In this document: positions 1-64,000 of the stretch, piece after piece
How positions within the stretch are numbered: position 1 is the first letter of the stretch
How the letters are laid out: each line of letters opens with the position of its first letter
Origin: Candidatus Omnitrophota bacterium
Lineage (GTDB): Bacteria > Omnitrophota > Gorgyraeia > Gygaellales > JBFMHM01
Assembly (NCBI GenBank): GCA_040753015.1
Contig: JBFMHM010000002.1
Span: forward strand, 102,111 to 166,110
Reading direction: 5' to 3'
DNA length: 64,000 nucleotides
Translations under genes and position numbers: made by a program
The notes under the pieces: model-generated
Seen by the model: the letters and a program-made list of their open reading frames with translations, nothing else
What the model was told of the DNA's origin: nothing
The model's database searches: none

Positions 1-87
1 AAAATTATAACGTTCAAACTTACGCCGCTCTAAGCCACGCCAAACTTTTTTATCTAAGCTAACTTTTGCGATTTGTTTGGAATCCAT
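1..87 (-). CDS. 5' end of a gene that extends beyond the window start (N-terminus MDSKQIAKVSLDKKVWRGLERRKFERYNF); function unknown
   Basis: An ATG at 85-87 on the minus strand lies 4 nt downstream of the stop of the PP2C gene, and the frame stays open to position 1. It is the same orientation and tightly packed with the gene above, so it is probably the next operon member. Confidence 0.3.
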   Translation of the reverse strand, partial: MDSKQIAKVSLDKKVWRGLERRKFERYNF

Positions 88-91
88 ACTC

Positions 92-1993
92 TTATATACA
101 TTTAATAACAATTATTGTTAAATCATCGTGCTGAGTTGCACCATATGAAAACTTTGCAATCCCATCATTTATCCTACTAACCAATTCACTGGCTTTTAAA
201 TGCTTCGATTCAATAACATCATTAATAAGTTTTTGCTTACCAAAATCTTCTGTTTTAATTGATTTTGCCTCTATTACTCCATCAGTATATAAAACAATAA
301 TGTCATCTTTTTCTAACGGAAATTCTACTTGGGAAAATTGAGCCTCTTCTAATATACCCAGCGGAGGCCCAAAATCAAAATTTAATTCTATTGATTTTCC
401 TGCCCTTATTACGATAGGTGAAAAATGGCCTGCATTTGCAGCAATTATCTTCTTGTTTGCTATATCCAAAACTAAATAATTCATTGTAACAAAAATACTT
501 TCCCTTGACTCAATAGAAAGTTTATTATTAAGTTTTAATAATACGTCTTTGGGTAGATCGTTGGATTTTGCAAAATATCGGAAATCCGAAATGGTCTTAG
601 CCATAAAAAGCGCGGCCGGAACACCCTTTCCGGAAACATCTGCTATCATTACACCGATATTTTGATTACCAAGCTGAACAAAATCGTATAAATCCCCTCC
701 AATTTTTCTAGCAGGAACCATCAAACCGGCAATCTCAAAACACTCTGACCGAGGAAATCCTTTTGGTAAAAAACTCTCTTGAATCTTCTTAGCAACTATC
801 AGCTCTTTTTCAACAAGCTCATTTTTCCTTTTTTCATTTAAATATTTGAATAAATTAATTGATAAATAAATAATAAATAAAATTAAAATCGGATAGAATA
901 AATCAATCCATATTCCAAAATAATAAAAAGACACACAGCTTAATATAAATAAAATTACAATAATAAAAATAGTTAGGATTGAACCGTCTAAAAATTTAAA
1001 CTTTCTGTTTACAAAAATTGTCAGCAACGAAAAAAATAATAATAAAATAATATTTACAAAATGTGATGCGCGCATAATTGGACTACCCTGAACAATCATG
1101 TTAAAAATACTCGCATTAGATCCAACCATAGGATATGTGTTCTCAATAGGAATCGGATTTAAATCACATGTGGCAGTTGCTGTTAAACCAATAAAACAAA
1201 CTTTACCATTTAAATCATCTAAATTAATACGCGGAGTTTCTCCAAAAAGCGCTTGTTTATAACTCACTAAAATATCGTAATATGAATAATGCTTAAAAAC
1301 CTTATGCCATTTTCCAGGATAATTAATTAAACAACGAGCCTTATTATCTAAGGGTATCTTAGTAAAACTACCAATTTTAATAAATCTATCCGGAATAAAT
1401 TGTATGTTTCTTTGGTCTATCTTTAAATAATCAACAGCTGCTATCAAACTAATATGCGAAAATAAATTACTGCCATATTTAATAAATAAAGGTGCCCAAC
1501 GGTATTTGCCGTCTATATCCGGCATAGTACTTATAAAGCCTTGTGCCTTGCTTGCATCCTTTATTTTTTCTGCTATCTCAAGATCGGCTTTTTTTGCATC
1601 AAGAATATGTTTTGATTTACTATCAATACTAAGTACAAATGGCAAATAAACATTCCCTGATTCCTTAATTGCAAGGGCTAAATCATCATCTTGGTTAGTA
1701 GGATCGGAAAAAACAATATCAAAAATAATTTGTCTTACACCATATTCTTTTAGTATCCGGATTAATGTAGCATGGAAATCGCGCGGAATTGGCCAAGAAC
1801 CTAGTTCTTTCAGTGTATCATCAGAAACTTCTATTATTACAATATCCTTATTCCAATTTTGGGTAGGCCTTAATTTATAACGAAAATCAAAAGTAGGAAG
1901 CTCGAGAATATCAAAAACTCTTAAATAAGAAAATAAAATAAGTATAAAAAGTATCAAACAAGCTAAAAATAATTTTCTTATTTTAGAATTCAT
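92..1993 (-). CDS. CHASE2 sensor domain / multi-TM / PP2C (SpoIIE-RsbU type) serine phosphatase
   Basis: An N-terminal signal/TM segment is followed by a periplasmic domain of about 300 aa (CHASE2-like) and then a cluster of 4-5 hydrophobic helices. The C-terminal ~230 aa carry PP2C/SpoIIE hallmarks (MIADVSGKGVPAALFM ... LYTDGVIEA ... ATQHDDLTIIVIKCI). Confidence 0.8.
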   Translation of the reverse strand: MNSKIRKLFLACLILFILILFSYLRVFDILELPTFDFRYKLRPTQNWNKDIVIIEVSDDTLKELGSWPIPRDFHATLIRILKEYGVRQIIFDIVFSDPTNQDDDLALAIKESGNVYLPFVLSIDSKSKHILDAKKADLEIAEKIKDASKAQGFISTMPDIDGKYRWAPLFIKYGSNLFSHISLIAAVDYLKIDQRNIQFIPDRFIKIGSFTKIPLDNKARCLINYPGKWHKVFKHYSYYDILVSYKQALFGETPRINLDDLNGKVCFIGLTATATCDLNPIPIENTYPMVGSNASIFNMIVQGSPIMRASHFVNIILLLFFSLLTIFVNRKFKFLDGSILTIFIIVILFILSCVSFYYFGIWIDLFYPILILFIIYLSINLFKYLNEKRKNELVEKELIVAKKIQESFLPKGFPRSECFEIAGLMVPARKIGGDLYDFVQLGNQNIGVMIADVSGKGVPAALFMAKTISDFRYFAKSNDLPKDVLLKLNNKLSIESRESIFVTMNYLVLDIANKKIIAANAGHFSPIVIRAGKSIELNFDFGPPLGILEEAQFSQVEFPLEKDDIIVLYTDGVIEAKSIKTEDFGKQKLINDVIESKHLKASELVSRINDGIAKFSYGATQHDDLTIIVIKCI

Positions 1994-1999
1994 GTTGAA

Positions 2000-3016
2000 T
2001 TAGAATGTATAATTCAAACCGACCGTCGTTAAGCTACCTGAGTATTTTTGGCTGGGAACATTTGACACATTTTCTCTATAAGAATAGTCTAATATAGAAG
2101 ATAAGTATTTTGTAAAGTTATAGCTCAAGGATGCGTTAAAGGTATACGTGTATTCTTTTTCCGGAGAAGGATTACCGTCAAGCCATCTGCGGTCTTTATA
2201 CTGGCGTTTTTGAAAGCCAAAACTTGTATATCCCAGCAGTTTTTCAGTAAAGTTATACCCTAAACTAAGAACACCTCTATTTGAATAAAAATCATAGTAA
2301 TCTAAATAAAGCTCATTAGATTTATTTACGTAGAATTGATAACTAACCTTCGCATATAATTTCTTGAAAAAAATCCCGATTTCGTAAGCTGGCTGACTGC
2401 GATAATCAAATCTCTTTTTATCTGAAAAATTATAGTCTGCGAGCCTTCTGTTACGTGCTGTATAGTTCTTTGTGAGAAACGTAAATTTAAACGCGTGATA
2501 TAAACCTTTATAAATGTCGTGCCTTAAGCTAAAACCTAAATCATTTTCAACATAAGAGCTGTTGTCATCTTTAGGAAAAGCCAAGTATTCTATCTGATAA
2601 AATTTCTGGAATGTAAAAATTTTAAATAACTTTCTTGTCCAATCCAGTTTTAGAATATTATCAAGGAGCGTATTTTTAGTATATTTATCGTAATTTATAA
2701 CAGTAAAATTATATAATGCACCAGCGCTTGTTTTTTTACTAAAACTATAACGATAGTCGGCATTTATAATCGCCTCTTGAAATAAATCACCTTTTCTCGA
2801 CGAATCTAAGTTAGCGTTATTATCAAACCCTTGCATGGCCGTAACAAAAGCCCGAAACTTACCCTTTACGTCCTTGATTTTTTCTGGCCGGCCTGCTGTT
2901 GGATATTGAATATATTTCTCCTCTTCTGCTCTTTGAGCAAAAGAAAAATCACCTATAAAAAAGATGCTTATTAAAACAAATATTAATAATTTTATTTTCA
3001 CTATATTTTCCTCCAA
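2000..3016 (-). CDS. putative outer-membrane beta-barrel protein (signal peptide, alternating amphipathic strands, C-terminal ...GLNYTF)
   Basis: The N-terminal signal peptide is MEENIVKIKLLIFVLISIFFIGDFSFAQ. The sequence is rich in Tyr/Asn/Thr in alternating patterns and ends in an aromatic residue, typical of OM barrels. It sits inside the Mla operon. Confidence 0.4.
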   Translation of the reverse strand: MEENIVKIKLLIFVLISIFFIGDFSFAQRAEEEKYIQYPTAGRPEKIKDVKGKFRAFVTAMQGFDNNANLDSSRKGDLFQEAIINADYRYSFSKKTSAGALYNFTVINYDKYTKNTLLDNILKLDWTRKLFKIFTFQKFYQIEYLAFPKDDNSSYVENDLGFSLRHDIYKGLYHAFKFTFLTKNYTARNRRLADYNFSDKKRFDYRSQPAYEIGIFFKKLYAKVSYQFYVNKSNELYLDYYDFYSNRGVLSLGYNFTEKLLGYTSFGFQKRQYKDRRWLDGNPSPEKEYTYTFNASLSYNFTKYLSSILDYSYRENVSNVPSQKYSGSLTTVGLNYTF

Positions 3017-3024
3017 ATTCTCAT

Positions 3025-3849
3025 TTACCAGCCTCTTCTTGCATCATTCTCATTGTCATTATCCATTCTTGATTCGGATCTTTGCTCTACAGCTTCAGAC
3101 CGCGATTCATGTATTGCTTCAAAACGGGCTTCGCGGCCATCCTCCATTATTTGGAATCTTTCTTCCGCATCTTCAAAATCTTCTTCTCCGCCGGATTGCT
3201 CATTTGGATTTAGAAATGTTCTTTTATGTTTCTCGATACCAGACTTTATTTTATTCCATTTATTTATTTGACCTTTACTTAATTTCTCAAGTGCCGATGG
3301 TGGGTTAAATTCATCTACGCTCGATTTAAAGCCAGCAGGAATATCGATTTGGCCTAAAATACTGCCATCTTTAGCTAAACCCGCGGCATATATCGTATGC
3401 TCATAACCTTCAATATCAGTTTTGCCGCCTTCTATAGCCATTGACCATCCTGTGCCACGAGCTCCTGCTACTGCTTGAGGCGTGCGCACTTCAAAAGTAG
3501 AGCCCTTATCTAAATTATCAATTATAGAAAACACTCTCCCCTTAACAATGCTCACCTTAACCGGATTAAAACTTTGAATGCTAAATATTGAATATTCATC
3601 TATTTTTACAATATTACCAATTTTCTCATCAAACGCGATTTCAACTGTACTCTTTTTATTTGTTTTTAATATATCTCCTGCATGAATTGAATCGCCAACT
3701 TTTCCTTTTCTGGAATCACCTGTATCCTTTGTCTGAATAATAACATCACCTTTTACATAAATTAATTTTGCGGAATCTATAGCAGCGAATAAAGGCATAG
3801 CAATAGAAAAAAGAAAAAAAATAGTTAAAACAATAGCTGTTTTTTTCAC
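3025..3849 (-). CDS. secreted FecR-domain protein with acidic C-terminal tail
   Basis: It has a signal peptide and a FecR-like core (GKVGDSIHAGDILKTNKKSTVEIAFDE ... FEVRTPQAVAGARGTGWSM). The C-terminal ~60 aa are Glu/Asp/Arg-rich and low in complexity. Confidence 0.45.
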   Translation of the reverse strand: MKKTAIVLTIFFLFSIAMPLFAAIDSAKLIYVKGDVIIQTKDTGDSRKGKVGDSIHAGDILKTNKKSTVEIAFDEKIGNIVKIDEYSIFSIQSFNPVKVSIVKGRVFSIIDNLDKGSTFEVRTPQAVAGARGTGWSMAIEGGKTDIEGYEHTIYAAGLAKDGSILGQIDIPAGFKSSVDEFNPPSALEKLSKGQINKWNKIKSGIEKHKRTFLNPNEQSGGEEDFEDAEERFQIMEDGREARFEAIHESRSEAVEQRSESRMDNDNENDARRGW

Positions 3850-3850
3850 G

Positions 3851-4474
3851 TTAATCCTCCTCTTTATTTTTTTTAGTATCTTTTGGTTTTTCTTTTGTTT
3901 TGTATAAAAGTTTCCACGGGTATGTTTTTATATCTTCGCTGAACTCTTTCATATTTTCACTTACAATTTTTAAATTCGCTATAGATGCATTTAAATCTTT
4001 TTTGTTTAAAACTAAAATATCATCTAAACTCTTAGAAATAGAATCTGCTCTTTTCATGAGCATATCCATATCAATAGGATTTTCGCTTAAAATAAAAGAT
4101 TTTTTATCAAGGAACGCGGCGCCATCTGATCCGCGGGAAATTTCAATATATTTTTCTCCCATAAGCCCCAAAATAGCAAGACGTGCAGTTGAATCAACTC
4201 TAGGTCTTGCCTGGCTATTCAACCATAAGGTAAGACGAATTTGTGTCCTATTATCATCGTATATTAAATTAATATCCCTCACCTCACCAACTTCAAAACC
4301 AGAAAGCCGGACTGGTGCATGCTTCATCAGGCCATCAACAGAATTAAAATATACATAAAATTCATTACCATCTTTTGCAAAACGATAAGCCCCTACCTTA
4401 ATTGTCAAAACGAATAAAACAATCAGAGTAATTATAATAAGCGCCCCTACCTTAATTGCATTCTTTATTTTCAT
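3851..4474 (-). CDS. mlaD: MlaD (Mce-domain periplasmic component of phospholipid ABC transporter)
   Basis: A single N-terminal TM anchor is followed by an Mce domain (YVYFNSVDGLMKHAPVRLSGFEVGEV). It is immediately downstream of mlaF/mlaE. Confidence 0.8.
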   Translation of the reverse strand: MKIKNAIKVGALIIITLIVLFVLTIKVGAYRFAKDGNEFYVYFNSVDGLMKHAPVRLSGFEVGEVRDINLIYDDNRTQIRLTLWLNSQARPRVDSTARLAILGLMGEKYIEISRGSDGAAFLDKKSFILSENPIDMDMLMKRADSISKSLDDILVLNKKDLNASIANLKIVSENMKEFSEDIKTYPWKLLYKTKEKPKDTKKNKEED

Positions 4475-4483
4475 AATAATCTC

Positions 4484-5287
4484 CTATACCAATAAATCTT
4501 TTAAATAATCATCGGAATTTTGAACAAAAGAAACCGGCCCTTCCGGTTCTCCTTTTATAAATTGCTGCACAAGCCCATCCTTAGAATTTCTTATTTCATC
4601 TGGCGAACCGTTAGCAATAACTTTTCCTTTATGCAGCATAATAATCCTATCGGCAATACTAAACACACTTCTCATATCATGAGTAACAACAACTGATGTT
4701 ATAACTAATTTTTCTGTTAAATCTCGGATTAATTTATCGATTACGGCTGACATTATCGGGTCTAACCCAGCTGTCGGCTCGTCATAAAAAACAACTTCGG
4801 GATCCATAGCAATTGCCCGCGCAAGCCCAACGCGTTTTTTCATACCGCCTGAAAGCTGAGAAGGCATAAGATTTTGGAATCCACTCAATCCCACAAGCTG
4901 TAATTTCATTTTTATTATAAGATCGATTATATGTGGGTCTAGCTTAGTATGCTCGAGTAGAGGAAGTGAAACATTACCTTTTACATCTAAAGAATCAAGA
5001 AGTGCTCCTGACTGAAAAAGAATTCCAAACCTCTTTCGTATCCCATCAAGCCCGTCTTCATCTAATTCATTTATATCTTTACCAAAAAAATTTACTTTCC
5101 CCTGATCTGGCTTCATTGCGCCAACTAAATGACGTAGTAAAGTCGACTTACCGCACCCAGAACCACCCATTACTACTAAAAGCTCTCCTCTATATACTTC
5201 TAAATCTACGCCGTTAAGAACAGCTCTTTTGCCAAAATATTTAACTAAATTTTCGGTTTTTATAATTATTTCTCTAACATTATTCAT
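4484..5287 (-). CDS. mlaF: MlaF, ABC transporter ATP-binding protein
   Basis: Walker A is GGSGCGKST, the ABC signature is LSGGMKKRVGLARA, and Walker B is VVFYDEPTAGLD. Confidence 0.85.
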   Translation of the reverse strand: MNNVREIIIKTENLVKYFGKRAVLNGVDLEVYRGELLVVMGGSGCGKSTLLRHLVGAMKPDQGKVNFFGKDINELDEDGLDGIRKRFGILFQSGALLDSLDVKGNVSLPLLEHTKLDPHIIDLIIKMKLQLVGLSGFQNLMPSQLSGGMKKRVGLARAIAMDPEVVFYDEPTAGLDPIMSAVIDKLIRDLTEKLVITSVVVTHDMRSVFSIADRIIMLHKGKVIANGSPDEIRNSKDGLVQQFIKGEPEGPVSFVQNSDDYLKDLLV

Positions 5288-5290
5288 AAA

Positions 5291-6088
5291 TTATATTTTT
5301 GCAAAATAAAAAATTCCTGTCAAGATACAATCTGCAAGAATTATTAAAATAAAGCTCGTAACAACACTAACCGTTGTTGCGCGGCCTACACCCTCTGCGC
5401 CACCTTCAGTAGTCAAGCCTTTATAGCATGCAACCAGAACAATCAATATAGAAAAAATAAATGATTTAAATATACCTGTATAGATATCTTTAAGTGTTAA
5501 AAATTTAATTGTTATATCAATATACAAATAAGGGTTAATATTCAAGTTTGTTATTCCTATCAAGAACCCGCCTATCATACCTATAATGTTGCCTAGCAAT
5601 GTAAGACAGGGAAGCATAATTATTAACGATAAAAAACGCGGAACAACTAAAAATCTTACTGGATTTATTGCCATAACTGACAATGCCTCTATTTGTTCAT
5701 TTACTTTCATCGATCCTATCTCAGCAGTAATAGCTGCGCCAATCCGCCCAGCGATAACAAGAGCGGTCAACACTGGCCCTAGCTCTCTAACAATAGAAAC
5801 ACCGACAAACGAAGAAATATACATTACCGCACCAAATTTAGCTAGCTGTGGCGCCCCCTGCATAGCCAAAACAATACCCGTAAAAAGCATAACAAAAAAT
5901 ACAATAATCAAAGATTGTATCCCCATAAAAACCATCTGATATAACACAGAATCCACAGGAATATTTTTTTTCTTAAACGGACCAATAAAAATCCAATATA
6001 ACGTCTGGCCAAATAATAATAATATCTGCCATAATTCAGAAATAATATTTAACGTGTAAATTCCTATATTTTCATAAAATTTATTCAT
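5291..6088 (-). CDS. mlaE: MlaE, ABC transporter permease
   Basis: It is a polytopic membrane protein with the conserved MlaE core (ALVIAGRIGAAITAEIGSMKVNEQIEAL). Confidence 0.85.
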   Translation of the reverse strand: MNKFYENIGIYTLNIISELWQILLLFGQTLYWIFIGPFKKKNIPVDSVLYQMVFMGIQSLIIVFFVMLFTGIVLAMQGAPQLAKFGAVMYISSFVGVSIVRELGPVLTALVIAGRIGAAITAEIGSMKVNEQIEALSVMAINPVRFLVVPRFLSLIIMLPCLTLLGNIIGMIGGFLIGITNLNINPYLYIDITIKFLTLKDIYTGIFKSFIFSILIVLVACYKGLTTEGGAEGVGRATTVSVVTSFILIILADCILTGIFYFAKI

Positions 6089-6091
6089 TAG

Positions 6092-6430
6092 TTAAAAATT
6101 TTGAAGCGCTTCTTCTTCACTAGAAAAAATATTAAATAACTTATCAAGCTTAGTAATCTCAAATAATGAGCTTACTTTTTCTGATAAATTAGATAACCGC
6201 ATTAATCCATTATTGCGCTTTACCCGCTGCAATATTTCGATTAAAGTTGCTAACCCAGAACTATCTATATACGAAACATTATTCAAATTCAGTAAAATTT
6301 TTTTACTATCTTCTCTTACTAGCTTCTCAAACTCTTTTCGCATATTAGGAGATGTATTAATATTAATCTCTCCTTTGACCGAACAAACAATCACATCGTT
6401 AGATTGTTTCTCTTTTATTTCAAGATTCAC
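6092..6430 (-). CDS. STAS-domain anti-sigma-factor antagonist (SpoIIAA/RsbV type), positioned where MlaB would be
   Basis: It is 112 aa with the canonical phosphorylatable motif (SYIDSSGLATLIEIL). Its start overlaps the stop of the kinase gene by 4 nt. Confidence 0.8.
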   Translation of the reverse strand: MNLEIKEKQSNDVIVCSVKGEININTSPNMRKEFEKLVREDSKKILLNLNNVSYIDSSGLATLIEILQRVKRNNGLMRLSNLSEKVSSLFEITKLDKLFNIFSSEEEALQNF

Positions 6431-6873
6431 TTAGGCCTCCTATTTAAAATGGCGTTGCTTTTAGACGGCTTTACGCCGATGAATTTCTCCATCGTAATCA
6501 TATTGCCTTTTTTGTTAAAACTCACTCGATCCATTAATTTTTTTATTAAAAAAACTCCTCTACCACTGGTCCTTTGTAAATTTTTGCCTAAAATTGGATT
6601 TGCAATTTTATTATAATTATAACCTTGCCCCTCATCCTTAATGCTTAAAATTATTAAATTATTATTTATTATTAAATTGCATTCAACTGTTAATTTTTTA
6701 TCAAATTTATTGCCATGTTTTATAGCATTAATTATGGCCTCTTCTAATGATAGCCTTATATCCTCTAAGGAATCCTTTGACAAATTTAATTCTTTTAACT
6801 GGCCTAATATTTCTCTGCTAACACAATTTATCTTTGATAAATCTGAAGATATTTTAAATATCATTGTTTCCAA
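6427..6873 (-). CDS. anti-sigma regulatory factor / GHKL serine-protein kinase (RsbW/SpoIIAB type)
   Basis: The HATPase_c N-box (EAIINAIKHGN) and G-boxes (IKDEGQGY ... SGRGVFLIKKLMD) are present. The protein is about 148 aa. Confidence 0.75.
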   Translation of the reverse strand: METMIFKISSDLSKINCVSREILGQLKELNLSKDSLEDIRLSLEEAIINAIKHGNKFDKKLTVECNLIINNNLIILSIKDEGQGYNYNKIANPILGKNLQRTSGRGVFLIKKLMDRVSFNKKGNMITMEKFIGVKPSKSNAILNRRPK

Positions 6874-7373
6874 AGACCCCTATTATTCTCGCGGGCTTGC
6901 TTTTGTAAATTCAAAAATAATTCTTGGTGTTTAACATTTGGCGGAATAGTCATTGTCTGCGCATAACCTTCTTCAATAATTTTTGCATTTATAAATGTAT
7001 TGTCCTCTAAATAAACATATGCCAAAAGTCTTCCGTATTTATCATAATGCTCAATATCAAATTCAATGCTCACCGCCTTACCTTCAACTAGACTTTTAGT
7101 AAATTGATAGGCAAGCCGGCCCTGGGCTTGAATTACCTTTATATCTTTTTTAGTCCGCTTTGCATCGCGATAAAGTTTATCACTTTCATGCATCTCTGGT
7201 GTATCAAGGCCAATTAGACGCACCTTCTGGCCATTATTAAGCAGTAAAGTATCTCCGTCTATAACCCTTTTAACTATAAATATTTTATGGATATGATTTT
7301 GACTACCTCTAGGACATTCTTGCGCAAAACAAATAACCGGAATTAATAAAAACAATATAAAAAGTTTTTTCAC
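6861..7373 (-). CDS. secreted thermonuclease (staphylococcal/micrococcal nuclease, SNase family); GTG start
   Basis: It has a signal peptide and the SNase catalytic motifs (VIDGDTLLL ... VRLIGLDTPE ... YGRLLAYVY). The start is a GTG inside the sequence AAGTGAAA, overlapping the TGA stop of the upstream small ORF. Confidence 0.8.
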   Translation of the reverse strand: MKKLFILFLLIPVICFAQECPRGSQNHIHKIFIVKRVIDGDTLLLNNGQKVRLIGLDTPEMHESDKLYRDAKRTKKDIKVIQAQGRLAYQFTKSLVEGKAVSIEFDIEHYDKYGRLLAYVYLEDNTFINAKIIEEGYAQTMTIPPNVKHQELFLNLQKQARENNRGLWKQ

Positions 7374-7537
7374 TTTGACTGCCCTGTATTATTAATACCT
7401 GCATCTTTGACTGGCTCTTCTTGTTTTTGCTCATCTTCACCGCTTCTCCAGCGCCCACCAGCCCATTGTTTTATTGAAGCGCAGCCATTTAAAAAAAATA
7501 TAAAAATAAATCCTATAAATAATATATTTTTAATCAT
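7370..7537 (-). CDS. small lipoprotein (56 aa; MIKNILFIGFIFIFFLNGC-ASIKQWAGGRWRSGEDEQKQEEPVKDAGINNTGQSK), not in the supplied ORF track
   Basis: I translated this by hand from the minus strand. It has a hydrophobic h-region ending in a lipobox (L-N-G-C). There is GGGGG about 6 nt upstream of the ATG. Its stop overlaps the GTG start of the nuclease gene (GTGA). Confidence 0.45.
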   Translation of the reverse strand: MIKNILFIGFIFIFFLNGCASIKQWAGGRWRSGEDEQKQEEPVKDAGINNTGQSK

Positions 7538-7596
7538 TTTAACCCCCGATATAAATATAATTTTACCAAAAAGATAAATAAATTTAAAGAATTATA

Positions 7597-8229
7597 TTAA
7601 CTATCCAGCATCCTCAAATCTTTTGTAAGTTCCGTCTCTAAAAATAAGTATCTTTTGGTAACCGGATGAACAAATTCTATAGACTTAGCGTGTAAAGCGA
7701 CACGCCTAAATTTAAGACTATAATCTTTCGCAAAAGCAAATTTTCGCTCACCAACCAAAGGATGCCCTATTTGTTTAAAATGTATCCTAATCTGATTAGT
7801 GCGCCCTGTAATAGGCCTAACTAAAACTTTAACATAATTAGAATAGTCTTTTAAAACTTGATATTTGGTAATCGCGCTCTTTAAAATATCGTGTTCGGGA
7901 ATTTTATTATCAATCAAACCTGACATTTTTTTTAATCTACCATGAACAAAGGCAATATAAGTTTTTTTTATTTTTCTTTCTAGAAATAACCGCATAATCG
8001 CTGCCTGAGTTGCCTTATCTTTTGCATAAATGATTATTCCAGAAGTATCTCTATCTAACCTATGAACAGGATAGGCATGCATATTAGGATTATTTTTCTC
8101 TAGATAAGTATTAACAATTGCTGTAAGCGTGTGTTTTTCTTTTTTTGGCGTGGGTACAACTAAAATCCCAGGAGGCTTATCAACTGCGATGAGCCAATCA
8201 TCTTCAAAGATTACTTTTGGCTCTATCAT
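7597..8229 (-). CDS. RluA-family RNA pseudouridine synthase
   Basis: The catalytic motif is HRLDRDTSGIIIYAK. Confidence 0.8.
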   Translation of the reverse strand: MIEPKVIFEDDWLIAVDKPPGILVVPTPKKEKHTLTAIVNTYLEKNNPNMHAYPVHRLDRDTSGIIIYAKDKATQAAIMRLFLERKIKKTYIAFVHGRLKKMSGLIDNKIPEHDILKSAITKYQVLKDYSNYVKVLVRPITGRTNQIRIHFKQIGHPLVGERKFAFAKDYSLKFRRVALHAKSIEFVHPVTKRYLFLETELTKDLRMLDS

Positions 8230-8233
8230 TATT

Positions 8234-9427
8234 TCAAACTTTTAATTTAATTTTTATAAATTTTTTCTTACCAATTTTAAAAAGATATTCTCTTGCATAT
8301 GATATTTTATAATCCAAACTCGTTACTGTTTCACTATTAATAGATACCGCACCCTGTGACAGAAGACGCCTAAATTCATTCTTTGAGGCAATGCCTAATG
8401 TTGAAATTAAATTTAATTCTAAAAGCTCATTTAAACTAAATTCTTTTTCAGATTCTACTTTAATTATTTTTTCTTCCATATTTTGAGGCAGTTCCTTTTT
8501 TTGAAAGATTTTTTCAAAACATTCTCTTGCTCTAATAGCTTCGGCCTCAAGATAATATTCAGAAACAATAAATTCCGCTAATTTCTTTTTTGCATCAAGC
8601 GGATGCATTTTTTTAACTTCATTGATATCAAAATTAGTAAGTGTTTCATAAAACTTAATCATGAGCTCATCGGATATCGACATAAGTTTTCCGAATATTT
8701 CCTGCGGCGGCTCATTTATTGAAACATAGTTACCTAGGGACTTACTCATTTTATTTACACCATCAAGGCCAACAAGAAGAGGAGTCATAATTACGACTTG
8801 CGGTTCTTGGCCAAAATCTTTTTGAAGTTCTCTGGCTAAGAGTAAATTAAATTTTTGATCTATCCCCCCAAGTTCAATATCTGCCCTAAGCTCTACCGAA
8901 TCATATGCCTGCAAAAGAGGATAGAAGAATTCTAAGAGAGAAATATCCCGCCCATTTTTATATCTATCACTAAAATCTGCCCGCGCAAGAAGTTGAGCTA
9001 TCGTGATATGTGAAGCCAAATCTAGAATCTTTTCGGATGGAAGATTAATCAACCATTTACTATTAAAAACGACTCTAGTTTTTTTTGGATTAAGAATTTT
9101 AAAGACTTGTTTTTTATAGGTTTGGGCGTTGGATAAAACCTCTTTCGCTGAAAGTCTTGGCCTCTGTTTGTCTTTACCTGAAGGATCTCCAATCCTAGCC
9201 GTAAAGTCCCCAATTAAAAAGTATACAATATGGCCAAGATCCTGAAAAAGACGAAGTTTCCTTAAAATAACTGAGTGACCCAAATGAATATCGGCAGCAG
9301 TAGGATCAAATCCAGCTTTAATTACAAGTGGACGATTTTTTTTTAATTTATTCTTAAGATCGTCATCCGAAATTATTTCGGATGTGCCGCGTCTTATTAA
9401 TTTTAGCTGTTCTTCAATTGACAGCAT
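8234..9427 (-). CDS. tyrS: tyrosyl-tRNA synthetase
   Basis: It has the class I HIGH-type motif (ADIHLGH), KMSKS and a C-terminal S4-like domain. Confidence 0.9.
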   Translation of the reverse strand: MLSIEEQLKLIRRGTSEIISDDDLKNKLKKNRPLVIKAGFDPTAADIHLGHSVILRKLRLFQDLGHIVYFLIGDFTARIGDPSGKDKQRPRLSAKEVLSNAQTYKKQVFKILNPKKTRVVFNSKWLINLPSEKILDLASHITIAQLLARADFSDRYKNGRDISLLEFFYPLLQAYDSVELRADIELGGIDQKFNLLLARELQKDFGQEPQVVIMTPLLVGLDGVNKMSKSLGNYVSINEPPQEIFGKLMSISDELMIKFYETLTNFDINEVKKMHPLDAKKKLAEFIVSEYYLEAEAIRARECFEKIFQKKELPQNMEEKIIKVESEKEFSLNELLELNLISTLGIASKNEFRRLLSQGAVSINSETVTSLDYKISYAREYLFKIGKKKFIKIKLKV

Positions 9428-9434
9428 TTTTTAA

Positions 9435-10973
9435 TTATATTTTTGCCGATAAACCAATTTTAGCTTCTTCAATATCGACTTTTATTATCTTCGCCTCTAA
9501 CTTATCGCCAACCTTAAGGTTCTGTAGCGCTTCTTTATCGATTTCGTTTGAATAAATTAACCCTTCAATATCTTCCTCTAGCTTAGCAAAAACACCAAAT
9601 TCAGTAATACTTACAACGGTAACTTCTATAATTTTACCTACAGGATAAGCCTCAGATATTTGCGGCCATGGATTAGCAAGTAGCTGTTTTAACCCTAAAG
9701 AAATCTTCCTATTTTTCCCATCAACAGAAATAACCATTGCTTCAATCTTTTGCCCTTTTTTAAGAATATCTTGTGGCCGGGCGATTCTCTTTGTCCAAGA
9801 AAGATCACTAACATGAATCATGCCTTCAAGATTACCTTCAAGCTCTATAAAAGCTCCGTAATCTGTAAAACCTCTCACCACTCCCGTTACTCTTGAGTTA
9901 ACTGGAAATCTTTCTTCTGCTTCAAGCCAGGGATTTACCTCAAGCTGCTTTATACTTAATGATATACGGCGGCTATCGCGGTCAATATTTAAAACTTGCA
10001 CTTCAATAATGTCGCCGATTGCAAAAGTATCGCTAAGATTAGTAATTTTTTTTGACCAAGAAATTTCAGAAATATGCACTAAACCCTCGATTCCTTTTTC
10101 AAGCTCAACAAATATTCCATAAGGCAGTATATTAACTACCTTGCCTTTTGTTTTTGAACCAGAAGGATATTTATTTTCGATATTTTCCCAGGGATCAGGC
10201 AACCTCTGTTTTAACCCTAAAGAAACTTTTTCATTATCTTTATCGATTGATAGTATAGTTAACTCTATTTGATCATCTATCGCAACCACTTCGGATGGAT
10301 GATTAACTTTAGACCATGACATATCAGTTATATGCAAAAGCCCATCAACACCACCTAGGTCGATAAATGCACCAAAATCAGTAATTGCTTTAACCTTACC
10401 TTTCACTACCTGCCCTGCTTCAAGCTTAGACCAAAGCTCTCCCTTTGCAGCCTTTACTTCGCGTGCTTGAGCTTCCTTTCGCGACAAAATAAGGCTTTTT
10501 CTAAGATTATTCATTTTAGTAATCTTGAATTTAAAAACCTTATTAATAGTCTCGCGATCAGACATATTCTTAAAGGTTGATAATGATGCCGGTAAAAATC
10601 CAACCACCCCCCAAACATCAACCATATATCCACCCTTAACTTTTCTTATTACCTTACCATCAACCATTTCGTCATTTTTTTGACAATCTACAATAGTTTG
10701 CCAGCCTTTTAATTTCTTTGCCTTCTCATAGGAAAGAACTATCATCCCCTCTTCATTTTCTGTAGCCTCAACCAAAACTTCGATTTCACGGTCTATCTCA
10801 AGCTCTTCCTTGGAAAACTCGATAATCGGAATTATGCCTTCTGACTTATATCCAACATCAATAAATACCTCATTTTTACCTATAGAAACGATTTTACCTT
10901 TAACAATCTGCCCTTCCTTAACTTCTTTAAAACTCATCGAATATAGATCTTTTAACTCTTGTGATGTTTCCAT
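9435..10973 (-). CDS. rpsA: 30S ribosomal protein S1
   Basis: It contains repeated S1 RNA-binding domains (..GKV..I..FGAFIDLGG.DGLLHI..). Confidence 0.9.
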   Translation of the reverse strand: METSQELKDLYSMSFKEVKEGQIVKGKIVSIGKNEVFIDVGYKSEGIIPIIEFSKEELEIDREIEVLVEATENEEGMIVLSYEKAKKLKGWQTIVDCQKNDEMVDGKVIRKVKGGYMVDVWGVVGFLPASLSTFKNMSDRETINKVFKFKITKMNNLRKSLILSRKEAQAREVKAAKGELWSKLEAGQVVKGKVKAITDFGAFIDLGGVDGLLHITDMSWSKVNHPSEVVAIDDQIELTILSIDKDNEKVSLGLKQRLPDPWENIENKYPSGSKTKGKVVNILPYGIFVELEKGIEGLVHISEISWSKKITNLSDTFAIGDIIEVQVLNIDRDSRRISLSIKQLEVNPWLEAEERFPVNSRVTGVVRGFTDYGAFIELEGNLEGMIHVSDLSWTKRIARPQDILKKGQKIEAMVISVDGKNRKISLGLKQLLANPWPQISEAYPVGKIIEVTVVSITEFGVFAKLEEDIEGLIYSNEIDKEALQNLKVGDKLEAKIIKVDIEEAKIGLSAKI

Positions 10974-10995
10974 TATATAACCACCCTTATTTTTA

Positions 10996-11865
10996 TTATT
11001 TACTTTTTAAATAGTTTAACAATTCACTAACTAAAAAACTCGGTGTAGATGCACCGGTTGCAATTCCTGCAGTCTTAATTCTGCTTATTACATTGCCTTT
11101 ATTTCTTAATTCGCTAATTTTTTCAATATGAAAAGTTTTTACTCTCGTCTGTTGGCATAACTCATTCAGGCGCTTTGTATTAGCACTATTTTTCCCGCCG
11201 ATAATAAACATAGCATCAACCTCCTTTGATAACTCGATAACTTCTTTTTGCCTGGAGATTGCGTCAGCACAAATAGTATTAAATACTCTCACCTCCTTAA
11301 TAAACGAATTCTCCCAAAGAAAATGATAAATAAAACTAAAGTATTTATCTTTTGCCTGTGTAGTTTGGGAAATTATGCCAAAAACTAGTTTATTATTATC
11401 CTTTAATTTAATAAATTTGTCAAGTAAAAGATGCGTTGAAGGACTAACGATAAATGCCTGAGGTATACGGCTCTTAATTGCTCTTATTTCCGGATGCTTT
11501 TTATCACCATAAATTATTATTTGATAATTTTGTTTTTTTAATGATTCGGCTATTCTATAAACTTTACTAACATAAGGACAAGTTGTATCAACTATTTTTA
11601 TTTTTTTTCTTGCTAATTCCTTAATTATATTTTCCGGGACCCCGTGAGAAGGTAAAATTAATATAGCATTGTCTTTAATTTTGCTTATATCATTAATTAC
11701 TATAAGACCCAAACCCATTAATTCTTCAATAACACCCTTATTATGGATAATTTGGCCAAGCGAATAAACCGGTGATTTTGACTTAGCTAAAACATTCTTA
11801 GTTAAATCGAGTGCACGTCTTACACCTTGACAAAACCCGATAGTTTTTGCAATTTTAACTCTCAT
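10996..11865 (-). CDS. ispH: 4-hydroxy-3-methylbut-2-enyl diphosphate reductase
   Basis: The N-terminus is MRVKIAKTIGFCQGVRRA, with conserved Cys residues and the HG/SQTT motifs. It shows the classical linkage with rpsA. Confidence 0.9.
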   Translation of the reverse strand: MRVKIAKTIGFCQGVRRALDLTKNVLAKSKSPVYSLGQIIHNKGVIEELMGLGLIVINDISKIKDNAILILPSHGVPENIIKELARKKIKIVDTTCPYVSKVYRIAESLKKQNYQIIIYGDKKHPEIRAIKSRIPQAFIVSPSTHLLLDKFIKLKDNNKLVFGIISQTTQAKDKYFSFIYHFLWENSFIKEVRVFNTICADAISRQKEVIELSKEVDAMFIIGGKNSANTKRLNELCQQTRVKTFHIEKISELRNKGNVISRIKTAGIATGASTPSFLVSELLNYLKSK

Positions 11866-12443
11866 CCTTTTAAATTATTAATAGATTCCATAATTTTATT
11901 TAATACATATTCTCGCGATAATTCATTTTGATAATATATCGGCCTGCCAAACTTTACAGAAACATCACAAAAATTAATCCTACTAGCATGCTTAGGCCAG
12001 GCATAAGAAGCCCCACTAACATACGCAGGAACAACTGGCACGTTGGCGCTTTCAGCAAGTAATGCAACCCCTGCCTTTATACCTCTTACTTCTTCACTGT
12101 CGCGGCTACCCTGAGGAAACATTACCATAGCATGCCCATTTTTCAAAAATTTAATTGCTTTTTTTATTGCAGAAAAATCGTTAAATCCGCGCTTAATTGG
12201 AAAAACCCCTAGTTGTTTTAGAAATAAAGCAAACAAAGGATTTATAAAAAGCGTATCCCTCGCCATAAACTTCAATTTTATCGGAACGCTTACCCCAAGG
12301 ATTATTGGATCTAAGAAACTCGTATGATTGCTTGCAACAATGTAACCTGTTTTTCGAGGAAGGTTTTCTTGGCCTGATGTTTTTAAATTAAAAAATAATC
12401 TGAGCAATACGAATGAAATAAACCTGCTAATAGTATAAATCAT
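11862..12443 (-). CDS. plsC: 1-acyl-sn-glycerol-3-phosphate acyltransferase
   Basis: The HX4D motif is present (SNHTSFLDP), with a short N-terminal TM segment. Confidence 0.75.
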   Translation of the reverse strand: MIYTISRFISFVLLRLFFNLKTSGQENLPRKTGYIVASNHTSFLDPIILGVSVPIKLKFMARDTLFINPLFALFLKQLGVFPIKRGFNDFSAIKKAIKFLKNGHAMVMFPQGSRDSEEVRGIKAGVALLAESANVPVVPAYVSGASYAWPKHASRINFCDVSVKFGRPIYYQNELSREYVLNKIMESINNLKG

Positions 12444-12448
12444 ATGCC

Positions 12449-13837
12449 TTACTTACTAAATACTAGCTCTCTGCCAAAATTGAGTAATTCCTTTGCTCTT
12501 TTTTGCGTGGTCGCTTCGGAGTAAATTCTCATTATCGGTTCAGTCCCTGATGCGCGCATCATAAGCCAGCTTTGATCAGAACATGTAAGTCGAACCCCAT
12601 CTGAATCCTTAACATCGATAACATCTTTACCAAGTAAATTTTTATAATTTTTGAAATCGTTTATATTAAACTTAACGCCATCAATATTAAAATGATCTTT
12701 TAGATAATAAAATCTACCGTATTTCTGTTCCATGTCATTAATTAATCGCTTGAGCGTCTTGTTTCTAAACGCCATCATCTCAAGTAAGAGTAAAATTGCA
12801 AGACTACCGTCGCGCTCTGGAATATAATTTTTAAAACCCATGCCGCCCGCCTCTTCGCCTCCAACAACAACGTCTTCTCTCTCCATTAAATCAGAAATAT
12901 ATTTAAAACCAACTGGTGTTTCATATAATTTAACATTAAACCCTTTTGCAATATTATCCATCATTGTAGTACCAACAATGGTTTTTACAATTCCCCCGGA
13001 TAATTTACGATCTTCATTTAAGTGCAAAGCAAGTAAACCCAAAATCTTTTGAGGACTAATAAATTCGCCATCTTCAGTTACCGCCGCAAGCCTATCTGCA
13101 TCACCATCTAAAACAAAACCAGCACTAAACTTATCTTTCTTAACTCTCTTTAATAACTCCTGCACATATTCAGCAACAGGTTCGGGCCTCATGCCGCCAA
13201 AGGACGGATTAATATCATCATGCATAAAATCAATTTCTATATGACTATTTTTTAACACATCCTTTAAAAATGTATTCCCGCTCCCATGCATAACATCTAC
13301 AAGAATCCTAAATTTTGCTCTTTTTATAATTTTCAAATTAATATATAAAGATAGTGCCTTGATGTAATCTTTAGTAATATTTTTTATAACAATGTCTTTT
13401 TTATCCATTAATATAATATCTTTTTGATTTATTGTCGGAATAATTTTTTCAACTTCTTGAGTAATGCTAGCTCCAGCGGCTCCGCCGGTTGAGGTTTTGA
13501 TTTTTATTCCATTAAACTCAGCTGGGTTATGGCTTGCTGTGATCATAACCCCTAGATTGCATTTATTATCTTTAACCGCCAAACTTAAAGCTGGCGTTGG
13601 AACTGATTGATCCGACAGAAACACTAATATATCATTAGCTGCGATAACCTGTGCTGTTATAGAAGCAAACTTATCCGATAAGAAACGATTATCAAAACCT
13701 ACTGCCATCTTAATATTTTTGCCGAATGTTCTTTTTGCATAAATTGCAATGGCTTGAGCCACTAACTTCACATTTTCAAATGTAAATTCATCAGCAATCA
13801 CTGCACGCCATCCGTCTGTACCAAATTTAATCATCAA
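12449..13837 (-). CDS. phosphomannomutase/phosphoglucomutase (alpha-D-phosphohexomutase family)
   Basis: It begins with FGTDGWRA, has the active-site Ser loop (GVMITASHNP) and a metal loop (DGDADR). Confidence 0.8.
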   Translation of the reverse strand: MMIKFGTDGWRAVIADEFTFENVKLVAQAIAIYAKRTFGKNIKMAVGFDNRFLSDKFASITAQVIAANDILVFLSDQSVPTPALSLAVKDNKCNLGVMITASHNPAEFNGIKIKTSTGGAAGASITQEVEKIIPTINQKDIILMDKKDIVIKNITKDYIKALSLYINLKIIKRAKFRILVDVMHGSGNTFLKDVLKNSHIEIDFMHDDINPSFGGMRPEPVAEYVQELLKRVKKDKFSAGFVLDGDADRLAAVTEDGEFISPQKILGLLALHLNEDRKLSGGIVKTIVGTTMMDNIAKGFNVKLYETPVGFKYISDLMEREDVVVGGEEAGGMGFKNYIPERDGSLAILLLLEMMAFRNKTLKRLINDMEQKYGRFYYLKDHFNIDGVKFNINDFKNYKNLLGKDVIDVKDSDGVRLTCSDQSWLMMRASGTEPIMRIYSEATTQKRAKELLNFGRELVFSK

Positions 13838-14484
13838 ATTGTCCTCCTTAAAACTTCAATAGCCGCCTTTGGATCTTTTGATCTAAAAATATAACTGCCG
13901 GACGCAAGAATATTCGCACCAGCATCTACCGCCATAGGCGCTGTTTTATCATCTATACCTCCATCAACAACTATATTACCTTTATAAATTTTACGTAAGT
14001 CCTTAATTTTCTCTAAACATCCGTCTATAAATTTCTGCCCGCCAAAACCAGGATTAACAGTCATAATCAAAACATAGTCGCACAAGCATAAAACAGGAAT
14101 AATTTTAATTAAAGGCGTGGGCGGATTAAGCGAAATACCAACAAGAATTCCTTGCTTCTTAAGATTAACTGCTGTTTTCTTAAAATCTAATGGCGTGATT
14201 GTTTCAATATGCAATGTAATCATTGAACATCCACTCTTAATAAATTCATCGATAAACTTTAACGGATTTTCAATCATCAAATGTGCTTCTAATGGTAATT
14301 TTGTAATCTTACGAATATCACGCACAATAGGCATACCATAAGTAATGTTCGGAACAAAATGCCCATCCATAATATCAAGGTGTAAAAAATCTACTCCCAG
14401 AGCTTCAACCATTTTTATCTCGGCACCTAAATTACAAAAATCTACTGCTAATATTGACGGTGCAATTTTAATTCTCTTTTGCAT
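13834..14484 (-). CDS. rpe: ribulose-phosphate 3-epimerase
   Basis: Conserved motifs are PSILAVDF, HLDIMDGHFVPN and MTVNPGFGGQKF. Confidence 0.9.
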   Translation of the reverse strand: MQKRIKIAPSILAVDFCNLGAEIKMVEALGVDFLHLDIMDGHFVPNITYGMPIVRDIRKITKLPLEAHLMIENPLKFIDEFIKSGCSMITLHIETITPLDFKKTAVNLKKQGILVGISLNPPTPLIKIIPVLCLCDYVLIMTVNPGFGGQKFIDGCLEKIKDLRKIYKGNIVVDGGIDDKTAPMAVDAGANILASGSYIFRSKDPKAAIEVLRRTI

Positions 14485-15043
14485 AGAGCCTTTTTTTTAT
14501 TATAAAATTTCTGACTTTATCTGGGACTAAATACCTTATCGAAAGATTGCTCTTTAAACGCTCCCTAATCTCAAAAGCTGATATATCTAGACCATTAATA
14601 TATACCTGGATTATACGTTTATCAATATCTTTAAAATCATATCCTGGGCGCGCCGCCATCACGAATTTTGCTATTTTATAAATTTCATCGATATCTCTCC
14701 AATCATTCAAATATGCAACGGCGTCGGATCCGACTATAAAAAATAATTCGTCCTGCTGATATTTTTGCCTAAAATATTTTACTGTATCAATAGAATAAGA
14801 AATGCCGCCTCTTTTTATCTCTAAATCACTAACTAAAAAACTATTATTCCCGGAAATTGCCCATTTTACCATTTTAAACCGCATGCTCGAAGGTAAAAAA
14901 TTTTTATCTTGTTTATGCGGCGTAATATTTGCCGGAATAAATATTACTCGATCTAAAGAAAGCTTGCCTTTTATTTCCTCGGCAAGTATTAAATGACCTA
15001 AGTGGATAGGATCAAACGATCCGCCTAATAAACCTATTTTCAT
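14468..15043 (-). CDS. nadD: nicotinate-nucleotide adenylyltransferase
   Basis: The N-terminus is GLLGGSFDPIHLGHL. Confidence 0.85.
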   Translation of the reverse strand: MKIGLLGGSFDPIHLGHLILAEEIKGKLSLDRVIFIPANITPHKQDKNFLPSSMRFKMVKWAISGNNSFLVSDLEIKRGGISYSIDTVKYFRQKYQQDELFFIVGSDAVAYLNDWRDIDEIYKIAKFVMAARPGYDFKDIDKRIIQVYINGLDISAFEIRERLKSNLSIRYLVPDKVRNFIIKKRLYAKEN

Positions 15044-16299
15044 TCCCTAATTTGCCCTCTGCCAAGAATTTCATATTTATAGGTCGTAAGCTCCTCTAGC
15101 GCCATCGGCCCTCTAGCATGAATTTTGTCAGTAGAAATACCGATCTCTCCGCCCATTCCAAACTGGAAACCATCAGTAAATCTTGTTGAAGCATTTTGAT
15201 ATACACAGGCTGAATCTACTAATTTTAAAAACCTTAAAGCATTGCTCTTTTTTTCTGTAATTATACTGTCCGAATGACGTGAACCATAATAATTGATGTG
15301 AGTAATTGCATCCTCTAAAGAATTCACAACTTTTATCGCTAGAATTAAATCCAAATATTCTTCATACCAATCTGCTTCCCTAGCATTATTAATATCTTTT
15401 ACGATTCTTTTTGTAATAGGGCACCCTCTAACTTCAACATTAAAACTTTTTAACTCTTTTATTAATTTAGGCAGAAAATTCTTGGCAATATCACGATGTA
15501 CTAATACTTTTTCTACCGCATTACAAACTCCCGGCCTCTGCACTTTAGCATTAATTATAATTTTTAAAGCCATTTCTAAATTCGCCATATTATCAACAAA
15601 AATGTGGCATACACCTTTGTAATGCTTAATCACGGGAATTTTAGATTTTTCAGTCACAAGCCTAATTAAACTCTCCCCGCCCCTAGGCATCACTAAATCA
15701 ATGTAATTATCCAATTTTAATAATACATTTATCACATTCCTTTCGACAAAAGGAACTAAATTAATACAATCAGGGTTAATTTTATTTTTAATTAAAACCT
15801 CTCTTAAAATTTTATAAATTGCCCTATTAGAATTTATTGCCTCGCTACCACCGCGTAAAATTACAGCATTAGAACTTTTAAAACATAAACCTATACAATC
15901 AGAGGTTACATTTGGACGAGATTCATAAATTACCACGATAACACCAATTGGTACACGTACTTTATTAATAATCAGCCCATTCGGCCGCCGAGTTTTTGAT
16001 ATTATTTTACCAATAGGATCCGGCAACATTGAAATGGCAATAAGAGATGCCGCCATTTCTTTAATACGTTTATCACTTAAAGTTAATCTATCTATTAAAG
16101 CTCCCGGAAAATTTTTATTTTTTGCGAAATCTATATCTTTATGGTTTTCTTTCAAAATGAAATCTCTATTTTTTAAAAGAGACTCTGCCATTTCTCTCAA
16201 AACTTTATTTTTTATCTTAGTATCAATATCTAATAAACTAAAGCAAGCTGCTTTTGTTCTTTTAGCAATATCTATAATTTGTTTCTTTAAATTCACCAT
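15040..16299 (-). CDS. proA: gamma-glutamyl phosphate reductase
   Basis: It has the aldehyde-dehydrogenase fold, the ProA catalytic Cys region (SACVYQNASTRFTDG) and proB-proA linkage. Confidence 0.9.
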   Translation of the reverse strand: MVNLKKQIIDIAKRTKAACFSLLDIDTKIKNKVLREMAESLLKNRDFILKENHKDIDFAKNKNFPGALIDRLTLSDKRIKEMAASLIAISMLPDPIGKIISKTRRPNGLIINKVRVPIGVIVVIYESRPNVTSDCIGLCFKSSNAVILRGGSEAINSNRAIYKILREVLIKNKINPDCINLVPFVERNVINVLLKLDNYIDLVMPRGGESLIRLVTEKSKIPVIKHYKGVCHIFVDNMANLEMALKIIINAKVQRPGVCNAVEKVLVHRDIAKNFLPKLIKELKSFNVEVRGCPITKRIVKDINNAREADWYEEYLDLILAIKVVNSLEDAITHINYYGSRHSDSIITEKKSNALRFLKLVDSACVYQNASTRFTDGFQFGMGGEIGISTDKIHARGPMALEELTTYKYEILGRGQIRE

Positions 16300-16302
16300 A
16301 TT

Positions 16303-17127
16303 TTAGAAATGTTTTGCTTTGATCTGCGTTAATAATTCGCTATCAATAGTTACACGCGTATTCTTAGGTATAAAAATTGTACCGACAGCATAATGATTAA
16401 TTATTTTTGACAAAACATTTTTTGTTTTGCCGTTTGCAATTACTAGAGGAATACCGCTTGCGCCGGCAATCTTTGCCGCGGTAATCTTTGAAGACATACC
16501 ACCTACACAATGCTCTTTATCTGTACCACAAGCGAATCGCTCGATATCAGGCGTGATTTTTTTAACTATTCTTAGGCATTTTTTACCTTTATATAACCCA
16601 TCTACGTCTGATAAAATTATTAAAAGATCTGCATCTACTAAACCACTTACAAGACTAGATAATTTATCATTATCGCCAAATTTAATTTCTTCAACAGAAA
16701 CGGCATCATTTTCATTAACAACTGGAATTACTTTTAATCTTAAAGAATCCAATAATGTATTTCTTGCATTAATAAAACGTTTTTTTTGGCTAAAATCATC
16801 CCATGTAAGAAGTATTTGAGAACAAGCTATTCCTCTTGGTTTTAAAAATTTGTTAAAAGCATCCATTAGGTGCACCTGGCCGATTGATGCTGCAGTCTGT
16901 AAAACAGATAGTTTTTTAGGGCGGGTTTTGAGTTTTAGAACATTCATACCGAAGGCAATTGCACCGGATGAAACAATAACAATCTCTTTGCCTTGGCTAA
17001 TCAAATCTAAAATATCATCTAAGATAGCCGATAAATAAGAGTAGTTTATTTTCCCTGAAGATAAAGAAAATATGCTTGAGCCAAGTTTAACTACTATACG
17101 ACTATATTTTCTTTTTAATTGTTTCAA
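16303..17127 (-). CDS. proB: glutamate 5-kinase (no PUA domain)
   Basis: The N-terminus is RIVVKLGSS and the amino-acid-kinase fold is present. At 274 aa it lacks the C-terminal PUA domain. Confidence 0.9.
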   Translation of the reverse strand: MKQLKRKYSRIVVKLGSSIFSLSSGKINYSYLSAILDDILDLISQGKEIVIVSSGAIAFGMNVLKLKTRPKKLSVLQTAASIGQVHLMDAFNKFLKPRGIACSQILLTWDDFSQKKRFINARNTLLDSLRLKVIPVVNENDAVSVEEIKFGDNDKLSSLVSGLVDADLLIILSDVDGLYKGKKCLRIVKKITPDIERFACGTDKEHCVGGMSSKITAAKIAGASGIPLVIANGKTKNVLSKIINHYAVGTIFIPKNTRVTIDSELLTQIKAKHF

Positions 17128-18055
17128 CCAACTCCTCCAGACCTATGCCCTTTAAAGCTGAAATAACACAAACCTCTTTAATTTTTAGACTGTTAAATTT
17201 TTTTAGATTTTCCTGCGCGCCTTCTACATCTATTTTATTTAAAACAACAATCTGTTTTTTTCTAGAAAGCAATTGGCTATAATTACTTAATTCGGTATTT
17301 AAATCTCTGTAATCAGAAACTGGATCACGGCCATTCAAAGGGTCTAAATCAATCAAATGAATTAATATTGAAGTTCTCTCAATATGCCTTAAAAACCTGT
17401 CTCCTAACCCCTTACCTAAATGAGACCCTTTGATTAAACCAGGAATATCTGCAACGATTATTCTTAAGTCATCGTTATTAATAACACCCAGTATTGGCTC
17501 TTTAGTTGTAAAAGGATAATTACCTATTCTTGATTTTGCATTAGTTAGTTTATTAATAAGGGTAGATTTACCGGCGTTAGGAAAACCTATAATGCCCACT
17601 TGGGCAATCAATTTTAATTCTAGCAGCAAGTTCTTTTCTTCTCCTGCTAAACCATTAGTTGCTTCATGCTTATGCTGATTTCCCCTCCCCCCTTGTCCGC
17701 CTTTAGCAATAACAATCTCAATACCGTATTCATTAAGATCTCTTATAATGCAATCTGAATCTAAATCCCGCACAATAGTTCCTAGCGGAACTTTAATAAC
17801 TAAATTTGGAGCGTCTTTGCCTTTTTTATTTTTTCCTGACCCATGCTTGCCAGATTCTGCCTTAAAATATTTATTAAACTTAAAATCATAAAGGGTAAGA
17901 ATATTAGGATCTGTCTTTAAAATTATATCGCCGCCGTTGCCACCATCACCTCCGTCTGGCTTAGAATAACGTGTATATTTATCGCTATAGAAACTATTAA
18001 CACCGTTACCGCCTAAGCCGGCTCTTACAAAGATCTTGGCTTCATCAATAAACAC
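17102..18055 (-). CDS. obg: GTPase Obg
   Basis: It has the Gly-rich Obg fold (GGDGGNGGD) and the G-domain motifs (GFPNAGKST, DIPGLI). Confidence 0.9.
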   Translation of the reverse strand: MFIDEAKIFVRAGLGGNGVNSFYSDKYTRYSKPDGGDGGNGGDIILKTDPNILTLYDFKFNKYFKAESGKHGSGKNKKGKDAPNLVIKVPLGTIVRDLDSDCIIRDLNEYGIEIVIAKGGQGGRGNQHKHEATNGLAGEEKNLLLELKLIAQVGIIGFPNAGKSTLINKLTNAKSRIGNYPFTTKEPILGVINNDDLRIIVADIPGLIKGSHLGKGLGDRFLRHIERTSILIHLIDLDPLNGRDPVSDYRDLNTELSNYSQLLSRKKQIVVLNKIDVEGAQENLKKFNSLKIKEVCVISALKGIGLEELVETIKKKI

Positions 18056-18069
18056 AAAGCACCTTATAA

Positions 18070-18384
18070 CTATTTATTGATTATTTCTTTAATCAAAAGG
18101 CGTGTTAAATTCTGCCGATGGCCGCGTTTCGTAGATGAACTTTTCCGACGCCTAAATTTAAAAGCAATTACTTTTTTAGCTCTAAAGTCTCCCTTTACTT
18201 CTGCCTTTATTTTAGCATCCTTTATATAAGGCTTGCCAATCTTTATATCATCCTTATCGGCGATTAAAAGAACTTTATTTAGTTCTACAGATTTTGCTTT
18301 TCCCTGCCCAATAAGCTCAACATTGATAATATCGCCTTCTTTTATAGTATATTGCTTTGCCCCAACTTCAACTATTGCATACAT
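18070..18384 (-). CDS. rplU: 50S ribosomal protein L21
   Basis: The N-terminus is MYAIVEVGAKQY. GGAGG lies 7 nt upstream of the ATG. No rpmA follows in this window. Confidence 0.9.
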   Translation of the reverse strand: MYAIVEVGAKQYTIKEGDIINVELIGQGKAKSVELNKVLLIADKDDIKIGKPYIKDAKIKAEVKGDFRAKKVIAFKFRRRKSSSTKRGHRQNLTRLLIKEIINK

Positions 18385-18460
18385 TTATAACCTCCAAAGT
18401 TAATGAATTATTATGCTAGCTGTCAATAAAAAATTATAATATCATGAGTGAGTTAAACCG

Positions 18461-19909
18461 TCAAGTTATCTTTACTTGATCAAGCGAGAGACTAATATCT
18501 GAGGATATGAATATTTTTTTGCGGTATTTTCTTTCAATATTCGCCAAATAGGCTCTATTTTCTTTAAAGAATACCTCTGATACTTGAGGATTTAAACTAA
18601 TAAAAACATCTCTTTTGGCAATATCTTTTATCTGTTTCTTTAAAGACTGAATTGCACTTACGCAAATACTAACTATTGATTTTATCTTGCCGCTGCCTTG
18701 ACAATGTGGACAATCTTGAAAAAATAGGCTTTCGGGCGTTCTGTGAACGCGCTCCCTCGTCATTTGCACTAATCCAAACTTCGATATCTCTAGAATATCG
18801 GTTTTTGCCCTATCTTCCCTAAATACTTGTTTTAATTTTTTTAATATATCCTGCCTATGAAAAAATTTTTCCATATCAATAAAATCAATTACTATAATAC
18901 CGCCTAGATCCCTTAATTTTATCTGCCTTACGATCTCTGGCACCGCTTCGAGATTAACAGAATAAGCCATATTCTCCTGATTAAGCTTCTTCTTAAATTT
19001 ACCACTATTAACATCTATAACTGCAAGCCCCTCTGTCTGTTCAATAACTAAATATGCGCCACTTTTAAGATATACTTTTTTTTCATAAATTTTCGGGATT
19101 TCGCATTCTAAGTTTTTATAATTAAATAACGGCAAATCCTTATTATAAAATTCGATTCTTCTGATTGCTTCTCTAAAAAAAGATTTCATAAAATTAACAA
19201 CTCTTTTAAACTCTTCCCTAGAATCAATAAGAAGCCTCGTTACATCATCAGAAAAACAATCTCTTATTATACGTAAAATTAAATCATATTCTTCATAGAT
19301 AAGCATCGGCGCTCGAGATCGTTTTGCAAGCCGCTCAATCCTTGACCATAATTTGATTAAGAAACGGAAATCTCTGATTAAATCTTTTTTAGTTGCGCCA
19401 TATGCAGCTGTTCTAATTATAAAACCTTTATCCTTCGGTAAATGCAGCTCATGCAATAAACCAAGCAAGCGCTTTCTCTCGATGGAATCGTCGATCCTTC
19501 TTGAAATTCCTGAGGTAGTGTCTTGCGGCATGATAACTAAATTCCTTGCAGCAATACTAATATTAGTAGTTAAACGGGGCCCTTTTGTACCATAGGGTTC
19601 TTTGGTAACTTGAACTAATATTTCCTGTCCAACCTTAAATTCTAGGGGCTTTCTTTCCTTAACCGGCTCAAGTGATTCTAAATCTAAAGGCGCTTCTGAT
19701 AAATATAAAAAACCATTTTTAATAAGACCTATATTTACAAAGGCAGCGCCTATTTCTGGATGCACAGACTCAACCTTACCCTTATATATATTTCCTACTA
19801 TTGTTTTATATTGGGGCTGCTCAAGATAAAACTCTTCAAATCTACCGTCTTTGGTCACGGCGACTTGAACTTGCTGTGGTTCAACATTAATTAAAATTTC
19901 TTTAGGCAT
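18461..19909 (-). CDS. rng: ribonuclease G/E-family endoribonuclease
   Basis: An N-terminal S1 domain (IYKGKVESVHPEIGAAFVNIG) is followed by the RNase E/G catalytic core. Confidence 0.85.
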   Translation of the reverse strand: MPKEILINVEPQQVQVAVTKDGRFEEFYLEQPQYKTIVGNIYKGKVESVHPEIGAAFVNIGLIKNGFLYLSEAPLDLESLEPVKERKPLEFKVGQEILVQVTKEPYGTKGPRLTTNISIAARNLVIMPQDTTSGISRRIDDSIERKRLLGLLHELHLPKDKGFIIRTAAYGATKKDLIRDFRFLIKLWSRIERLAKRSRAPMLIYEEYDLILRIIRDCFSDDVTRLLIDSREEFKRVVNFMKSFFREAIRRIEFYNKDLPLFNYKNLECEIPKIYEKKVYLKSGAYLVIEQTEGLAVIDVNSGKFKKKLNQENMAYSVNLEAVPEIVRQIKLRDLGGIIVIDFIDMEKFFHRQDILKKLKQVFREDRAKTDILEISKFGLVQMTRERVHRTPESLFFQDCPHCQGSGKIKSIVSICVSAIQSLKKQIKDIAKRDVFISLNPQVSEVFFKENRAYLANIERKYRKKIFISSDISLSLDQVKIT

Positions 19910-20162
19910 ATTCTAATTTATTTATTTCAATCCCTTCGGGTAACTGCGTTAAGATAGCACGATTAACATGATCAATAGCTATTGAATCTTTTAATTCAAA
20001 GCTCGCTTCTTCATTGAAAAACTCCACACCAAGTTTAAACGCTCTTTTTATGCTGAATTTAGGATGAGGATTGAAACCTTCGCTAAATTTCAAAGGCAGG
20101 CCACTTCTCCTTAAAACACGCAAAAATAAACGCATTAAATCTAAATGCGAAATATATTTCAA
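19902..20162 (-). CDS. DUF2344/TIGR03936-like mini-protein (86 aa)
   Basis: It carries the SHLDLMRLF..RR.GLP...SEGFNPHPK motif. The gene overlaps the rng start by 8 nt. Confidence 0.5.
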   Translation of the reverse strand: MKYISHLDLMRLFLRVLRRSGLPLKFSEGFNPHPKFSIKRAFKLGVEFFNEEASFELKDSIAIDHVNRAILTQLPEGIEINKLEYA

Positions 20163-20193
20163 ATTGTTAAATTTTGAAAAAAATAATCTAATT

Positions 20194-21873
20194 TTAATAA
20201 AGTTTCTCTTCTATTATACGTTTGTTATTATCTCGTTTTTTATTCTTTTTTACTACTTTATTGCTGAGAAGTGGAACTTTTGGCGGAATCTGATGCTCCC
20301 GCTGTTTCTCTAATTGTTTAATATGTTCTATTCTAAAATCATCGTCTTCTAATACATGGGTTGTAATAAAAATTAACAGGTCGACTTTTTCGGTATCGCT
20401 TGTTGTACGCCTAAAAACATTACCTACTAAAGGTAAATCTTTCAATAAAGGCACGCCTATAACTTCTTCGGTCTTAACATCTTTAAGCAAGCCCCCCATT
20501 ACAACGGTTTGGCCGTTTTCAATGAGCACCTGAGTTTGTGCCTCTCTAACATTGATAATCGGATATGTGTCAGAGCTAGTTATTGCCGTTGCTCCGGTAC
20601 CAATAACTGAAGTTGCGGTTACATTTGCTGTAGATGATGTAACACTTGGATGAATAATTAAATTCACAGATTTTCCATCTTCTGAAACTTGAGGAACTAC
20701 ATTAAGCCTTATACCAATTTCTTGATAATAATCTAGGGTCTTACTAAGCATTGGCCCGGTAGTTGTTGAACCTGCGGTCATTTCACTTTTTATAATCGGC
20801 CTATGCAACCCTACTAAAATTCCTGCCTCCTGATTATCTAATGTTAAAATGCTCGGGCTTGATAAGGTATTTGTATCTGCGTCTTCTTCTAAAGCATGAA
20901 GTATAACCTCAAGTTGAGCCCCTGTAAGTTTCTTTAGTATAAACTGTAAACCAGCATTATATGGATATGTGCCAAGTAATCCCGTTGACAATGGATTAAA
21001 TGCAGAAGGCGTAATCTGAGAAATCAATGACCTTCCTGACCCTTGCATATCATCCCTAAAACCTGCCCCTTTATTTATAGGAGTGAATTCAGGAGTTGTA
21101 TAGCTCTGGGCACCGGTTGATCCTGTTGAAAAATCAACGCCGATATCTTTTAAGGTATCCCTGTTAACCTCCATTATCCTAGCTTGAATTAAAACTTGTT
21201 TTGGTTTTTTATCGATTTCTGGCAAAATAACATTCCTAATTTTATCCAAAACAATCGCAGTATCTGTTATAATTAAAGTCTTTGATTTTATATCGCCGCC
21301 TTCTTTGCCTCCCGGCCCCTCAACCCTCTCCGGGGCTTCGGTTGATCCTTCTTTGCCTATTTTAAAAGTCCCAAATTTCCATCCTTTTTGACCCCTTACA
21401 TCAAGAACTGTTACATTCCCACGCGCTGAAAGCTGCGGCCTTATTGCATTTGCTGCATCGTGAGCATCAAGATACCTAAGATCAAATACTTCTGTTCTTA
21501 GCGGCTCCGACTCTTGCATTTTTAAAACATCCTCTAGCTTCATTACCATAATTACATTTTCCTGCTCAACATAACCATAATTATAAGTCTTTAAAATAAT
21601 ATCTAAAGCATTTTTCCATGGAGTATCTTCAATGCTAACAGAAATTTGCCCCATCACATCAGGCTTTGGTACAATATTTACACCAGCTTTTTCTGAAATT
21701 ATCTTAAGAACACTTCTAATATCTGCGTCTTTAAAATTTAAAGAAACATTGCCTGCTTTAGAAATAACATGTTCAGAACTCAAATCTTGAACCGGCACTT
21801 CTACGTCTTGTGCATAAACAAGGCTATTTGAAAAGAAAAAATAAATACACAATAATAGTTTCAAACCTTTCAT
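20194..21873 (-). CDS. pilQ: type IV pilus secretin PilQ
   Basis: It has a signal peptide, N0/secretin_N domains and a C-terminal secretin domain. It follows pilMNOP. Confidence 0.85.
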   Translation of the reverse strand: MKGLKLLLCIYFFFSNSLVYAQDVEVPVQDLSSEHVISKAGNVSLNFKDADIRSVLKIISEKAGVNIVPKPDVMGQISVSIEDTPWKNALDIILKTYNYGYVEQENVIMVMKLEDVLKMQESEPLRTEVFDLRYLDAHDAANAIRPQLSARGNVTVLDVRGQKGWKFGTFKIGKEGSTEAPERVEGPGGKEGGDIKSKTLIITDTAIVLDKIRNVILPEIDKKPKQVLIQARIMEVNRDTLKDIGVDFSTGSTGAQSYTTPEFTPINKGAGFRDDMQGSGRSLISQITPSAFNPLSTGLLGTYPYNAGLQFILKKLTGAQLEVILHALEEDADTNTLSSPSILTLDNQEAGILVGLHRPIIKSEMTAGSTTTGPMLSKTLDYYQEIGIRLNVVPQVSEDGKSVNLIIHPSVTSSTANVTATSVIGTGATAITSSDTYPIINVREAQTQVLIENGQTVVMGGLLKDVKTEEVIGVPLLKDLPLVGNVFRRTTSDTEKVDLLIFITTHVLEDDDFRIEHIKQLEKQREHQIPPKVPLLSNKVVKKNKKRDNNKRIIEEKLY

Positions 21874-22220
21874 TTATTAAGCTCCTTTTCTAACTGTAGC
21901 GTAATCTTTTCACTGCCTCTTATTAGAATAACCTCATTTTTCTTTATGTCAAATACTAAATAATCGTTAAAGGCTTGTCCCTTCTTCAAAACAATACCGT
22001 TGATAACCGCTAACGACTCGCCGCTCTTATCAAATACAATCCCTTCTAAATTCAGCACACTTGTTTCTTTCGGTTCAAGATCTATTATTTGTCCGGTTTC
22101 GGTAACAAGCGGCAAAAAAGGGTCTCTTTTATTTTTTGATTCATAAACAAATTTATTTTGTTCAGCAAATAAATTTAAAAAAATAAAAACAAATAATAAA
22201 TTTAATAAAAATATTTTCAT
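21870..22220 (-). CDS. pilP: PilP-like pilus assembly protein
   Basis: It is a small protein with a signal peptide, an RDPF motif, and sits between pilO and pilQ. Confidence 0.6.
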   Translation of the reverse strand: MKIFLLNLLFVFIFLNLFAEQNKFVYESKNKRDPFLPLVTETGQIIDLEPKETSVLNLEGIVFDKSGESLAVINGIVLKKGQAFNDYLVFDIKKNEVILIRGSEKITLQLEKELNK

Positions 22221-22786
22221 TATTTTACTATAAAAGCCCCTAGTGTTAAATGCACAACTTGGGTAGTATAAAGCTGCTTATCAAATTTTATATCAATAAA
22301 TAAAACCTTTAAGAATTGATCTAGGTTTTCTAGTTTATTTATAAACCTGCCCAATTGATGATAACCGCTATGTATATATATATTTATCATCACTGGATAA
22401 ATATCTCCCTTTGAATAGCCGCTGATCTTTTTTGCCTTTGGATCTTCTATAGGAGATATCTGGATTATTTTAACATCCTCCTCTCTACCAATCTTAGAAA
22501 TTTTTTCTACAAGAGTAAGCAGCTCATCTTCTTGTATAATTCTTTTGTCTAGACCGATTGATTTTTTATTTAAAATCTCAAAGCTTGCTTTTAATTGGTT
22601 TAAATTCTTTTTATCTTCCTCGAAAGCTTTTAAATCAGCCGATAATTTATTAATTTCTGGTGAAATTTTTTTTATTGTTAAGATTTGCGGTTTAATAATA
22701 AATAATATATCTATTGCCAAAACAGTAATTATAATTAATAAATAAATTATGATTTTTTTTTGTTTTAAAAAATCAAGCTTCATCAT
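22220..22786 (-). CDS. pilO: PilO-like pilus assembly protein
   Basis: It is bitopic with a coiled-coil region, and sits between pilN and pilP. Confidence 0.65.
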   Translation of the reverse strand: MMKLDFLKQKKIIIYLLIIITVLAIDILFIIKPQILTIKKISPEINKLSADLKAFEEDKKNLNQLKASFEILNKKSIGLDKRIIQEDELLTLVEKISKIGREEDVKIIQISPIEDPKAKKISGYSKGDIYPVMINIYIHSGYHQLGRFINKLENLDQFLKVLFIDIKFDKQLYTTQVVHLTLGAFIVK

Positions 22787-23343
22787 TTTATTTTAACCCT
22801 TAATATAAAATCAATTATATCGATACCTTGAAAATTTCTTTTTTTTGCATCTGCCAGCTCAAGCTTATCAGATACCTTAATATTTTTTTCATTCTTTAGA
22901 CTGGTTAAAAATTTATTGAGAAGCGACATCTCATCTTCTTTTAAGGAAACAACGCTTCCTTCAAGCTCAAATTCTGTTTCGTCTAATTTTAAGTGCCTAA
23001 ACCATATCCCGTTGGATAAATCCATGCTTAATCTATTTAACGCAAATGCTACTTCCATTCTATCTTTAGTAATATCTAAAATTTTACTGGTATCTGCCTG
23101 CAAGAGCTTAACTCTATTCTTGAGATCGCTGATTTCTTTTAGATCTTGTTCTATCTTAGGAACTATGGATTTAAGATTCCTAAATTTAATTTTTTTAAAA
23201 ATAAAAGTGCTCCCTATTAAAAGATGAATAAAGGCCAAAATAATTACTAAAGCAATAATAACATTATAATAAAAATCTTTATTAAATTCTGCATTAATGT
23301 TTTTTTTCTTTAGCTTTTCTGGCAATAAATTAATATCGATCAT
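22783..23343 (-). CDS. pilN: PilN-like pilus assembly protein
   Basis: It starts MIDINLLP, is bitopic, and follows pilM. Confidence 0.7.
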   Translation of the reverse strand: MIDINLLPEKLKKKNINAEFNKDFYYNVIIALVIILAFIHLLIGSTFIFKKIKFRNLKSIVPKIEQDLKEISDLKNRVKLLQADTSKILDITKDRMEVAFALNRLSMDLSNGIWFRHLKLDETEFELEGSVVSLKEDEMSLLNKFLTSLKNEKNIKVSDKLELADAKKRNFQGIDIIDFILRVKIK

Positions 23344-24336
23344 CTATAAACCTCTTAAAGCAAGCCCAAGCGATATTAATAGAGAATTCTTATTGGAATT
23401 AAACTTTTCGCGATCAACGCCTTCTTTTAATTCTATATTATCTATATTTGGCCAAAATAATACCTGTATACCAAGATAATTCTGTAAAATACCTTCAATT
23501 CCCTTAAGATTCGCTCCTCCGCCTGAAATAAAAATCTTCTTTATCGAAAAGTGAGCCTGGCTTTCATAATAATCAAACGAAGCCCGTATCTCAGAACAAA
23601 AATTTTGCATAGTTTGTTCGATTGCCGGATTAACTTTTTCCATGCCCTCTTTAGTACTGCATTTTAATTCCTCTGCTTGCTCAATAGATAAATTTAATTT
23701 ATCAGAAATAGCCTGCGTAAAAATATTACCTCCGAATAACAAATCCCTAGTAAATTCCGGATTACCATTATCAATAATTACCAAGTTGCTAACCTGGGAG
23801 CCAATATTTAAAAGAGCGAATGGCTCTTTATTGATCTCTCTATTAAAAAAATTGAATGCGTTAATTAAACATACGGAATCCACATCAATAACCCCTAAGT
23901 TTAAACCAAGCTCCTGAATAAGCTTAATCTTTTCATCAATTAAAGCTTTTTTAGCAGCAACAACTAAAACGAGCATCTTCTTATCAGCAAGGTCTTTTAA
24001 AATAAAACTATCTAAATAAACTTCGCTAATAGGAAATGGAATATGTTTTTCTGCCTCGAAATAAAGTGAATTTTTAAGCTCGGTATTAGTTAACTTCGGA
24101 AAAGTCAGATAGCGGATTAAAACATTCGGCCCGCCAACAGAGAGATTCACTGATTCTTTAGTAATATTAAAATTTTTAATCTGCGCCTTCAATGATTCAA
24201 AATTATTTGACTTGTTCTTTTCAATTATAAAACTATTGAGCGATATATTGCCAGAAATTCTCTCTAATGAAGTTAGTTTTATTGTATGATTACCAATATC
24301 CAATCCAAAAGTCTTTTTTGTTTTTTTAAATAACAT
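23344..24336 (-). CDS. pilM: type IV pilus assembly ATPase-fold protein PilM
   Basis: It has an actin-like fold (FGLDIGNHTIKL) and heads the pilMNOPQ block. Confidence 0.85.
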   Translation of the reverse strand: MLFKKTKKTFGLDIGNHTIKLTSLERISGNISLNSFIIEKNKSNNFESLKAQIKNFNITKESVNLSVGGPNVLIRYLTFPKLTNTELKNSLYFEAEKHIPFPISEVYLDSFILKDLADKKMLVLVVAAKKALIDEKIKLIQELGLNLGVIDVDSVCLINAFNFFNREINKEPFALLNIGSQVSNLVIIDNGNPEFTRDLLFGGNIFTQAISDKLNLSIEQAEELKCSTKEGMEKVNPAIEQTMQNFCSEIRASFDYYESQAHFSIKKIFISGGGANLKGIEGILQNYLGIQVLFWPNIDNIELKEGVDREKFNSNKNSLLISLGLALRGL

Positions 24337-24341
24337 ATAAA

Positions 24342-24566
24342 TTAAATAATAAGTGGCTCTTCTTGTTGTTCATCTGTACCTTTATCTTCTTTTTCTATAT
24401 TCTCTATATTAAATATTGGCTGTGCTGGCTGTTCGTCAACCTTAATACTTTCTTGTATTTGCTCGGGAATTTTTTTAGCTTCATTATTAATGTGATTTAT
24501 CCAAAATATAAAAACTAAAATAATTATAAAAAAGATAATAAATATATATAATAATTTCGACTTCAT
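24342..24566 (-). CDS. small single-pass membrane protein (start likely the internal MKSKLLYIFIIFF...)
   Basis: The hydrophobic helix is followed by an acidic tail. If the internal Met is the start, the gene begins right after the stop of the upstream gene. Confidence 0.35.
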   Translation of the reverse strand: MKSKLLYIFIIFFIIILVFIFWINHINNEAKKIPEQIQESIKVDEQPAQPIFNIENIEKEDKGTDEQQEEPLII

Positions 24567-26251
24567 TCTAAAACTCCTTCCTTCCAGGTAAGCAAGGCAC
24601 TTGGCCAAGTAGGTGTTGAAATATAATTACTTAAAGTAGGAAAATATGGCGGCGCATAACCCTCGAGCATTCTTTGATCATATATGAATTTTCTTCCATA
24701 GCCTGAGCGCAGATCACTTCCGCTAAAAGTTCCAAAAGCGCCATAAAAATCTGTGATTGCTCCACCTAGCAATGTAACATTGCCTGACGGCGACCTTGAA
24801 TCATAATTATCAACTGTAAATACGCCATGAACTGACATTATAACAGCATGTATATCTAAATTACTCGGGGCATCTGCCCCAATTCTAACATCACCGCCCC
24901 ATGATAAAAGACCTAAAAGATTTTCGTAACCAGTTGCATTAACTGGCGGGCCTGCATTATATTGTTCATAGCGTATATGATTATTAATCACTATATCTCT
25001 CTCGCTAGAGATTGTAACTTGGGAACAATTCTGGACCATACCGCTCACACCTCTGATATTTCCTTTTCCGTAAATTATTACACCTGCATCACCTACGCCA
25101 TCAGGAATACCTTGATAAGTATTTGAGTTCTCTCCTTCTCTTACAGTTGTTTGGTTATTTGCATAATCAACAATTATCTCCTTTGTCGTTGAACCTTGAG
25201 TAATCGCATATCTTGCATTACCACCAACGACAGACATTATTAAACTATCTGCATCGCCTCTTATATAAACACCGCCTGTCACATTAGCGCCATCGTTAGG
25301 CACATAAATTCCATCTTGCCCCGGCTCATTCATATCGCCAAGAGCCTGTACTCTTAAATCATTAGAAGTTACCACTGATTCTAAATTTATCAACGGCACA
25401 TCTCTTAAAAAATTAACGCCTTGCCCAAATTGAGGCACATCACGAGGAGGATTACTGCTAGCATCTAAAAAAATAGATCTGCCATTATTATAATAACGAG
25501 TTGTTTTCATTTTTTGAGATACTTCTATACCAGTATCAGACAACTTATCAAACCGGCCGCTTGGATTACCTGCAAAACTAAAACGCTCATTTGTGTGAAC
25601 TGGGCCATAAAATTGAGTTTTATCTGTAAACCAAACAGTAGTTCCGTTCTCCATCATATGATGAAAAGTAAAAAGTGCATACCTTGCAAAATTTCCACGC
25701 TGCACCCTAACAGAAAATTCACCATTTAAAAAAGAAACCTGCCTCGTAATATTAGGAGTAACAGCATTAATTAAACCTGTGCCTGTAATTCTAAATTTAT
25801 AAGGGAAGTTGTATACTTCTCCCTGTTTTGTAGGGATGCCGTTTGGACTGATAAAAATTGTCCCTGAATAAGTACCCCTAACATCGCTCCCCAAGCCAAT
25901 CGCTGTTAAACTAACTTGAGCCTCATTATTAATAATACTAAATTGCGGCTGGCCATCTTCATAAGCATAATCTGCCAAAAATCCTAAAGAATTATTAAGA
26001 TATTCATCAAAAGCATTATTTCTTGAAACTTTATTAAGCTGAATATTTAAATCTGAATTAATCCTTTTTCGCAGCTCTGATAAACCATGGTTAATTCCTG
26101 CTTCGGCTAGGTAAAGAGATTGATTAGCATATTTTGATGTATCGCTTGCTCTTTTTTCTGAAACAGTACTTGAGAAAAAAACTGCCGTTAAAATTAATAA
26201 TACCGATAAAACAAGCGCTGTTGCAACAAGTATAATCCCGCGTTTTTGCAT
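24563..26251 (-). CDS. large PilX_N-domain pilus-associated protein (candidate tip/adhesin component)
   Basis: The N-terminus (MQKRGIILVATALVLSVLLILTAVFFSS) resembles the PilX N-terminal domain. The remaining ~500 aa are a Gly/Asn/Thr-rich, predicted beta-rich ectodomain. Confidence 0.55.
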   Translation of the reverse strand: MQKRGIILVATALVLSVLLILTAVFFSSTVSEKRASDTSKYANQSLYLAEAGINHGLSELRKRINSDLNIQLNKVSRNNAFDEYLNNSLGFLADYAYEDGQPQFSIINNEAQVSLTAIGLGSDVRGTYSGTIFISPNGIPTKQGEVYNFPYKFRITGTGLINAVTPNITRQVSFLNGEFSVRVQRGNFARYALFTFHHMMENGTTVWFTDKTQFYGPVHTNERFSFAGNPSGRFDKLSDTGIEVSQKMKTTRYYNNGRSIFLDASSNPPRDVPQFGQGVNFLRDVPLINLESVVTSNDLRVQALGDMNEPGQDGIYVPNDGANVTGGVYIRGDADSLIMSVVGGNARYAITQGSTTKEIIVDYANNQTTVREGENSNTYQGIPDGVGDAGVIIYGKGNIRGVSGMVQNCSQVTISSERDIVINNHIRYEQYNAGPPVNATGYENLLGLLSWGGDVRIGADAPSNLDIHAVIMSVHGVFTVDNYDSRSPSGNVTLLGGAITDFYGAFGTFSGSDLRSGYGRKFIYDQRMLEGYAPPYFPTLSNYISTPTWPSALLTWKEGVLE

Positions 26252-26841
26252 TAGAATTCCCCCTCTTCACCAGCAATCTCTTCTACTGGCACATCATTAA
26301 TAACTACTGAATTATTGCGTAAAGATATTTGTGAACTCAAAACAAAAGTATCCTGATTTATTATAACCGGTATTCTAACCAATATTTCTGAACGCGATCC
26401 ATTTAAAAATTGGAAAAATGGTTTTTCAGATGCAACATTATTTATCACAGCGTCAGTTAGCGGAATTTGGCCACCGGCGCCTGCAATTCTGAATAATTGT
26501 TTGCCATCCTGTCCTGCACAGTAAATTCTCTCTTCCTGAAGACCTATGATCTCACCAGAAATATCAAAAATAGGCACATAAAATCTTATTGCATCTCCTG
26601 CTGCATTAATTTCTATCTCGTAATTAACACCATCAACTTGCCACATTGGCGCTGATTCACGCAGCTGCAAAGCAATAAAATCCATTGCCTTTCTTGCCTC
26701 TTGCTGAGTCTCTAATTTAAGCCTACCAATCCGCCAAGATTGATTTGAATAATATATAATACTTAATGTTAAACCGAAAATAAAAGAAAAAACAGCAACT
26801 ACAACTAAAATTTCGACTAATGTATACGCCCTGTTTTTCAT
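26251..26841 (-). CDS. minor pilin/pseudopilin (PilW/GspJ-like, prepilin N-terminal domain)
   Basis: The prepilin-type N-terminal helix is AYTLVEILVVVAVFS. Confidence 0.6.
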   Translation of the reverse strand: MKNRAYTLVEILVVVAVFSFIFGLTLSIIYYSNQSWRIGRLKLETQQEARKAMDFIALQLRESAPMWQVDGVNYEIEINAAGDAIRFYVPIFDISGEIIGLQEERIYCAGQDGKQLFRIAGAGGQIPLTDAVINNVASEKPFFQFLNGSRSEILVRIPVIINQDTFVLSSQISLRNNSVVINDVPVEEIAGEEGEF

Positions 26842-27300
26842 TTATCTCGACACCAAAGAAACAACTTCTATGGGAGAATCAAGACGGTTATTTGCATTTA
26901 AATCTTCGCCTGCGTCAAATAACCCATTTAGATTAATATCTTCGCCAATAAGCCTGTTTTGAGACTGCCTAAAAGAAACTATTATTCTTATTTCACGAAG
27001 ATCTGTATAGCCAGCTATATCCGTAACTTCAACCCTCCCTTTTGCCCTGCCCAAGGTAAAACCCGTCACATCAAAAACTTCGCCATTATGATTTAATAAA
27101 TTATCAAATGTTTCCTGTTTTAATTCTTCCATTTTTGTCCTAGCGCCGCTTAAAGCAATTGTTGTGTTTCTAGATGTTTCATTTAATATAAAACAACCAA
27201 TATATGTAACAAGTAAACCACATAAACAAAAAACTAATATTCCTGCGGCTACTAAAACTTCAATTAAAGTAAAACCAGAATTAATTTTTTTAATTTTCAT
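26842..27300 (-). CDS. minor pilin (PilV-like, prepilin N-terminal methylation domain)
   Basis: The N-terminus is SGFTLIEVLVAAGIL. Confidence 0.65.
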   Translation of the reverse strand: MKIKKINSGFTLIEVLVAAGILVFCLCGLLVTYIGCFILNETSRNTTIALSGARTKMEELKQETFDNLLNHNGEVFDVTGFTLGRAKGRVEVTDIAGYTDLREIRIIVSFRQSQNRLIGEDINLNGLFDAGEDLNANNRLDSPIEVVSLVSR

Positions 27301-27302
27301 AA

Positions 27303-27737
27303 CTATGAAAATATTGGGTCTGCCGCACTTGCAGGCCCACCTTCTTTAAACCGGACAATACCGCTTTGATCCATAAAAAAATAACGCGGATTACCAACAT
27401 TATTAATAGGATTCGCATTAATTATAAAACCACTATCTGTTTGAGAATAAAAAAAATTATAATTTTGCCTTCTTCCGGAAGCTAATTCAGTATCAATATA
27501 AGGCGGGGTTGAATTAGGAGGAATTAAATCTGCTAGGCCGCCGGGATATGCTTGATTATTGTTTAAAAATAATTGGCAGGCATTGTTAATTGCGCGCAAT
27601 CCGCTAACAGCCATTCCTTCGCTAGCTGTTGTGCGAGAACGCAATAGATTCGGAATCCCTATAGAAAGAATGACAAGAAGTATAGCAACAACAACCATCA
27701 TTTCAACTAAAGTAAACCCGAATCTTTGTTTATTCAT
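27303..27737 (-). CDS. type IV pilin / GspG-like pseudopilin
   Basis: The N-terminus is QRFGFTLVEMMVVVAILLVILSIGIPNLLRSR. Confidence 0.7.
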   Translation of the reverse strand: MNKQRFGFTLVEMMVVVAILLVILSIGIPNLLRSRTTASEGMAVSGLRAINNACQLFLNNNQAYPGGLADLIPPNSTPPYIDTELASGRRQNYNFFYSQTDSGFIINANPINNVGNPRYFFMDQSGIVRFKEGGPASAADPIFS

Positions 27738-27781
27738 TTAAATTTTTTATAATTTATAATAACAAATTTAATCTTAAATTA

Positions 27782-27809
27782 ATTTTACTATTTAGGTTAT
27801 AAAAGTCAA
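27782..27809 (-). promoter_or_regulatory. candidate sigma70 promoter for the downstream pilin/minor-pilin genes (TTGACT, 16-nt spacer, TAAAAT)
   Basis: The minus strand reads cTTGACTtttataacctaaatagTAAAATt. It lies between the terminator hairpin and the ATG at 27737. Confidence 0.35.
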
Positions 27810-27820
27810 GTAAAAGATAC

Positions 27821-27857
27821 TAAAAAATACCCCGATACAAAAATTGTATCGGGGTAT
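27821..27857 (-). terminator. intrinsic terminator after the major pilin gene
   Basis: A perfect 12-bp stem (ataccccgatac / gtatcggggtat) with a 5-6-nt loop is followed on the minus strand by a T-run (TATTTTTTAG). Confidence 0.55.
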
Positions 27858-27879
27858 TTGTGTGTGCTAGAACTATAAA

Positions 27880-28287
27880 TTATGCGCAAGCTGCTGAGGT
27901 TAACACGCCGCCAGTAGTAATAGTATAAGTATTATTTCCTGTGGTACCGCAAGTTACCGGAGTTGCTGTCACTGTATAACCTGCTGCTGCTGTATTAACA
28001 GCAAAATTATAGCCTTGAAGGGCTATACCATTATAACCTCTGTTTAGATACGGAGGATTTGCACCAGTCAAAGCAGCCTCGTTTGCAGGATAGTTACCAT
28101 TATTTGCTGCTGCAAATGTCTCACATGCAGTTGAAATTGTACGCAAGGTTGCTTGTGCATTTGATTCATTAGCTGTTAATCTCGCACGAAGTAAGTTTGG
28201 AATTGCAATTGCTGCCAAAAGCGCAATAATAGCAACTACTATCATAATTTCGACGAGAGTGAAACCTTTTCTATTCTTTATAAACAT
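27880..28287 (-). CDS. pilA: major type IV pilin (PilA-like); real start is the internal MFIKNRKGFTLVEIM
   Basis: AGGAGG lies 9 nt upstream of the ATG at 28285-28287. The class III signal peptide is KGFTLVEIMIVVAIIALLAAIAIPNLLRAR, and the C-terminal Cys pair would form the disulfide loop. Confidence 0.75.
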   Translation of the reverse strand: MFIKNRKGFTLVEIMIVVAIIALLAAIAIPNLLRARLTANESNAQATLRTISTACETFAAANNGNYPANEAALTGANPPYLNRGYNGIALQGYNFAVNTAAAGYTVTATPVTCGTTGNNTYTITTGGVLTSAACA

Positions 28288-28382
28288 ATAGATAACGCCT
28301 CCTTTCTTAGGTATAATTAATCCCAAGCTTCTTTAAAAAATAAAATGAAACCAATAAAAAAGCCCTGATTACCTAATGTCTT

Positions 28383-28411
28383 AATTATATTTTAAATTAT
28401 TAAAAAAGTCA
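28383..28411 (-). promoter_or_regulatory. near-consensus sigma70 promoter for pilA (TTGACT, 17-nt spacer, TATAAT)
   Basis: The minus strand reads cattgacttttttaataatttaaaatataatta. Both hexamers match the consensus, with a 17-nt spacer. Confidence 0.55.
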
Positions 28412-28420
28412 ATGTTTTAT

Positions 28421-29617
28421 TTAAGCGCTTATTAAAGAAGTTATTTTAAAAATCGGTAAAAATAAAGCAACAACTATCCCTCCAATTACAGTTCCTAAAA
28501 AAACAATTACAAGCGGCTCAATCATATTTGATAGATTGGCCAACGTAATATCGACTTGTTCTTCGTAAAAATCTGCGATCTTGCCAAGCATTTTTTCGAG
28601 TTCGCCTGTCTGTTCTCCTACAGAGATCATCCTTGTAACCATCGGCGGAAAAATACGGCTTTCCATAAGAGGTTTTGCAATCGGTTCCCCCTCTTTAATA
28701 GATACCCTACTTTTTTCTATCGCCTCTTCAACAATTTTATTGCCTGAAGTTTTTGAAACTATTTCAAGGGCTGTTAAAATTGGAACGCCGCTTTTTACTA
28801 AAGTAGAAAATGTACGGCTGAATTTTGCAACAGCCATATTACGAAATAACGGACCAAAGATGGGAGCTTTTAAAATAATCTTATGAAAATTATATTTACC
28901 TTTTTCAGTATTAACATACTTTTTAAATAAAAAAGCGCTAATTATCAAAATGATCACTGTTAATAAAAAATTATACCTTAGTAAATCACTCGCGGCAATT
29001 AAAATTTTTGTTGGCATAGGCAATGTTCCTCCTAGCATCTCAAAAATCCCTTTAAATGTCGGAACAACCTTAATTAAAAGAAAAGAAGTAATACCAATAG
29101 CTATAATTATAACTAAAACTGGATAAACTAAGGCAGACTTCACTTTTCTGATGAATGAAGCGGTTTTTTCTAAATAAGTTGCGAGCCTTTCTAAAACAGC
29201 ATTCAGCATACCTGATGCCTCGCCCGCTTTTGCCATATTAACAAAAAGTTCGCTAAAGATTGCGGGATGTTTTTTTAATGCATCACAAAAATTTATTCCT
29301 TGTTCAATATCCTGTTTTATTTTTAAAATTATACTGGCAAGATATTTATTATCTGTTTGTTCGGATAGAATAAGAAGAGCCTGGACTAATGGTATTCCGC
29401 TATCGACTAAAGTTGCAAGCTGCCTTGCAAAACCAGCTAGCTGATCAAGTTTAATTGTTTTCTTTGCAACTAATTTAGATTTTTCTTCAATTAAAGAAAT
29501 TATCGTGAGGTCTTTTTTGTGAAGAATCGCTTGGGCTTCCTTTGTATCTAAAGCTTCTAATGCCCCCTTAAGAGTATCGCCATTAATATTTTTTACGGTG
29601 TATTTGAAATTCGCCAT
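28421..29617 (-). CDS. pilC: type IV pilus inner-membrane platform protein PilC (GspF family)
   Basis: The fold is a duplicated GspF/PilC domain with three TM helices. Confidence 0.9.
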   Translation of the reverse strand: MANFKYTVKNINGDTLKGALEALDTKEAQAILHKKDLTIISLIEEKSKLVAKKTIKLDQLAGFARQLATLVDSGIPLVQALLILSEQTDNKYLASIILKIKQDIEQGINFCDALKKHPAIFSELFVNMAKAGEASGMLNAVLERLATYLEKTASFIRKVKSALVYPVLVIIIAIGITSFLLIKVVPTFKGIFEMLGGTLPMPTKILIAASDLLRYNFLLTVIILIISAFLFKKYVNTEKGKYNFHKIILKAPIFGPLFRNMAVAKFSRTFSTLVKSGVPILTALEIVSKTSGNKIVEEAIEKSRVSIKEGEPIAKPLMESRIFPPMVTRMISVGEQTGELEKMLGKIADFYEEQVDITLANLSNMIEPLVIVFLGTVIGGIVVALFLPIFKITSLISA

Positions 29618-29618
29618 A

Positions 29619-30686
29619 TTATACCTTGTCTAATACCTTTAAAAAAACTTCAACAATTTTAGGATCAAATTGGCTCCCGGAATTCCTCTTGATTTCTTCT
29701 ATTGCCTCTTGTTTAGATAAAGGCGTCTTCCTATAAGATCTAGCAGAAGTCATTGCATCATAGCTATCAGCAACACAAATTATTCTAGCTCCTAAAGGAA
29801 TCTGTTCTCCTTTTAGCCCATCTGGATAGCCCTTACCATCAAAACGCTCATGATGATGTTTTATCAACCCGATTGTATTATCTAAAAAGGTTAATGGTTC
29901 TAAAATTTGAACTGCTTTAATTGTATGCAATTCTACCTCGCGCCTTTCTTCTTTGGTTAATTTACCAGGCTTACTTAAAATATAGTCTGATATGCCTATT
30001 TTACCCAAATCATGAAGTTGGCAAGCTTCTTTGATTATCTCAATTTCTTTCGCCGGTAGATTCAATTCTTCTGCAATTAATAATGCATACTTAGACACCT
30101 TCTCAGAATGGCTTGAAGTAAAATGATCCCTTGCTTCAATAGCCTGCGCAAAAGCATTAACAGTACGTAGGTATGTCTGCCTTAAATCATCATATAACCG
30201 GCTTAGATTTTTTGTCGAATCTTCGATCCTTTTCGCAAGCAGTATATTTTGTTTTTGCAAAGACATATTTTGTTCAGATAAAGCCCTGTCAGCCTTATGC
30301 GAATGCACAGTTATATTCCTTGCTTCAATTGCTTTTTTAATAATAAAAACTAAATGGTTAAAATCAACAGGGAGATTTAAATAATCATAAATTTCTGCTC
30401 TATAAATTTCCGAAAAGACATCCGGGCTTAAATTTTCAACCAAAGCAATAATAATACTATCTGGATCTACTTCTTTTATCGCTCTAACCATATCAATGCC
30501 GGTAAGTTCTTCCGTGCTCCATTGAATAATAATGACATCAAAAGAAATTTTACGTATTAGATTAATTCCTGACCAAAAATGATTTTCGCTTTTAATTTGG
30601 CAATTCAAAATCATTAAAGCTTGTTTTATTGTCTTTACGATTGTTTCATCTTTATTAATAATCAAAATGTTAATATTTTCGTTCAC
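29619..30686 (-). CDS. pseudo-receiver / HD-GYP c-di-GMP phosphodiesterase
   Basis: The C-terminus has HD ... HHERFDGKGYPDGL. The N-terminal REC-like domain lacks the acidic pocket (NKDE replaces DDE) and lacks the phospho-acceptor Asp (IIIQWS). Confidence 0.8.
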   Translation of the reverse strand: MNENINILIINKDETIVKTIKQALMILNCQIKSENHFWSGINLIRKISFDVIIIQWSTEELTGIDMVRAIKEVDPDSIIIALVENLSPDVFSEIYRAEIYDYLNLPVDFNHLVFIIKKAIEARNITVHSHKADRALSEQNMSLQKQNILLAKRIEDSTKNLSRLYDDLRQTYLRTVNAFAQAIEARDHFTSSHSEKVSKYALLIAEELNLPAKEIEIIKEACQLHDLGKIGISDYILSKPGKLTKEERREVELHTIKAVQILEPLTFLDNTIGLIKHHHERFDGKGYPDGLKGEQIPLGARIICVADSYDAMTSARSYRKTPLSKQEAIEEIKRNSGSQFDPKIVEVFLKVLDKV

Positions 30687-30699
30687 AATGTTATCCTTT

Positions 30700-32397
30700 T
30701 TATTCTTCGGTGGTTGCTTCTACTGCTTCTTCTAAAGAAATAACCCCTTGCTGAACTTTTAATAAAGCGTCATCTCTTAAAGTTCTCATCTTTAGTTCTT
30801 TAATAGCATACTCGTTAATCTGAGAAGAATCAACTTTTTTCACAATCATCTCACGAATTTTATCATTAATAATAAGCGCCTCTAATATTGCAACCCTGCC
30901 TAAATAACCTGTATTATTACAGTATTGACATCCCTTGCCTCTAAAAAAAGTTATTTTATCTTTAATTCTTAATTTTTCAATTAAATCTTTTGGAACGCTT
31001 TCTTCTTCTTTGCAATGCGTGCATATTTTTCTACATAATCTTTGAGCGCAAGCAAAAATTAAACTTGAAGCAATAAGAAATGGTTCAACTCCCATATCAA
31101 TCAATCTAGTTATGCTGGAAGCCGCGTCATTTGTATGCAAAGTCGAAAGTATTAATTGTCCTGTAAGCGATGCTTTAACGGCAATATCTGCGGTTTCACC
31201 ATCGCGAATTTCTCCAATCATTATAACATCCGGGCTCTGCCTAAGTAAAGACCTGAGCCCTTGTGCAAAATCTAAGCCAATTTCCGGCTTAACCTGCACC
31301 TGAGTAATACCTTCGATCTGATATTCTACAGGATCTTCAATAGTAATAATATTTTTTTGTGGAGTATTTAGCTGTGTAACAATTGAATATAACGTTGTTG
31401 ATTTTCCTGATCCTGTTGGGCCAGTGACTAAAATCATGCCAAAAGGTTTTTTTATTGCTTCTTGGAAAAGCCTTAAAGGTTCTTCCGAAAAACCTAGCTT
31501 CTCAAGGCCGAAAGAAAGATTGCCCTTATCTAATGCTCTTAAAACGAACTTCTGGCCAAAATTAATCGGCAGGCATGAAACACGAAAATCAATTTCTCTA
31601 CCTTCTAATCTAACTTTAAAACGCCCGTCCTGTGGAATACGTGATTCTGTAATATCCATGCCAGAAACTATTTTTAGCCTTGCCGTTACTGCATTTTGCT
31701 TTGACCTAGGAATATTAAACACTTCGTGTAAAATTCCGTCAATTCGATATCTGATACGAACCATTCCTTCCTCGGGCTCAATATGGATGTCCGAAGCCCT
31801 TCTTTTAAGTGCTTCTATTATTAATAAATCTACGAGTTTTACAATTGGTGCTTTTGAGCTTTCTTCAATTAACTCACCTAAATTCATAGAAGATTCTTCT
31901 TTTACCACCTCAACATCTTCACCTAAACTTTGCGCCTCTAAAACAAGCTTAGATAAATCTTCACCTTTTTTATAATAACTATCTATAGCTAAAACTATAT
32001 CTTGTTCTGATGTCAGAACTAAATCAATCTTAAAACCGGTTAGAACCTTTAAATCGTCTAAAGCAAAAATATTAAGAGGATCCACGATAGCAACAGTAAG
32101 AGTTTTTCCAATGACTGAAATTGGAATTAATTGATATTGACGGCAAATTTTTTCTGGAACTAATCCAATTACAGACGGCTCTATTTTATATTTAGATAAT
32201 TTAATATGGGGTATTAATAATTCTCGAGATAATAAAGCAATAAGATCATCTTCGGAAATAACTTTTTCTTTTAATAAAATATCGCGGAATGATTCTTTTG
32301 TCTGCTTATGTGATTTAAGCAACGACTCTATCTGTTCCTTAGTCGCTTTTTTATCTTTCGTCAAAACTTCTATAAGTGTATCTTTAAGGCTTATCAT
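30700..32397 (-). CDS. pilB: type IV pilus assembly ATPase PilB (GspE family), paralog 1
   Basis: It has an N-terminal GSPII_E_N domain, Walker A (GPTGSGKSTTLYS), Asp/His boxes and the tetracysteine motif (CTHC ... CQYC). Confidence 0.85.
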   Translation of the reverse strand: MISLKDTLIEVLTKDKKATKEQIESLLKSHKQTKESFRDILLKEKVISEDDLIALLSRELLIPHIKLSKYKIEPSVIGLVPEKICRQYQLIPISVIGKTLTVAIVDPLNIFALDDLKVLTGFKIDLVLTSEQDIVLAIDSYYKKGEDLSKLVLEAQSLGEDVEVVKEESSMNLGELIEESSKAPIVKLVDLLIIEALKRRASDIHIEPEEGMVRIRYRIDGILHEVFNIPRSKQNAVTARLKIVSGMDITESRIPQDGRFKVRLEGREIDFRVSCLPINFGQKFVLRALDKGNLSFGLEKLGFSEEPLRLFQEAIKKPFGMILVTGPTGSGKSTTLYSIVTQLNTPQKNIITIEDPVEYQIEGITQVQVKPEIGLDFAQGLRSLLRQSPDVIMIGEIRDGETADIAVKASLTGQLILSTLHTNDAASSITRLIDMGVEPFLIASSLIFACAQRLCRKICTHCKEEESVPKDLIEKLRIKDKITFFRGKGCQYCNNTGYLGRVAILEALIINDKIREMIVKKVDSSQINEYAIKELKMRTLRDDALLKVQQGVISLEEAVEATTEE

Positions 32398-32399
32398 TG

Positions 32400-34109
32400 C
32401 TATTCATCCGGGGCTGTTATTCTTACTACCTCTTCTAAAGTTGTAATGCCTTCGCTTGCTTTCTCCATACCTTCCTCTCTCAACGTAAGCATACCTTCAT
32501 CCCTGCTTATTTTTTTAATCATGTATTCCTGGGCGCCTTCCAAAACAAGATCTCTAATTTTAGGCGTCAAAATTAGCACTTCAGCAATAGCAACTCTTCC
32601 TTTATAGCCGGTATTAAAACATTGCGCGCAACCTTTTGCTCTATAGAATTTTCTTGTTGGAATTTTTTTTAAATTCAGAGACTGCATTATATCATCGGAT
32701 AAAACATATTCTTCTCGGCAACTTACACAAACTTTTCTAAGAAGCCGTTGAGCAATAATCGCAATAACAGATGAAGTAATTAAAAAGGGCTCTATGCCAA
32801 TATTGGCTAAACGCATAACAGCTGCAGGAGCTGTTGTGGTATGAACAGTAGTTAATACTAGATGCCCTGTTAACGCTGCCTTAATTGATATATCAGCTGT
32901 TTCATGATCCCTAATCTCACCTACCATAATAACATCGGGATCCTGTCTTAATATTGAACGTAGGCAGCTTGCAAAAGTTAAATCAACCTCTGGCCTTATG
33001 TTAACTTGATTTATACCTGCCAACTGAAATTCAATTGGATCTTCAACCGTTATAATATTCTCTCTTGGGGTATCAATAAACTCTAATATAGAATATAACG
33101 TTGTAGTCTTTCCTGACCCAGTAGGGCCGCAAACAATAATCATGCCATGTGGTTTTTGTGAAGACCTCTTAATTCTATCTAATGCAGTTTGGGAAAAACC
33201 TAATTTTTCAATATCAAGCTGAGCTTGCGATTTATCTAATACGCGAAGAGCAACCTTTTCCCCAAACGAAGAGGCAATAACAGAAACACGAAAATCCACT
33301 TCCCGCGTACCTATTTTTATTTTAAAACGACCGTCTTGAGGAAGCCTATGCTCGGCAACATTAAGATTAGAAATAACCTTTATCCTGGAAACAATAGGCG
33401 CAAGCATAGATTTTGGCGGAGACTCCTGCTCTTGTAAAACACCGTCTATTCTATATCGAACACGCATCCTATTTTCTAATGGTTCAATTAAAATATCTGA
33501 TGCATACATATTAACTGCTTTTTCTAAAATCATGTTTGCTACTTTTATAACCGGGGCCTCATTTATAATTTGATTTATTGTAGCCAAAGAAAAAACTTCT
33601 TCTTTCTCGGCTCTAATTAACTCAATACTCCCGTCCTTAAAACCTTCGACCAGCTCTTCTATAGCTTCTTTTGCGCTTTCTTCATAATATTGATTTATAG
33701 TAGCATTAAGTTCTGAAGGAGAAACGATAACAGGAGTTATTTGATAGCCTGTAAGACTCTTAACATCATCGATTGCGAATACATCTAAAGGATCGCTCAT
33801 TGCAAGTGTTAGAGTCTTTCCAATCAAGGATACTGGGATAATTTGATATCGATGCGCTAAATCTTTACTGATGATTTTTATAACTGACCTTTCGATTTTA
33901 ATCCGCTTCAGGTCAATAATCGGGAATCCGAGGCCTTCGCTCAAAACTGGAAATAACTCTTTTTCTTTGATCAGATTATCTTCTATTAATATATCAACAA
34001 GCCTCTTCCTTCTCTTCTTGGCTAAATCAATAGCTTCTTTTAATTTGATTTCGGAGATTAAATTATTTTTTATTAAAATCTCATAAACTCTCTGAGCAAT
34101 TGATATCAT
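32400..34109 (-). CDS. GspE/PilB-family assembly ATPase, paralog 2
   Basis: The architecture matches paralog 1 (GPTGSGKTTTLYS; CVSC ... CAQC). It is about 45% identical to paralog 1 by eye. Confidence 0.8.
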   Translation of the reverse strand: MISIAQRVYEILIKNNLISEIKLKEAIDLAKKRRKRLVDILIEDNLIKEKELFPVLSEGLGFPIIDLKRIKIERSVIKIISKDLAHRYQIIPVSLIGKTLTLAMSDPLDVFAIDDVKSLTGYQITPVIVSPSELNATINQYYEESAKEAIEELVEGFKDGSIELIRAEKEEVFSLATINQIINEAPVIKVANMILEKAVNMYASDILIEPLENRMRVRYRIDGVLQEQESPPKSMLAPIVSRIKVISNLNVAEHRLPQDGRFKIKIGTREVDFRVSVIASSFGEKVALRVLDKSQAQLDIEKLGFSQTALDRIKRSSQKPHGMIIVCGPTGSGKTTTLYSILEFIDTPRENIITVEDPIEFQLAGINQVNIRPEVDLTFASCLRSILRQDPDVIMVGEIRDHETADISIKAALTGHLVLTTVHTTTAPAAVMRLANIGIEPFLITSSVIAIIAQRLLRKVCVSCREEYVLSDDIMQSLNLKKIPTRKFYRAKGCAQCFNTGYKGRVAIAEVLILTPKIRDLVLEGAQEYMIKKISRDEGMLTLREEGMEKASEGITTLEEVVRITAPDE

Positions 34110-34553
34110 TTATTTTTTATAAAATTTGTCAATTGCATTTTTTATATCGCTAAATGTACTTACAAAAATCTGCACGCTTAATTTTGTAAGAGTTTCAATA
34201 TCTTCTACTGCCTGTAGATTTAAAGGATTTGACATTGACACAGTTAGGGTATTGCCAATCTTGTCAATTGGCATCAGGCAATACTGGCGACAAACTCTCT
34301 CTGGAATAATACTGATTATTTCAGAGCCAATTTCATAATTAGAGAGCGGTAAATAGGGATAGCCGTATTGAGTAGTTATCGCCTGAGCAATATCAATTTC
34401 TTTAGCATAACCCATATCAACTAAAACTTCACCAATTAAACCACCCTTTTGTTTTTGCAATAAAAGGGCCTCGTTTAGTTGATCCTGAGTGATAATTTTT
34501 CTTTCAATTAGAAGCTCGCCTAACTGCTTAGTAATTATTTTTCGTGATGGCAT
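34110..34553 (-). CDS. standalone MshEN-like + GSPII_E N-terminal domain protein (candidate c-di-GMP receptor)
   Basis: Two 24-aa motifs separated by 5 aa (LGELLIERKIITQDQLNEALLLQ - KQKGG - LIGEVLVDMGYAKEIDIAQAITTQ) fit the MshEN c-di-GMP-binding consensus. They are followed by a T2SS-E N-terminal domain. Confidence 0.65.
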   Translation of the reverse strand: MPSRKIITKQLGELLIERKIITQDQLNEALLLQKQKGGLIGEVLVDMGYAKEIDIAQAITTQYGYPYLPLSNYEIGSEIISIIPERVCRQYCLMPIDKIGNTLTVSMSNPLNLQAVEDIETLTKLSVQIFVSTFSDIKNAIDKFYKK

Positions 34554-34554
34554 C

Positions 34555-35982
34555 TTAAGCTAAAATTACTCCTTTCGATTCTTTGCTACCAGAAAGCAGC
34601 TCTCTTGCCTTTGTTATTAATTCATTAGCGTTTACTCCATCAAGAGGATTTTCAGAAACCGCAATATTTAATATAATAGGTAACATAATTTCTTTATCAT
34701 TAGATAATAAAGAATCAATCAATCTTTTTAGTTTTATTGCTTTTTCTTTTGCTTGTTTTTTATTTTTTTCAGGAATCACGATAGCGAAACTATTCGAGTT
34801 AAAACGCCCGGCTTTTTCTACAGGGCTTAATTCATCTTTTATTATTAAAGCAATTTTCTTTAGTGCTTTTTCAGCTGTGATATCTCCAAACTGCTGTCTG
34901 TAATCTCTAAAATTTATTATCTCCAGGTCTAAAAATGAACACGGCCTTTGAAACATAATCGCTCTTTTGATTTCATCTTCAAGATAATTAATAATAAAAT
35001 TTTCATTATAAAGCCCTGTTAAAGCATCCCTGGTTTCGAGCTGCTTTACCCTATGAATTAAAGCATCGTTTTCAATAGCTATAGAAATTTGTTTTGAAAA
35101 AATATTTAAAAAATCCATAGACTCTTGGACAAAGAAGAAATCCTCTATATTGTTGCCTATAATCAACATGCCTACAACTTCTTGCTTTGTTACAATCGGA
35201 ATCAATATAATATTCCTTAAACTTAACTCATCAATCAACGCCTGCTCATCCTTTGTAATTTTTTTCCTAGAAACATCTAAAACCAAAACTTTTTTCTCTT
35301 CTATAATTTTTAGAAATAATTTTCCAATATCTCCTTTATCTAAAAATATCTGCTTATTGAATAAAGATTTGGCAAGCTTTCCAGATGCACACACTACTTT
35401 ATAATTTAAACGCTCCTGTTCACTTTTACTAAATAGGACTGCTGCCTCACAACCAGGTATTGCCTGCATCTTTTCAACTGTTGATGATAAAATTTCATCC
35501 AAGGAAAGACCCTGAGTAATAAGATTGCTAACCTGTAGAATACCTGAGAGAACCAATATCCTATTTTGTATCTGAATATTTGTCCTTTGTGCCTCTTGGC
35601 CAAAGACATTTAATTGCTGCATATTATCTTTAACTTTCGAAGTAATTTCATTTAGTGCAGCGCCTAAATCTCCCAGCTCATCTTCTCTGTCTATCTTAAT
35701 CCTTCTTGTATAATCACCATTTGCAATTAATTTTGCATCATTGCTCATTCTAATAAGCGGCTCGATAATCTGTTTAATAAGCAAAAACCCTCCGTATGCA
35801 ACACAAATACTAACTAAAACTATAAATGTAAAATTGATTTTTTTTGAAGCTAGAAGGCTGATATAATCAGAAAAAACATATAATATAACAAGAATAGGAA
35901 TGACAAACGTAAGCGCAAAGGAAATTTTTAGGACATATCGCAGGCTCTTAGTAGTAAGAGAAATTTTTTTTGCTTTCAGCAT
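34555..35982 (-). CDS. membrane HAMP / GGDEF-domain protein with degenerate active site
   Basis: Two TM helices are followed by HAMP and a GGDEF-fold region (RDALTGLYNENF...). The signature reads AGRFNSNSF where GG(D/E)EF is expected. Confidence 0.65.
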   Translation of the reverse strand: MLKAKKISLTTKSLRYVLKISFALTFVIPILVILYVFSDYISLLASKKINFTFIVLVSICVAYGGFLLIKQIIEPLIRMSNDAKLIANGDYTRRIKIDREDELGDLGAALNEITSKVKDNMQQLNVFGQEAQRTNIQIQNRILVLSGILQVSNLITQGLSLDEILSSTVEKMQAIPGCEAAVLFSKSEQERLNYKVVCASGKLAKSLFNKQIFLDKGDIGKLFLKIIEEKKVLVLDVSRKKITKDEQALIDELSLRNIILIPIVTKQEVVGMLIIGNNIEDFFFVQESMDFLNIFSKQISIAIENDALIHRVKQLETRDALTGLYNENFIINYLEDEIKRAIMFQRPCSFLDLEIINFRDYRQQFGDITAEKALKKIALIIKDELSPVEKAGRFNSNSFAIVIPEKNKKQAKEKAIKLKRLIDSLLSNDKEIMLPIILNIAVSENPLDGVNANELITKARELLSGSKESKGVILA

Positions 35983-36054
35983 TTTAAACTCCTTTTATTT
36001 TCTGCCCGCTAAAAATAAATTATCAGATTATTATTATAGATAACTTTTGATTAC

Positions 36055-36083
36055 AATATACTCTAGTGATAAATTAATGTCAA
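36055..36083 (-). promoter_or_regulatory. candidate sigma70 promoter for the GGDEF-pilB-pilC operon (TTGACA, 17-nt spacer, TATATT)
   Basis: The minus strand reads TTGACAttaatttatcactagagTATATT, about 70 nt upstream of an AAAAGGAG RBS and the ATG at 35982. Confidence 0.4.
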
Positions 36084-37763
36084 TTACAAAAACATTTTTT
36101 TATAATTATTAATTAAAAATTGTTTATTTAATCCTGTATCTATATAGTCCCAAGGCAGAGTATCGCGAATGTCTCTTTGCTTTAAATAACTATCTAGGTT
36201 AATATTCTCTTCTCTAAAAGAATCTTGCCATAAATAAAAATTGAAATGATCCTGCCAGCCGTCAAATTTTGCGCCCTTTTGCCATACTCTATAAATAATC
36301 CTACCTAACGCCCTATCGCCTCTAGATAGCACTGCCTCTATAATGCTAGTTTCCAAATTATGAAAGCTTATCTTCAAGCTGCTAGATATCTTTTTTAAAT
36401 TTACCCTAAGATATTCCTCTTTGCGCTTCAAGTTTATGGCATTATCAAACGCCAGCCATTGCAATGCTGTATGCGGCTTCGGAATAAGATTTGAAATGCT
36501 TAAATTTAAAAATATCTTTTTGTTGCTCACCCTCTTACCGACATCAAAAATCTCTCTTGATAAATTAATTATCTGCTCTAACTCCTCCTCTGTTTCCGTA
36601 GGTATGCCAATCATAAAATATAATTTAATATGAAGATACCCTGCCTTAAATAACTCCTGGCTAGTTTTTTTTAGTTCTTCAATATTAAGATTTTTATTTA
36701 AAACACATCTTAGCCTTAAACTTGCTGTTTCGGGTGCAAAAGTAATTGTAGTTTTTTTAACTTTACTTAATAAACCTCCCAGCCTTGTGACTAAAGAATT
36801 TGCCCTAATCGAAGGAAAAGACAAGGCAATTTTCCGTTCATTACAAAAATCATAAACTTCCCCTATAAAATTATCTAAATTCAAATAGTCAGAAGCTGAA
36901 AGGCCCATAAGAGAAACTTCTTCATACCCTGTATTATTATAAAGATCTATTAATTGTTTTTTTAATACATCAACTTTTCTCTCTCGATATGGCCAATAAT
37001 AAACTCTTGCCTGGCAGAAATAACAATTATTCGGGCAACCGCGCGCTATCTCTAAAGATAATCGGTCATGAACTATCTCGATATACGGTACAATCCAATT
37101 TTTAGGAAAATAGGCGGTATTTAAATCTTTAACAACCCTTTTTTTTATTGTTTTTTTATTCTCGAAGCTAGGCACATGCACGCCTTCTATATTCGAAAAT
37201 TCAAGCAATAATTCCCGCCTATCCAGTTTTCTATTATTTCTATAAACTTCTAATATTTCTAAAATTGCCTCTTCCGCGTCACCAACTAAAAATAAATCAA
37301 AAAAATCCGCAACAGGCTCTGGATTTAATGTACAGTTTCCTCCGCCGATAACCAAAGGATGCAAAATAGTCCTATCTTTTGATAACAAAGGTAGCCCAGA
37401 CAGATCAAGCATATTTAAAACATTAGTATAATTTAATTCATAGGTTAAGCTAAATCCTATAATATCAAATTCTTTCAAAGGAACTCTATTCTCTAAAGAG
37501 AAAAGCGGTATTTTATTATCACGCAAAATTTTTTCAAAATCATCTGCGGGCGCAAATACTCTCTCGCAGCAAATATCTTTTTGTTCATTTAATAAACCAT
37601 ACAGAATACGCAATCCTAAATAACTCATACCTAATTCATAAATATCAGGAAAACATAAGGCAAATTTAATGTCACAAGTTTTGGGATCTTTTTTAATAGT
37701 GTTCCATTCACCGCCAATATACCTAGCGGGTTTTCTAACTTGCAATAAATAATCTTCGATCAT
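36084..37763 (-). CDS. radical SAM protein (B12-binding-like N-terminal domain; TIGR03960-like)
   Basis: The CX3CX2C motif is present (GCPNNCYFCQA). It lies upstream of rodA-mrdA-mreDCB. Confidence 0.8.
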   Translation of the reverse strand: MIEDYLLQVRKPARYIGGEWNTIKKDPKTCDIKFALCFPDIYELGMSYLGLRILYGLLNEQKDICCERVFAPADDFEKILRDNKIPLFSLENRVPLKEFDIIGFSLTYELNYTNVLNMLDLSGLPLLSKDRTILHPLVIGGGNCTLNPEPVADFFDLFLVGDAEEAILEILEVYRNNRKLDRRELLLEFSNIEGVHVPSFENKKTIKKRVVKDLNTAYFPKNWIVPYIEIVHDRLSLEIARGCPNNCYFCQARVYYWPYRERKVDVLKKQLIDLYNNTGYEEVSLMGLSASDYLNLDNFIGEVYDFCNERKIALSFPSIRANSLVTRLGGLLSKVKKTTITFAPETASLRLRCVLNKNLNIEELKKTSQELFKAGYLHIKLYFMIGIPTETEEELEQIINLSREIFDVGKRVSNKKIFLNLSISNLIPKPHTALQWLAFDNAINLKRKEEYLRVNLKKISSSLKISFHNLETSIIEAVLSRGDRALGRIIYRVWQKGAKFDGWQDHFNFYLWQDSFREENINLDSYLKQRDIRDTLPWDYIDTGLNKQFLINNYKKMFL

Positions 37764-37765
37764 AT

Positions 37766-38863
37766 TTAAAATACTATCTTCGTCCTGCTGATATTTAATA
37801 AAATTCCTAAACTTAAAAAAGTTATAACAAGCGATGACCCGCCATAACTCATAATTGGAAGAGGCAAACCAACAATAGGTAAGAGACCAAGATTCATAGA
37901 AATATTAATGAAAATTTGCATGCCTAAACTTAAAACAATTCCGTAAGACAAAAGTTTTCCAAACATATCCTTTGTCTTTTCTGCAATATTCAATGTTTGA
38001 TAAATTAGCAAATAATACAAACTAAACAGTATCAATACGCCTATAAAACCCCATTTCTCACAAAATGATGCAAATATAAAATCGGTATGCGCTTCTGGTA
38101 AAAACCTTAATCTACTCTGTGTTGCATCAACTAACCCCTTCCCAAATATTCTTCCAGAACCAACCGCAATTTTAGACTGAATAATTGTATACCCTGCGCC
38201 TAAAGGATCAAGGTTAGGGTTAATAAAAACAAGGATTCTGTCTTTTTGATAAGGTTTTAATGAATTCCAAAAAAATGGCGCAAGTAATAAGCTCGCTAAA
38301 ATAAAAAATATAATGAATTTTTTATTTATTCCAACAATAAAAAGCATTGAAATAAAAATAAAAATTAAAACTAATGCCGTGCCCAAATCTGGTTGTTTTA
38401 AAATAAACCCTACTGGAATTAAAATTAAAATGAATGGCAAGATTAAAGCTTTAAAGATTCCAAACTGATTCGCATTTTGTTTCACATAAAAAATATTTTT
38501 TTTACTAAAATAATGAGCGAGTAATAAAACAACCGAAACCTTGGCAAGCTCTGAAGGTTGAAAATTTAACCACCAAAGTTTAATCCAACGTTGAGCTCCA
38601 AGACGTGTCGCTCCAAAAACACTAACAAAAATTAATAAAATACAAACAAAAATAAAAAGAGGCACTGTAAATAATTTTAATTTTCGATAAGGAAATTTTG
38701 ATGCCCCAAACATACAAATAAAAGATATAATCATCCATAGGGCTTGTCGAAAAAATACCTGCTTTATATACTGTATCTGAGAAATTTTCGAAATAGTATA
38801 TAAGTTTATCAGGCTTAATAAAACTAAACCGAATACTGCTAAAATAAAGAATTTATTTCTCAT
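37766..38863 (-). CDS. rodA: rod shape-determining SEDS protein RodA
   Basis: It has the FtsW/RodA/SpoVE family motifs (PEAHTDFIF) and 10 TM helices. Confidence 0.85.
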   Translation of the reverse strand: MRNKFFILAVFGLVLLSLINLYTISKISQIQYIKQVFFRQALWMIISFICMFGASKFPYRKLKLFTVPLFIFVCILLIFVSVFGATRLGAQRWIKLWWLNFQPSELAKVSVVLLLAHYFSKKNIFYVKQNANQFGIFKALILPFILILIPVGFILKQPDLGTALVLIFIFISMLFIVGINKKFIIFFILASLLLAPFFWNSLKPYQKDRILVFINPNLDPLGAGYTIIQSKIAVGSGRIFGKGLVDATQSRLRFLPEAHTDFIFASFCEKWGFIGVLILFSLYYLLIYQTLNIAEKTKDMFGKLLSYGIVLSLGMQIFINISMNLGLLPIVGLPLPIMSYGGSSLVITFLSLGILLNISRTKIVF

Positions 38864-40575
38864 TAGATTAAACTTTCTTTCTGTAAATCTTCGATGATTT
38901 TTTTGGTCAAATATGAGCTAGCTGCTCCGCTGCCACCATTCTCTAAAAACACGCAAATTGAAATTTTCGGATTATCTGCCGGTAAATAACCTACAAACCA
39001 ACCATGTGATTCTTTACCTGCCACCTGCGCAGTTCCTGTTTTACCCGCTATGCTTAAATCCTGCATATAAAGATTGTGCGCTGTGCCATCGGACCTATCA
39101 ACTACACCAAAAAGCCCTTCTTTTACAATCTGTAAATTATTATTATTTTTAAAAGTTAATTTTTTAATAACCGGTGATTTCTTTACATCTCCTATTTGCT
39201 TAACAATATACGGCTTTACCAATAAACCGTTGGTTGCAAAAACATTAATCATTACAGCCATCTGAATTGGAGTAGTCAATAAATCGCCCTGGCCGATCGA
39301 AAAATTAGCCGTATCTCCATCAAACCAGCCGCGGAATTTCTTAACACGTTTCCAAAATGGGCTAGGAACTAACCCCTTATTTTCATTAGGCAAATCTATA
39401 CCTGTATGTTCGCCTAAATTGAATTTTTGTGCGTACTCAGCAATTAAGTTTGGGCCTAATATTAGTCCTAAATTATAAAAATAAACATCGCAAGAATGCT
39501 CAATCGCCTCAATCATATTTTGTAAACCGTGTATACTCCAACAGCCAAAATTTCTTGCACCCACCTTCATAAACCCTTTACAATCAAACTTCTTAGTTAA
39601 ATTAATTTTTTTTGTCTCAAGGCCTGCCATACTAACCACAGGCTTAAAAATCGACCCAGGAGGAAAAACCCCAGAAATAGCCCTATTTAAAAGAGGCGAC
39701 GACTTGCTTTTTAACAGCATTTTTATTCTATCCCTATCATCCTTATTTTGTGAAATAAACCAACCTGGATTAAAATTCGGGCTTGAGGCAAGGGCAAGTA
39801 TTTCACCTGTTTTGGATGACATAATAACAACTGCTCCCTTTTTACCGATAAGTGAATTTTCTACTATTCTTTGAATAGCCGCATCTATAGTTAAATATAA
39901 CGAAGCACCATCCTTCGGTTTTCGCACACCTAAAATACTTACAAGCCTCCCTCTATGATCAACTTCAATTTGCATACCACCCTTAGCTTCTCTTAAAAAA
40001 TAATCATATTTTTCTTCAATCCCAGAAAAACCAACTAAATCCGTAGGATTATATCCATACGGCTTTAACAACTGCAGCCTTGTTTTATCAATCTTGGAAA
40101 GATAACCTAAGACATGAGAACACAGGCTGCTGAAAGGATAATAACGGGTATAATTTTTTTCTATGATTACTCCGGGTAAATCAAGTTTATTCTCCTCAAT
40201 TTTTATAATTTCATTTCTGGAAATATGTTTTTTTATAACTGCTGGAATAAAAGGAGCGGCATAATTTTTTTTGAATTCTTTTTCTAAAATATCCTTATCT
40301 TCGCCTAATATCTTTGAAACTTGATTTAGAGCTTTATCTTTATCTGTTTCTTGCAAAACAATACTTAAATCAAAAGATGACTTATTTTCTACTATAATTT
40401 TTCCATTCCTATCAAAGATTTCACCTCTCATTGAATCCAAGGGAATAATACGAATGCAATTTTTTTTACTTAAGGAATTGAAAAAATTGCCTTTGATAAT
40501 TTGGAAAAAGAATAAAGTAAAAATTAAAATAATAAATCCGCCGGCAAAAATTATTTTAACTAATCGATTGGACAT
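38863..40575 (-). CDS. mrdA: penicillin-binding protein 2 (elongasome transpeptidase)
   Basis: Motifs SxxK (GSIFKP), SxN and KTG (AGKTGTAQ) are present, with an N-terminal TM anchor. Confidence 0.9.
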   Translation of the reverse strand: MSNRLVKIIFAGGFIILIFTLFFFQIIKGNFFNSLSKKNCIRIIPLDSMRGEIFDRNGKIIVENKSSFDLSIVLQETDKDKALNQVSKILGEDKDILEKEFKKNYAAPFIPAVIKKHISRNEIIKIEENKLDLPGVIIEKNYTRYYPFSSLCSHVLGYLSKIDKTRLQLLKPYGYNPTDLVGFSGIEEKYDYFLREAKGGMQIEVDHRGRLVSILGVRKPKDGASLYLTIDAAIQRIVENSLIGKKGAVVIMSSKTGEILALASSPNFNPGWFISQNKDDRDRIKMLLKSKSSPLLNRAISGVFPPGSIFKPVVSMAGLETKKINLTKKFDCKGFMKVGARNFGCWSIHGLQNMIEAIEHSCDVYFYNLGLILGPNLIAEYAQKFNLGEHTGIDLPNENKGLVPSPFWKRVKKFRGWFDGDTANFSIGQGDLLTTPIQMAVMINVFATNGLLVKPYIVKQIGDVKKSPVIKKLTFKNNNNLQIVKEGLFGVVDRSDGTAHNLYMQDLSIAGKTGTAQVAGKESHGWFVGYLPADNPKISICVFLENGGSGAASSYLTKKIIEDLQKESLI

Positions 40576-40585
40576 ATTATTTAAA

Positions 40586-41056
40586 TTAACGATATGAAAT
40601 TTTAATTTTAAAATAATTAAATAATTTTTTTAATAAATAAATTATTGCCAAGCTTAGCAAAAAAGTATAAAAAGCAGCAATAATAATTAATCTTATCGAG
40701 AAATTGTGCGAGAAGACCGCGAGAATCAAAAAATTGATAATAACCCCTATAAAAATAATCAGGCCTTGAGTAAATATCTGCTCCCTATAAACCTTAAATT
40801 TAATCCTTTTTAAAAATATATTCCATAGAGTATAAGTAATAATATTTAAACCAAAAAGGCCCGAAGAAAAGATATCTAATAATAAACCATTAAAAGCTGA
40901 AAGCATAAAAGATAAAGGATCCTTCAAAAGAAGGCTAAAAAAGACACATAGAATGAATAAAAATTGAGGTGTTATATTTGTATTAAAATAATAATTCCAA
41001 TTCAGTTGAATAAAAGCTGTAATTAGGCAAATAAAAAATAAAACAATAGCTCTCAT
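40586..41056 (-). CDS. mreD: MreD
   Basis: It is a small polytopic membrane protein directly after mreC. Confidence 0.6.
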   Translation of the reverse strand: MRAIVLFFICLITAFIQLNWNYYFNTNITPQFLFILCVFFSLLLKDPLSFMLSAFNGLLLDIFSSGLFGLNIITYTLWNIFLKRIKFKVYREQIFTQGLIIFIGVIINFLILAVFSHNFSIRLIIIAAFYTFLLSLAIIYLLKKLFNYFKIKISYR

Positions 41057-41803
41057 CTAACTAATTACAACCAGTACTGTTTCTAATTTTTCCAGCTCAA
41101 CAGATGGTTTCACAATTACAACTAAATCTTTATTAAAAATGTCTTTTTCAACTCTAACTACTTCCCCAATCAACACGCCTTTAGGATAAACTGTACTTAA
41201 ATTTGATGTTATAATCTTATCGCCACTTGTTACATCGTCATCTTCTACATATTTCATTATTAAATACCCACCGATACCTCCACAAATTATCCCTTGGCTG
41301 CGTGTACGGGAAATTATAGCGCTTATACTTAGACTCGAATCAGTGATTAATAGTACTTGAGAACAATCATCTCCGGAATCAATAACTCTACCAACTAAAC
41401 CACCTTCATTTATAACTACCATACCTTTTCTAATACCTGCCTTAAGGCCCTTATCAATAATTATTGTTGTGGAAAAACCGGATAGGTCACCGCCGATTAC
41501 ATTAGCCCCTCTTAATTTCAATGCAGAAGATTGCTTAAAATCAAATAATTTTTTTAATTGTAAATTTTCTCTTTTAAGATTGTCAATAATAATTTGATTA
41601 TTCGCAAGACTCATATTTTCACTTTTTAATTTTTTATTTTCAGCTAAAAGCTGATTATAGGTGGCAATGCTTATCTTAATTGATGAAAAAAAACTAAGAG
41701 GATTTCTGAAAAGGTCAATTAGATTTAATCTAAAAGGTATAATAAAATGGATTACAACAATTACAATTAATATAACTGGAAGGATGAAGGACTTTACCTT
41801 CAT
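41057..41803 (-). CDS. mreC: MreC
   Basis: It has an N-terminal TM segment, a coiled coil, and a beta-rich C-terminal domain. Confidence 0.8.
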   Translation of the reverse strand: MKVKSFILPVILIVIVVIHFIIPFRLNLIDLFRNPLSFFSSIKISIATYNQLLAENKKLKSENMSLANNQIIIDNLKRENLQLKKLFDFKQSSALKLRGANVIGGDLSGFSTTIIIDKGLKAGIRKGMVVINEGGLVGRVIDSGDDCSQVLLITDSSLSISAIISRTRSQGIICGGIGGYLIMKYVEDDDVTSGDKIITSNLSTVYPKGVLIGEVVRVEKDIFNKDLVVIVKPSVELEKLETVLVVIS

Positions 41804-41807
41804 TAGA

Positions 41808-42878
41808 TTATACTTCTGACTTTGTAGAAACGGTTACACGTCTTAAATAATGAATCTCGTTTAAAACTGCGCCTGTGCCAAGAGCAACTGCTCTTGTTGG
41901 ATCATCAGCAACATGCACAGGAAGCCCTGTTTCTTCGCTGATTAACTTATCAAGGCCGCGCAAAAGCGAACCCCCTCCTGCCATAACAATTCCATGCTCA
42001 ATTAAATCTGCAGCAAGCTCGGGAGGCGTTCTCTCAAGAACAATTTTTGCAGCATCAACAATCGCTTTAACCGGTTCACTCAAAGCCTCGCGTATCTCAT
42101 CAGATGTAATTGTAATAGTTTTTGGAAGGCCAGCAATTAAATCTCTGCCTTTAACTTCTAGAGTAAGGCGCTCTTCTAAAGGATAGGCTGAACCTATTTT
42201 CATTTTTATATCTTCAGCTGTACGCTCGCCAACCATAAGGTTATATGCTTTTTTCAAATACTCAATTATCGCTACATCCATTTCATCTCCAGCGATACGG
42301 ATTGACTTTGAGAAGACAATACCTGCTAATGATATAACTGCAATCTCTGTTGTACCACCTCCAATATCAATAATCATATTGCCTATTGGTTCTTGAATAG
42401 GCAGACCTACGCCAATCGCCGCTGCAACCGGTTCTTCGACTAGAAATATCTCTCGAACCCCTGCGCGTTCTGCCGAATCTTCAACAGCTCTTTTCTCAAC
42501 TTCCGTAATTCCAGAAGGAATCGCAATAACCATGCGCGGACGAACTAAAACTTTACGATTATGGACTTTTTTTATGAAGTGGCGAAGCATTGCCTCGGTA
42601 ATTTCAAAATCAGCAATAACGCCATCTTTCATCGGGCGAATTGCTACTATATCACCAGGTGTCCTACCAAGCATTCGTTTTGCCTCAGCGCCAACTGCTA
42701 AAACTTGCGATGTCCCCTTTTTAATCGCAACAACGGAAGGCTCGCATAAAACAACCCCTTGTCCTTTTACATAAACAAGAGTTGTAGCAGTGCCAAGGTC
42801 TATCCCCATATCATTGGAAAATAAACCACCGACATAATTTATGACAGTATTAAATATATTATTAAATTTTGTTTTCAT
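41808..42878 (-). CDS. mreB: MreB (start at internal [23 protein letters not shown])
   Basis: It aligns by eye with the E. coli MreB N-terminus ([25 protein letters not shown]) and has the actin fold. Confidence 0.9.
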
Positions 42879-42925
42879 ATAAATTATAAGGCTTATGCAG
42901 AATATATCAAATGAATGCGCTAGTG

Positions 42926-43561
42926 TCAAGAAAAAATGTGCCGGATTATTTCATCACTTAATGCCTGCCTCGTAACAACCATTTTAATATTCTTAGTACG
43001 ATCTATTATATAAGCAATATGTTTTCTTTTTTTAATCTGTTTTAAATCGTTAGCAACAACTAAATCTGAATTATTTTTTAGTAGATCTTTATAAGAAGAA
43101 TTAATCAGCTCATCTTTATCTTTATTAACTTCTAATTTAAACTGGACTAGAAAAATTTTTGGATCATATTTTTTAATCAACCTGATAATTTTAGGTGTTG
43201 GAATGAGTTTTAAACAAAGATTATTTTTACCAGATTCTATTTTTTGTGCAGAAATTTTTTCAACCCTATAATCGCTTACTGCAGCTAGATGAATTACAGC
43301 ATCATATTTTTTTGTTTTGAGTTCTTGCTCTATTAAAGTAAACAGCTCGTCAAAATATTTAAAACGTTTAATTATAAGATTTGGATTTTTAAGGGTAAAG
43401 CTTTCAGTGACTGGGCCAAGCAATAACGTAACTTTTGCGCCTTGTTTTAGCGCAGTTTTCGTAATAGCAATACCAGTTGCGCCGCTTGAAATATTTGAAA
43501 TTACACGGACTTTGTCAATTGCAACCCATGTTGGGCCGCAAGTTATCAAAATTTTAGGCAT
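42926..43561 (-). CDS. coaB: phosphopantothenate-cysteine ligase (CoaB) as a separate gene
   Basis: It has the CoaB fold ([24 protein letters not shown]). It overlaps the coaC stop by 8 nt. Confidence 0.75.
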
Positions 43562-44129
43562 GCTTAATAATAGTGGATAAAATCAAATCGGCATCTGCCA
43601 TTGCCCCTTTACCAACAGTGCCGCAGGCAAGGCGTGAAATGCGTGGTTCAATAAAAATATATTTTCCGCCTGCTTGCCGGACAGGCAGGGGTATCTTTTT
43701 TAGCGATGCGATATTTTTTTGCATAATCTCGTTTTCCCACATATTTGTATTCATAGCAGGAGCGATTAAAACTTTAGTTTTTTTTGGCAAGGATAAAACT
43801 AATGCCGCTAATAAATTATCGGCAAAACCATAAGAAATTTTTGAGATTATATCTGCTGTGGCTGGGGCAATCACAACTAAATCTGCCCAGTTAGAAAGTT
43901 CAATATGCTGGCAATTAAATTCTGATATGGGTTTAAACATATCAGTGTAAACCGGATTTTGCGTAAGCGACTGAATTGTTAACGGAGTGATAAAATTACA
44001 CGCGTCAGGCGTAAGCACTCCCTTGACATTATAATTTTTGTGCTTTAAAACACTGATTAAATCACACGCCTTATAAGCAGCAATGCTTGCAGTTATTCCA
44101 ATAATGATGTTTTTATTACTAGTAGGCAT
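43554..44129 (-). CDS. coaC: phosphopantothenoylcysteine decarboxylase flavoprotein (CoaC)
   Basis: The flavoprotein N-terminus is IIIGITASIAAYKA. Confidence 0.8.
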   Translation of the reverse strand: MPTSNKNIIIGITASIAAYKACDLISVLKHKNYNVKGVLTPDACNFITPLTIQSLTQNPVYTDMFKPISEFNCQHIELSNWADLVVIAPATADIISKISYGFADNLLAALVLSLPKKTKVLIAPAMNTNMWENEIMQKNIASLKKIPLPVRQAGGKYIFIEPRISRLACGTVGKGAMADADLILSTIIKHA

Positions 44130-44133
44130 ATGT

Positions 44134-44382
44134 TTAAGATGGCTGGGCTATTCTATGTAAAAGCTCAGAAATAAAAGTTTGATACCTTATACCGAGCCGA
44201 TAAGCTTTATGTTTAATGTTTTCTAGGTCTTGCTTATTTACGCGAATATTTAAAACCGCATCTTTCTTCCTTGCAGATATAACACTAATAATTTGTTCGT
44301 ATTCCCGCTTATCCACAGGAACAAAATGCTCAAGATTATCTTCTATCGCCCGCTCTTCTTTTGTTAATTTAATCTTTCTCAT
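44134..44382 (-). CDS. BrnA-like antitoxin (RHH/CopG-like, DUF4415-type)
   Basis: The C-terminal GIRYQTFISELLHRIA resembles the BrnA G.GYQT.IN.ILR.Y motif. It overlaps the upstream toxin by 14 nt. Confidence 0.55.
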   Translation of the reverse strand: MRKIKLTKEERAIEDNLEHFVPVDKREYEQIISVISARKKDAVLNIRVNKQDLENIKHKAYRLGIRYQTFISELLHRIAQPS

Positions 44383-44659
44383 GGTTTCTCCTGTTTTTGT
44401 AAAATTTCGTTAACTTTCTGCTTGGATATATCGTCTTCAAAAATATTATTTCGCCATCTATTACATACGGCACAGCCCACAGATAACCTTTATACTGATA
44501 AATAAGAATTTTCTGATTTTCTCTATTTGGATGCCTACGTATGTCTATTAGCTTTGAAGCAATGATTTCTTCAAACGAAACGCCGCGCGTTTGCTTAAGA
44601 CGCTCGCTCTTTAATTGGCTCCATCTAATATCTTTCATACATTTATTTTGTATATACAA
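44369..44659 (-). CDS. BrnT-like toxin (DUF497, RelE-fold ribonuclease)
   Basis: Conserved elements are W....NE.NQ.KHGVSFEE and RIISAR-like IFLKTIYPSRKLTKFY. The toxin-before-antitoxin order matches BrnTA. Confidence 0.55.
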   Translation of the reverse strand: MYIQNKCMKDIRWSQLKSERLKQTRGVSFEEIIASKLIDIRRHPNRENQKILIYQYKGYLWAVPYVIDGEIIFLKTIYPSRKLTKFYKNRRNHEKD

Positions 44660-44695
44660 TTGTATTATACAAAATAAATAAGTTGTGTCAAGATA

Positions 44696-47600
44696 TTAAT
44701 GATTTAACGCTTCGATTTGGATGAGGCTTAGATCAATGCCGCCAAGGTTAACGGCGCCTTGCGATGGCTGACTTAATGCCTCGGCTGGGCTTTCGCCAGT
44801 GTAAACTCTTGCTCTCTCCTCTAGCGACAATATCGTGCCTGCACGATCGGTTATTTCATCGGAGGAAGCGCCGGCGCGCTGCAATAGCGCCTCGACTGCT
44901 TGATTCCAGTCGGATTGCCTCTTGACTTCTTGTTTTGCCATTATTGAAATAATAACATCTGAAATAAACAATACTATATTACTTATGCCAATAAATCCTA
45001 AAACAATTGGCATCGCAGAAAAAGAAAAACCTAAAGCTATCCCGCCCACCGTTAAATTAGCAAACGGCCCAGCTAATAAAGTAGCTACTTTTTTCCAAGT
45101 TGAAGCTCCCTCATAATTAATATCTGCGCTAGACCAAAGGTTGATCGAATTCACTTTTAATCCAAATAACTTCGCAGTTAAAATATGAGCTGCCTCGTGT
45201 AAAGGCAAAGCAACTACAAAAGCGCTAAACCGTAATAAATTACCCCGCCCGCCCCCCTCTCTTAATAACGCTGCTGTAATTGAACGCGTAGGCTCTCTTC
45301 TATCTACAAAAATAACACCCTTTTTCTTAAAAAAATCATAAAGCTTCTGCTCAGTATCGTAAATCACGCCTAACCTTTCATTATTACTATTTCTATCTTT
45401 ACGAATCGTAGCATTTCTAATTTTATTACCGTTTAAATCGCCATGAAACATTTTTGCGGAAAAGAGATCTGCGTCGGAGAGATCTGCAAAGGAAAGATCT
45501 ACACCACGAAGGTCTGCCTCGGAGAGATTTGCCTTAAAAAGGCTTGCGGTCGAAAGGTCTGCATTGTAAAGGATTGCGCGGGTAAGTCTTGTATTAAAAA
45601 AGCGTGAATTACTAAGGTTTGCTCCGGTAAGGTTTGCATTAAAAAGGTTTGTACGGGAAAGATCTGCGGAGGAAAGATCTGCACCGATAAGATTTACGTA
45701 GCTAAGAATTGCGTTAGTAAGAATTGCACGGGAAAGCTTTGCACCAGAAAGATCTGCGTAGCGAAGCTTTACGCCGGAAAGATCCTTACCAGAAAAATCA
45801 AATTTTGAAAGATCAAGCCTATAAAAAACAGCATTTTTAAAATAAGAAGCTTCGGATAAACTCTTCAAAGCCCTCACAAATTCATCATTAACTACAACTG
45901 TTTGGCCATCTTGAAGAGGCGAGCTTCTAAGATAATCTTGCTTGGCTTGATTAAATTCATCTATTTTTTGTTCTAAAGTTTTACTTGAATCGTTTAAAAT
46001 TTCTGTGAGCTGTTGTAATGTTTCCGCCCAGCCTTCTGGCGAAACGGCTGTAGGCCCGGCAGCTGACGGATCTGCTGGCGGAGTTACATCCGGAGGTGCT
46101 GGTGGCTGTTCATCCTGAGCCTGTCGAAGGACTGGCGCGTCAGCGGCTGGTGCTACAGGCGCAGGAGTTCCAACTTCAGACTCAATTACCTTGCCATCTT
46201 TATCTACTCTTTGCCCTTGCTCGTTAACAAAAATAATACCACGTTCTTGAGTTAAATATCTATATAATCTATCCATATCAAGAGTAACTTCTTTTAAACT
46301 TTTATAGCTTCCTGAATCCAATATCATCGCGTCTTGAATCTTATCTTTATCTAAGTCAGAAAATAACATCCTTGCTCCGGAAAGGTTTGCGTTGGCAAGG
46401 CTTGCGCCGGTAAGGGTTGTACCGCAAAGGTCTGCATTGGAAAGGTTTGCATTAGTAAGGTCTGCGCCAGTAAAATCTGCACCGCGAAAGTCTGCGTAGG
46501 AAAGAACTGCGCCGCGAAGGTCTGCGCCGGAAAGGTCTGCGTTGCGAAGGTCTGCGTAGGGAAGAATTGCGCCGCAAAGGTCTGCGTAGGGAAGAATTGC
46601 GCCGCGAAGGTCTGCGCCGCGAAGGCCTGCGTAGGAAAGAACTGCACCGGAAAGGTTTACGCCGGAAATGTCTGCGTTGCGAAGGTTTGCGTTGCAAAGG
46701 TATGCGTTGCGAAGGTTTAACCTTGAAAGATCTAACCTATAAATAGTACTACCTCTATTATAAAAACATTGTTCTAAACCTTTTATAGCGGTTATAAATT
46801 CAAAATTAACTGCAAGCACCTCACCTTCACTAAGAGGCGAACTTGCAAGAAAATCTTGCTTAGCTTGGTTAAACTCATTTATTTTTTGTTTTAGGGTTTT
46901 ACTAGTATCGCTTAAAATTGCTGTAAGTTGTGTAAGCACACCATCCCAACCTTCTGGCGATACGGCTGTTGCGTCATCTGCAGCTGGCGGATTAGCTGGA
47001 TCCGCTGGCGGAGCTGACGCAGGTGGCTCACCTCGTGGAACCGCAGATGCATCAGCGGTAGGCGCAGCTGCAGCTGAAACAGCACCGTCAATCACATTAC
47101 CATCTTTATCCACAGCTTGCCCTTGCTCGTTAACAAAGATAACACCCCGACTGGTCAGATAATCATACCGCTCTTGTTTAGTTGAATAAACATCATCCAA
47201 TCTTCTCCAAGTCCTAGCATCAATAAATAGTAAAATACCATTAATTTTATCAGTGTCTAAATCACTATAAAACATAACTGTTTGAGAAAGGTCTGGCCCC
47301 ATCTCTTTTTTTCTAGAAATGTATTGCGCGTAAGAAAATATTGCTCCTGATCCCCGACGTGCTATTATTTCAGCATTGCGTCTTAAATACACGTCCTCGG
47401 AAAGATCAAATGGTGCGAAAAGTCTTACACCAGAAATATCCTTTCCAGAAAAATCTAACCTAGAAAGGTCGAGTTGAATACAAATGGCGCTAGCTTGTCT
47501 ATTAAAATACCATGTCCGCTCTAATCTTCTTAAGCCATCCGCAAACGCATCATTAACTTTAAATGTTTGGCTAGATTGAAAAGGAGAGCTTCTAAGATAA

Positions 47601-50600
47601 TCTTGCTTGGCTTGATTAAATTCATCTATTTTTTGTTCTAAAGTTTTACTTGAATCGTTTAAAATTCCTGTGAGCTGTTGTAATGTTTCCGCCCAGCCTT
47701 CTGACGAAACGGCTGTAGCCTCTGCCGCAGGCCTCGCCGTTTCCTGGCGGGCTGGTGACGATGGATCTGCGGGCGGCTCGGCTGGTGGCGGTGCAGGCGC
47801 GTCAGAGGCTGGCGTAGCTAATTTTTCTCTTAAACTAGCAATTAATTGTTCATTATTCGCGCTTTCGCCAGATTCTTTCAGTAAACGAATAAGCTCATTA
47901 ATTACTGCTTGCTGTTGTAATTGCTCTAGAGTAAAACCATTATTAAGAAGCATTAAAATAATTTTAGCAGCCTTATCATCTGTTAGATTCGTTTCGTCTG
48001 CAATAGTCTCTAAAAAATTACCCATTTGTCTATTTACGCTATCCAATAATGCCATATCTATACCTTTTTCTTTTAATAATTGTGCCTGGTTTTGGACAAT
48101 AGCAGTATAGGCGTTGACTTTAAGTAAAGGTTCACTATCAGGAGTTCTTATTGCCATAGCAATAGCATTTGCAAATTCACCTGTTTCTGCACAAACTTGG
48201 ATAATTAAGTCAGAAGCTAAGAGTCTTTTGTAATCGTTACTACTGTCATTGGGAATTTCTTCTGCCGCAGCGCGTGCATTTTTAAGGTTTCTTTCTATTT
48301 TTCGTTTTGGTATTTTTGCTTTTATCTGAACTCTAGCAACAAGAGAATAGGCATTGGTTTTATAAAAAGGCTGGTCCTGATTATCGGGAATTTTTTTTAT
48401 CAAATTAATAATCAATCGCAAAATATCTTCTACTTCATTCATCGGCCTACCTATTTTTGCCTGGGTTTCGGCAATTATAAGAAGAAGGAGCGCTTTCCAA
48501 TATTCACCAGGTGCGAAAGTTCTTTCCGTTAACGTAGAAGCCAATCGCAAAGTATCTTCTACTTCATTCATTGGCCTACCTATTTTTGCCTGGGTTTCGG
48601 CAATAAATGTATAAGCTCTAATTTGGTCATCATAAGTTGCATCTGCATATCTTGTTGGAAGTTTTTCTGCTATATCAAGAGCTTTATTAATGTTTTCGAT
48701 TATTTCTTCTGTTGGCCTACCTGCTTGTGCTTGAGCTTGAGCAATAGAGGTATAGGCTTTAATTTGTGCCCAAGGGTCATAAATGCTTATTTCTTCTACC
48801 ATAATAATAGCCTTGTTAAGACTAGTAGATATTTCATCTTCCGGGCTACCTATTTCGATTTTAACTTGGGCGATAAATGCTTGGACGGCAGCTTGCGATG
48901 CACGATTAAGCGCAGTTGCAGCGATATCGGCTTTATTAATGTTTTCGATTATTTCTTCTGTTGGCCTACCTGCTTGAGCTTGGGCAATGAGTGCATAGGT
49001 CATAGCCTTATCAGGATCATCATCCTCCATCCTTATTACCAGGTTGAGAGCATCATTAAATCTGTTTAACGTTATAAAAGTTTCGATAACAGTGATGGTG
49101 GCTTTTTCTTTTTGGGAAGAATCATCAAATCTTTCTGCTGCTGCGATAGAGGCTAAACGTAAAGCTAAATCTTGCGTATGAATAGTTTTCAAAATTTCTG
49201 GAGTTAATACTACTGGTTCTCTTGCAGGCATTCCTGGATCTGCCGGCGGTTCGTCTAAAGGCGCTTGCGTAGCGGCTGATGCAACTAGCCCAGGAGGAGC
49301 TGGCGCGTCAGGGGCTGGTACTACAGGCGGTGTCGTCGGTTCGTTGCCAAACAAAATTGGAATTCGCGTGGATCTTGGAAAAGTTGGGCTGTCGCCTGTA
49401 CTAGGCGTAAGCCCGCAACTTACTTCAATCGCAGTTTTTGAAACACCTAATTCTCTCATTAAAAAATTAGCCAAAATGCCTTGTAACTGAGAGTGGCCTT
49501 GCAATGCTTTAAGCTGTTCTGTTGCAGCTTGAATAAATGCGGTTTTAATTGATGCGTCTGATTGTTGCGGCTCTGCCGCCTGCCCAGCACTTTGAAGCCT
49601 TGCGTGTTGTTCAGAAAAAAGCGTATGCGCCCGGCCAATAACATAATTAGAAACTCTTACGCCTGCTAACGACCCAGCCAAAACACCAGCCAAACGTTGC
49701 GCCACAAGAGGAACAGCGCTTCCAGCTCCGCCGTTTGGCGCAGTTGGTGAAGCAACACTTACAAAACGTAAAATTGCATCAGGCAGCGCACTTAATGCTT
49801 CTCTTTTTGCTTTTTCTATTTCAAGCATTGTTGCTCCAACTGGCACGCCGATAACTAAAGTTGCAGCCGGCGCAGTATCTGGCGTTTCTACTTCTCCGAT
49901 ATCAACATCCGCAGCAAGTTCAACACCATCTGTCGGTTCAAACCTCACAGCTACTTGAACCTCGGGAATTTCGTCAGTTGCTGGAACTGTGACAGTTTTT
50001 GCATCACGATTTGCTAACTCCACTCTAACTGCTCGCGCTCGTTCTGGAGTTAACTGCTCGAACGTTCTAGGAGCCTGTGGAGTAACGCTAGTTCCACCGG
50101 GTGCCATGCCTACCGGCAGGCAGGCACTAGGATCAGGCTCTGGCCTTGGCCCAGAGTCAACCCATTTTACTTTTTGCCGCATATCAGGGTCAGCTAAAAC
50201 AGTATCTGTTGCATTGGGTGAAACCAAAAACCATTTGCGGCCGCTAATCTCTCCGTCGCAAGCCACAGCGCCTGCTTCAATATCTCTTGCTAAGGCGCAA
50301 TGCCCCAACATCACAACTAAATTATTTTTTTCGCCGGAAAAAAATAAATCTTTAGCTTGTCTGCCAGCATATCTCTGGCAAACTAACGAACCATTATTTT
50401 GATAAATCAACTGGCTATCGCCTGAAACTCTGTCAATTAACTCAAAACTAAAATTTGCATCAGACGGTTTATACAAGCGAATAATCAGCTCTGAATTATC
50501 TTTCTTTAAATATACCTCTATTTTACCGTGTTCATCCTCTAAAGTTTTTCTAATATAAATAGCATTTGGCTCTTCTCTATCCCTAACTTCATCCTGCCTC

Positions 50601-53600
50601 CACTCTAAAGCCTTAAAAATTGCTTCAACTTTCTTTTCTTCAACTTCTTGATAACCGTCAATAGGAATATCGACAAAAAGCTTAGTTGTATTTTGCTCTG
50701 TCTGGTTTGCAAAACTAAATGTTGCGCCTAATTTGCGCAATTCATTTCTAACCCTAAAGTAAGGCTCTAATGCGTGATATTCTTTTCCTTGCATACATAA
50801 ATTACCTAAGTCGCCTTCGCCTGCCTCGAATAAAGCAGTTTTTAACCACTTACGAAGTGGTGCAGAAAAACTTATTTCTAAACGCAAATGATTGCCAAAG
50901 CTAAGCCAACTAACAGTAATTCCGCTATCTGCCAACTCACTTTGCCAACGCTCTATATCATTATTGTCAATTTGTCCAGCCTCTGGTGGTTGGACAAATT
51001 GATCCTGAGCACCGTCGAAGGATCTTAATCTTACGCCAAGCTGAGGCTGGCGATAAACTTCAGCCAATAAGCGGCCTTCTTGATTAAATGCGTGGCGCAT
51101 TGCGGTTTCTTTTTTGGCAAGCGTCAACCACTGGCTAACTAATTGCATTGCAAATCTAATTTGTTGTTTATTTTTATCTGGCTTAGGCACGCTAGTTTTT
51201 AATCTTTGCTTTTCTGCATTCCATTCTCTATCAGGCCTGCAAAAATTAATATCACTAGTTAAGAATGTCTCTGTCCCAGCCATAGCCAAAGCTTCACCTC
51301 TTGTTTCTTCAATAGCCATCCAAGTAATTTCAAGCGCCTCGGTTACAGCTTCTTGGGTAATCTCACTAATTGGCCTTTGGTACAGCTCTTCTAAATTCCT
51401 CATCTGCATTGCTTCAACTTCTGTCATCTCTTGGCCAACAACCCGAGCAACTGCGGGGATAAATTTAAACCTTAAATCTCCGTCCACAACAAAAACCTCA
51501 ATAGCATCACCATCATTCCAAGCATCTCGTTCATATAATCCACTGGCAAATTTAGTTAAATTTTCCTTAAACTTATCCAACACATTAGCAAGCGGCCGCG
51601 CTCCTTGGCCTGCCTCAAACCCAAGCTTGTAAAAATAATCTAGCACTGCCGTCTTATGTTCCGGGCTAACTCTAACCTCAATTGGATAAAACTTATTTCT
51701 TGCATCTTTATAAACCCAATTTTTATAGGGCTTTAGTTTTGCTTCTGCCATTGCCTTAAACATTGCCTCATCCATAAATTTAAACGGAACTATTTTATCA
51801 AGCCGCGCTAAAAATTCCGGACGGTATTTATATTTATGATAAGCTGATATTTGTGCATCTAATTCGTCGTAAAAACGCGTAAGCGCTTCTGAGTCTGTTT
51901 GTGCTGCATCAAGTGCCTTTTTGTATTGCTGGTAAGCGTCTGGCCCACCTGTTTGAGGTGTTAAAAAACGGCCTGTTGCCGCGTCATAAGTTTCTTCAAC
52001 GCCGCCGTTTGAGGTAAAGATAATAATACACTGGCTAAAAGAAACTGTGTTGCCTTTTGAGTCAGTTAAACGCCCATCGTCGGTAAGAGACAATAAAAGC
52101 ATCAATATTTCTTCTTTGTCAACGCGATGCAATTCATCAAATACGATTACACTTTTTGGGTTGCGTTTTACTTGACTGGTCAACCAATTTTCTGAATCAT
52201 CATGCCCAACATATCCGGGCGGTGCACCGATTAATCTCGTGCTAGAATCCATATCAGCCATAGGCACATGAATATAATTATACCCTAACTCGCTAGCTAC
52301 CACCCTTGCTAATTCTGTTTTACCCACACCTGTTGGCCCAGAAAATAAAAAGCTGCCTACAGGTTTATTCGGTCGCTTTAAACCGGATTCAGCACGATAA
52401 ATTGCACTAACCACTAAATCGACCGCCTCATCTTGGCCAACTAAACGGGCTTTAATACGCCCTTTTAAACTTAACAAATCACTAGTCTTTCTCTGGCTAA
52501 CAAGCAAAGAATCAACGCCGCGTTTAATTAAAAATGAGCGCACATCTTCTATTGTCGGGGTAAGCTTTACATCCTGCCTGTCAACACTGCGCCAACGCCT
52601 AATTTCGGCAAGTGATTCTGCTTGTTTTACTGGCTGGCTTCTTCGTTTTGCTGCCTTTATTTTTTCAGCTAAGACACGAGCAATATTACGTTTTTCTTTT
52701 ACCGGTTGTTTTTGTAAACCTATCTCTTTTGCTTTTGCACTATAATGCTGATCGAGAAATTCAGCCAATAACATCTTATGGTCTTCGTCAGCTAAGGCTA
52801 TAGCAAATAACGACAAAGCCTGCTCCATTAATTCAAAAGGCATTAAATCAGTTGTTTCTGGCAAAGCCCCAGTTATCGGCGATATATGCTTTGCATAATA
52901 CGCCCTTCGTAACACAAGCCACATATCTTCAACTTGCCCAGCCTCTGGCGCTTGGGCAAGTTGATCTCGAGTCCCTGCGAGAGATCTTTCTAATAAATCA
53001 ACACGGCTAAACCATTGTTCATAAAGCGGGTCTCTTAACACAGCCTCTGAACTAGTTGATAGAATTAATCTCCCCTTCTGCTCATCTTTAAACGCGCTTA
53101 AGAATTGCCCTAAGTGGAACTCCGCGCCAGTTGGTAAACCATCTCTGCCTTGAGCGCTAATACTAGCTTTTTGAAAACTATCTAAGTCCAAATAAACAAC
53201 CGTGCGTATTCCTTTTTTCTTATCATCGTCGGCAATTGCATCTAAAAGCCTGAGCACAGTTGCCTCAAACTTTCCTGCCAAACTAAATGTAGTTGCAAAA
53301 CTAGAAAACTTTAAACTAAGAACTCTGACATTTTCTTGGCCATTCAATTTTCCCTCACAAGCTAAGCGGCTATATTGCTGGACTAATTGCTCGGTTGCTT
53401 TTTGGTTTTTTGCCCAAAGAAGAGGAAAATTTCTGCGTGCTTGAGCTTGAATTGATAAAACGCTTACCATTGTCTCTGGGTTAATACTTTCTTCGGGAAT
53501 TCTTCCTTGGCTAGAAAACGCCGTCAGATTTACCACCATTTCATTTAATTCTTTTTCTTGCTGTTTTATCTTATCAACTGAAGCTTCATCGGCATCTTCT

Positions 53601-56600
53601 GGAATGGGTAGGGAAATTTTAAGTTTATCATTATTCCAAGCAGCATTAGGCGGAACCTGTGCAACAGGTGTTGGCAAAAGCGCTTGCTTTGCTTCTAAAT
53701 TAGAAGCAGCTAAAATTGCTCTTGTTGTTGGATGAAGCGCCTCTTGCGCTTGTTGCCTAACTACTTCACCTACCGGCTCAGTTAATTTAAAAGTAATTTT
53801 TCCTTCACTATCAGCACTAACTGAAATTTGAGTTCCCTTGGGATATTTTTTTGCAACTAAAATTTCTGCTAATTGCGAACCAATTAAATTATCAATAGCA
53901 CGAGCCATAGGACGCGCGCCATTAACCGCGTCATAGCCTGCCTTAAGAATTACCTCTTTTGCCGCATCATCAAAATTAAGAACATAACCTTGGTTAGCCA
54001 GTTTTTCTTTTAACATATCGAGGATAAAATCGCGGATTTTTTCAATTTCTTTTTTGCGCAAACGCTTAAACACCAAAATTTCACCGATACGGCCTTGCAT
54101 CGAATTTATAAAATAACGATTAATTCTTTTCCTTATTTCATCTTGTATGCTTTCTTCCATAACATCAAGTAACTGACTACGGCTTGCACTACTTAAATCT
54201 TTACCAGCTTCCTCGCTATGCCTATTTACTTGGCTAATTAAGCGGCAAACACCCAGCCTTTCTTCCCTTGCCTTAGACGTCATTACCTTTAATTTTTGAA
54301 TATAATCCCATAGGCCGCCAAACGCCTCTTCGCATTGCCTGCGTTCTTGCGGCAGCAATCCAAATTCATCAAGCCTAGCAAATCTTCCAGCTTCACCTTG
54401 TTTGGGAAATCGATCTGGCACACAATCAGGTTTTTGCGCCCGCAAATATGCCTTTAATGCCGAATCTCTATTTGCAACAAGCGGGCTAATCCAAAATTCC
54501 TCAATATTATCCAAAACATCTTCTAACGTCAGGCGTTCAGGAAGAAAATCTAATTGGACGCTGTTTAATGCCCTGCTAAATACACCGCCCGGTTTAAGCG
54601 TTTCCTCAATAAGTTCAGCCACTTCATTAAACACATCTTTATTATATGCACGAAGCTGAATAGCTGCCTGCTGCAACCTTTGGCGCTTAGCAGCTGCAAC
54701 ACGTCTTCCCATTTCAGGATCCATTGCTTGCAACTCTTTCTGTGGTTCATCTTCAATAGCTACTTCTTTACCAGCTTTTTTGTATTCATCAATTTGCTTT
54801 TCTTTTTCTGTAATTTGACTCTGCAATCTAGTCCTTTCAGCATCGACACTGGCCCTGTAAAAAGCAATCTTAAGCTCATATAATTCGATATATTCACCAA
54901 ACACATCAATAAGTTGCTTAGTGTGTTTAATATGTTCTAAATTTAGCTTAACATTTTGTTCAAGAGAATTCTTGTATTCAGCTTGCTGGCGCTTTAAAAG
55001 CACGAGCAACTGCTCGGCTTTTCTATGCTCGTCGGTAATTTCAACCCTAAACCATGAATAATCACTTGCCGCAAGCTCTGTCTCGTCTTGCGCCTGAGTA
55101 AACTCCTCATCACTCATTAAATCTATTGCATCCATTGCCCGATATGCGTCGTAAATTTCCGGAGTCATGCCTAAATTTGAAGTCATTGCAATTAAGTGAT
55201 TAGTTGCCGATAAAGTTTCTCCTGTTGAACTTTGTGTTGTGCCTGTATCAAATAAATCATATAAATTTTCTAATACATCCGGATGCGCCTTTTCAAGTTC
55301 ATCCAATAAAAGAACACCAATAGGCGAGGCTCGTAAAATTTGCACTAATCGCCCGCCATTTTTATCATAACCAACATAACCTTGCGGTGCGCCCATAAGT
55401 TTTGTTTTAGCAAATTCATCTTGCAGCTCTGCCATATCAATGCGGCCCATTTTGCCGTCAAAAATAAGCTCAGCAATTGCTTTTACAAGCTCGGTTTTTC
55501 TACGCCCGTTGGGCCTGCCAACATAAAAACACCAATTGGTTTATTTGGCTCTTTTTGTCCGTTAACAAATAAACGAATTTTTGCTAAAATGGCATCGACT
55601 ACATGTTCGTGGCCAACATAACGCTTTGCTAAATTTTCTTTAAATCTATCAACGCGCGCTCTAATATCACCGGTTAATAAGCTAACTGTAGTTTGCGCCT
55701 CTTTTGCCAGCGCAGTTAAAACTTCTTCTTCGCTAATTCTTACGGATGGGCCTAAAGTTGTATCTACATCGCTTGCGCCCGCCATTACCATTACCCAATA
55801 ATCCAGGCGGCCAGTTAAAAATTCAACAAGCTCTGGTGTGTTAGCCTGCTCTAACTCGCCAATTAAAGCCAAGGCTCGGCTTCCGGCATAAGCTCTATCT
55901 AAATTACTCCTGTATTCTTGTTTTTTATTTTTATCAACTAAAAGTTTCTGAATTAAATCTATTGCAATTTCCCTTTCTGAAGCTTTAGGCAAGAATTTTT
56001 TAGTATAACCCATAATCCGCTTTAAAAATTCAAACGCATCATCGCTTTCAATTTTTAAATTTAAAAGCTCGTTATGCACGGTTTTAAACCACGGTAACCC
56101 CTCTTCTAAAAGCCGCAAAATTTCATCTGCCTCTTTTTCGAATTCAGGAGAGCTAGATAGCTCGTAACGTTGAGGATACTCCATAATTTGAGATATTTCT
56201 TTCCATTTGTTTCTAGGAAATACCGCCTGAATTGTTTTAGGCTCACCGCCAATAATTACAGGAATTGGGCTTTTAAGAAGCTCATCTAATAACCACTCTA
56301 AGCGCGAGCCAAGCTTAAACTTCAAACTCAAAATTCCCGCGTATTCTTCAGCATCAATATAAAAAGCTAAATTACGGCGCGTGCCTTTTTTTTCTGCATC
56401 GTGATACACCTTGCGCATATTGCTGACAAAAGCGCGAACAACCTTTTCAAAACCATCTGCCTGCAAAAACACTCCGCCGGCTAATAATTTTTTAATATCT
56501 AATTTTAAAATTTCTAACTTTTGTAAAGAAACTGGCAATGGGCTGTCATCAAGGCTTGCTTGATAAGCCAAAGAACGTATTGTCTGCTCTACTTCTCTCG

Positions 56601-59421
56601 GATGGCCGATTAAAATAATATTATTATTACTTGTATTTTTAATTTCATCTAATCTATCTACAAAACCTTGATCTGGCCTTTGGTGTAAACTTAAACTTTG
56701 CGAAGAGCCTTCGAATGTTTCTATCTTGGAAAGATAAGCCATCAAGTTTTCTTCAGTTTCTCCTTCTCTGCCATCGTCTGGATATATAGGAGAATAAAAA
56801 TTACCGCCTACTAGAGGCGCGCCAATCATTGCTGCCATAGCAGCAAAAACATCATCGCCAGAAGAGGCATCACCAAAAAACTTAAAATAAAACCAGCGAA
56901 ATAAATATGCGGCCGGAATTAATAATAAAGGTAACAATAAAGATTTTAATATTGTGGTTTTTGCAGGGCCACTGCCTGGCCTTGGCGATTTTGGACCTTG
57001 ATCATCAGTCTCTGTTTCTGCTGCTTTTTTACGCAATGCGTCCCGTTGTTCTCTAGCGTCTGCGCTATAATCATGATGATGATCAGCATGAACAGTTCCA
57101 TCAGCGTGGCGATGCTGGCCTTCAGGAACACCGTGATGATGTGGATGTCTTGCGCCACTAACGTTACCATCGTGATCGCGGTGAATATGCTTTACAAGCA
57201 TCCTGTTATGTATTCTACCTATCCTAGCCTCTACTTCATTTCTCTTGCCAGCCTTAATTCTAGGCACTCTCGTGCTATAGCCATAACGGGTTTTTTCTAT
57301 TAAGCCTTTTTTAGAAAGTGCACGTTTAATAATTTCCTTTGCTTTATCTTTATCGTTCTCGTCTAACTTTCCTTCACCAATTGCCTGCTCTGCAATTTCA
57401 TCAGCCAACCTCTCAATTACTTCCGGATTATTTGTTCCGTTCTTTCGTAATTTACCATCATTTAAAATATTTAAAAGTCCTCTTGTAATCCAAGTGCGGA
57501 AATTATGCTCCATCGTAAGATCGCTGATATCACTATCTTTATCAGCTTCTTCAACTGACGTATTAATTTCATCTAAGATTTCATTTAACAGTTCCTCATC
57601 GCCTTTATCATCATCTTCATCTTTATCATCTTCATCTTCATAATCATCGCTATTTTTACGGCTATCTTCTATTTGTGCCAACCGCCACATCGGACCACAA
57701 CTCGCTCCTATTGAACCCTCGCTAACATCTACATCTGTATCTTCAGCGATTTTGTTGCCCCTTTTTTGCTCCTCTACTACTCTATTATGCGCTTGTATCC
57801 AATTTAAACCTTGTTTGCGATAATATATTTCGCGTTGTTCGTGCAACAAAACATCAGTATCTAAGGTACTTTGAAAACCAACTATACGCCAAACATTATC
57901 TGTACCTTTAAAATTAATTGCCTGTACGCCATCATCTAAGTTAATTGCCCATCTTTTGAGCACATCAATAATTCTTTGCGCGTCTTGATCCCTAACATTA
58001 TCATTAATCGCAATAATTCGGTTTCCCACATCATCTGTATTAGTTTTAACTGCCCCCAGCTTATCAAGCTGTGTAATACAATATTCAACAATCTCTCGAT
58101 TACTAGCGTTTTGTGATAATTCAGGAACTTTCTTACTTCTTGCCAAAACTCTTAGAATTCTTAAAAGATTTTTTAGATTCTTTACATCAGATACTTCTGC
58201 GCCAATATCTTCTGGTTGCCCAATGCTTACCGTAATTGTAACTGGCACCCTGCCTGCCTCTCCCGCTGTTGCTAGCTGTGTAGGAATTTCTCCTGTTGGC
58301 GCAAAAAGTACACCGCCTGAGGCATAGGTGCGGCGGATTTTATGATTTATCGTAGGGGCGAAACCATGTTTTCGCCCATTAATTATAGGGCGATTACGCG
58401 GAATCGCCCCTACAACATCAACCAATTTGTATTCGCCTTTTGTTGAGTTTAGATAAGATTTGTAGATTTGTTCTGGTTTAAACTTAAGGTTGTTGGTTTT
58501 TTGGTAGGTTTTTATGAATTGCTCTAACTTTTCGCTTTTCGCTTTACTCTTTACGCTTTTTTTGTACCATTGTGCAAAAATGAGTGCTTGATATATTTGT
58601 CTAAGTGGTTCATAGGCTTTGTCTTGGTTTACTCGTTGAGTTAGTTCTGGGAGTATTAGTTGTTTTAGATGAGATTCACAATATTCCTGTAGTTCCTCAG
58701 TTCGTCTGTTCTTCAGTTCGTCAGTTCGTTTGTCATTGGAAATTGGGATTTGGGATTTCTCAAGGTATTCGCTTTCTAGAAGCACCTTGAGCGTTGCTTT
58801 AACTATTGTTATTGAGCTATCTGTCTCATAGACCCTTGCCTCATCTGGCACTATCCAGACACGAAAGGTAGTTGGTACTTTGTAGTTAGTAGTTTGGTTT
58901 TGTTGTTTTGGTCCTAATTTTAAATTTTGAGTTATAGTTTTACCTTTTTCGTTTTGAGTTTTTACTTCCAAAGTTTTGGCTTTAGTAAATACTTTATCCC
59001 AATAGGTTTTAGCATTTTTACCATAACCGGGTAATAATTCAAAGGCTGTGTCTTTCTTAAGCTTTAAATCTAATACTAAGAGCGCTTTACCTAAATCAGT
59101 ATCAGCTATTGTATTGCCGATGATTCTACTTGGGTCATTAGGGTTTAGATTAACCCAAAGATCTTTGTAGTCTATAGATAGGCTAGTAAAGAAATAATCT
59201 AGAAGTTCTTTGGTTTTAAGCTTCTTTTGTTGTTCTGAGAGGTTGCGAGGAAGAAAGTTGAAATTAAAATTAAAACCTGAATTTAGACTAAGCGAAACAA
59301 ACGAGGCGTTTGGGTCATGCACTTTTAGGCTAACAACTTGGCCAAAGCTAATACTCTGGCAAAGAAAGGTAAATGCCAAAAATAGACAAAAAATCCTCTT
59401 TATATGGTTTACTTTAATCAT
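44696..59421 (-). CDS. giant multidomain protein, about 4,900 aa as a single reading frame interrupted by one frameshift near 55.49-55.50 kb
   Basis: ORF 55483..59421 ends ...FMLAGPTGVEKPSL* and ORF 44696..55450 starts MGRIDMAE.. LMGAPQGYVGYD. Restoring one G (GTAGGAAAAACC) gives the contiguous ClpB-D2 sequence [30 protein letters not shown]. The domain content is listed in the findings. Confidence 0.7.
45923..46052. repeat. intragenic direct repeat of ~130 bp, near-identical (3 mismatches) to 47591..47720, with a diverged third copy at ~46845..46975
   Basis: I aligned the two copies by eye (agcttctaagataatcttgcttggcttgattaaattcatctattttttgttctaaagttttacttgaatcgtttaaaat...ccgcccagccttctg.cgaaacggctgtag). 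Each encodes SPEGWAETLQQLT.ILNDSSKTLEQKIDEFNQAKQDYLRSSP. Confidence 0.8.
46340..46760 (-). repeat. pentapeptide-repeat coding block (15-nt periodic tandem units, A(D/N)LxG-type)
   Basis: The protein reads NLRNADISGVNLSGAVLSYAGLRGADLRGAILPYADLCGAILPYADLRNADLSGADLRGAVLSYADFRGADFTGADLTNANLSNADLCG. Two further blocks lie at ~45430..45860 and ~47270..47520. Confidence 0.8.
55493..55503 (-). other. single-nucleotide frameshift site inside the Walker A codons (observed GTAGAAAAACC; GTAGGAAAAACC needed for GPTGVGKT)
   Basis: The downstream frame is open through the site and encodes ...[29 protein letters not shown]. The upstream frame terminates 3 codons later. Confidence 0.7.
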
Positions 59422-59494
59422 TCTAAATTTTTGAAAAAGTGGACAAAAAAATTTTCTTGTTTCTTTGCATTGGGTTTTTCTTAAATCTTAACTC

Positions 59495-59514
59495 CCTGCC
59501 TGCCGGCAGGCAGG
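59495..59514. promoter_or_regulatory. perfect 20-bp GC-rich palindrome (CCTGCCTGCC|GGCAGGCAGG) in the AT-rich hflX-to-giant-gene intergenic region
   Basis: I read it directly in the sequence. It is not followed by a T-run on the minus strand, so it is not an obvious hflX terminator. It lies about 75 nt upstream of the giant gene ATG. Confidence 0.3.
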
Positions 59515-59591
59515 TTATCTCTGCTTTTTAGGGGGGATATTTTAACAGAATAAATATACCATATAAAGTGTAAAAAAGCCAGTTTTTTTGA

Positions 59592-60863
59592 TTATTTTTT
59601 TTCTGTATCAATAACCCTTACCTGTGAAGATATTTTATCAAATAATACAACTGGCAAAACTAAATTAATAATTATTTCTTTATCGGTATATAGAATATTT
59701 TTTATATTAGCTTTTTCATGCAATAAATTAACAATATTCATTTTATCTAACCCTAAAGCAAGCGTTAATGCAAGTGTCTTTGATAAAAGAAATCCTTCGA
59801 TTGTTGCAAATAATTTATCAAAATTCAACTTGCTAAGTGCAGAAATTTCAATTGAATTTGGAAACGAATTTTTTAAAGTTTTAAGCCAAGCTAAATCATC
59901 TACTCGATCTATTTTATTTAAAACAGTAATAATTGGTTTTTCGTTAGCGCCAAGTTCTTTTAAAACAATTTCGACTGATTTTGCCCGTTCGTTAAAAGTT
60001 TCAGAGCTAATGTCTAGAACATGTAATAATAAATCTGCTTGCCGAACTTCTTCAAGCGTAGCCTTAAATGCTTCTACTAAATGATGCGGCAGACGATGTA
60101 AAAAACCAACTGTATCAAACAAAACTACTTCTTGATGATTTGGCAAAATCAATGTACGCGATACTGAATCAAGTGTAGTAAATAGGCTATTGCGAGAAAG
60201 TTCTTCTGACCCGGTTAAGGCATTCAAAAGCGTGGTTTTACCAGCATTCGTATAACCTACTAAACCAATTAACGGTACACCAGTTTGTTTTCGTTTTTCA
60301 CGAAGCCGTGCTCGATGCATCGAAACATCATCTAAATCTTTTTTTAATTTCGCTATTCGCTCGCTAATTCTTCTGCGGTCAATCTCAAGCTTCTGTTCGC
60401 CCGGGCCTCGCGTACCGATGCCACCGCCTAAACGCGATAATTCTATGCCCTTACCAGAAAGCCGCGGCAATAAATATTGTTTCTGTGCAAGCTCAACTTG
60501 TAATTTTCCTTCAAGCGTTTTAGCATGCTTTGCAAAAATATCTAAAATTAATTGCGTGTGGTCAATAATTCTTTTATTAATTATTTCCTCAAGGTTTCTT
60601 TGATGCGTGGGCGATAAATCATGATTAAAAATAACTGTATCAATATTTTTTTCTTGGCAAATTAAACGAATCTCTTCTGCCTTACCTTTACCAATATAAC
60701 AGTTTGGTGCTGGCTCATCGCGCTTAACTAAAATTTCATCAACAACCTCTGCACCAGCAGTTTTTGTCAAATCTCTTAACTCTTGGCTAATATCTTCTAT
60801 TGACCAAAAATCTTTTTGGTGCTCATGTGCAAATTTTACAGTTACAAGTAAGACGCGCTCCAC
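59592..60863 (-). CDS. hflX: GTPase HflX
   Basis: It has the HflX N-terminal domain and the G domain (GYTNAGKTTLLN, DTVGF, NKID). Confidence 0.9.
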   Translation of the reverse strand: MERVLLVTVKFAHEHQKDFWSIEDISQELRDLTKTAGAEVVDEILVKRDEPAPNCYIGKGKAEEIRLICQEKNIDTVIFNHDLSPTHQRNLEEIINKRIIDHTQLILDIFAKHAKTLEGKLQVELAQKQYLLPRLSGKGIELSRLGGGIGTRGPGEQKLEIDRRRISERIAKLKKDLDDVSMHRARLREKRKQTGVPLIGLVGYTNAGKTTLLNALTGSEELSRNSLFTTLDSVSRTLILPNHQEVVLFDTVGFLHRLPHHLVEAFKATLEEVRQADLLLHVLDISSETFNERAKSVEIVLKELGANEKPIITVLNKIDRVDDLAWLKTLKNSFPNSIEISALSKLNFDKLFATIEGFLLSKTLALTLALGLDKMNIVNLLHEKANIKNILYTDKEIIINLVLPVVLFDKISSQVRVIDTEKK

Positions 60864-61711
60864 TCAATCCTCTTATCTTTATTAAACCAGGTCATTTGAC
60901 GCTTGGCATAACGACGGGTATTTTTAGCCATTTCTTCTTTTGCCTGTTCTAAAGTAATTTTTCCGTCTAAATAATCCTTTATTTCTCTAATACCTATTGC
61001 AAACTGTGCGGTTTTGCTGAGTTTTAATTTCAAAAGTTTTTTAACTTCTTTGACTAACCCTTGCTTAATCATTTTATTTACTCTTTTGTTAATTTTATTA
61101 TAAAGCTCTTCCCTGTTTAAATTTAATCCAAAAATCTTGATATCATATTTACCCCAAATCCCGGAACGCTTTTCTTTGAGCTCTGAAAATTTTTTATCTT
61201 GCGAAAGACAGACTTCAAGGGCACGCACAATACGCCTTAGATCATTAGGATGTATTTTTTCTGCTGCTTCCGGATCCAATTTCGCAAGCTTATCATAAAG
61301 TTTTTGACTGCCAAACTTTTCTGCTTCTTTGTATAGCCTTGCCCTAATCTCTGGGTTTTCTTTTACGCCTTCAAATATTCCATCAAGCATGATAGTCATA
61401 TAAAGCCCTGTGCCGCCAACGAATATAGGCGTTTTATTCTTTTTAAGAATTTTCTCAATTAATGCAAGGGCTTTCTTGCGGTATTCGGCAACACTAAATT
61501 CTTTTGTTGGACTTATTTGGCCAATCAAATGATGTTTAACTTTTTTTAAATATTCTTTTTTGGGATATGCTGCAACAATATTCATTCCTTTATAAATCTG
61601 CATTGAGTCAAGTGAAATAATTTCTCCAGATATTTTTTTTGCAAGTTTATAGGCAAGTTCTGATTTGCCGCTTGCAGTCGGACCAACAAGAAAAATAATA
61701 TCTGATTTCAT
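60842..61711 (-). CDS. miaA: tRNA dimethylallyltransferase
   Basis: The P-loop is GPTASGKSELA. It overlaps hflX by 22 nt with no hfq between them. Confidence 0.9.
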   Translation of the reverse strand: MKSDIIFLVGPTASGKSELAYKLAKKISGEIISLDSMQIYKGMNIVAAYPKKEYLKKVKHHLIGQISPTKEFSVAEYRKKALALIEKILKKNKTPIFVGGTGLYMTIMLDGIFEGVKENPEIRARLYKEAEKFGSQKLYDKLAKLDPEAAEKIHPNDLRRIVRALEVCLSQDKKFSELKEKRSGIWGKYDIKIFGLNLNREELYNKINKRVNKMIKQGLVKEVKKLLKLKLSKTAQFAIGIREIKDYLDGKITLEQAKEEMAKNTRRYAKRQMTWFNKDKRIEWSASYL

Positions 61712-63546
61712 TTTCTTAGCAATTCTAACTCTTTTTTAATAATCTCTTGTTTTAGGCGATCAGAAGCATTAAGTTTAGTCAATCCAATCGTGAATACATT
61801 TTTTGCTTCTTCTTTTTTATCAAGCCCTTTATAAGCAAGGCCTAATTGATAATATGCTAACTTATTTTCTGGATCAAGCGATAATGTTTTTTGAAACATA
61901 ACCACAGCATCCTTAAATCTAAACTGCTCGTTATAAATAAAACCTAAACTATAATATGCCTCGGAAGCTAAAGGATTTATTTCTATTAATCTTAACCAAT
62001 ATTTATTAGCTTCCTTGAGATTACGTAAATAAAAACTTAGCTCGCCCGCAAGAAATAATGCCCTTTGATTATCTGGCCTTATCATTAAGGCCTTCCTTAA
62101 TTCTATAAAAGCATTATAATATTGTCCATCATTATAAAGCCGGGAAGCTATAAACATATATGATTCGAAATCGTCTGATTGAATTAATGATTTTTTATAC
62201 CAAGAACTATCACAGAATAATAACCCATAAGCTAACAACAATAAACAAGTAAAAACAATAAAATATTTTTTCTTTTTTATAACATAAATCCAATTAGTTA
62301 GCCCATAAGATGCAAATATAATAAATATAGGGGTAATAATAATACGGTATCTGGAAGTTATGAAAAAAATAGTTATACTTATAGCAATGCTGACTAAAAA
62401 TATATACAACAAAGCTAATTTTTTAAAATTTTTTATACCAAACAATACTCCCGTTATTATGAATGGGAAAATAAAAATAAGATTACTTGGCAAATACTTT
62501 AATATATCCACATTTTCTCTAAGTATATAAAATTCAACTTCATTGGTATATTCATATGGGCTAAAAACTAAACCCAGTTTTTTTATTATAAGTAATAAAT
62601 GCCTAAATGGCTCTCTGCATATAGAAACGATTCCCCGTTTAAACCAATAAAATGAGACCTCTGATGTTTTAAGCTGCCTGCCAACGTTATACGATGCAAT
62701 AATCCTGGCATTTCTAAAAATACCCTCTTGACTAGCACTAAATTCATCGGGACAATAGAATATTCCATTAGCATTATGATTATTACCTATATAAAAATTA
62801 ATTCCGGCGTTACCCTGTATTAGGACGAAGTCTTTTTCAACTAAATAATTATGTATGACTGTTAAACTAATAATAAATAAAGCACCAATTATAAAAGATA
62901 TAAATCTAAAAATTATGATATGTAATTTATTTTTATTAATAATTAATAACCACAAACAAGCACAACTAGCAAAAATAATAATATTTCCCTGTAAAATAGT
63001 AGCTATCCCAGAAAGAACTCCTATCCAAAATAATTTTAATCCATTTAAATCATCTTTTGTCTTTATAAAAATAAATAAAATTATAAGGTTTAATAAAATT
63101 GATATGGTCGTGTAAACGGCTAGGCTTTCAAAGAAAATGAATAAACCATAAGTGGCAGTTAATAAACCAGCAAGAAAAGAGGCTTCTTTATTAAAAAACT
63201 CTTTTGAGATAAAATAAACTAAAACACTACTTAACACCCCAATAATAAACTGTAAATAATATACCACAGATAGTTTTATACCAGATATTTTAAATATACC
63301 TGCTAAAATATACGGGTATAAAGGCCACTTCATAAATGCCTTATGGTTCAAAAAATCACCATAAACAATATCTTTTGCCCAGCGAAAAAATTCCTGGCTA
63401 TCCGAATTCAAGGCAAATGGAAAAATAGATGTAGTTAAGTAATCTTGCATATAAAGAAGCCTTATAATTATCGCTGTTAATATAATAATTGAGAGGTATA
63501 TCAAATCTTTATATTTATTATAAAAGGCGGGCTTTGATGTGATCAT
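61708..63546 (-). CDS. ArnT/PMT-family (GT-C) membrane glycosyltransferase with C-terminal TPR repeats
   Basis: About 11 TM helices with a conserved early loop are followed by ~150 aa of TPR-like repeats (AYYSLGFIYNEQFRFKDAVVMFQKTLSLDPEN...). Confidence 0.55.
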   Translation of the reverse strand: MITSKPAFYNKYKDLIYLSIIILTAIIIRLLYMQDYLTTSIFPFALNSDSQEFFRWAKDIVYGDFLNHKAFMKWPLYPYILAGIFKISGIKLSVVYYLQFIIGVLSSVLVYFISKEFFNKEASFLAGLLTATYGLFIFFESLAVYTTISILLNLIILFIFIKTKDDLNGLKLFWIGVLSGIATILQGNIIIFASCACLWLLIINKNKLHIIIFRFISFIIGALFIISLTVIHNYLVEKDFVLIQGNAGINFYIGNNHNANGIFYCPDEFSASQEGIFRNARIIASYNVGRQLKTSEVSFYWFKRGIVSICREPFRHLLLIIKKLGLVFSPYEYTNEVEFYILRENVDILKYLPSNLIFIFPFIITGVLFGIKNFKKLALLYIFLVSIAISITIFFITSRYRIIITPIFIIFASYGLTNWIYVIKKKKYFIVFTCLLLLAYGLLFCDSSWYKKSLIQSDDFESYMFIASRLYNDGQYYNAFIELRKALMIRPDNQRALFLAGELSFYLRNLKEANKYWLRLIEINPLASEAYYSLGFIYNEQFRFKDAVVMFQKTLSLDPENKLAYYQLGLAYKGLDKKEEAKNVFTIGLTKLNASDRLKQEIIKKELELLRK

Positions 63547-63561
63547 AAAAATATAAATAAT

Positions 63562-64000
63562 TTATTTTTTCTTAGAAATTTCTCTTTGAAGATCCAAAAT
63601 CAACCCATGACGGCGTTCTTTTTCTTGCTTTGGCACATCATCAACAAAATTCAATGCTTTTGTGTGTGGGCGTGGTGAATATTTAAAAATATAGGCCTTA
63701 TTAAACTTGACTTTTTTTACTAAATCATAAGTTTCTTTGAAATCTTCTTCTGTTTCTCCGGGAAAACCAACAATTATATCTGTAGATATAACTCCGCCCT
63801 TAACAATATCGCGATATTTTTTAACTAAACCTAAATAATGCTCTTTTGTATAACCTCGATTCATTGATTTTAGAATCCTATTAGACCCTGATTGAACCGG
63901 TAAATGCAAATGCTTTATTAATTTATCACATTCAGCCATTGTTTTAAATAAAGCATAAATTGCATCCTTAGGGTGGCTAGTCATAAAATCAAACTGTTTT
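63562..64000 (-). CDS. miaB: C-terminal part of a MiaB-like tRNA methylthiotransferase (5' end outside the window)
   Basis: It carries LHLPVQSGSNRILKSMNRGYT and a TRAM-like C-terminus. It is adjacent to miaA. Confidence 0.7.
   Translation of the reverse strand, partial: KQFDFMTSHPKDAIYALFKTMAECDKLIKHLHLPVQSGSNRILKSMNRGYTKEHYLGLVKKYRDIVKGGVISTDIIVGFPGETEEDFKETYDLVKKVKFNKAYIFKYSPRPHTKALNFVDDVPKQEKERRHGLILDLQREISKKK

What the first reader, a model, noticed from the sequence alone, without database searches (positions are those of the whole stretch)
44696..59421. Giant gene of about 14.7 kb encoding a composite AAA+ unfoldase / pentapeptide-repeat / membrane-metalloprotease-like protein
Two adjacent long ORFs are one gene of about 4,900 codons. 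Reading from the N-terminus, the sequence shows the following.
- A signal-anchor (MIKVNHIKRIFCLFLAFTFLC...).
- An ectodomain-like region of about 800 aa, which includes a His-rich stretch and an acidic DE-rich stretch.
- A second TM helix (TTILKSLLLPLLLIPAAYLFRWFYF).
- A ClpB/ClpA-like unit. Its D1 Walker A is degenerate (NNNIILIGHPREVEQ where GxPGVGKT is expected). Its D2 is canonical (GPTGV[G]KTEL ... RIDMAE ... LMGAPQGYVGYD ... LLLDELEKAHPDV).
- A long coiled-coil/helical region, then a second complete D2-like AAA+ module (LVGQDEAVDLV ... GPTGVGKTELARV ... LIGAPPGYVGHDD ... VFDELHRVDKEE ... [25 protein letters not shown]).
- Pro/Ala-rich linkers and HEAT/TPR-like helical repeats.
- Three tandem modules, each of the form Pro-rich linker, conserved ~40-aa helix, pentapeptide-repeat beta-helix, conserved ~70-aa tail.
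- A C-terminal hydrophobic segment carrying HEAAHILTAKLFG.
I know of no characterised protein with this domain combination. One hypothesis is a membrane-tethered unfoldase/protease-like mega-protein with protein- or DNA-mimicking beta-helices. Its size, the surrounding AT-rich diderm context with many pilus genes and tight gene packing are reminiscent of the giant genes reported in some candidate phyla (for example Omnitrophota). The lineage is only a guess.
Basis: partly seen in the sequence, partly recalled or inferred. Interest (0 to 1): 0.9.

Follow-up and report, generated by a model that had tools for sequence, protein, structure and literature searches.

The report
Frameshift-split giant mosaic Omnitrophota gene
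Two adjacent long reading frames are one 4,908-codon gene of an Omnitrophota bacterium, broken in this assembly by a single missing base; it strings two ClpB-type ATPase motors, three pentapeptide beta-helices and a site-2-protease-like membrane domain between the conserved ends of a large, apparently undescribed family of mosaic proteins.

Summary
Minus-strand ORFs 55483-59421 (1,312 aa) and 44696-55450 (3,584 aa) are two halves of one gene. The break lies inside a Walker A motif, and restoring one G near position 55500 gives a 4,908-aa protein. ClpB model positions run on across the break. Profile searches confirm two Clp/Hsp100 D2-type AAA+ modules, the first carrying a 320-aa insertion. 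They also confirm two strong and one decayed pentapeptide module, and a 3-TM domain homologous to peptidase M50 (hhalign 98.5%). The "degenerate D1" and "HEAT/TPR" calls are only weakly supported or unsupported. The lineage guess is right: NCBI names it a Candidatus Omnitrophota MAG and annotates two separate proteins.

New here: the N-terminal signal peptide plus a ~370-aa module, and a C-terminal "GGIDL" motif, define a multi-copy, mostly Omnitrophota family with at least 371 genomic matches. Its variable middles carry glycolytic enzymes, radical SAM, methyltransferases and other domains. ORF1 has the family head and ORF2 has the family tail.

The gene carries two lesions: the frameshift and a truncated C-domain that abuts a toxin-antitoxin-like cassette. 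It may therefore be freshly inactivated. The cargo combination has no homologue in the searches that could detect one. The function, a membrane-anchored ATP-driven unfoldase scaffold, is inferred only.

The parts
44696..59421 (-). Whole reconstructed gene: 4,908 codons plus stop after restoring one base
   Evidence: GC3 is continuous across the junction (0.31 on both sides).
59341..59421 (-). Sec-type signal peptide, aa 1-27 (MIKVNHIKRIFCLFLAFTFLCQSISFG)
   Evidence: Positive n-region followed by a hydrophobic core. The family consensus ends ...GFAQ. Cleavage is inferred, not tested.
58237..59340 (-). Family-defining N-module, aa 28-395
   Evidence: 371 tblastn-confirmed genomic matches. No Pfam or NCBIfam model matches. 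No fold match.
56959..58236 (-). Variable region, aa 396-821, with an acidic DE-rich stretch (about 590-612) and a His-rich stretch (about 745-785)
   Evidence: Read directly from the translation. No family hit.
56884..56958 (-). Transmembrane helix 1, aa 822-846
   Evidence: Kyte-Doolittle 1.89 over 19 aa.
55732..56649 (-). Putative degenerate D1-like region of unit 1, aa 925-1230 (NNNIILIGHPREVEQ where a P-loop is expected)
   Evidence: Pairwise BLASTP to the T. thermophilus ClpB D1 P-loop region gives E 0.001. One PDB alignment extends through it (6lsy_A). On its own it has no PDB hit. The AF2 model is unusable.
55115..55542 (-). AAA+ unit 1, D2 large subdomain, aa 1294-1436. Carries Walker A (interrupted by the frameshift), Walker B LLLDELEKAH, pore loop GYVG and sensor-1 TSN.
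   Evidence: AAA_2 E 5.8e-34. PDB ClpB D2 E 1.5e-57. NCBIfam result.
55499..55501 (-). Frameshift site: one G missing from the Gly codon of GPTGV-G-KT
   Evidence: ClpB model positions 605 and 608 flank it.
54155..55114 (-). 320-aa helical (E/K/Q/L-rich) insertion inside unit 1 D2, aa 1437-1756
   Evidence: It is the gap between the two aligned blocks against ClpB D2 and between AAA_2 and ClpB_D2-small. A coiled coil is inferred, not tested.
53801..54154 (-). Unit 1 D2 small subdomain, aa 1757-1874. Sensor-2 GARP is present. The RPEF arginine position reads INSM.
   Evidence: ClpB_D2-small E 2.8e-18. Alignment block 2.
52673..53551 (-). Region preceding unit 2, aa 1958-2250; possible D1 remnant
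   Evidence: Only an insignificant HMMER block (3.8 bits) in the D1 register. No PDB hit alone. Not similar to the unit 1 region.
51467..52366 (-). AAA+ unit 2, complete D2, aa 2353-2652. Carries GPTGVGKT, VIVFDELH, GYVG, TSN, YRPEFLARLD and GARP.
   Evidence: AAA_2 E 2.4e-30 over the full model, positions 1-166. PDB ClpB/ClpC E 1e-49 to 1e-50. NCBIfam result.
50123..51325 (-). Orphan region, aa 2700-3100
   Evidence: No Pfam, NCBIfam or PADLOC hit. No homologue in the word-indexed search of 5.8 billion proteins, though that index does not hold ORF2 itself.
49223..50122 (-). Pro/Ala-rich low-complexity region, aa 3101-3400
   Evidence: Read from the translation. GC 0.48 with native-like GC3 of 0.27.
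47813..49222 (-). About seven helical repeats of ~45 aa, aa 3401-3870
   Evidence: Repeat anchors found. DNA repeats D3 and D5 at 96-97% identity. No Pfam repeat family matches.
47078..47812 (-). Module 1: Pro-rich linker, conserved helix, decayed pentapeptide stretch, conserved tail
46163..47077 (-). Module 2: linker, helix, roughly 24 pentapeptide units, tail
   Evidence: Pentapeptide E 1.1e-67 for the whole C-terminal segment. 15-nt DNA periodicity. Alignment.
45248..46162 (-). Module 3: linker, helix, roughly 29 pentapeptide units, tail
44888..45247 (-). 3-TM peptidase-M50-like domain, aa 4726-4845, with HEAAH, AGPFANL, SN...SD and SDW
   Evidence: Pfam M50 25.5 bits, DUF3267 22.4, M50B 21.4, all just below cut-off. 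phmmer hits include proteins that pass the Pfam M50 cut-off. hhalign 98.5%, E 2.8e-15. Alignments.
44699..44887 (-). C-terminal tail, aa 4846-4908, ending ...ESPAEA...NLGGIDLSLIQIEALNH. This is the stub of the family C-domain, which normally continues for 105-135 aa after GGID.

Best explanation
What it is. This is one gene of a Candidatus Omnitrophota bacterium. In this assembly it is interrupted by a one-base deletion inside the Walker A codons of its first ATPase module.

Family. It belongs to a multi-copy family found almost only in genomes labelled Omnitrophota. Members share three things:
- a Sec-type signal peptide followed by a ~370-aa N-module;
- a freely variable 'cargo' middle;
- a C-terminal domain that opens with an invariant GGID(L/F).

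Layout of this protein, N to C (shown):
- signal peptide, N-module and about 430 variable residues;
- one TM helix;
- two tandem Clp/Hsp100 D2-type AAA+ modules, the second with every catalytic motif, the first with a 320-aa helical insertion and no RPEF arginine;
- an orphan region, a Pro/Ala linker and about seven helical repeats;
- three duplicated pentapeptide-repeat modules;
- a 3-TM peptidase-M50-like domain that keeps HExxH and a candidate third ligand Asp;
- only the first ~25 residues of the family C-domain.

Most likely mode of action (inferred).
- The N-module is exported.
- TM helix 1 returns the chain to the cytoplasm, where ATP is available to the AAA+ modules.
- The AAA+ modules oligomerise into rings that thread or remodel polypeptides at the inner membrane.
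- The repeat regions and beta-helices act as rigid spacers or binding surfaces.
- The M50-like bundle anchors the C-terminus and may cleave substrates within the membrane.

Current state. Whether the gene is expressed as one protein is open. The frameshift may be an assembly error or a very recent mutation.
For: One gene:
- ClpB model positions continue across the break.
- The two frames overlap by only 56 nt, and homology pins the shift to one codon.
- GC3 is continuous across the junction.
- The family head is in ORF1 and the family tail is in ORF2, while 49 related complete ORFs carry both in a single frame.

Domains: AAA+, D2-small, pentapeptide; M50 superfamily.

Family:
- 22 protein hits.
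- 371 genomic matches in GTDB species representatives, nearly all titled Omnitrophota, often several per genome.
- The cargo is diverse: TIM, enolase, PGK, PPDK, GAPDH, radical SAM, methyltransferases, GNAT, NUDIX, ART, M23.

Lineage and public annotation.

Topology: hydrophobic segments occur only at aa 7-25, at 823-841 and in the M50-like block.

Literature: long mosaic proteins with signal peptides and TM helices are typical of Omnitrophota.
Against: - As assembled, the reading frame is broken and the family C-domain is truncated, so the protein may not be made at all.
- No orthologue was found that would show an intact version. Two further negative searches used an index that lacks ORF2 itself, so they carry less weight.
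- No experiment or expression data exist.
- Family members string together functionally unrelated enzymes. Co-occurrence of AAA+, pentapeptide and M50-like parts therefore need not mean they cooperate.
- In RseP-type M50 proteases the HExxH helix runs from outside to inside (my own knowledge). That fits poorly with a fully cytoplasmic cargo unless a further TM segment exists. The topology was not computed with a dedicated predictor.
- Most relatives of the M50-like module have QExxH rather than HExxH. That hints at an anchoring role rather than catalysis.
- Unit 1 lacks the RPEF arginine.
Confidence: 0.6

Rival explanations
1. Freshly inactivated pseudogene. The one-base deletion is real and the gene no longer makes a full-length product. 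The truncated C-domain is a second lesion.
For: - The frameshift removes the invariant Gly of Walker A.
- The family C-domain stops 13 aa after GGIDL, where relatives continue for 105-135 aa.
- A perfect TTGACA-16-TATAAT promoter and a small toxin-antitoxin-like pair start 5 nt after the stop, which suggests rearrangement at the 3' end.
- The rest of the 64-kb window shows no obviously broken gene, so the assembly is not riddled with indel errors.
- The missing base is in a GG pair, not a long homopolymer.
Against: - 14.7 kb has only one frame break and no in-frame stops, so any decay is extremely recent.
- A minority of complete family members also lack the C-domain, so truncation need not inactivate.
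- A single-base consensus error in a MAG cannot be excluded.
Confidence: 0.3
2. Cargo-carrier reading. The conserved head and tail are a lineage-specific export, display or delivery device, and the middle is a string of independently acting passengers. Here the passengers would be chaperone-type ATPases and pentapeptide beta-helices that mimic DNA or protein. They would act outside the cytoplasm or in a host or prey cell, not as one coupled machine.
For: - The same head and tail bracket unrelated enzymes in relatives, mostly with no internal TM helix.
- Modules are shuffled among large proteins: the M50-like module recurs in P0024, P0026, P0029 and P0030, and another module is shared by P0002 and P0024.
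- Pentapeptide hits include type III secretion effectors PipB and PipB2.
- The literature proposes a predatory or episymbiotic lifestyle for this lineage.
Against: - ATP-dependent and Fe-S enzymes are not expected to work after Sec export (established biochemistry).
- Unlike most relatives, this member has TM segments that can keep its ATPases cytoplasmic.
- No dedicated secretion partner is conserved next to family genes. Their recurrent neighbours are dnaA-dnaN-gyrB-gyrA-glmS-rsmI upstream and pyrR-pyrB-pyrC downstream.
Confidence: 0.2
3. Two functional cistrons. ORF1 would be an exported N-module protein with a TM helix and a D1-like stub. ORF2 would re-initiate 32 nt downstream and be a cytoplasmic protein anchored by its C-terminus, with a dead first ATPase and an active second one.
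For: - NCBI annotates two proteins: MEW5758409.1 (1,298 aa) and MEW5758408.1 (3,593 aa).
- ORF2 has an ATG 32 nt after the ORF1 stop.
- Unit 2 is complete.
Against: - The split falls inside a P-loop, not at a domain boundary.
- No Shine-Dalgarno-like sequence lies before the ATG.
- No relative shows such a split. 49 complete relatives carry head and tail in one frame.
Confidence: 0.1
4. Programmed ribosomal frameshift, or a chimeric mis-assembly at the junction or within the internal repeats.
For: - An A5 run lies at the site.
- Internal 187-nt repeats at 72-91% identity could confuse an assembler.
Against: - There is no X XXY YYZ heptamer. A -1 slip would give GPTGVEKT or GPTGVRKT, without the invariant P-loop glycine (reasoned).
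- The junction is co-linear with the ClpB model, and GC3 is uniform across it.
Confidence: 0.04

Closest known systems
ClpB/Hsp104 and ClpA/ClpC (class 1 Hsp100 AAA+ unfoldases)
   Same: Both ATPase units align to the D2 ring: Walker A and B, GYVG pore loop, sensor-1, sensor-2 GARP and the D2-small domain.
   Different: - Scores are far below the equivalog cut-offs (171-196 bits against 1,232 for ClpB).
- There is no N-domain, no working D1 P-loop and no D1 middle domain.
- Two D2 units lie in tandem in one chain.
- Unit 1 has a 320-aa insertion at the place where ClpA and ClpC carry the ClpP-docking loop (my own knowledge of those structures). No IGF/IGL motif is seen.
- The units are embedded in a membrane-anchored 4.9-kaa protein.
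Human CLPB/Skd3 (a D2-only disaggregase with helical repeats)
   Same: A single ClpB-D2-type module joined to a non-ATPase helical region. PDB chains of Skd3 are hit at E 1e-27 to 1e-32. It shows that a D2 ring alone can be a working disaggregase (established knowledge).
   Different: No ankyrin repeats were detected. There are two D2 units. The rest of the architecture is unrelated.
FtsH (membrane-anchored AAA+ ATPase plus zinc metalloprotease in one chain)
   Same: Same logic: a membrane anchor, an AAA+ motor and an HExxH protease-type domain in a single polypeptide.
   Different: - The ATPase clade differs (Clp D2, not the classic FtsH clade).
- The protease family differs (intramembrane M50-like, not soluble M41).
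- The domain order is reversed, and thousands of residues lie between the parts.
- This is an analogy only.
Site-2 proteases (peptidase M50: RseP, SpoIVFB, MjS2P)
   Same: HExxH in a TM helix and a GP.(A)NL motif. An invariant Asn and an Asp align near the NxxPxxxLDG region. hhalign gives 98.5%.
   Different: - Only about 110 aa and 3 TM helices.
- There is no canonical LDG, PDZ or CBS element.
- It belongs to a subfamily preceded by 'TPSITA' that recurs inside very large proteins, mostly with QExxH.
- It falls below the Pfam gathering score.
Pentapeptide-repeat proteins (Qnr, MfpA, HetL, PipB2)
   Same: Canonical A(D/N)LXX repeats. Pfam E 1e-67, and NCBIfam hits to Alr5209, HetL, PipB and Qnr models.
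   Different: - Only the generic repeat is matched. Among the named models only Alr5209 exceeds its cut-off (164 vs 125 bits), and that model is a bare 113-position repeat.
- Each beta-helix is flanked by a private conserved helix and a ~70-aa tail.
- The modules are triplicated inside a giant protein.
Omnitrophota long or giant mosaic proteins (West-Roberts et al. 2023, bioRxiv 10.1101/2023.11.21.568195; 2026 preprint 10.64898/2026.06.07.730766)
   Same: Same phylum. Signal peptide plus TM architecture. Many unrelated domains tiled in one chain, with internal duplication.
   Different: - 4.9 kaa is well below the >=10-kaa class on which the 2026 preprint bases its counts.
- It is not preceded by the secretion-system locus described for the 2023 giants. 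Here the neighbours are hflX and miaA upstream and coaBC and mreBCD downstream.
- Term searches of the 2026 preprint found no mention of ClpB, pentapeptide or M50. The 2023 paper mentions only an AAA_5 domain in a figure legend.
- Neither paper, as far as I read them, describes the N-module/GGID frame.
MARTX and polymorphic toxins (constant ends, variable middle)
   Same: The organisational principle of the family: conserved N- and C-terminal parts bracket interchangeable enzymatic cassettes.
   Different: There is no sequence relationship, no repeat-in-toxin regions, no autoprocessing protease and no secretion partner. The cargo includes housekeeping enzymes. This is an analogy only.

Membership tests
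Clp/Hsp100 D2-type AAA+ module (Pfam AAA_2 + ClpB_D2-small) | Profile match above the curated cut-off | tested here: met
   AAA_2 scores 117.9 and 106.2 bits against a cut-off of 27. ClpB_D2-small scores 66.2 against 21.9 for unit 1. The small domain of unit 2 is aligned to ClpB 732-846.
Clp/Hsp100 D2-type AAA+ module (Pfam AAA_2 + ClpB_D2-small) | Catalytic motifs: Walker A GxxxxGK[ST], Walker B hhhhDE, GYVG pore loop, sensor-1 Asn, Arg of RPEF, sensor-2 GAR | tested here: inconclusive
   Unit 2 has all of them. Unit 1 has Walker A only after the missing G is restored, and reads INSM where RPEF is expected. Assigning that Arg as the arginine finger is from my own knowledge.
ClpB proper (NCBIfam TIGR03346 equivalog) | Full-length match at or above 1,232 bits, with an N-domain, an active D1 and a middle domain | tested here: not met
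   Scores are 171 and 196 bits, over D2 positions only. The D1 P-loop is replaced by HPREVEQ or AKNQKAT.
Pentapeptide repeat (Pfam PF00805) | Profile match above cut-off, with tandem 5-residue periodicity | tested here: met
   223.5 bits against a cut-off of 20.2, over 8 stretches. 33 copies of a 15-nt DNA period.
Peptidase M50 (site-2 protease) | Pfam gathering score | tested here: not met
   25.5 bits against a cut-off of 27.2. DUF3267 scores 22.4 against 27.1 and M50B 21.4 against 26.
Peptidase M50 (site-2 protease) | Homology at superfamily level | tested here: met
   phmmer retrieves proteins that themselves pass the Pfam M50 cut-off. hhalign of the subfamily against those proteins gives 98.5%, E 2.8e-15.
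Peptidase M50 (site-2 protease) | Zinc site: HExxH plus the Asp of the NxxPxxxLDG motif | tested here: inconclusive
   HEAAH is present. There is no LDG. An invariant Asp of the subfamily (SDW/GDVW) aligns near it. Most subfamily members have QExxH.
Omnitrophota N-module...GGID mosaic family (defined here) | Signal peptide plus the ~370-aa N-module with invariant WVNL.P, LKKD, WIVP, LKVLLE and LRQ.Y motifs | tested here: met
   BLASTP E from 1e-29 to 1e-174 against 21 proteins. Invariant columns. tblastn E from 1e-40 to 4e-50 against 79 loci.
Omnitrophota N-module...GGID mosaic family (defined here) | C-terminal domain of 105-135 aa opening with (S)SPAE...GGID(L/F) | tested here: inconclusive
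   ESPAEA...GGIDL is present 13 aa before the stop. The rest of the domain is absent, and the domain HMM finds nothing in any frame of the window.
Omnitrophota 'giant genes' as catalogued in the literature | Size class (>=10 kaa in the 2026 preprint's counts of giant proteins) | tested here: not met
   4,908 aa.
Omnitrophota 'giant genes' as catalogued in the literature | Preceded by a type II/IV secretion-like locus (2023 paper) | tested here: not met
   The upstream genes are hflX, miaA and a TPR/PMT_2 protein. Pilus genes lie more than 10 kb downstream, beyond the coaBC-mreBCD-pbp2-rodA genes.
Programmed -1 ribosomal frameshift | Slippery X XXY YYZ heptamer, and a product with functional sequence | tested here: not met
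   The site is GTA GAA AAA CCG. Any slip yields a P-loop without its invariant Gly.

The most novel reading that the evidence does not exclude
The signal-peptide/N-module head and the GGID tail mark a previously undescribed, Omnitrophota-wide system. That system would export, display or deliver cytoplasm-type enzymes (glycolytic enzymes, radical SAM, ATPases) as single mosaic polypeptides. This gene would be its membrane-integrated, ATP-powered member: a Clp-type motor fused to an intramembrane protease fold that processes or moves other proteins across or within the envelope.
Probability: 0.12. Interest if true: 0.85.

Novelty: new variant of a known kind. Interest (0 to 1): 0.55.

Why it matters
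Public annotation lists two unrelated-looking proteins: a 'hypothetical' and a 'pentapeptide repeat-containing protein'. Read as one gene, they give an architecture for which the searches that could detect it found no counterpart. It has two Clp-type motors, three beta-helices and a site-2-protease fold between a secretion signal and a membrane anchor.

More broadly, the gene led to a family with hundreds of genomic matches. In that family the same head and tail bracket glycolytic and other housekeeping enzymes. Some members sit in conserved core-genome positions, next to dnaA-gyrBA or pyrBC. This gives a concrete sequence handle, two conserved modules, for asking how and why these ultra-small, possibly host-dependent bacteria build and target mosaic giant proteins. 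That question is currently open in the literature.

Tried and rejected
- Full ORF2 as a homology query timed out.
- Word-indexed searches with the orphan region aa 2650-3400 and with the C-terminal 219 aa found nothing, not even ORF2 itself. That index therefore lacks ORF2, and both negatives are weak.
- ORF2 is in the larger library as P0023 = MEW5758408.1. I first read it as a 90%-identical orthologue, then recognised it as the same gene with another start.
- Scans of GTDB genomes and JGI metagenomes for close relatives of the D1-like region found none.
- Look-ups of contigs encoding P0001 and P0002 found no record.
- The alignment of 19 full-length relatives was too divergent for a locus scan. 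A 7-sequence N-module alignment worked.
- The single-sequence AF2 model of aa 880-1306 failed (pLDDT 38), so the D1 fold stays untested.
- The D1-like regions alone have no PDB hit and are not similar to each other.
- PADLOC returned only generic AAA+ matches, so there is no evidence for a defence system.
- No Clp gene was present in the fetched loci from which to build a D1 profile.
- No family member among the 79 loci shares any cargo with this protein.
- Foreign origin is rejected as the main cause of the raised GC. GC3 is 0.26-0.35 against 0.26 +/- 0.02 for the neighbouring genes, so most of the rise comes from amino-acid composition.
- The hypothesis that family cargo is always flanked by TM helices is rejected.

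Full report
**1. The observation**

The window holds two long minus-strand ORFs, 55483..59421 (1,312 aa) and 44696..55450 (3,584 aa), in different frames. ORF1 ends ...NKPIGVFMLAGPTGVEKPSL*. The ORF2 frame is open from 55541 and reads ...KTELVKAIAELIFDGKMGRIDMAE. The two frames are both open for only 56 nt.

Within that stretch, homology to Clp ATPases places the shift at a single codon. GTA-GAA-AAA-CCG should read GTA-GGA-AAA-ACC. One added G gives GPTGVGKTEL and a stop-free 4,908-codon frame. The second ATPase unit has the intact counterpart, GGT GTG GGT AAA ACA.

NCBIfam's ClpB model is matched at positions 527-605 at the end of ORF1 and from position 608 at the start of the ORF2 frame. The break therefore interrupts one continuous domain. 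Third-position GC is the same on both sides, at 0.31.

**2. The domains**

Pfam, NCBIfam and a PDB sequence search agree on two Clp/Hsp100 D2-type AAA+ modules.

- Unit 2 (aa 2353-2652) has every motif: GPTGVGKT, VIVFDELH, GYVG, TSN, YRPEFLARLD and GARP.
- Unit 1 (aa 1294-1874) is split by a 320-aa insertion rich in E, K, Q and L. The insertion lies between the large subdomain and the D2-small domain. Unit 1 reads INSM where RPEF is expected.
- Both units score far below the ClpB, ClpA and ClpV equivalog cut-offs. They are Clp-type modules, not ClpB orthologues.

The 'degenerate D1' proposal has only weak support.

- For unit 1, a pairwise BLASTP to the ClpB D1 P-loop segment gives E = 0.001 in the right register. 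One PDB alignment also extends through the region.
- For unit 2 nothing is significant.
- The two regions do not resemble each other.
- A single-sequence AF2 model was unusable, with pLDDT 38.

The C-terminal 1,000 residues hold three duplicated modules, each made of a Pro-rich linker, a conserved helix, a pentapeptide stretch and a ~70-aa tail.

- Modules 2 and 3 are strong pentapeptide beta-helix regions (Pfam E 1e-67).
- Module 1 is decayed.
- The 'HEAT/TPR-like' region has about seven ~45-aa repeats but matches no Pfam repeat family.
- Residues 2700-3400 match no Pfam, NCBIfam or PADLOC model. A word-indexed homologue search also found nothing, but that index lacks ORF2 itself.

The last hydrophobic block narrowly misses the Pfam cut-offs for Peptidase_M50, DUF3267 and M50B. 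Further tests support M50 homology.

- An exhaustive phmmer search of 1.8 billion representatives found ten relatives besides the gene itself.
- Five of those pass the Pfam M50 cut-off, two of them with CBS domains.
- A profile of the closer relatives matches a profile of those five proteins at 98.5% probability, E 2.8e-15.

The giant keeps HEAAH and an invariant Asp (SDW) near the position of the LDG motif. Most of its closest relatives have QExxH instead. They occur inside other very large proteins, three times in a 5,218-aa one, always after a 'TPSITA' motif. So this is an M50-superfamily module. Its catalytic status is uncertain, and it may serve mainly as a membrane anchor.

**3. Whose gene it is, and which family**

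ORF1 is NCBI protein MEW5758409.1, 'hypothetical protein AB1755_02935'. ORF2 is MEW5758408.1, 'pentapeptide repeat-containing protein'. Both come from a Candidatus Omnitrophota MAG, on a 260-kb contig.

The first ~395 residues are shared with many other large proteins that have entirely different middles. Two short peptide patterns from this N-module gave 371 confirmed matches in GTDB species representatives. Nearly all are titled Omnitrophota, often with several per genome and sometimes in tandem.

Among the ORFs fully contained in the fetched loci, 49 carry the N-module at the start and an invariant GGID(L/F) 105-135 aa before the end. Their sizes run from 800 to over 3,700 aa.

The middles of these relatives contain:

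- triosephosphate isomerase, enolase, PGK, PPDK, iPGM, aldolase and GAPDH;
- radical SAM and GHKL ATPase domains;
- methyltransferases, GNAT and NUDIX domains;
- an ADP-ribosyltransferase, an M23 peptidase and a receiver domain.

Most relatives have no internal TM helix. Neither the head nor the tail matches any Pfam model. The modelled head has no significant match to solved structures.

In about 20 of the 79 loci a family member lies in the conserved housekeeping order dnaA-dnaN-gyrB-gyrA-glmS-rsmI-[family gene]-pyrR-pyrB-pyrC. No dedicated secretion partner is conserved nearby.

The giant protein has the head in ORF1. In ORF2 it has ...ESPAEA...NLGGIDL 13 residues before the stop, which matches the opening of the tail consensus SSPAEE...GGIDF. 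This is independent evidence that the two ORFs were one gene. None of the 86 related ORFs shares any cargo with it.

**4. Lesions and context**

The family tail is cut short. Nothing resembling the missing ~105 aa exists in any frame of the window. Five nucleotides after the stop sits a perfect TTGACA-16-TATAAT promoter. It is followed by two small overlapping ORFs, the second of which is a CopG-type antitoxin.

The gene therefore carries two departures from the family norm: the frameshift and the truncated tail. The rest of the window is tightly packed with intact-looking housekeeping genes. Upstream lie hflX, miaA and a TPR/PMT_2 gene. Downstream lie coaC and coaB, mreBCD, pbp2, rodA, and then a pilus/type II secretion cluster. 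The assembly is thus not generally error-ridden. The missing base lies in a GG pair, not a long homopolymer. I cannot decide between a consensus error and a very recent mutation without the reads.

**5. How it most likely works**

Shown:

- A Sec-type signal.
- A single TM helix at aa 822-846.
- No further strongly hydrophobic segment until the 3-TM M50-like block.
- ATPase modules directly after TM helix 1.

Inferred:

- The head is exported and TM helix 1 brings the chain back into the cytoplasm.
- The Clp-type modules use cytoplasmic ATP and form rings that thread or remodel polypeptides at the membrane.
- The repeats and beta-helices act as spacers or binding surfaces.
- The M50-like bundle anchors the C-terminus and may cleave substrates.

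Human CLPB/Skd3 shows that a D2-only ring can be an active disaggregase. FtsH shows the logic of an anchored AAA+ motor plus metalloprotease. Both comparisons are analogies drawn from established knowledge.

Cautions:

- Relatives combine unrelated enzymes, so co-occurrence here may not mean cooperation.
- The orientation of the HExxH helix in canonical M50 proteases fits poorly with an all-cytoplasmic cargo.
- Unit 1 lacks one arginine.
- The protein may not be made at all.

My confidence is about 0.9 that this is one ancestral gene of this family with the stated anatomy. It is about 0.3 for the coupled unfoldase/protease mechanism.

**6. Comparison with what is known, and novelty**

Long mosaic proteins bearing signal peptides and TM helices are a documented Omnitrophota trait. 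They include 'multi-enzyme' chains. At 4.9 kaa this gene is small by those standards. It also lacks the upstream secretion locus described for the 2023 giants.

Three things appear to be new:

- the merger of two public protein records into one gene;
- a cargo combination found nowhere else in the searches that could detect it;
- the recognition of the conserved head-and-tail frame, and of a recurrent M50-like anchor module.

I rate it a new variant of a known kind, with interest 0.55. The score is held down by the likely lesion and the lack of any functional data. It is held up by the family-level lead.

Noticed in passing
window 44140-44691 (-): A perfect sigma-70 consensus promoter (TTGACA-16-TATAAT, 44691-44664) starts 5 nt after the giant gene's stop. 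It drives two small overlapping ORFs: an 89-aa protein MKDIRWSQLK... with no Pfam hit, and an 82-aa CopG-type antitoxin-like protein. This is probably a type II toxin-antitoxin cassette. It sits where the family C-domain should continue.
   Followed up: partly
window 42926-44129 (-): coaC (Flavoprotein, 191 aa) and coaB (DFP, 211 aa) are separate ORFs that overlap in ATGCCTAA. Most bacteria have a fused coaBC. The arrangement looks like natural translational coupling rather than an error.
   Followed up: partly
window 30700-34553 (-): Two full PilB/GspE-type ATPase paralogues (565 and 569 aa) lie side by side. They are preceded by a stand-alone 147-aa ORF that consists only of an MshEN domain, and followed by an HD-GYP response regulator, a PilC-like gene and pilin genes. 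A GGDEF/GAF/HAMP protein lies just upstream.
   Followed up: no
loci L006, L008, L017, L022, L027, L044, L054, L058, L075, L077 and others: In about 20 of 79 genomes a member of the N-module/GGID family sits in the conserved order dnaA-dnaN-gyrB-gyrA-glmS-rsmI-[family gene]-pyrR-pyrB-pyrC. That is a core-genome, origin-proximal context.
   Followed up: partly
loci L014, L022, L054, L075, L040 etc. (alignment A3): Family members of 2,000-3,700 aa carry whole sets of glycolytic enzymes (TIM, enolase, PGK, PPDK, iPGM, aldolase, GAPDH) or radical SAM domains. These lie behind a Sec-type signal, mostly without internal TM helices. That is a puzzling location for such enzymes.
   Followed up: partly
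proteins P0024, P0026, P0029, P0030: A 'TPSITA'-prefixed, 3-TM, M50-like module recurs in other very large proteins, three copies in the 5,218-aa P0030. It usually has QExxH in place of HExxH. P0024 also shares an 'AYTHAGAT...HDLRHL.EP.Y.H' module with P0002, a paralogue from the same MAG as the window. This is evidence of module shuffling among giant proteins.
   Followed up: partly
loci L040, L043, L068, L074, L077: Family genes occur as tandem pairs on the same strand. In L043 a GGID motif lies mid-way through a 3,747-aa open frame, so that frame may be two fused or read-through genes.
   Followed up: no
window 59495-59514: A G+C-rich 8-bp-stem hairpin (CCTGCCTG-CCGG-CAGGCAGG) lies in the 170-nt gap between hflX and the giant gene. 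It has no T-run on the coding strand, and weak promoter-like hexamers lie upstream of it.
   Followed up: no

Follow-up and report, generated by a model that had tools for sequence, protein, structure and literature searches.

Tandem hairpin modules, two of them with pentapeptide-repeat beta-helices, in a very large, predicted membrane-anchored protein from Omnitrophota

What are the three repeated modules that lie near the C-terminus of a large Omnitrophota protein, and what might they do there? The window that we analyzed is a 64,000-nucleotide stretch of DNA from an uncultured Candidatus Omnitrophota bacterium. Within it, an open reading frame on the minus strand (ORF2; 44696-55450; 3584 amino acids) encodes three tandem modules of 211, 264, and 255 amino acids, with periods of 249 and 306 amino acids. 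The preliminary description gave a length of about 370 amino acids, which is too long, and an interval of 45430-47830, which leaves out the tail of module 3. It also proposed a self dot-plot, and module-scale diagonals are indeed present, at offsets of 1665 nucleotides (modules 1 and 3), 918 nucleotides (modules 2 and 3), and 747 and 906 nucleotides (modules 1 and 2). In the protein, the modules are marked by SxEGW motifs at amino acids 2582, 2831, and 3137 and by R/KG[VI]IFV tails at amino acids 2768, 3070, and 3377.

At NCBI, the ORF2 protein is listed as MEW5758408.1 and annotated as [quoted passage not shown] Its N-terminal portion is encoded separately, by ORF1 (55483-59421, minus strand; 1312 amino acids). 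The two reading frames are split by a frameshift of 1 nucleotide at 55493-55503 (minus strand), within the Walker A motif of the first AAA+ domain: the sequence reads GTAGAAAAACC instead of the expected GTAGGAAAAACC (GPTGVGKT). Once the frameshift is repaired, ORF1 and ORF2 are predicted to form one very large, membrane-anchored protein of about 4,900 amino acids. A hydropathy scan of ORF1 identified a signal-like segment (amino acids 9-30) and a transmembrane helix (amino acids 822-846), and the end of ORF1 contains the beginning of the first AAA+ domain, as far as the Walker A motif. Overall, the host protein comprises a predicted signal peptide, an N-domain, the transmembrane helix, two AAA+ domains of the ClpB-NBD2 type, and helical repeats, after which come the three modules and a putative S2P/M50-like core. 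At least 45 other proteins, with lengths of 740-2260 amino acids, match the N-domain (amino acids 7-400 of ORF1), and those with a named source are mostly labeled as Omnitrophota. The phylum, the signal peptide and transmembrane segments, and the common N-domain are all features of the large membrane-anchored proteins of Omnitrophota.

The AAA+ region matches AAA_2 in two stretches (183 bits) and ClpB_D2-small (72.9 bits), which supports the assignment at the level of domains. The GYVG pore loops and the Walker B and sensor motifs are intact. We rejected the idea that this region is a full-length ClpB (346.8 bits for the ClpB equivalog, against a cut-off of 1232), so these are NBD2-like modules only. 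At the C-terminus (44921-45295, minus strand), there is a putative S2P/M50-like core of a membrane metalloprotease, with HEAAH and AGPFAN motifs. It scores 30.7 bits against Peptidase_M50 (PF02163; cut-off 27.2) if the C-terminal domain is scanned alone and 23.7 bits within the whole protein. The match spans just positions 5-106 of the 221 positions in the profile, and the LDG motif is not recognizable.

An intact module is predicted to begin with a helix-loop-helix hairpin of about 50 amino acids and a short N-cap. These would be followed by a right-handed quadrilateral beta-helix of pentapeptide repeats, with about 6.5 coils, and an alpha/beta tail of about 50 amino acids. Modules 2 and 3 are intact, while module 1 lacks the beta-helix and has kept the hairpin and the tail. 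All of these features are on the minus strand. Module 2 has its hairpin at 46829-46978 (amino acids 2825-2874), its N-cap and beta-helix at 46346-46828 (amino acids 2875-3035; about 27 units in about 6.5 coils), and its tail at 46187-46345 (amino acids 3036-3088). Module 3 has its hairpin at 45911-46060 (amino acids 3131-3180), its N-cap and beta-helix at 45431-45910 (amino acids 3181-3340; about 26 units), and a truncated tail at 45296-45430 (amino acids 3341-3385), which directly abuts the membrane domain. The Pro/Ala-rich linkers are 31-42 amino acids long and are 48-61% proline plus alanine. Linker 0 (47726-47818; amino acids 2545-2575; 61% proline plus alanine) precedes module 1, linker 1 (46979-47092; amino acids 2787-2824) precedes module 2, and linker 2 (46061-46186; amino acids 3089-3130) precedes module 3.

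The beta-helices of modules 2 and 3 are easily recognized. The scores against the pentapeptide repeat family (PF00805; gathering threshold 20.2 bits) are 176.9 bits for module 2, 107.4 bits for module 3, and 201.3 bits for the whole protein. The fraction of conforming pentapeptide units is 25/29 for module 2 and 24/27 for module 3, which agrees with the earlier estimates of about 24 and 22 units; shuffled sequences had 5.4-5.7 conforming units on average and 11 at most (n=1000). Each of these two modules therefore has at least eight tandem units of the A(D/N)LXX type in a single register, which is above chance. We predicted structures for modules 1 and 2. The AlphaFold2 model for module 2 (pLDDT 90.4, pTM 0.86) is a right-handed quadrilateral beta-helix, as had been expected, with the hairpin and the tail also visible.

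At the DNA level, the body of module 2 contains one 15-nucleotide tandem array and one 60-nucleotide tandem array. Between the pentapeptide bodies, identity along the module-level diagonal is 60%, as compared to 55-57% on other diagonals with a 15-nucleotide shift. Because the body diagonal is barely above the shifted ones, the homology of the modules rests mainly on the hairpin, the N-cap, and the tail.

Module 1 begins with a hairpin (47576-47725; amino acids 2576-2625) and a remnant of the N-cap (47420-47575; amino acids 2626-2677) that resembles module 3 (72% nucleotide identity). These are followed by a degenerate body (47273-47419; amino acids 2678-2726) and an alpha/beta tail (47093-47272; amino acids 2727-2786) that resembles module 2 (77% nucleotide identity over RGVIFVNEQGQ...). 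Module 1 is a mosaic in this sense. The body was thought to contain a shorter and degenerate run of pentapeptides. Instead, no run is detectable statistically: just 5/15 units conform, as compared to 3.5 on average and up to 8 in shuffled sequences. We also found no match to PF00805 at E ≤ 0.1. The structural model for module 1 has an overall pLDDT of 53.5, and the value for the body is about 22, with no confident fold there. So, the proposal that every module has the same four parts holds for modules 2 and 3, while the beta-helix of module 1 fails every test.

Conservation across the three copies is strongest in the hairpin, where the invariant positions are concentrated. This segment was originally described as a helix. 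It is common to all three modules, but the prediction is of a helix-loop-helix hairpin rather than a single helix. We did not find relatives of the hairpin/N-cap or of the tail in genome and metagenome DNA collections, nor relatives of the hairpin/N-cap among 1.84 billion protein representatives. In these collections, the end-pieces have no counterpart elsewhere, while the beta-helices of modules 2 and 3 are of the ordinary pentapeptide-repeat type.

The hairpins of modules 1 and 3 are nearly identical at the DNA level. Specifically, 45921-46053 (module 3) and 47586-47718 (module 1) are identical at 131/133 nucleotides, which bears out the earlier report of about 98% identity over about 130 base pairs. 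(The interval first given for the second repeat, 47591-47720, is 3 nucleotides out of register and yields 94% identity with gaps.) Two substitutions separate the copies, their longest exact run is 81 nucleotides, and the flanks diverge gradually. For the third copy (46795-46981), identity is 72% over 187 nucleotides, or about 75% over the segment originally delimited. Within the tract shared by modules 1 and 3, the same codon is used at 48/49 positions with a shared residue, as compared to about 66% for the other pairs in the same segment (P ~ 4e-8). This comparison of paralogs at the synonymous level shows a homogenized tract and indicates recent gene conversion. Both parts of the earlier proposal, intragenic duplication and gene conversion, are thereby supported: the sequences point to duplication within the gene, followed by recent conversion between the hairpins of modules 1 and 3. 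The conversion tract would be about 135-190 nucleotides long.

Could the repeat structure be wholly or partly an artefact of assembly? If the contig were joined chimerically or collapsed at the tract of about 135 nucleotides, then the true number or order of the modules would be different. The source is a metagenome-assembled genome, the exact run of 81 nucleotides is longer than the k-mers used by many assemblers, and the frameshift 8 kb upstream implies that the consensus may have at least one error. Also, module 1 looks like a chimera, as its front is like module 3 and its tail is like module 2. However, the reading frame is open for 3584 codons through every junction, in a genome with about 33% GC, and the two substitutions between the repeat copies and their gradually fading flanks do not indicate an abrupt break. 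Furthermore, the body of module 1 occurs nowhere else in the gene, and its tail shares just 77% identity with the module 2 tail, which argues against a copy-paste join. We consider an artefact to be unlikely. A decaying pseudogene, in which the modules are functionless relics and the near-identity is an accident of recent recombination, strikes us as a little less improbable, though still doubtful. With a frameshift in the Walker A motif that splits the gene and one module that has lost its beta-helix, the gene may be decaying and its modules might have no current function. We also found no orthologue of the host protein in the collections that we searched, so cross-species conservation cannot be used as evidence for function. 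On the other hand, both fragments are open, over 1312 and 3584 codons, and the genome is rich in AT, which implies that inactivation was very recent or that the frameshift is a sequencing error. The near-ideal pentapeptide registers of modules 2 and 3, the confident fold for module 2, and the intact Walker B, sensor, and pore-loop motifs also argue against decay.

Because pentapeptide proteins of the Qnr/MfpA/AlbG type mimic B-DNA, it was suggested that the modules might do so as well, binding gyrase or another DNA-binding protein while tethered to a membrane protein. We think that this is very improbable. The NCBIfam scores are far below the cut-offs (84.2 vs. 240 for Qnr, 59.9 vs. 360 for MfpA, and 80 and 63 vs. 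450-460 for QnrA and QnrB). The net charge of the pentapeptide body is -2 for module 2 and 0 for module 3. For the whole modules, it is about -8 and about +1; these are computed net charges rather than maps of the surface. The repeat register is unbroken in both modules, so loops of the Qnr type are absent. The topoisomerase-protecting mimics Qnr, MfpA, AlbG, and McbG are free-standing dimers; Qnr and MfpA have about 180-220 amino acids and pair tail to tail. In contrast, these modules are embedded between flexible linkers in a much larger protein, and the genomic context of the host gene has no link to topoisomerases or to toxin biosynthesis. The likeness in fold is to pentapeptide proteins in general, with a designed solenoid as the best match. 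Finally, module 1 dispenses with the beta-helix and retains the hairpin.

The closest likeness is to PF00805/Rfr proteins such as Np275 and Np276 from Nostoc, Rfr32 from Cyanothece, Rfr23, and the designed beta1 solenoids. These share the single-register runs of A(D/N)LXX and the predicted right-handed quadrilateral beta-helix, with strong matches in both sequence and fold. Solenoids in the pentapeptide repeat family often have helices as caps at their ends. The modules differ from these proteins in that they are in tandem within a protein of about 4,900 amino acids, are flanked by a hairpin and a tail, and include a copy with no beta-helix. We also considered multidomain proteins in which a pentapeptide beta-helix serves as an interaction module. 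The type III effectors PipB and PipB2 were rejected (102.3 vs. 274 and 95.7 vs. 354 in NCBIfam), and the scores for SopA/NleL, which combine a beta-helix with a HECT-like E3 ligase, and for DotG/IcmE from the Dot/Icm system were also under the family cut-offs. The host protein has no HECT domain, type III signal context, or type IVB secretion genes, and its partner domains are Clp-type AAA+ and S2P-like.

The explanation that we find best overall, and that we consider to be just on the probable side, is that these duplicated and partly converted modules function as rigid docking or spacer elements in the cytoplasm, rather than as DNA mimics. Of the functions suggested in the preliminary description, a scaffold for protein-protein interactions is the most likely reading. 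Duplication within the gene would have given rise to the three paralogous modules near the C-terminus of the host protein. In the cell, they would be in the cytoplasm, preceded by the two AAA+ domains and followed by the S2P/M50-like core. This placement comes from just the hydropathy scan and the premise that AAA+ domains require ATP from the cytoplasm. There, the modules might act as rigid, rod-like elements for protein-protein docking or spacing on flexible tethers, and the hairpins might provide a common surface for binding or self-association.

More speculatively, the module might be an undescribed, lineage-specific adaptor that couples Clp-type AAA+ unfoldases to an S2P-type protease in one polypeptide. 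We view this as a long shot. If it were true, the host protein would be an FtsH-like machine for membrane proteolysis that was assembled from unrelated parts, and gene conversion might keep the hairpins identical because they have one common partner or because they bundle with each other upon oligomerization. By analogy only, the host protein brings together AAA+ modules, with GYVG pore loops, and a membrane metalloprotease-like HExxH core in one polypeptide, much as FtsH fuses AAA+ to a membrane-anchored metalloprotease. However, the AAA+ domains of the host protein are of the Clp NBD2 type, its protease is M50-like rather than M41, and the gap between ATPase and protease is over 2,000 residues. 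S2P proteases of family M50, such as RseP and SpoIVFB, have regulatory extramembrane PDZ or CBS domains. Again as an analogy only, module 3 of the host protein is an extramembrane domain that directly precedes the protease core and so occupies the place that PDZ or CBS domains have in those proteases.

The host protein resembles the long proteins of Omnitrophota (10.1101/2023.11.21.568195; 10.64898/2026.06.07.730766) in its phylum, its signal peptide and transmembrane segments, its mixed cargo of domains, and its internal repeats. Another shared feature is a T2SS/T4P-like cluster of genes in the vicinity. A signal peptide and transmembrane topology with cytoplasmic cargo is reported to be the common architecture among those proteins (10.64898/2026.06.07.730766). 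At about 4.9 thousand amino acids, the host protein is far shorter than the thresholds of at least 10 thousand or at least 30 thousand amino acids that those studies used. Also, the nucleotide-level repeats in the long genes have mostly decayed (10.64898/2026.06.07.730766), whereas the host gene still has tracts with 96-98% identity. Pentapeptide repeats are not mentioned by West-Roberts et al. 2023 (10.1101/2023.11.21.568195) or in the 2026 preprint (10.64898/2026.06.07.730766). The GC3 of the host gene (0.30) is in line with that of its neighbors (0.20-0.33) and gives no hint of a recent foreign origin.

The pentapeptide-repeat region at 45430–47830 lies within a single minus-strand ORF (ORF2, 44696–55450, 3584 aa), whose product has the same sequence as NCBI MEW5758408.1, encoded on a 260-kb contig ([quoted passage not shown]). 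Each of the three tandem modules has a predicted helix-loop-helix hairpin of ~50 aa, a short N-cap, a body corresponding to the pentapeptide run, and an alpha/beta tail. Two motifs mark the copies: SxEGW starts at ORF2 aa 2582, 2831, and 3137, and R/KG[VI]IFV at 2768, 3070, and 3377. The modules are 211, 264, and 255 aa long and are separated by linkers of 31–42 aa that are 48–61% Pro+Ala. A preliminary description, made without database searches, had proposed a ~370-aa module repeated three times. The finding is real, but several details needed correction: the three modules follow one another with periods of 249 aa (747 nt) and 306 aa (918 nt). Self-comparison of the DNA gave diagonals at offsets of 1665 (89 shared 15-mers), 906, 918, and 747. 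Inside the pentapeptide bodies, the diagonal at offset 918 is only marginally the best (60% identity, versus 55–57% for other shifts by multiples of 15 nt), so the homology between modules rests mainly on the hairpin, N-cap, and tail.

Although pentapeptide-repeat domains are abundant, to our knowledge only a few of them have a known function. Modules 2 and 3 clearly belong to this family: they match Pfam's Pentapeptide model (PF00805) with 176.9 and 107.4 bits, and 25/29 and 24/27 of their units conform to the repeat in one uninterrupted register each, close to the ~24 and ~22 units of the preliminary description. In 1000 shuffles of these modules, there were never more than 11 conforming units. 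Module 1 had been thought to contain fewer, degenerate pentapeptides, but its 5/15 conforming units are within the range of shuffled sequences (mean 3.5, maximum 8), and it has no match to PF00805 at E ≤ 0.1. Tandem Repeats Finder reported a 15-nt array and a 60-nt period (one coil) in module 2 only. A profile of all three modules matched only pentapeptide-repeat proteins among PDB sequences, and only via profile positions ~77–221.

We modeled module 2 with AlphaFold2, using the three copies as the alignment (pLDDT 90.4, pTM 0.86). The model is a regular beta-solenoid with five-residue periodicity (residues ~75–208). It is preceded by two helices (11–26 and 32–49) that form a hairpin, rather than the single helix previously suggested, and by a short helix (62–69). 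The tail has a helix, a small sheet, a longer helix (231–248), and a beta-hairpin (252–269). The best structural match was the designed pentapeptide solenoid 4yfo (score of 18.6), followed by MfpA (15.8), a pentapeptide-repeat protein from Clostridium botulinum (6fls; 15.2), AhQnr (14.9), AlbG (13.6), and SopA (9.8). None of these matches aligned more than 178 of the 274 residues, and Foldseek agrees. Module 1, modeled in the same way, had a pLDDT of just 53.5 overall: 75–84 for the hairpin, 51–75 for the tail, and ~22 for the central 60 residues. Modules 2 and 3 are predicted to be genuine beta-helices, while module 1 is a relic with the end-pieces only.

The near-identical DNA repeat links module 1 to module 3: 45921–46053 matches 47586–47718 at 131/133 nt, with an exact run of 81 nt. 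(The second interval had been placed at 47591–47720, which is out of register by 3 nt.) The third copy, said to be about 75% identical, is 72–75% identical by our measurement. A codon-aligned comparison showed that module 1 is a mosaic. Its hairpin is 93–100% identical to that of module 3 at the nucleotide level and its N-cap is 72% identical, while its tail is nearest to that of module 2 (77% nucleotide identity). Modules 2 and 3 are moderately similar throughout. Where modules 1 and 3 have the same residue within the hairpin tract, they use the same codon at 48/49 positions, as compared to ~66% for the other pairs of modules in the same segment (binomial P ~ 4e-8). This excess of shared codons shows that the tract was homogenized at the DNA level, either by gene conversion or through partial duplication in very recent times; constraint on the protein alone would not explain it. 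The only two differences within the tract are both non-synonymous (S/P and G/E). The positions that are invariant across all three copies cluster in the hairpin. As the preliminary description proposed, these patterns are a clear indication of intragenic gene conversion, and the module region is a clean, small case of concerted evolution within a bacterial gene.

There are signs of similar events elsewhere in ORF2. The helical-repeat region just before the modules (48101–49063, minus strand) contains repeated ...AQAQAGRPTEEIIENINKA... and ...IAETQAKIGRPMNEVED.LRL... sequences, and its sole Pfam signal is a weak match to TPR_12. It includes two pairs of DNA repeats of 56–63 nt with 96–97% identity (48413–48475/48542–48604 and 48681–48736/48930–48985), which makes it another place in this gene where sequence was recently duplicated or converted. 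Also, a 30-nt segment of the Pro/Ala-rich linkers recurs ~3.2 kb away with 93% identity (46132–46161/49300–49329), which suggests that the linkers share ancestry or have exchanged sequence as well. In a survey of long genes from Omnitrophota, nucleotide-level repeats had mostly dissolved (10.64898/2026.06.07.730766); in contrast, this gene retains repeats of 96–98% identity. Small same-strand ORFs at 46351–46697 and an antisense ORF at 47670–48110 simply result from the repeats and from the composition of this region.

ORF2 is the larger part of a broken gene. The upstream ORF1 (55483–59421, minus strand, 1312 aa) breaks off partway through a Walker A motif, with GPTGVEKPSL* as its last residues. 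If the frame is shifted by one base at the end of ORF1, then the reading goes on into ...KTELVKAIAELIFDGKMGRIDM..., where ORF2 begins. Also, ORF1 aa 1226–1310 align to positions ~527–612 of ClpB and ORF2 aa 1–94 align to positions ~629–721. Since the shifted reading continues and the two ORFs match consecutive segments of ClpB, we infer a single gene of ~4,900 codons that was broken by a 1-nt deletion. The deletion (55483–55515, minus strand) falls in the first ClpB-NBD2-like AAA+ domain, inside its Walker A motif, GPTGV-G-KT: 55493–55503 reads GTAGAAAAACC on the minus strand, and GTAGGAAAAACC would give GVGKT. Programmed frameshifting at this junction is unlikely, as there is no canonical slippery heptamer (X XXY YYZ), and a –1 slip would still replace the conserved glycine of Walker A with glutamate.

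With highly similar repeats and a frameshift within Walker A, errors in the MAG consensus need to be distinguished from true biology. The repeats themselves are probably not an assembly artifact: the reading frame is intact, identity decays gradually at the edges of the tract, and module 1 has a unique body and a diverged tail. The frameshift, together with the decay of module 1, could instead indicate that the large gene is a pseudogene. Yet in this AT-rich genome neither of its fragments is interrupted by a stop, and the repeats of modules 2 and 3 are close to ideal. The 1-nt deletion is therefore either an error in the consensus or a very recent inactivation.

The joined protein would begin with a signal-like segment (ORF1 aa 9–30) within an N-terminal domain (ORF1 aa 7–400; 58222–59403, minus strand) that has no Pfam match, followed by a transmembrane helix (ORF1 aa 822–846). 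The first AAA+ domain spans the junction between the ORFs and has an insertion of ~325 aa (ORF2 aa 95–419; 54194–55168, minus strand). The insertion lies between the nucleotide-binding and D2-small subdomains and is apparently helix-rich. A second NBD2-like AAA+ domain is at ORF2 aa ~979–1340. Both domains have recognizable GYVG pore loops, Walker B, and sensor motifs in their sequences. PADLOC matched the AAA+ domain alone to ClpB-like defense ATPases (PDC-M37B, DolB), which we did not take as evidence of a defense system. Next are ~800 aa without detectable homology: for ORF2 aa 1300–2130 (49061–51553, minus strand; 830 aa), we found no homolog at E ≤ 1e-3 in a search of 5.8 billion proteins, and no Pfam family. 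Then come Pro/Ala-rich linkers with the helical repeats, and the three modules. The C-terminal membrane domain (44921–45295, minus strand) begins ~15–20 residues past the truncated tail of module 3 and contains HEAAH and AGPFAN motifs. When scanned alone, it matches Peptidase_M50 with 30.7 bits (cut-off 27.2), but only across the first half of the profile.

The N-terminal domain is shared with at least 45 other large proteins (740–2260 aa, 25–73% identity). Those with a source name are mostly labeled as Omnitrophota, and five are paralogs within the same MAG. Their cargo varies and includes HEAT, HD, phosphoglucomutase, metallophosphoesterase, receiver, methyltransferase, and NUDIX domains; none of the carriers listed has a pentapeptide domain. 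From this distribution, the N-terminal domain looks like a phylum-specific module for export or anchoring, with interchangeable cargo. Giant or long proteins of Omnitrophota are reported to be multidomain and membrane-anchored, with a signal peptide and transmembrane segments, and type IV pilus or type II secretion-like loci adjoin their genes (West-Roberts et al. 2023, 10.1101/2023.11.21.568195; 10.64898/2026.06.07.730766). Neither study mentions pentapeptide repeats. As with the giant genes of West-Roberts et al., a type IV pilus or type II secretion-like cluster lies near this gene, 10–25 kb away (20194–34109, minus strand). It includes a secretin (20194–21873, minus strand) and two adjacent GspE/PilB-type ATPases (30700–34109, minus strand).

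Searches of very large databases detected no relatives of the elements that flank the pentapeptide bodies. A HMMER profile of the hairpin and N-cap, built from the three copies and compared exhaustively to 1.84 billion protein representatives, matched only this protein. DNA-level scans with the hairpin and N-cap found no relative in 185,579 species-representative genomes, JGI metagenome contigs, or viral contigs, and scans with the tail found none in the species-representative genomes or the JGI contigs. Searching Pfam with the isolated hairpin and tails gave only noise (DUF7833, E = 0.023; PAS_3, E = 0.048). With the last 1044 aa as the query, we found only generic pentapeptide proteins, at 25–50% identity and via the repeats. 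The modules are a well-known type of domain. Their modular form, which appears in no other sequence that we searched, is unusual, and so is the protein that hosts them.

What might the modules do? Pentapeptide proteins such as Qnr and MfpA had suggested that they could be DNA mimics, and the model of module 2 does resemble both, but this similarity reflects the generic fold of the family. Matches to the Qnr and MfpA models fall well short of the cut-offs, and the net charges of the pentapeptide bodies are –2 (module 2) and 0 (module 3). Furthermore, the register of the repeats has no loop insertions, the domains are not free-standing proteins, and one module lost its beta-helix while keeping the hairpin. 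DNA mimicry is therefore improbable. The best-supported reading is that these are putative docking or spacer modules. Since AAA+ domains need ATP, everything past the first transmembrane helix is probably cytoplasmic. In that case, they would sit as rigid ~30 Å rods, held by flexible tethers, after the ATPase modules and before the site-2-protease-like core, with module 3 abutting that core. The hairpin is the most conserved part and the one that was homogenized, and module 1 has lost its beta-helix entirely, which suggests that the solenoid may not provide the functional surface; instead, the hairpin could be a shared surface for binding or self-association. The setting is unusual for pentapeptide domains, with Clp-type ATPase modules on one side of the tethered array and a protease-like core on the other. 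As we did not find an ortholog, their functional significance is speculative.

We also considered whether horizontal transfer could explain the raised GC content (40–44% versus ~33%). We rejected this because GC3 (0.30) is in line with the neighboring genes (0.20–0.33). The excess is at codon positions 1 and 2, which reflects a composition rich in Ala, Pro, Gly, and Arg, so the raised GC is compositional and not a sign of foreign origin.

Just downstream of the giant gene are two small overlapping ORFs (44134–44659, minus strand; 96 and 82 aa). The second has a sub-threshold match to a CopG antitoxin (25.8 bits versus a threshold of 28), so this pair may be a toxin-antitoxin system. Next to these, at 42926–44129 (minus strand), a CoaC-like flavoprotein and a CoaB-like DFP domain are encoded by separate overlapping genes instead of a fused CoaBC.

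Follow-up and report, generated by a model that had tools for sequence, protein, structure and literature searches.

The C-terminal domain of a giant protein from a Candidatus Omnitrophota bacterium is supported as a very divergent homologue of the site-2-protease (S2P, M50)-like membrane metallopeptidases, a conclusion on which profile, profile–profile and fold comparisons agree. The protein is encoded on contig JBFMHM010000002.1, within the 64,000-nucleotide stretch of DNA that was analyzed as a whole (hereafter, the window). We consider it rather probable that the last ~120 membrane-embedded residues are a true, very divergent three-helix S2P/M50 core, which would hold a metal site, serve as the sole anchor at the C-terminal end and carry out cleavage. 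All features described here are on the minus strand and are given in window coordinates, and residue numbers refer to the downstream ORF unless the full-length or repaired protein is named.

The giant gene (44696..59421) consists of two ORFs, an upstream ORF of 1,312 aa (ORF A, 55483..59421) and a downstream ORF of 3,584 aa (ORF B, 44696..55450), the latter containing LLRFSAFVVALPLHEAAHILTAKLFGLKVNSINLWSSADINYEGASTWKKVATLLAGPFANLTVGGIALGFSFSAMPIVLGFIGISNIVLFISDVIISIMAKQ. One nucleotide is missing at 55499..55506, where the Walker A motif is encoded as GGC GTA G^A AAA ACC and GGA is expected. ORF A terminates in GPTGVEKPSL*, and restoring one G turns this terminus into GPTGVGKTELVKAIAELIFDGKMGRIDMAEL and gives a single 4,908-aa ORF. 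The last 85 aa of ORF A match the ClpA/ClpB models at positions about 417–612, and the AAA_2 module begun in ORF A carries on in ORF B. As read from the sequence, ORF A and ORF B are one gene of about 4,908 aa that is broken by a 1-nt deletion in Walker A. No orthologue of the whole giant protein was found, and in a synteny comparison of the mreB neighborhoods of Omnitrophota and other PVC genomes (80 loci), neither the giant gene nor the M50-like module had a homologue. MreB encoded in the window is 84–85% identical to sequences from Omnitrophota MAGs, and an Rfam search of the window gave no match.

The M50-like domain is preceded by PTRSITA (45272..45292, aa 3387–3393), the window form of a (T)PS[ILV][TS]A pre-motif whose Ser and Ala are invariant in alignments A1 and A4. 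Core helix a (45161..45229, aa 3408–3430, FSAFVVALPLHEAAHILTAKLFG) lines up with HExxH in classical M50 proteins and includes HEAAH (45185–45199, aa 3418–3422), the sole HExxH in the 3,584-aa ORF. It is followed by a beta-hairpin, LKVNSINLWSSADINY (45113..45160, aa 3431–3446), with a Trp and a Tyr that are invariant in the clade of relatives described below (columns W53 and Y60), and by core helix b (45020..45088, aa 3455–3477). The GPxxN motif of helix b, AGPFAN (45056–45073), lies in LLAGPFANL (aa 3458–3466); its Asn and Leu are clade-invariant, and it aligns to the GPxxx of classical M50 proteins. Core helix c (44936..45013, aa 3480–3505), which is helical in the AF2 prediction, carries N3491-x2-L-x3-D3498 (44957–44980), and the protein ends in a hydrophilic tail of about 79 aa (44699..44935) with an invariant Asp in its RQSDW / RGDVW motif (44906–44920). 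The window copy keeps H3418, E3419 and H3422 together with N3491 and D3498 of the third helix. The preliminary description had reported HExxHxxxAxxxG in a hydrophobic segment, with more hydrophobic segments after it. We confirmed both points: the motif is in helix a, with HEAAH in a predicted helix rather than in a soluble loop, and helices b and c are the segments that follow.

The Pfam profile PF02163 (Peptidase_M50) matched the last 334 aa marginally, with a score of 28.6 (cut-off 27.2 bits; E 1.1e-6; profile positions 5–106 of 221), and its score fell below the cut-off, to 23.7 bits, when the whole ORF was scored. DUF3267 (PF11667; 24.8 bits, cut-off 27.1) and Peptidase_M50B (PF13398; 23.8 bits, cut-off 26) both scored lower than M50. 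An NCBIfam search with the C-terminal 200 aa gave no match. The profile–profile result was strong: hhalign aligned clade alignment A1 with five classical M50 proteins over 105 columns (98.7% probability, E 4e-16), placing the HExxH and GPxxN columns of the clade on those of the classical proteins. In BLASTP, 64 aa aligned with the classical 264-aa M50 protein P0006 at 45% identity (pairwise E 3e-13). An AF2 model (pLDDT 76, pTM 0.64) contains a helix at model residues 28–42, a hairpin at 46–59 and helices at 65–88 and 95–140. The predicted hairpin, with strands at 46–51 and 55–59 in a block of pLDDT 78–89, directly follows the HExxH helix. The best four Foldseek matches of the model were SpoIVFB and mjS2P (probability 0.87–0.97, E-values 0.13–0.26), and the window domain as modelled has the S2P core fold. 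The assignment of the C-terminus to the M50-like proteins, made at first from the sequence, was thus borne out.

These data also bear on whether the HExxH could have arisen by chance in a hydrophobic C-terminus unrelated to M50. About 0.1–0.2 such motifs are expected in a protein of this length, as estimated from residue frequencies; moreover, k-mer based protein searches with the C-terminal 200 aa and with the clade alignment retrieved no homologues, and PDB sequence searches with a single sequence and with a profile gave nothing significant. The profile–profile and fold results, however, rule this reading out, and we assign it a negligible probability.

Where the third metal ligand of S2Ps would be expected, the window domain deviates from the family. 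No clear NxxPxxxLDG had been seen in the preliminary description, and the canonical motif NxxPxxxxDG is indeed absent: the third helix has neither its Pro nor its Gly, and the spacing from N to D is 7, not 8. The helix instead has the variant N-x2-L-x3-D (N3491...D3498), whose N, L and D do not vary among the 8–9 copies of the module. In the hhalign register, D3498 is opposite the Asn of NxxP and not the LDG Asp, and D3498 is for this reason an unproven third ligand. Counted without gaps from the FSF anchor that both sequences share, N3491 falls on the Asn of NLLPSPPLDGG in P0006, and D3498 falls one position short of the LDG Asp. D3498 is a plausible candidate for the third metal ligand. Judged by position along the predicted helices, its membrane depth would fit those of the two histidines, given that the polar end of helix c lies 8 residues beyond D3498 and that the end of helix a lies 9 and 5 residues beyond H3418 and H3422, respectively.

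An exhaustive phmmer search of 1.84 billion representative proteins returned only about five relatives of the module, and a metagenome scan with alignment A3 added one new clade member (L085), the other matches being classical RseP-like M50 proteins. The nearest classical relatives are the small M50 proteins P0005, P0006 and P0009 (193–264 aa). The clade members are mostly giant proteins, some of which hold 2–3 module copies alongside other transmembrane helices, and a (T)PSITA motif precedes every copy. Their partner domains are heterogeneous, and PDZ and CBS regulatory domains are absent. The clade copies (n = 8–9, about 30–46% identity) share 19 invariant columns, among them Glu and the second His in [H/Q]ExxH, Asn in GPxxN and N...L...D in the third helix, and such conserved polar columns are expected of a working polar site within the membrane. 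The hairpin has a clade-specific signature, LWSxVxIxY. PF02163 was matched at E<0.01 by four of the eight clade copies, and the copies with QExxH score below the Pfam threshold. This Gln for the first His is found in six of the eight copies of the relatives, whereas the window copy and P0002 keep HExxH. The proteins represent an apparently undescribed, small clade of minimal M50 cores used as modules in giant proteins.

Because the first His is so often replaced by Gln, the function shared by the clade may not be zinc proteolysis. The iRhoms and derlins, as relatives of the rhomboids, provide a rival picture for the S2P core: the module may be a pseudoprotease or membrane anchor that tethers the giant protein to the bilayer, determines its topology or presents a surface for substrate-like binding or membrane thinning. 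Besides the QExxH copies, this reading is favored by the loss of the LDG/Pro signature from the third helix and by the absence of PDZ and CBS domains and the heterogeneity of the partner domains, and the occurrence of 2–3 copies per protein beside other transmembrane helices fits a reusable anchor. The invariance of the Glu, the second His, both Asn residues and the Asp at only about 30% identity argues against it. A mere anchor would pay a high price for buried charges, and pseudoproteases usually lose the catalytic Glu before any other residue. The full HExxH of the window copy and P0002, and the activity of a natural QExxH metalloprotease, Volvox VMP3, likewise speak against the anchor reading. 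We regard this reading as possible but doubtful, and lean towards a window domain that is motif-competent rather than a relic.

In the repaired protein of 4,908 aa, only five segments have a Hessa-scale insertion free energy <5 kcal/mol, namely the signal peptide, aa 823–841 and the three C-terminal helices, and hydropathy and Hessa-scale scans showed the stretch from aa 846 to about 4730 to be free of transmembrane segments. The weakly hydrophobic full-length aa 3184–3202 were considered as a transmembrane helix and rejected: the segment is outside the list with dG <5 kcal/mol, its hand sum is about +6.8 kcal/mol and, not being transmembrane, it cannot restore the canonical topology. Provided that the AAA+ modules are cytoplasmic and that no transmembrane helix was missed, the HExxH helix would run from inside to outside, and its orientation is probably inverted relative to RseP and SpoIVFB. 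In the canonical S2P arrangement, this helix passes from outside to inside, with the active site close to the cytoplasmic face. Lys and Arg residues in the flanking loops, counted by eye, are ambiguous on orientation.

The fusion to Clp-type AAA+ modules noted in the preliminary description was also verified, with two ClpA/B D2-type modules in the same ORF. The first (approximately 55150..55740; motifs GAPQGYVGY and VLLLDELEKA) is interrupted by the frameshift, and its D2-small domain (approximately 53819–54061) is placed after a long insertion. The second (51791..52366, ORF B aa 1029–1220) has Walker A GPTGVGKT, a pore-loop region GAPPGYVGH and Walker B VIVFDE. In Pfam, ORF B matches AAA_2 (E 4.7e-54, the second module) and ClpB_D2-small (E 2.1e-20). 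The NCBIfam ClpB and ClpA models also match, and their full-length scores are 347 and 312 bits against equivalog cut-offs of 1232 and 993, respectively. The AAA_2 D2 features (Walker A/B, GYVG pore loop and D2-small) occur twice in the giant protein, and the Walker A motifs of the D1-like regions are degenerate, as inspected by eye. A reading of the locus as a defense system was rejected: PADLOC matched the AAA+ region alone (PDC-M37B, DolB), which we read as generic AAA+ similarity. Between the AAA+ and M50-like modules are TPR-like and pentapeptide-repeat domains, including three repeat units (45428..47473; Pentapeptide E 9.5e-61) that are also repeats at the DNA level. In each unit, a helical head leads into a pentapeptide-repeat beta-helix, and the last unit adjoins the M50-like module.

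It had been suggested from this fusion that the protein is conceptually FtsH-like, though built from different parts. In such a machine, substrates unfolded by the Clp-type AAA+ rings would be passed on for degradation to the HExxH domain that the same chain carries in the membrane. The protein does resemble FtsH in having membrane segments, AAA+ modules and an HExxH motif on one polypeptide, and both D2-type modules have Walker A/B motifs and GYVG pore loops that are intact apart from the frameshift, which breaks one of them. However, FtsH has a soluble M41 domain directly after a single FtsH-type AAA+ module, while the window protein has an intramembrane M50-type core and ClpA/B D2-type AAA+, and a Pfam scan of the ORF at E<=1 listed no match to M41 (PF01434). 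The AAA+ modules sit >2,000 residues upstream of the M50-like module, and with cytoplasmic AAA+ the active site would probably face the opposite leaflet. S2P active sites take membrane-embedded or extended segments, not threaded polypeptides. Clp AAA+ domains were found in none of the other proteins carrying the module, and since the fusion is not conserved in the relatives, FtsH-like coupling is unsupported. We consider such a machine very unlikely.

In the preferred reading, a divergent S2P core, the order of elements is the HExxH helix, the beta-hairpin, the GPxxN helix and the helix with Asn and Asp. A metal would be bound by H3418, H3422 and D3498, and E3419 would activate water as in S2Ps. 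At its C-terminal end, a cytoplasmic stretch of ~3,880 residues, comprising the AAA+ modules, TPR-like repeats and pentapeptide beta-helices, would be anchored in the membrane by this domain alone. The domain would cleave within or at the membrane and thereby release or process the giant protein, with the PSITA junction, the protein's own proline-rich N-out/C-in helix (full-length aa 822–846) or a partner protein as possible targets. A bolder proposal is that the PSITA-[H/Q]ExxH module is an intramembrane protease of a new class that forms part of its own substrate. It would cut giant polyproteins in cis, either at or close to the conserved PSITA junction or within their proline-rich anchor helices, would in the window protein have a topology inverted relative to all characterized S2Ps, and might change its metal through the H/Q switch. 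Cis-processing would explain the presence of 2–3 copies at module boundaries of giant proteins. When a QExxH copy was folded to test the docking of PSITA as a beta-strand, as expected of a cis-substrate, no strand was formed (segment pLDDT <50), which lends such docking no support, and AF2 did not place the PSITA segment of the window domain confidently either (pLDDT around 50). We consider this proposal unlikely.

To our knowledge, every site-2 protease characterized so far is a free-standing enzyme that acts on separate regulators tethered to the membrane, for example anti-sigma factors, pro-sigma K and SREBP. The minimal S2P core described here is a domain, sometimes repeated, of giant multidomain proteins and has its own conserved flanking motifs, and the clade shows a natural His/Gln polymorphism at a metal-ligand position. 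On the basis of homology, fold, motif conservation and domain architecture, we describe the window domain as a new variant of the M50 family, whose catalysis and substrate are putative. An active module would provide a route for the processing or membrane release of giant proteins in Omnitrophota and similar bacteria and would extend the range of architectures known for intramembrane metalloproteases, and perhaps also that of their topologies and metals. An inactive one would correspond, as a pseudoprotease derived from an S2P, to the iRhoms and derlins of the rhomboid family. The clade is nearly invisible to Pfam, and a dedicated profile would better annotate giant genes.

Giant proteins of Omnitrophota, including archaeovorins and dockerin-type proteins, have been described by West-Roberts et al. 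2023 (10.1101/2023.11.21.568195) and in a 2026 survey (10.64898/2026.06.07.730766), and C39 and S8 peptidase domains have been proposed in these works to cut them. The window protein shares with them the phylum, great length, several transmembrane segments and a domain mosaic; at ~4.9 kaa it is small beside them, and its Pfam matches include no SecA, dockerin or glycosyl-hydrolase. Term searches of both full texts gave no mention of M50, metalloprotease, ClpB or pentapeptide, and, of the two, AAA appears solely in the former, as an AAA_5 legend entry. For the QExxH copies of the clade, a precedent is the Volvox matrix-type metalloprotease VMP3, with QExxHxxGxxH, which is active and prefers Cu (Heitzer & Hallmann 2002, as cited in 10.1101/2020.06.30.165720). 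As presented there, VMP3 exemplifies an active zincin motif with Gln for the first His. VMP3 has a soluble metzincin fold unrelated to M50, and the window copy itself has HExxH.

Among known structures, the best fold matches of the window domain are M. jannaschii S2P (3B4R), SpoIVFB of B. subtilis (8VJL) and RseP (7W6X, 7W6Z, 9J83). It has in common with them the order of the site-2 protease core, that is, an HExxH(xxxAxxxG) helix, a beta-hairpin, a GPxxN helix and a third helix with conserved Asn and Asp; the family is M50 in MEROPS and PF02163 in Pfam. According to reviews, the S2P catalytic core has exactly three transmembrane segments (PMC10202637). The window domain has the three core helices only, in about 120 aa, without extra transmembrane helices and without a PDZ or CBS domain; in contrast to classical S2Ps, it has N-x2-L-x3-D in place of NxxPxxxxDG and its own LWSxVxIxY hairpin signature, and it ends a ~4,900-aa protein, whereas classical S2Ps are free-standing enzymes of 200–450 aa. 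In the outline given by the same review of the classification of Kinch, Ginalski & Grishin 2006, S2P groups II and IV are uncharacterized M50 proteins without accessory domains (PMC10202637). So outlined, these groups are minimal cores without PDZ or CBS like the window domain, and P0005, P0006 and P0009 are of such a kind. They keep NxxPxxxxDG and stand alone. In the window clade, the Pro and Gly have disappeared, the PSITA pre-motif and the RGDVW post-motif have been acquired, and the module forms part of giant proteins.

The HEAAH motif, the sole HExxH within the 3,584-aa ORF (44696..55450, minus strand), lies at window 45185-45199 (minus strand; aa 3418-3422), inside the core peptide of helix a, FSAFVVALPLHEAAHILTAKLFG (window 45161-45229, minus strand; aa 3408-3430). 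Two further hydrophobic segments follow this helix at aa 3455-3477 and aa 3480-3505. The peptide and both segments are present as quoted in the preliminary description, which had likewise found no clear NxxPxxxLDG motif; the canonical motif is indeed absent. When the last 334 aa were scored, Pfam Peptidase_M50 gave 28.6 bits (cut-off, 27.2 bits; E 1.1e-6; profile positions 5-106), with DUF3267 and M50B scoring slightly lower on the same fragment. Because the Peptidase_M50 score falls to 23.7 bits for the whole ORF, the Pfam support is marginal by itself. Among 1.84 billion representative proteins searched exhaustively with phmmer, only 11 matched: the window protein itself, five nearer relatives (P0002, P0003, P0004, P0007 and P0010) and five small M50 proteins of the ordinary type, with HExxH and NxxPxxxxDG. 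BLASTP aligned the domain with the classical M50 protein P0006 (264 aa) at 45% identity across 64 aa, a span that begins at HEAAH and takes in the GPxxN helix (pairwise E 3e-13), and hhalign of the module clade against five classical M50 proteins gave 98.7% probability (E 4e-16, 105 columns) with the HExxH and GPxxN columns in register. The agreement of the Pfam, phmmer/BLASTP and profile-profile results rules out a chance HExxH in a hydrophobic tail; judged by sequence, the domain is related to the M50/S2P catalytic core, as the preliminary description had proposed with a profile search as its check.

The third helix of the module, MPIVLGFIGISNIVLFISDVIISIMAK, contains N3491, L3494 and D3498, which are invariant in 8-9 module copies with a mutual identity of only ~30-46%. 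The same holds for the Glu and the second His at the HExxH position, for the Asn of GPxxN, for a Trp and a Tyr in the hairpin, and for the Asp of the trailing RGDVW/RQSDW motif. The two registers for this helix disagree: hhalign places D3498 opposite the Asn of NxxP, whereas an ungapped count from the FSF tripeptide common to P0006 places N3491 exactly on the Asn of NLLPSPPLDGG and D3498 one residue before the Asp of LDG. Eight residues separate D3498 from the polar end of its helix, compared with 9 for H3418 and 5 for H3422 in the parallel helix a, which puts D3498 at the right membrane depth. It is the likely candidate for the third metal ligand.

The ORF starts midway through a Clp-type AAA+ domain, and the adjoining upstream ORF (55483..59421; 1,312 aa) terminates in GPTGVEKPSL*, a broken Walker A motif. 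Inserting one G at ~55500 (GTA G^A AAA ACC to GTA GGA AAA ACC) joins both into a protein of 4,908 aa that reads GPTGVGKTELVKAIAELIFDGKMGRIDMAEL; the 1-nt deletion thus falls in the Walker A codons (GPTGV-GKT; window 55499-55506, minus strand) of the first Clp D2-type module. NCBIfam matches confirm the joining: the upstream ORF corresponds in its final 85 aa to ClpA/ClpB model positions ~417-612, and the downstream ORF carries on the same module. Either a mistake in assembly or in the GG/A5 run or a real pseudogenising mutation could account for the deletion. The public copy P0001 (3,593 aa) matches the 200 query residues at 100% identity with its own aa 3394-3593, and since this match falls at its C-terminus, the gene seems to have been called there with the same split.

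The repaired protein begins with a Sec-type signal peptide (aa ~7-32), followed by a predicted exported region of ~790 residues with a His-rich tract and one proline-rich transmembrane helix (aa ~822-846). The tract, HIHRDHDGNVSGARHPHHHGVPEGQHRHADGTVHADHHHDYS (window ~57000-57150, minus strand; upstream ORF aa ~760-800), lies just N-terminal of that helix and could be a metal-binding segment. No hydrophobic segment occurs across the ~3,880 residues between the proline-rich helix and the three C-terminal hydrophobic helices, and the module would be the only C-terminal membrane anchor. This stretch contains two AAA+ modules of the ClpA/B D2 type, both with Walker A/B and GYVG motifs intact, and one D2-small domain, then TPR-like repeats and three units each ending in a pentapeptide-repeat beta-helix. 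Read by eye, a D1-like region with a degenerate Walker A (e.g. IILIGHPREVEQTIRSL) precedes each D2-type module (window 51791-55740, minus strand). In the first D2, a ~360-aa insertion separates the ATPase core from the D2-small domain; the second is matched by the PADLOC models PDC-M37B and DolB. Three copies of a 187-nt DNA segment, 72-91% identical to the reference copy, lie in the pentapeptide units (window 45877-47728), units 1 and 3 are almost identical in protein over the first ~40 residues shown (EGWAETLQQLT...), and the TPR-like region has a 63-nt repeat pair with 97% identity (window 48413-48604). These internal repeats point to recent intragenic duplication.

The closest relatives of the module occur mostly in very large proteins: P0002 (2,515 aa) has one copy with HELAH, P0007 (5,218 aa; locus L082) has three, and the 419-kb metagenomic contig L085 has an ORF (at least 4,521 aa) with at least two identical copies. 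The others are P0010 (867 aa), P0004 (737 aa) and P0003 (216 aa, on a 1.2-kb contig). A distance of ~3,350 aa separates the identical L085 copies and implies that a very large segment was duplicated in tandem inside a single ORF; copies 2 and 3 of P0007 each terminate a similar upstream region. Every copy is preceded, by ~25-30 residues ahead of [H/Q]ExxH, by a conserved (T)PS[ILV][TS]A motif (PTRSITA in the window protein) and followed by an RGDVW-like motif. QExxH is present in 6/8 aligned copies, and HExxH only in the window protein and P0002. The QExxH majority leaves room for a non-proteolytic role; nevertheless, Gln at the first-His position need not abolish activity, since Volvox VMP3 is cited as an active QExxH metalloprotease that prefers copper (cited in bioRxiv 10.1101/2020.06.30.165720).

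The relatives combine the module with heterogeneous partner domains, most of them matched only weakly by Pfam (adenosine-deaminase-like, ChaN/Tiki-like, DUF218, P-loop). P0002 (aa ~60-480) and P0007 (aa ~130-520) have, after a signal peptide, a common N-terminal region (IQDxH ... GGFH), weakly matching the ChaN/Tiki superfamily in P0007 and lacking in the window protein. Two ClpA/B D2-type modules (Pfam, NCBIfam) bear out the described fusion of an M50-like domain to Clp-type AAA+ modules, and because Pfam detected no Clp AAA+ modules in any relative carrying the module, this combination is peculiar to the window protein. Such restriction to one protein argues against a conserved FtsH-like coupling, and the results lend no support to the suggested analogy with FtsH. 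Papers on giant Omnitrophota genes propose C39 and S8 peptidases as possible self-cleaving elements (bioRxiv 10.1101/2023.11.21.568195; 10.64898/2026.06.07.730766); a term search of both full texts turned up neither M50 nor metalloprotease domains.

The neighbours of the giant gene are housekeeping genes: hflX and miaA lie upstream, and a small-ORF pair, coaC, coaB and mreBCD lie downstream. The host belongs to Candidatus Omnitrophota, and its MreB is 84-85% identical to Omnitrophota MAG sequences. The G+C content of the giant gene (window ~44700-59400) is 38-44% versus 30-35% in the flanking housekeeping genes, and no homologue was found at 80 related loci around mreB, which suggests that the gene was acquired or expanded in its lineage; linkers rich in Ala/Pro/Gly raise G+C as well. 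Directly downstream, two overlapping small ORFs (96 and 82 aa; window 44134-44659, minus strand), the second with a sub-threshold CopG-antitoxin match, resemble a toxin-antitoxin pair. The P0002 gene is likewise adjoined downstream by a ParE-toxin/antitoxin-like pair (L083 17642-18177), which may be coincidence or a common mobile context. Two ORFs with an 8-nt overlap (window 42926-44129, minus strand) code separately for CoaC (Flavoprotein domain) and CoaB (DFP domain). Fused CoaBC is common in bacteria, and the separation may be natural or another frameshift.

Taken together, the results support the reading of a membrane metallopeptidase domain of the M50/S2P-like kind that is joined to Clp-type AAA+ modules. 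The domain is a minimal S2P core whose third-helix motif is modified, and it recurs as a module of giant proteins. By its residues, the window copy retains the canonical positions of the catalytic core, the polar intramembrane residues are invariant across the clade, and between a divergent minimal protease and a relic we lean towards a motif-competent domain. The clade is tiny and the gene frameshifted, and activity, substrate and topology are proposals, but a specialist in intramembrane proteases would be surprised by this architecture and by the H/Q clade. The metal would be held by H3418, H3422 and D3498, with E3419 as the general base, and a membrane-associated segment would be cleaved. 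The substrate may be the PSITA junction in cis, the proline-rich N-out/C-in helix of the protein itself (aa 822-846) or another protein; the idea of a cis substrate is without structural support, because the PSITA segment has no confident placement in a folded model of a QExxH copy. With the AAA+ modules necessarily in the cytoplasm and no transmembrane helix in between, the orientation expected for the HExxH helix would be from inside to outside. This orientation is opposite to that in RseP and SpoIVFB, and such an inverted enzyme would, we infer, suit substrates of opposite orientation, by analogy with presenilin versus signal peptide peptidase.
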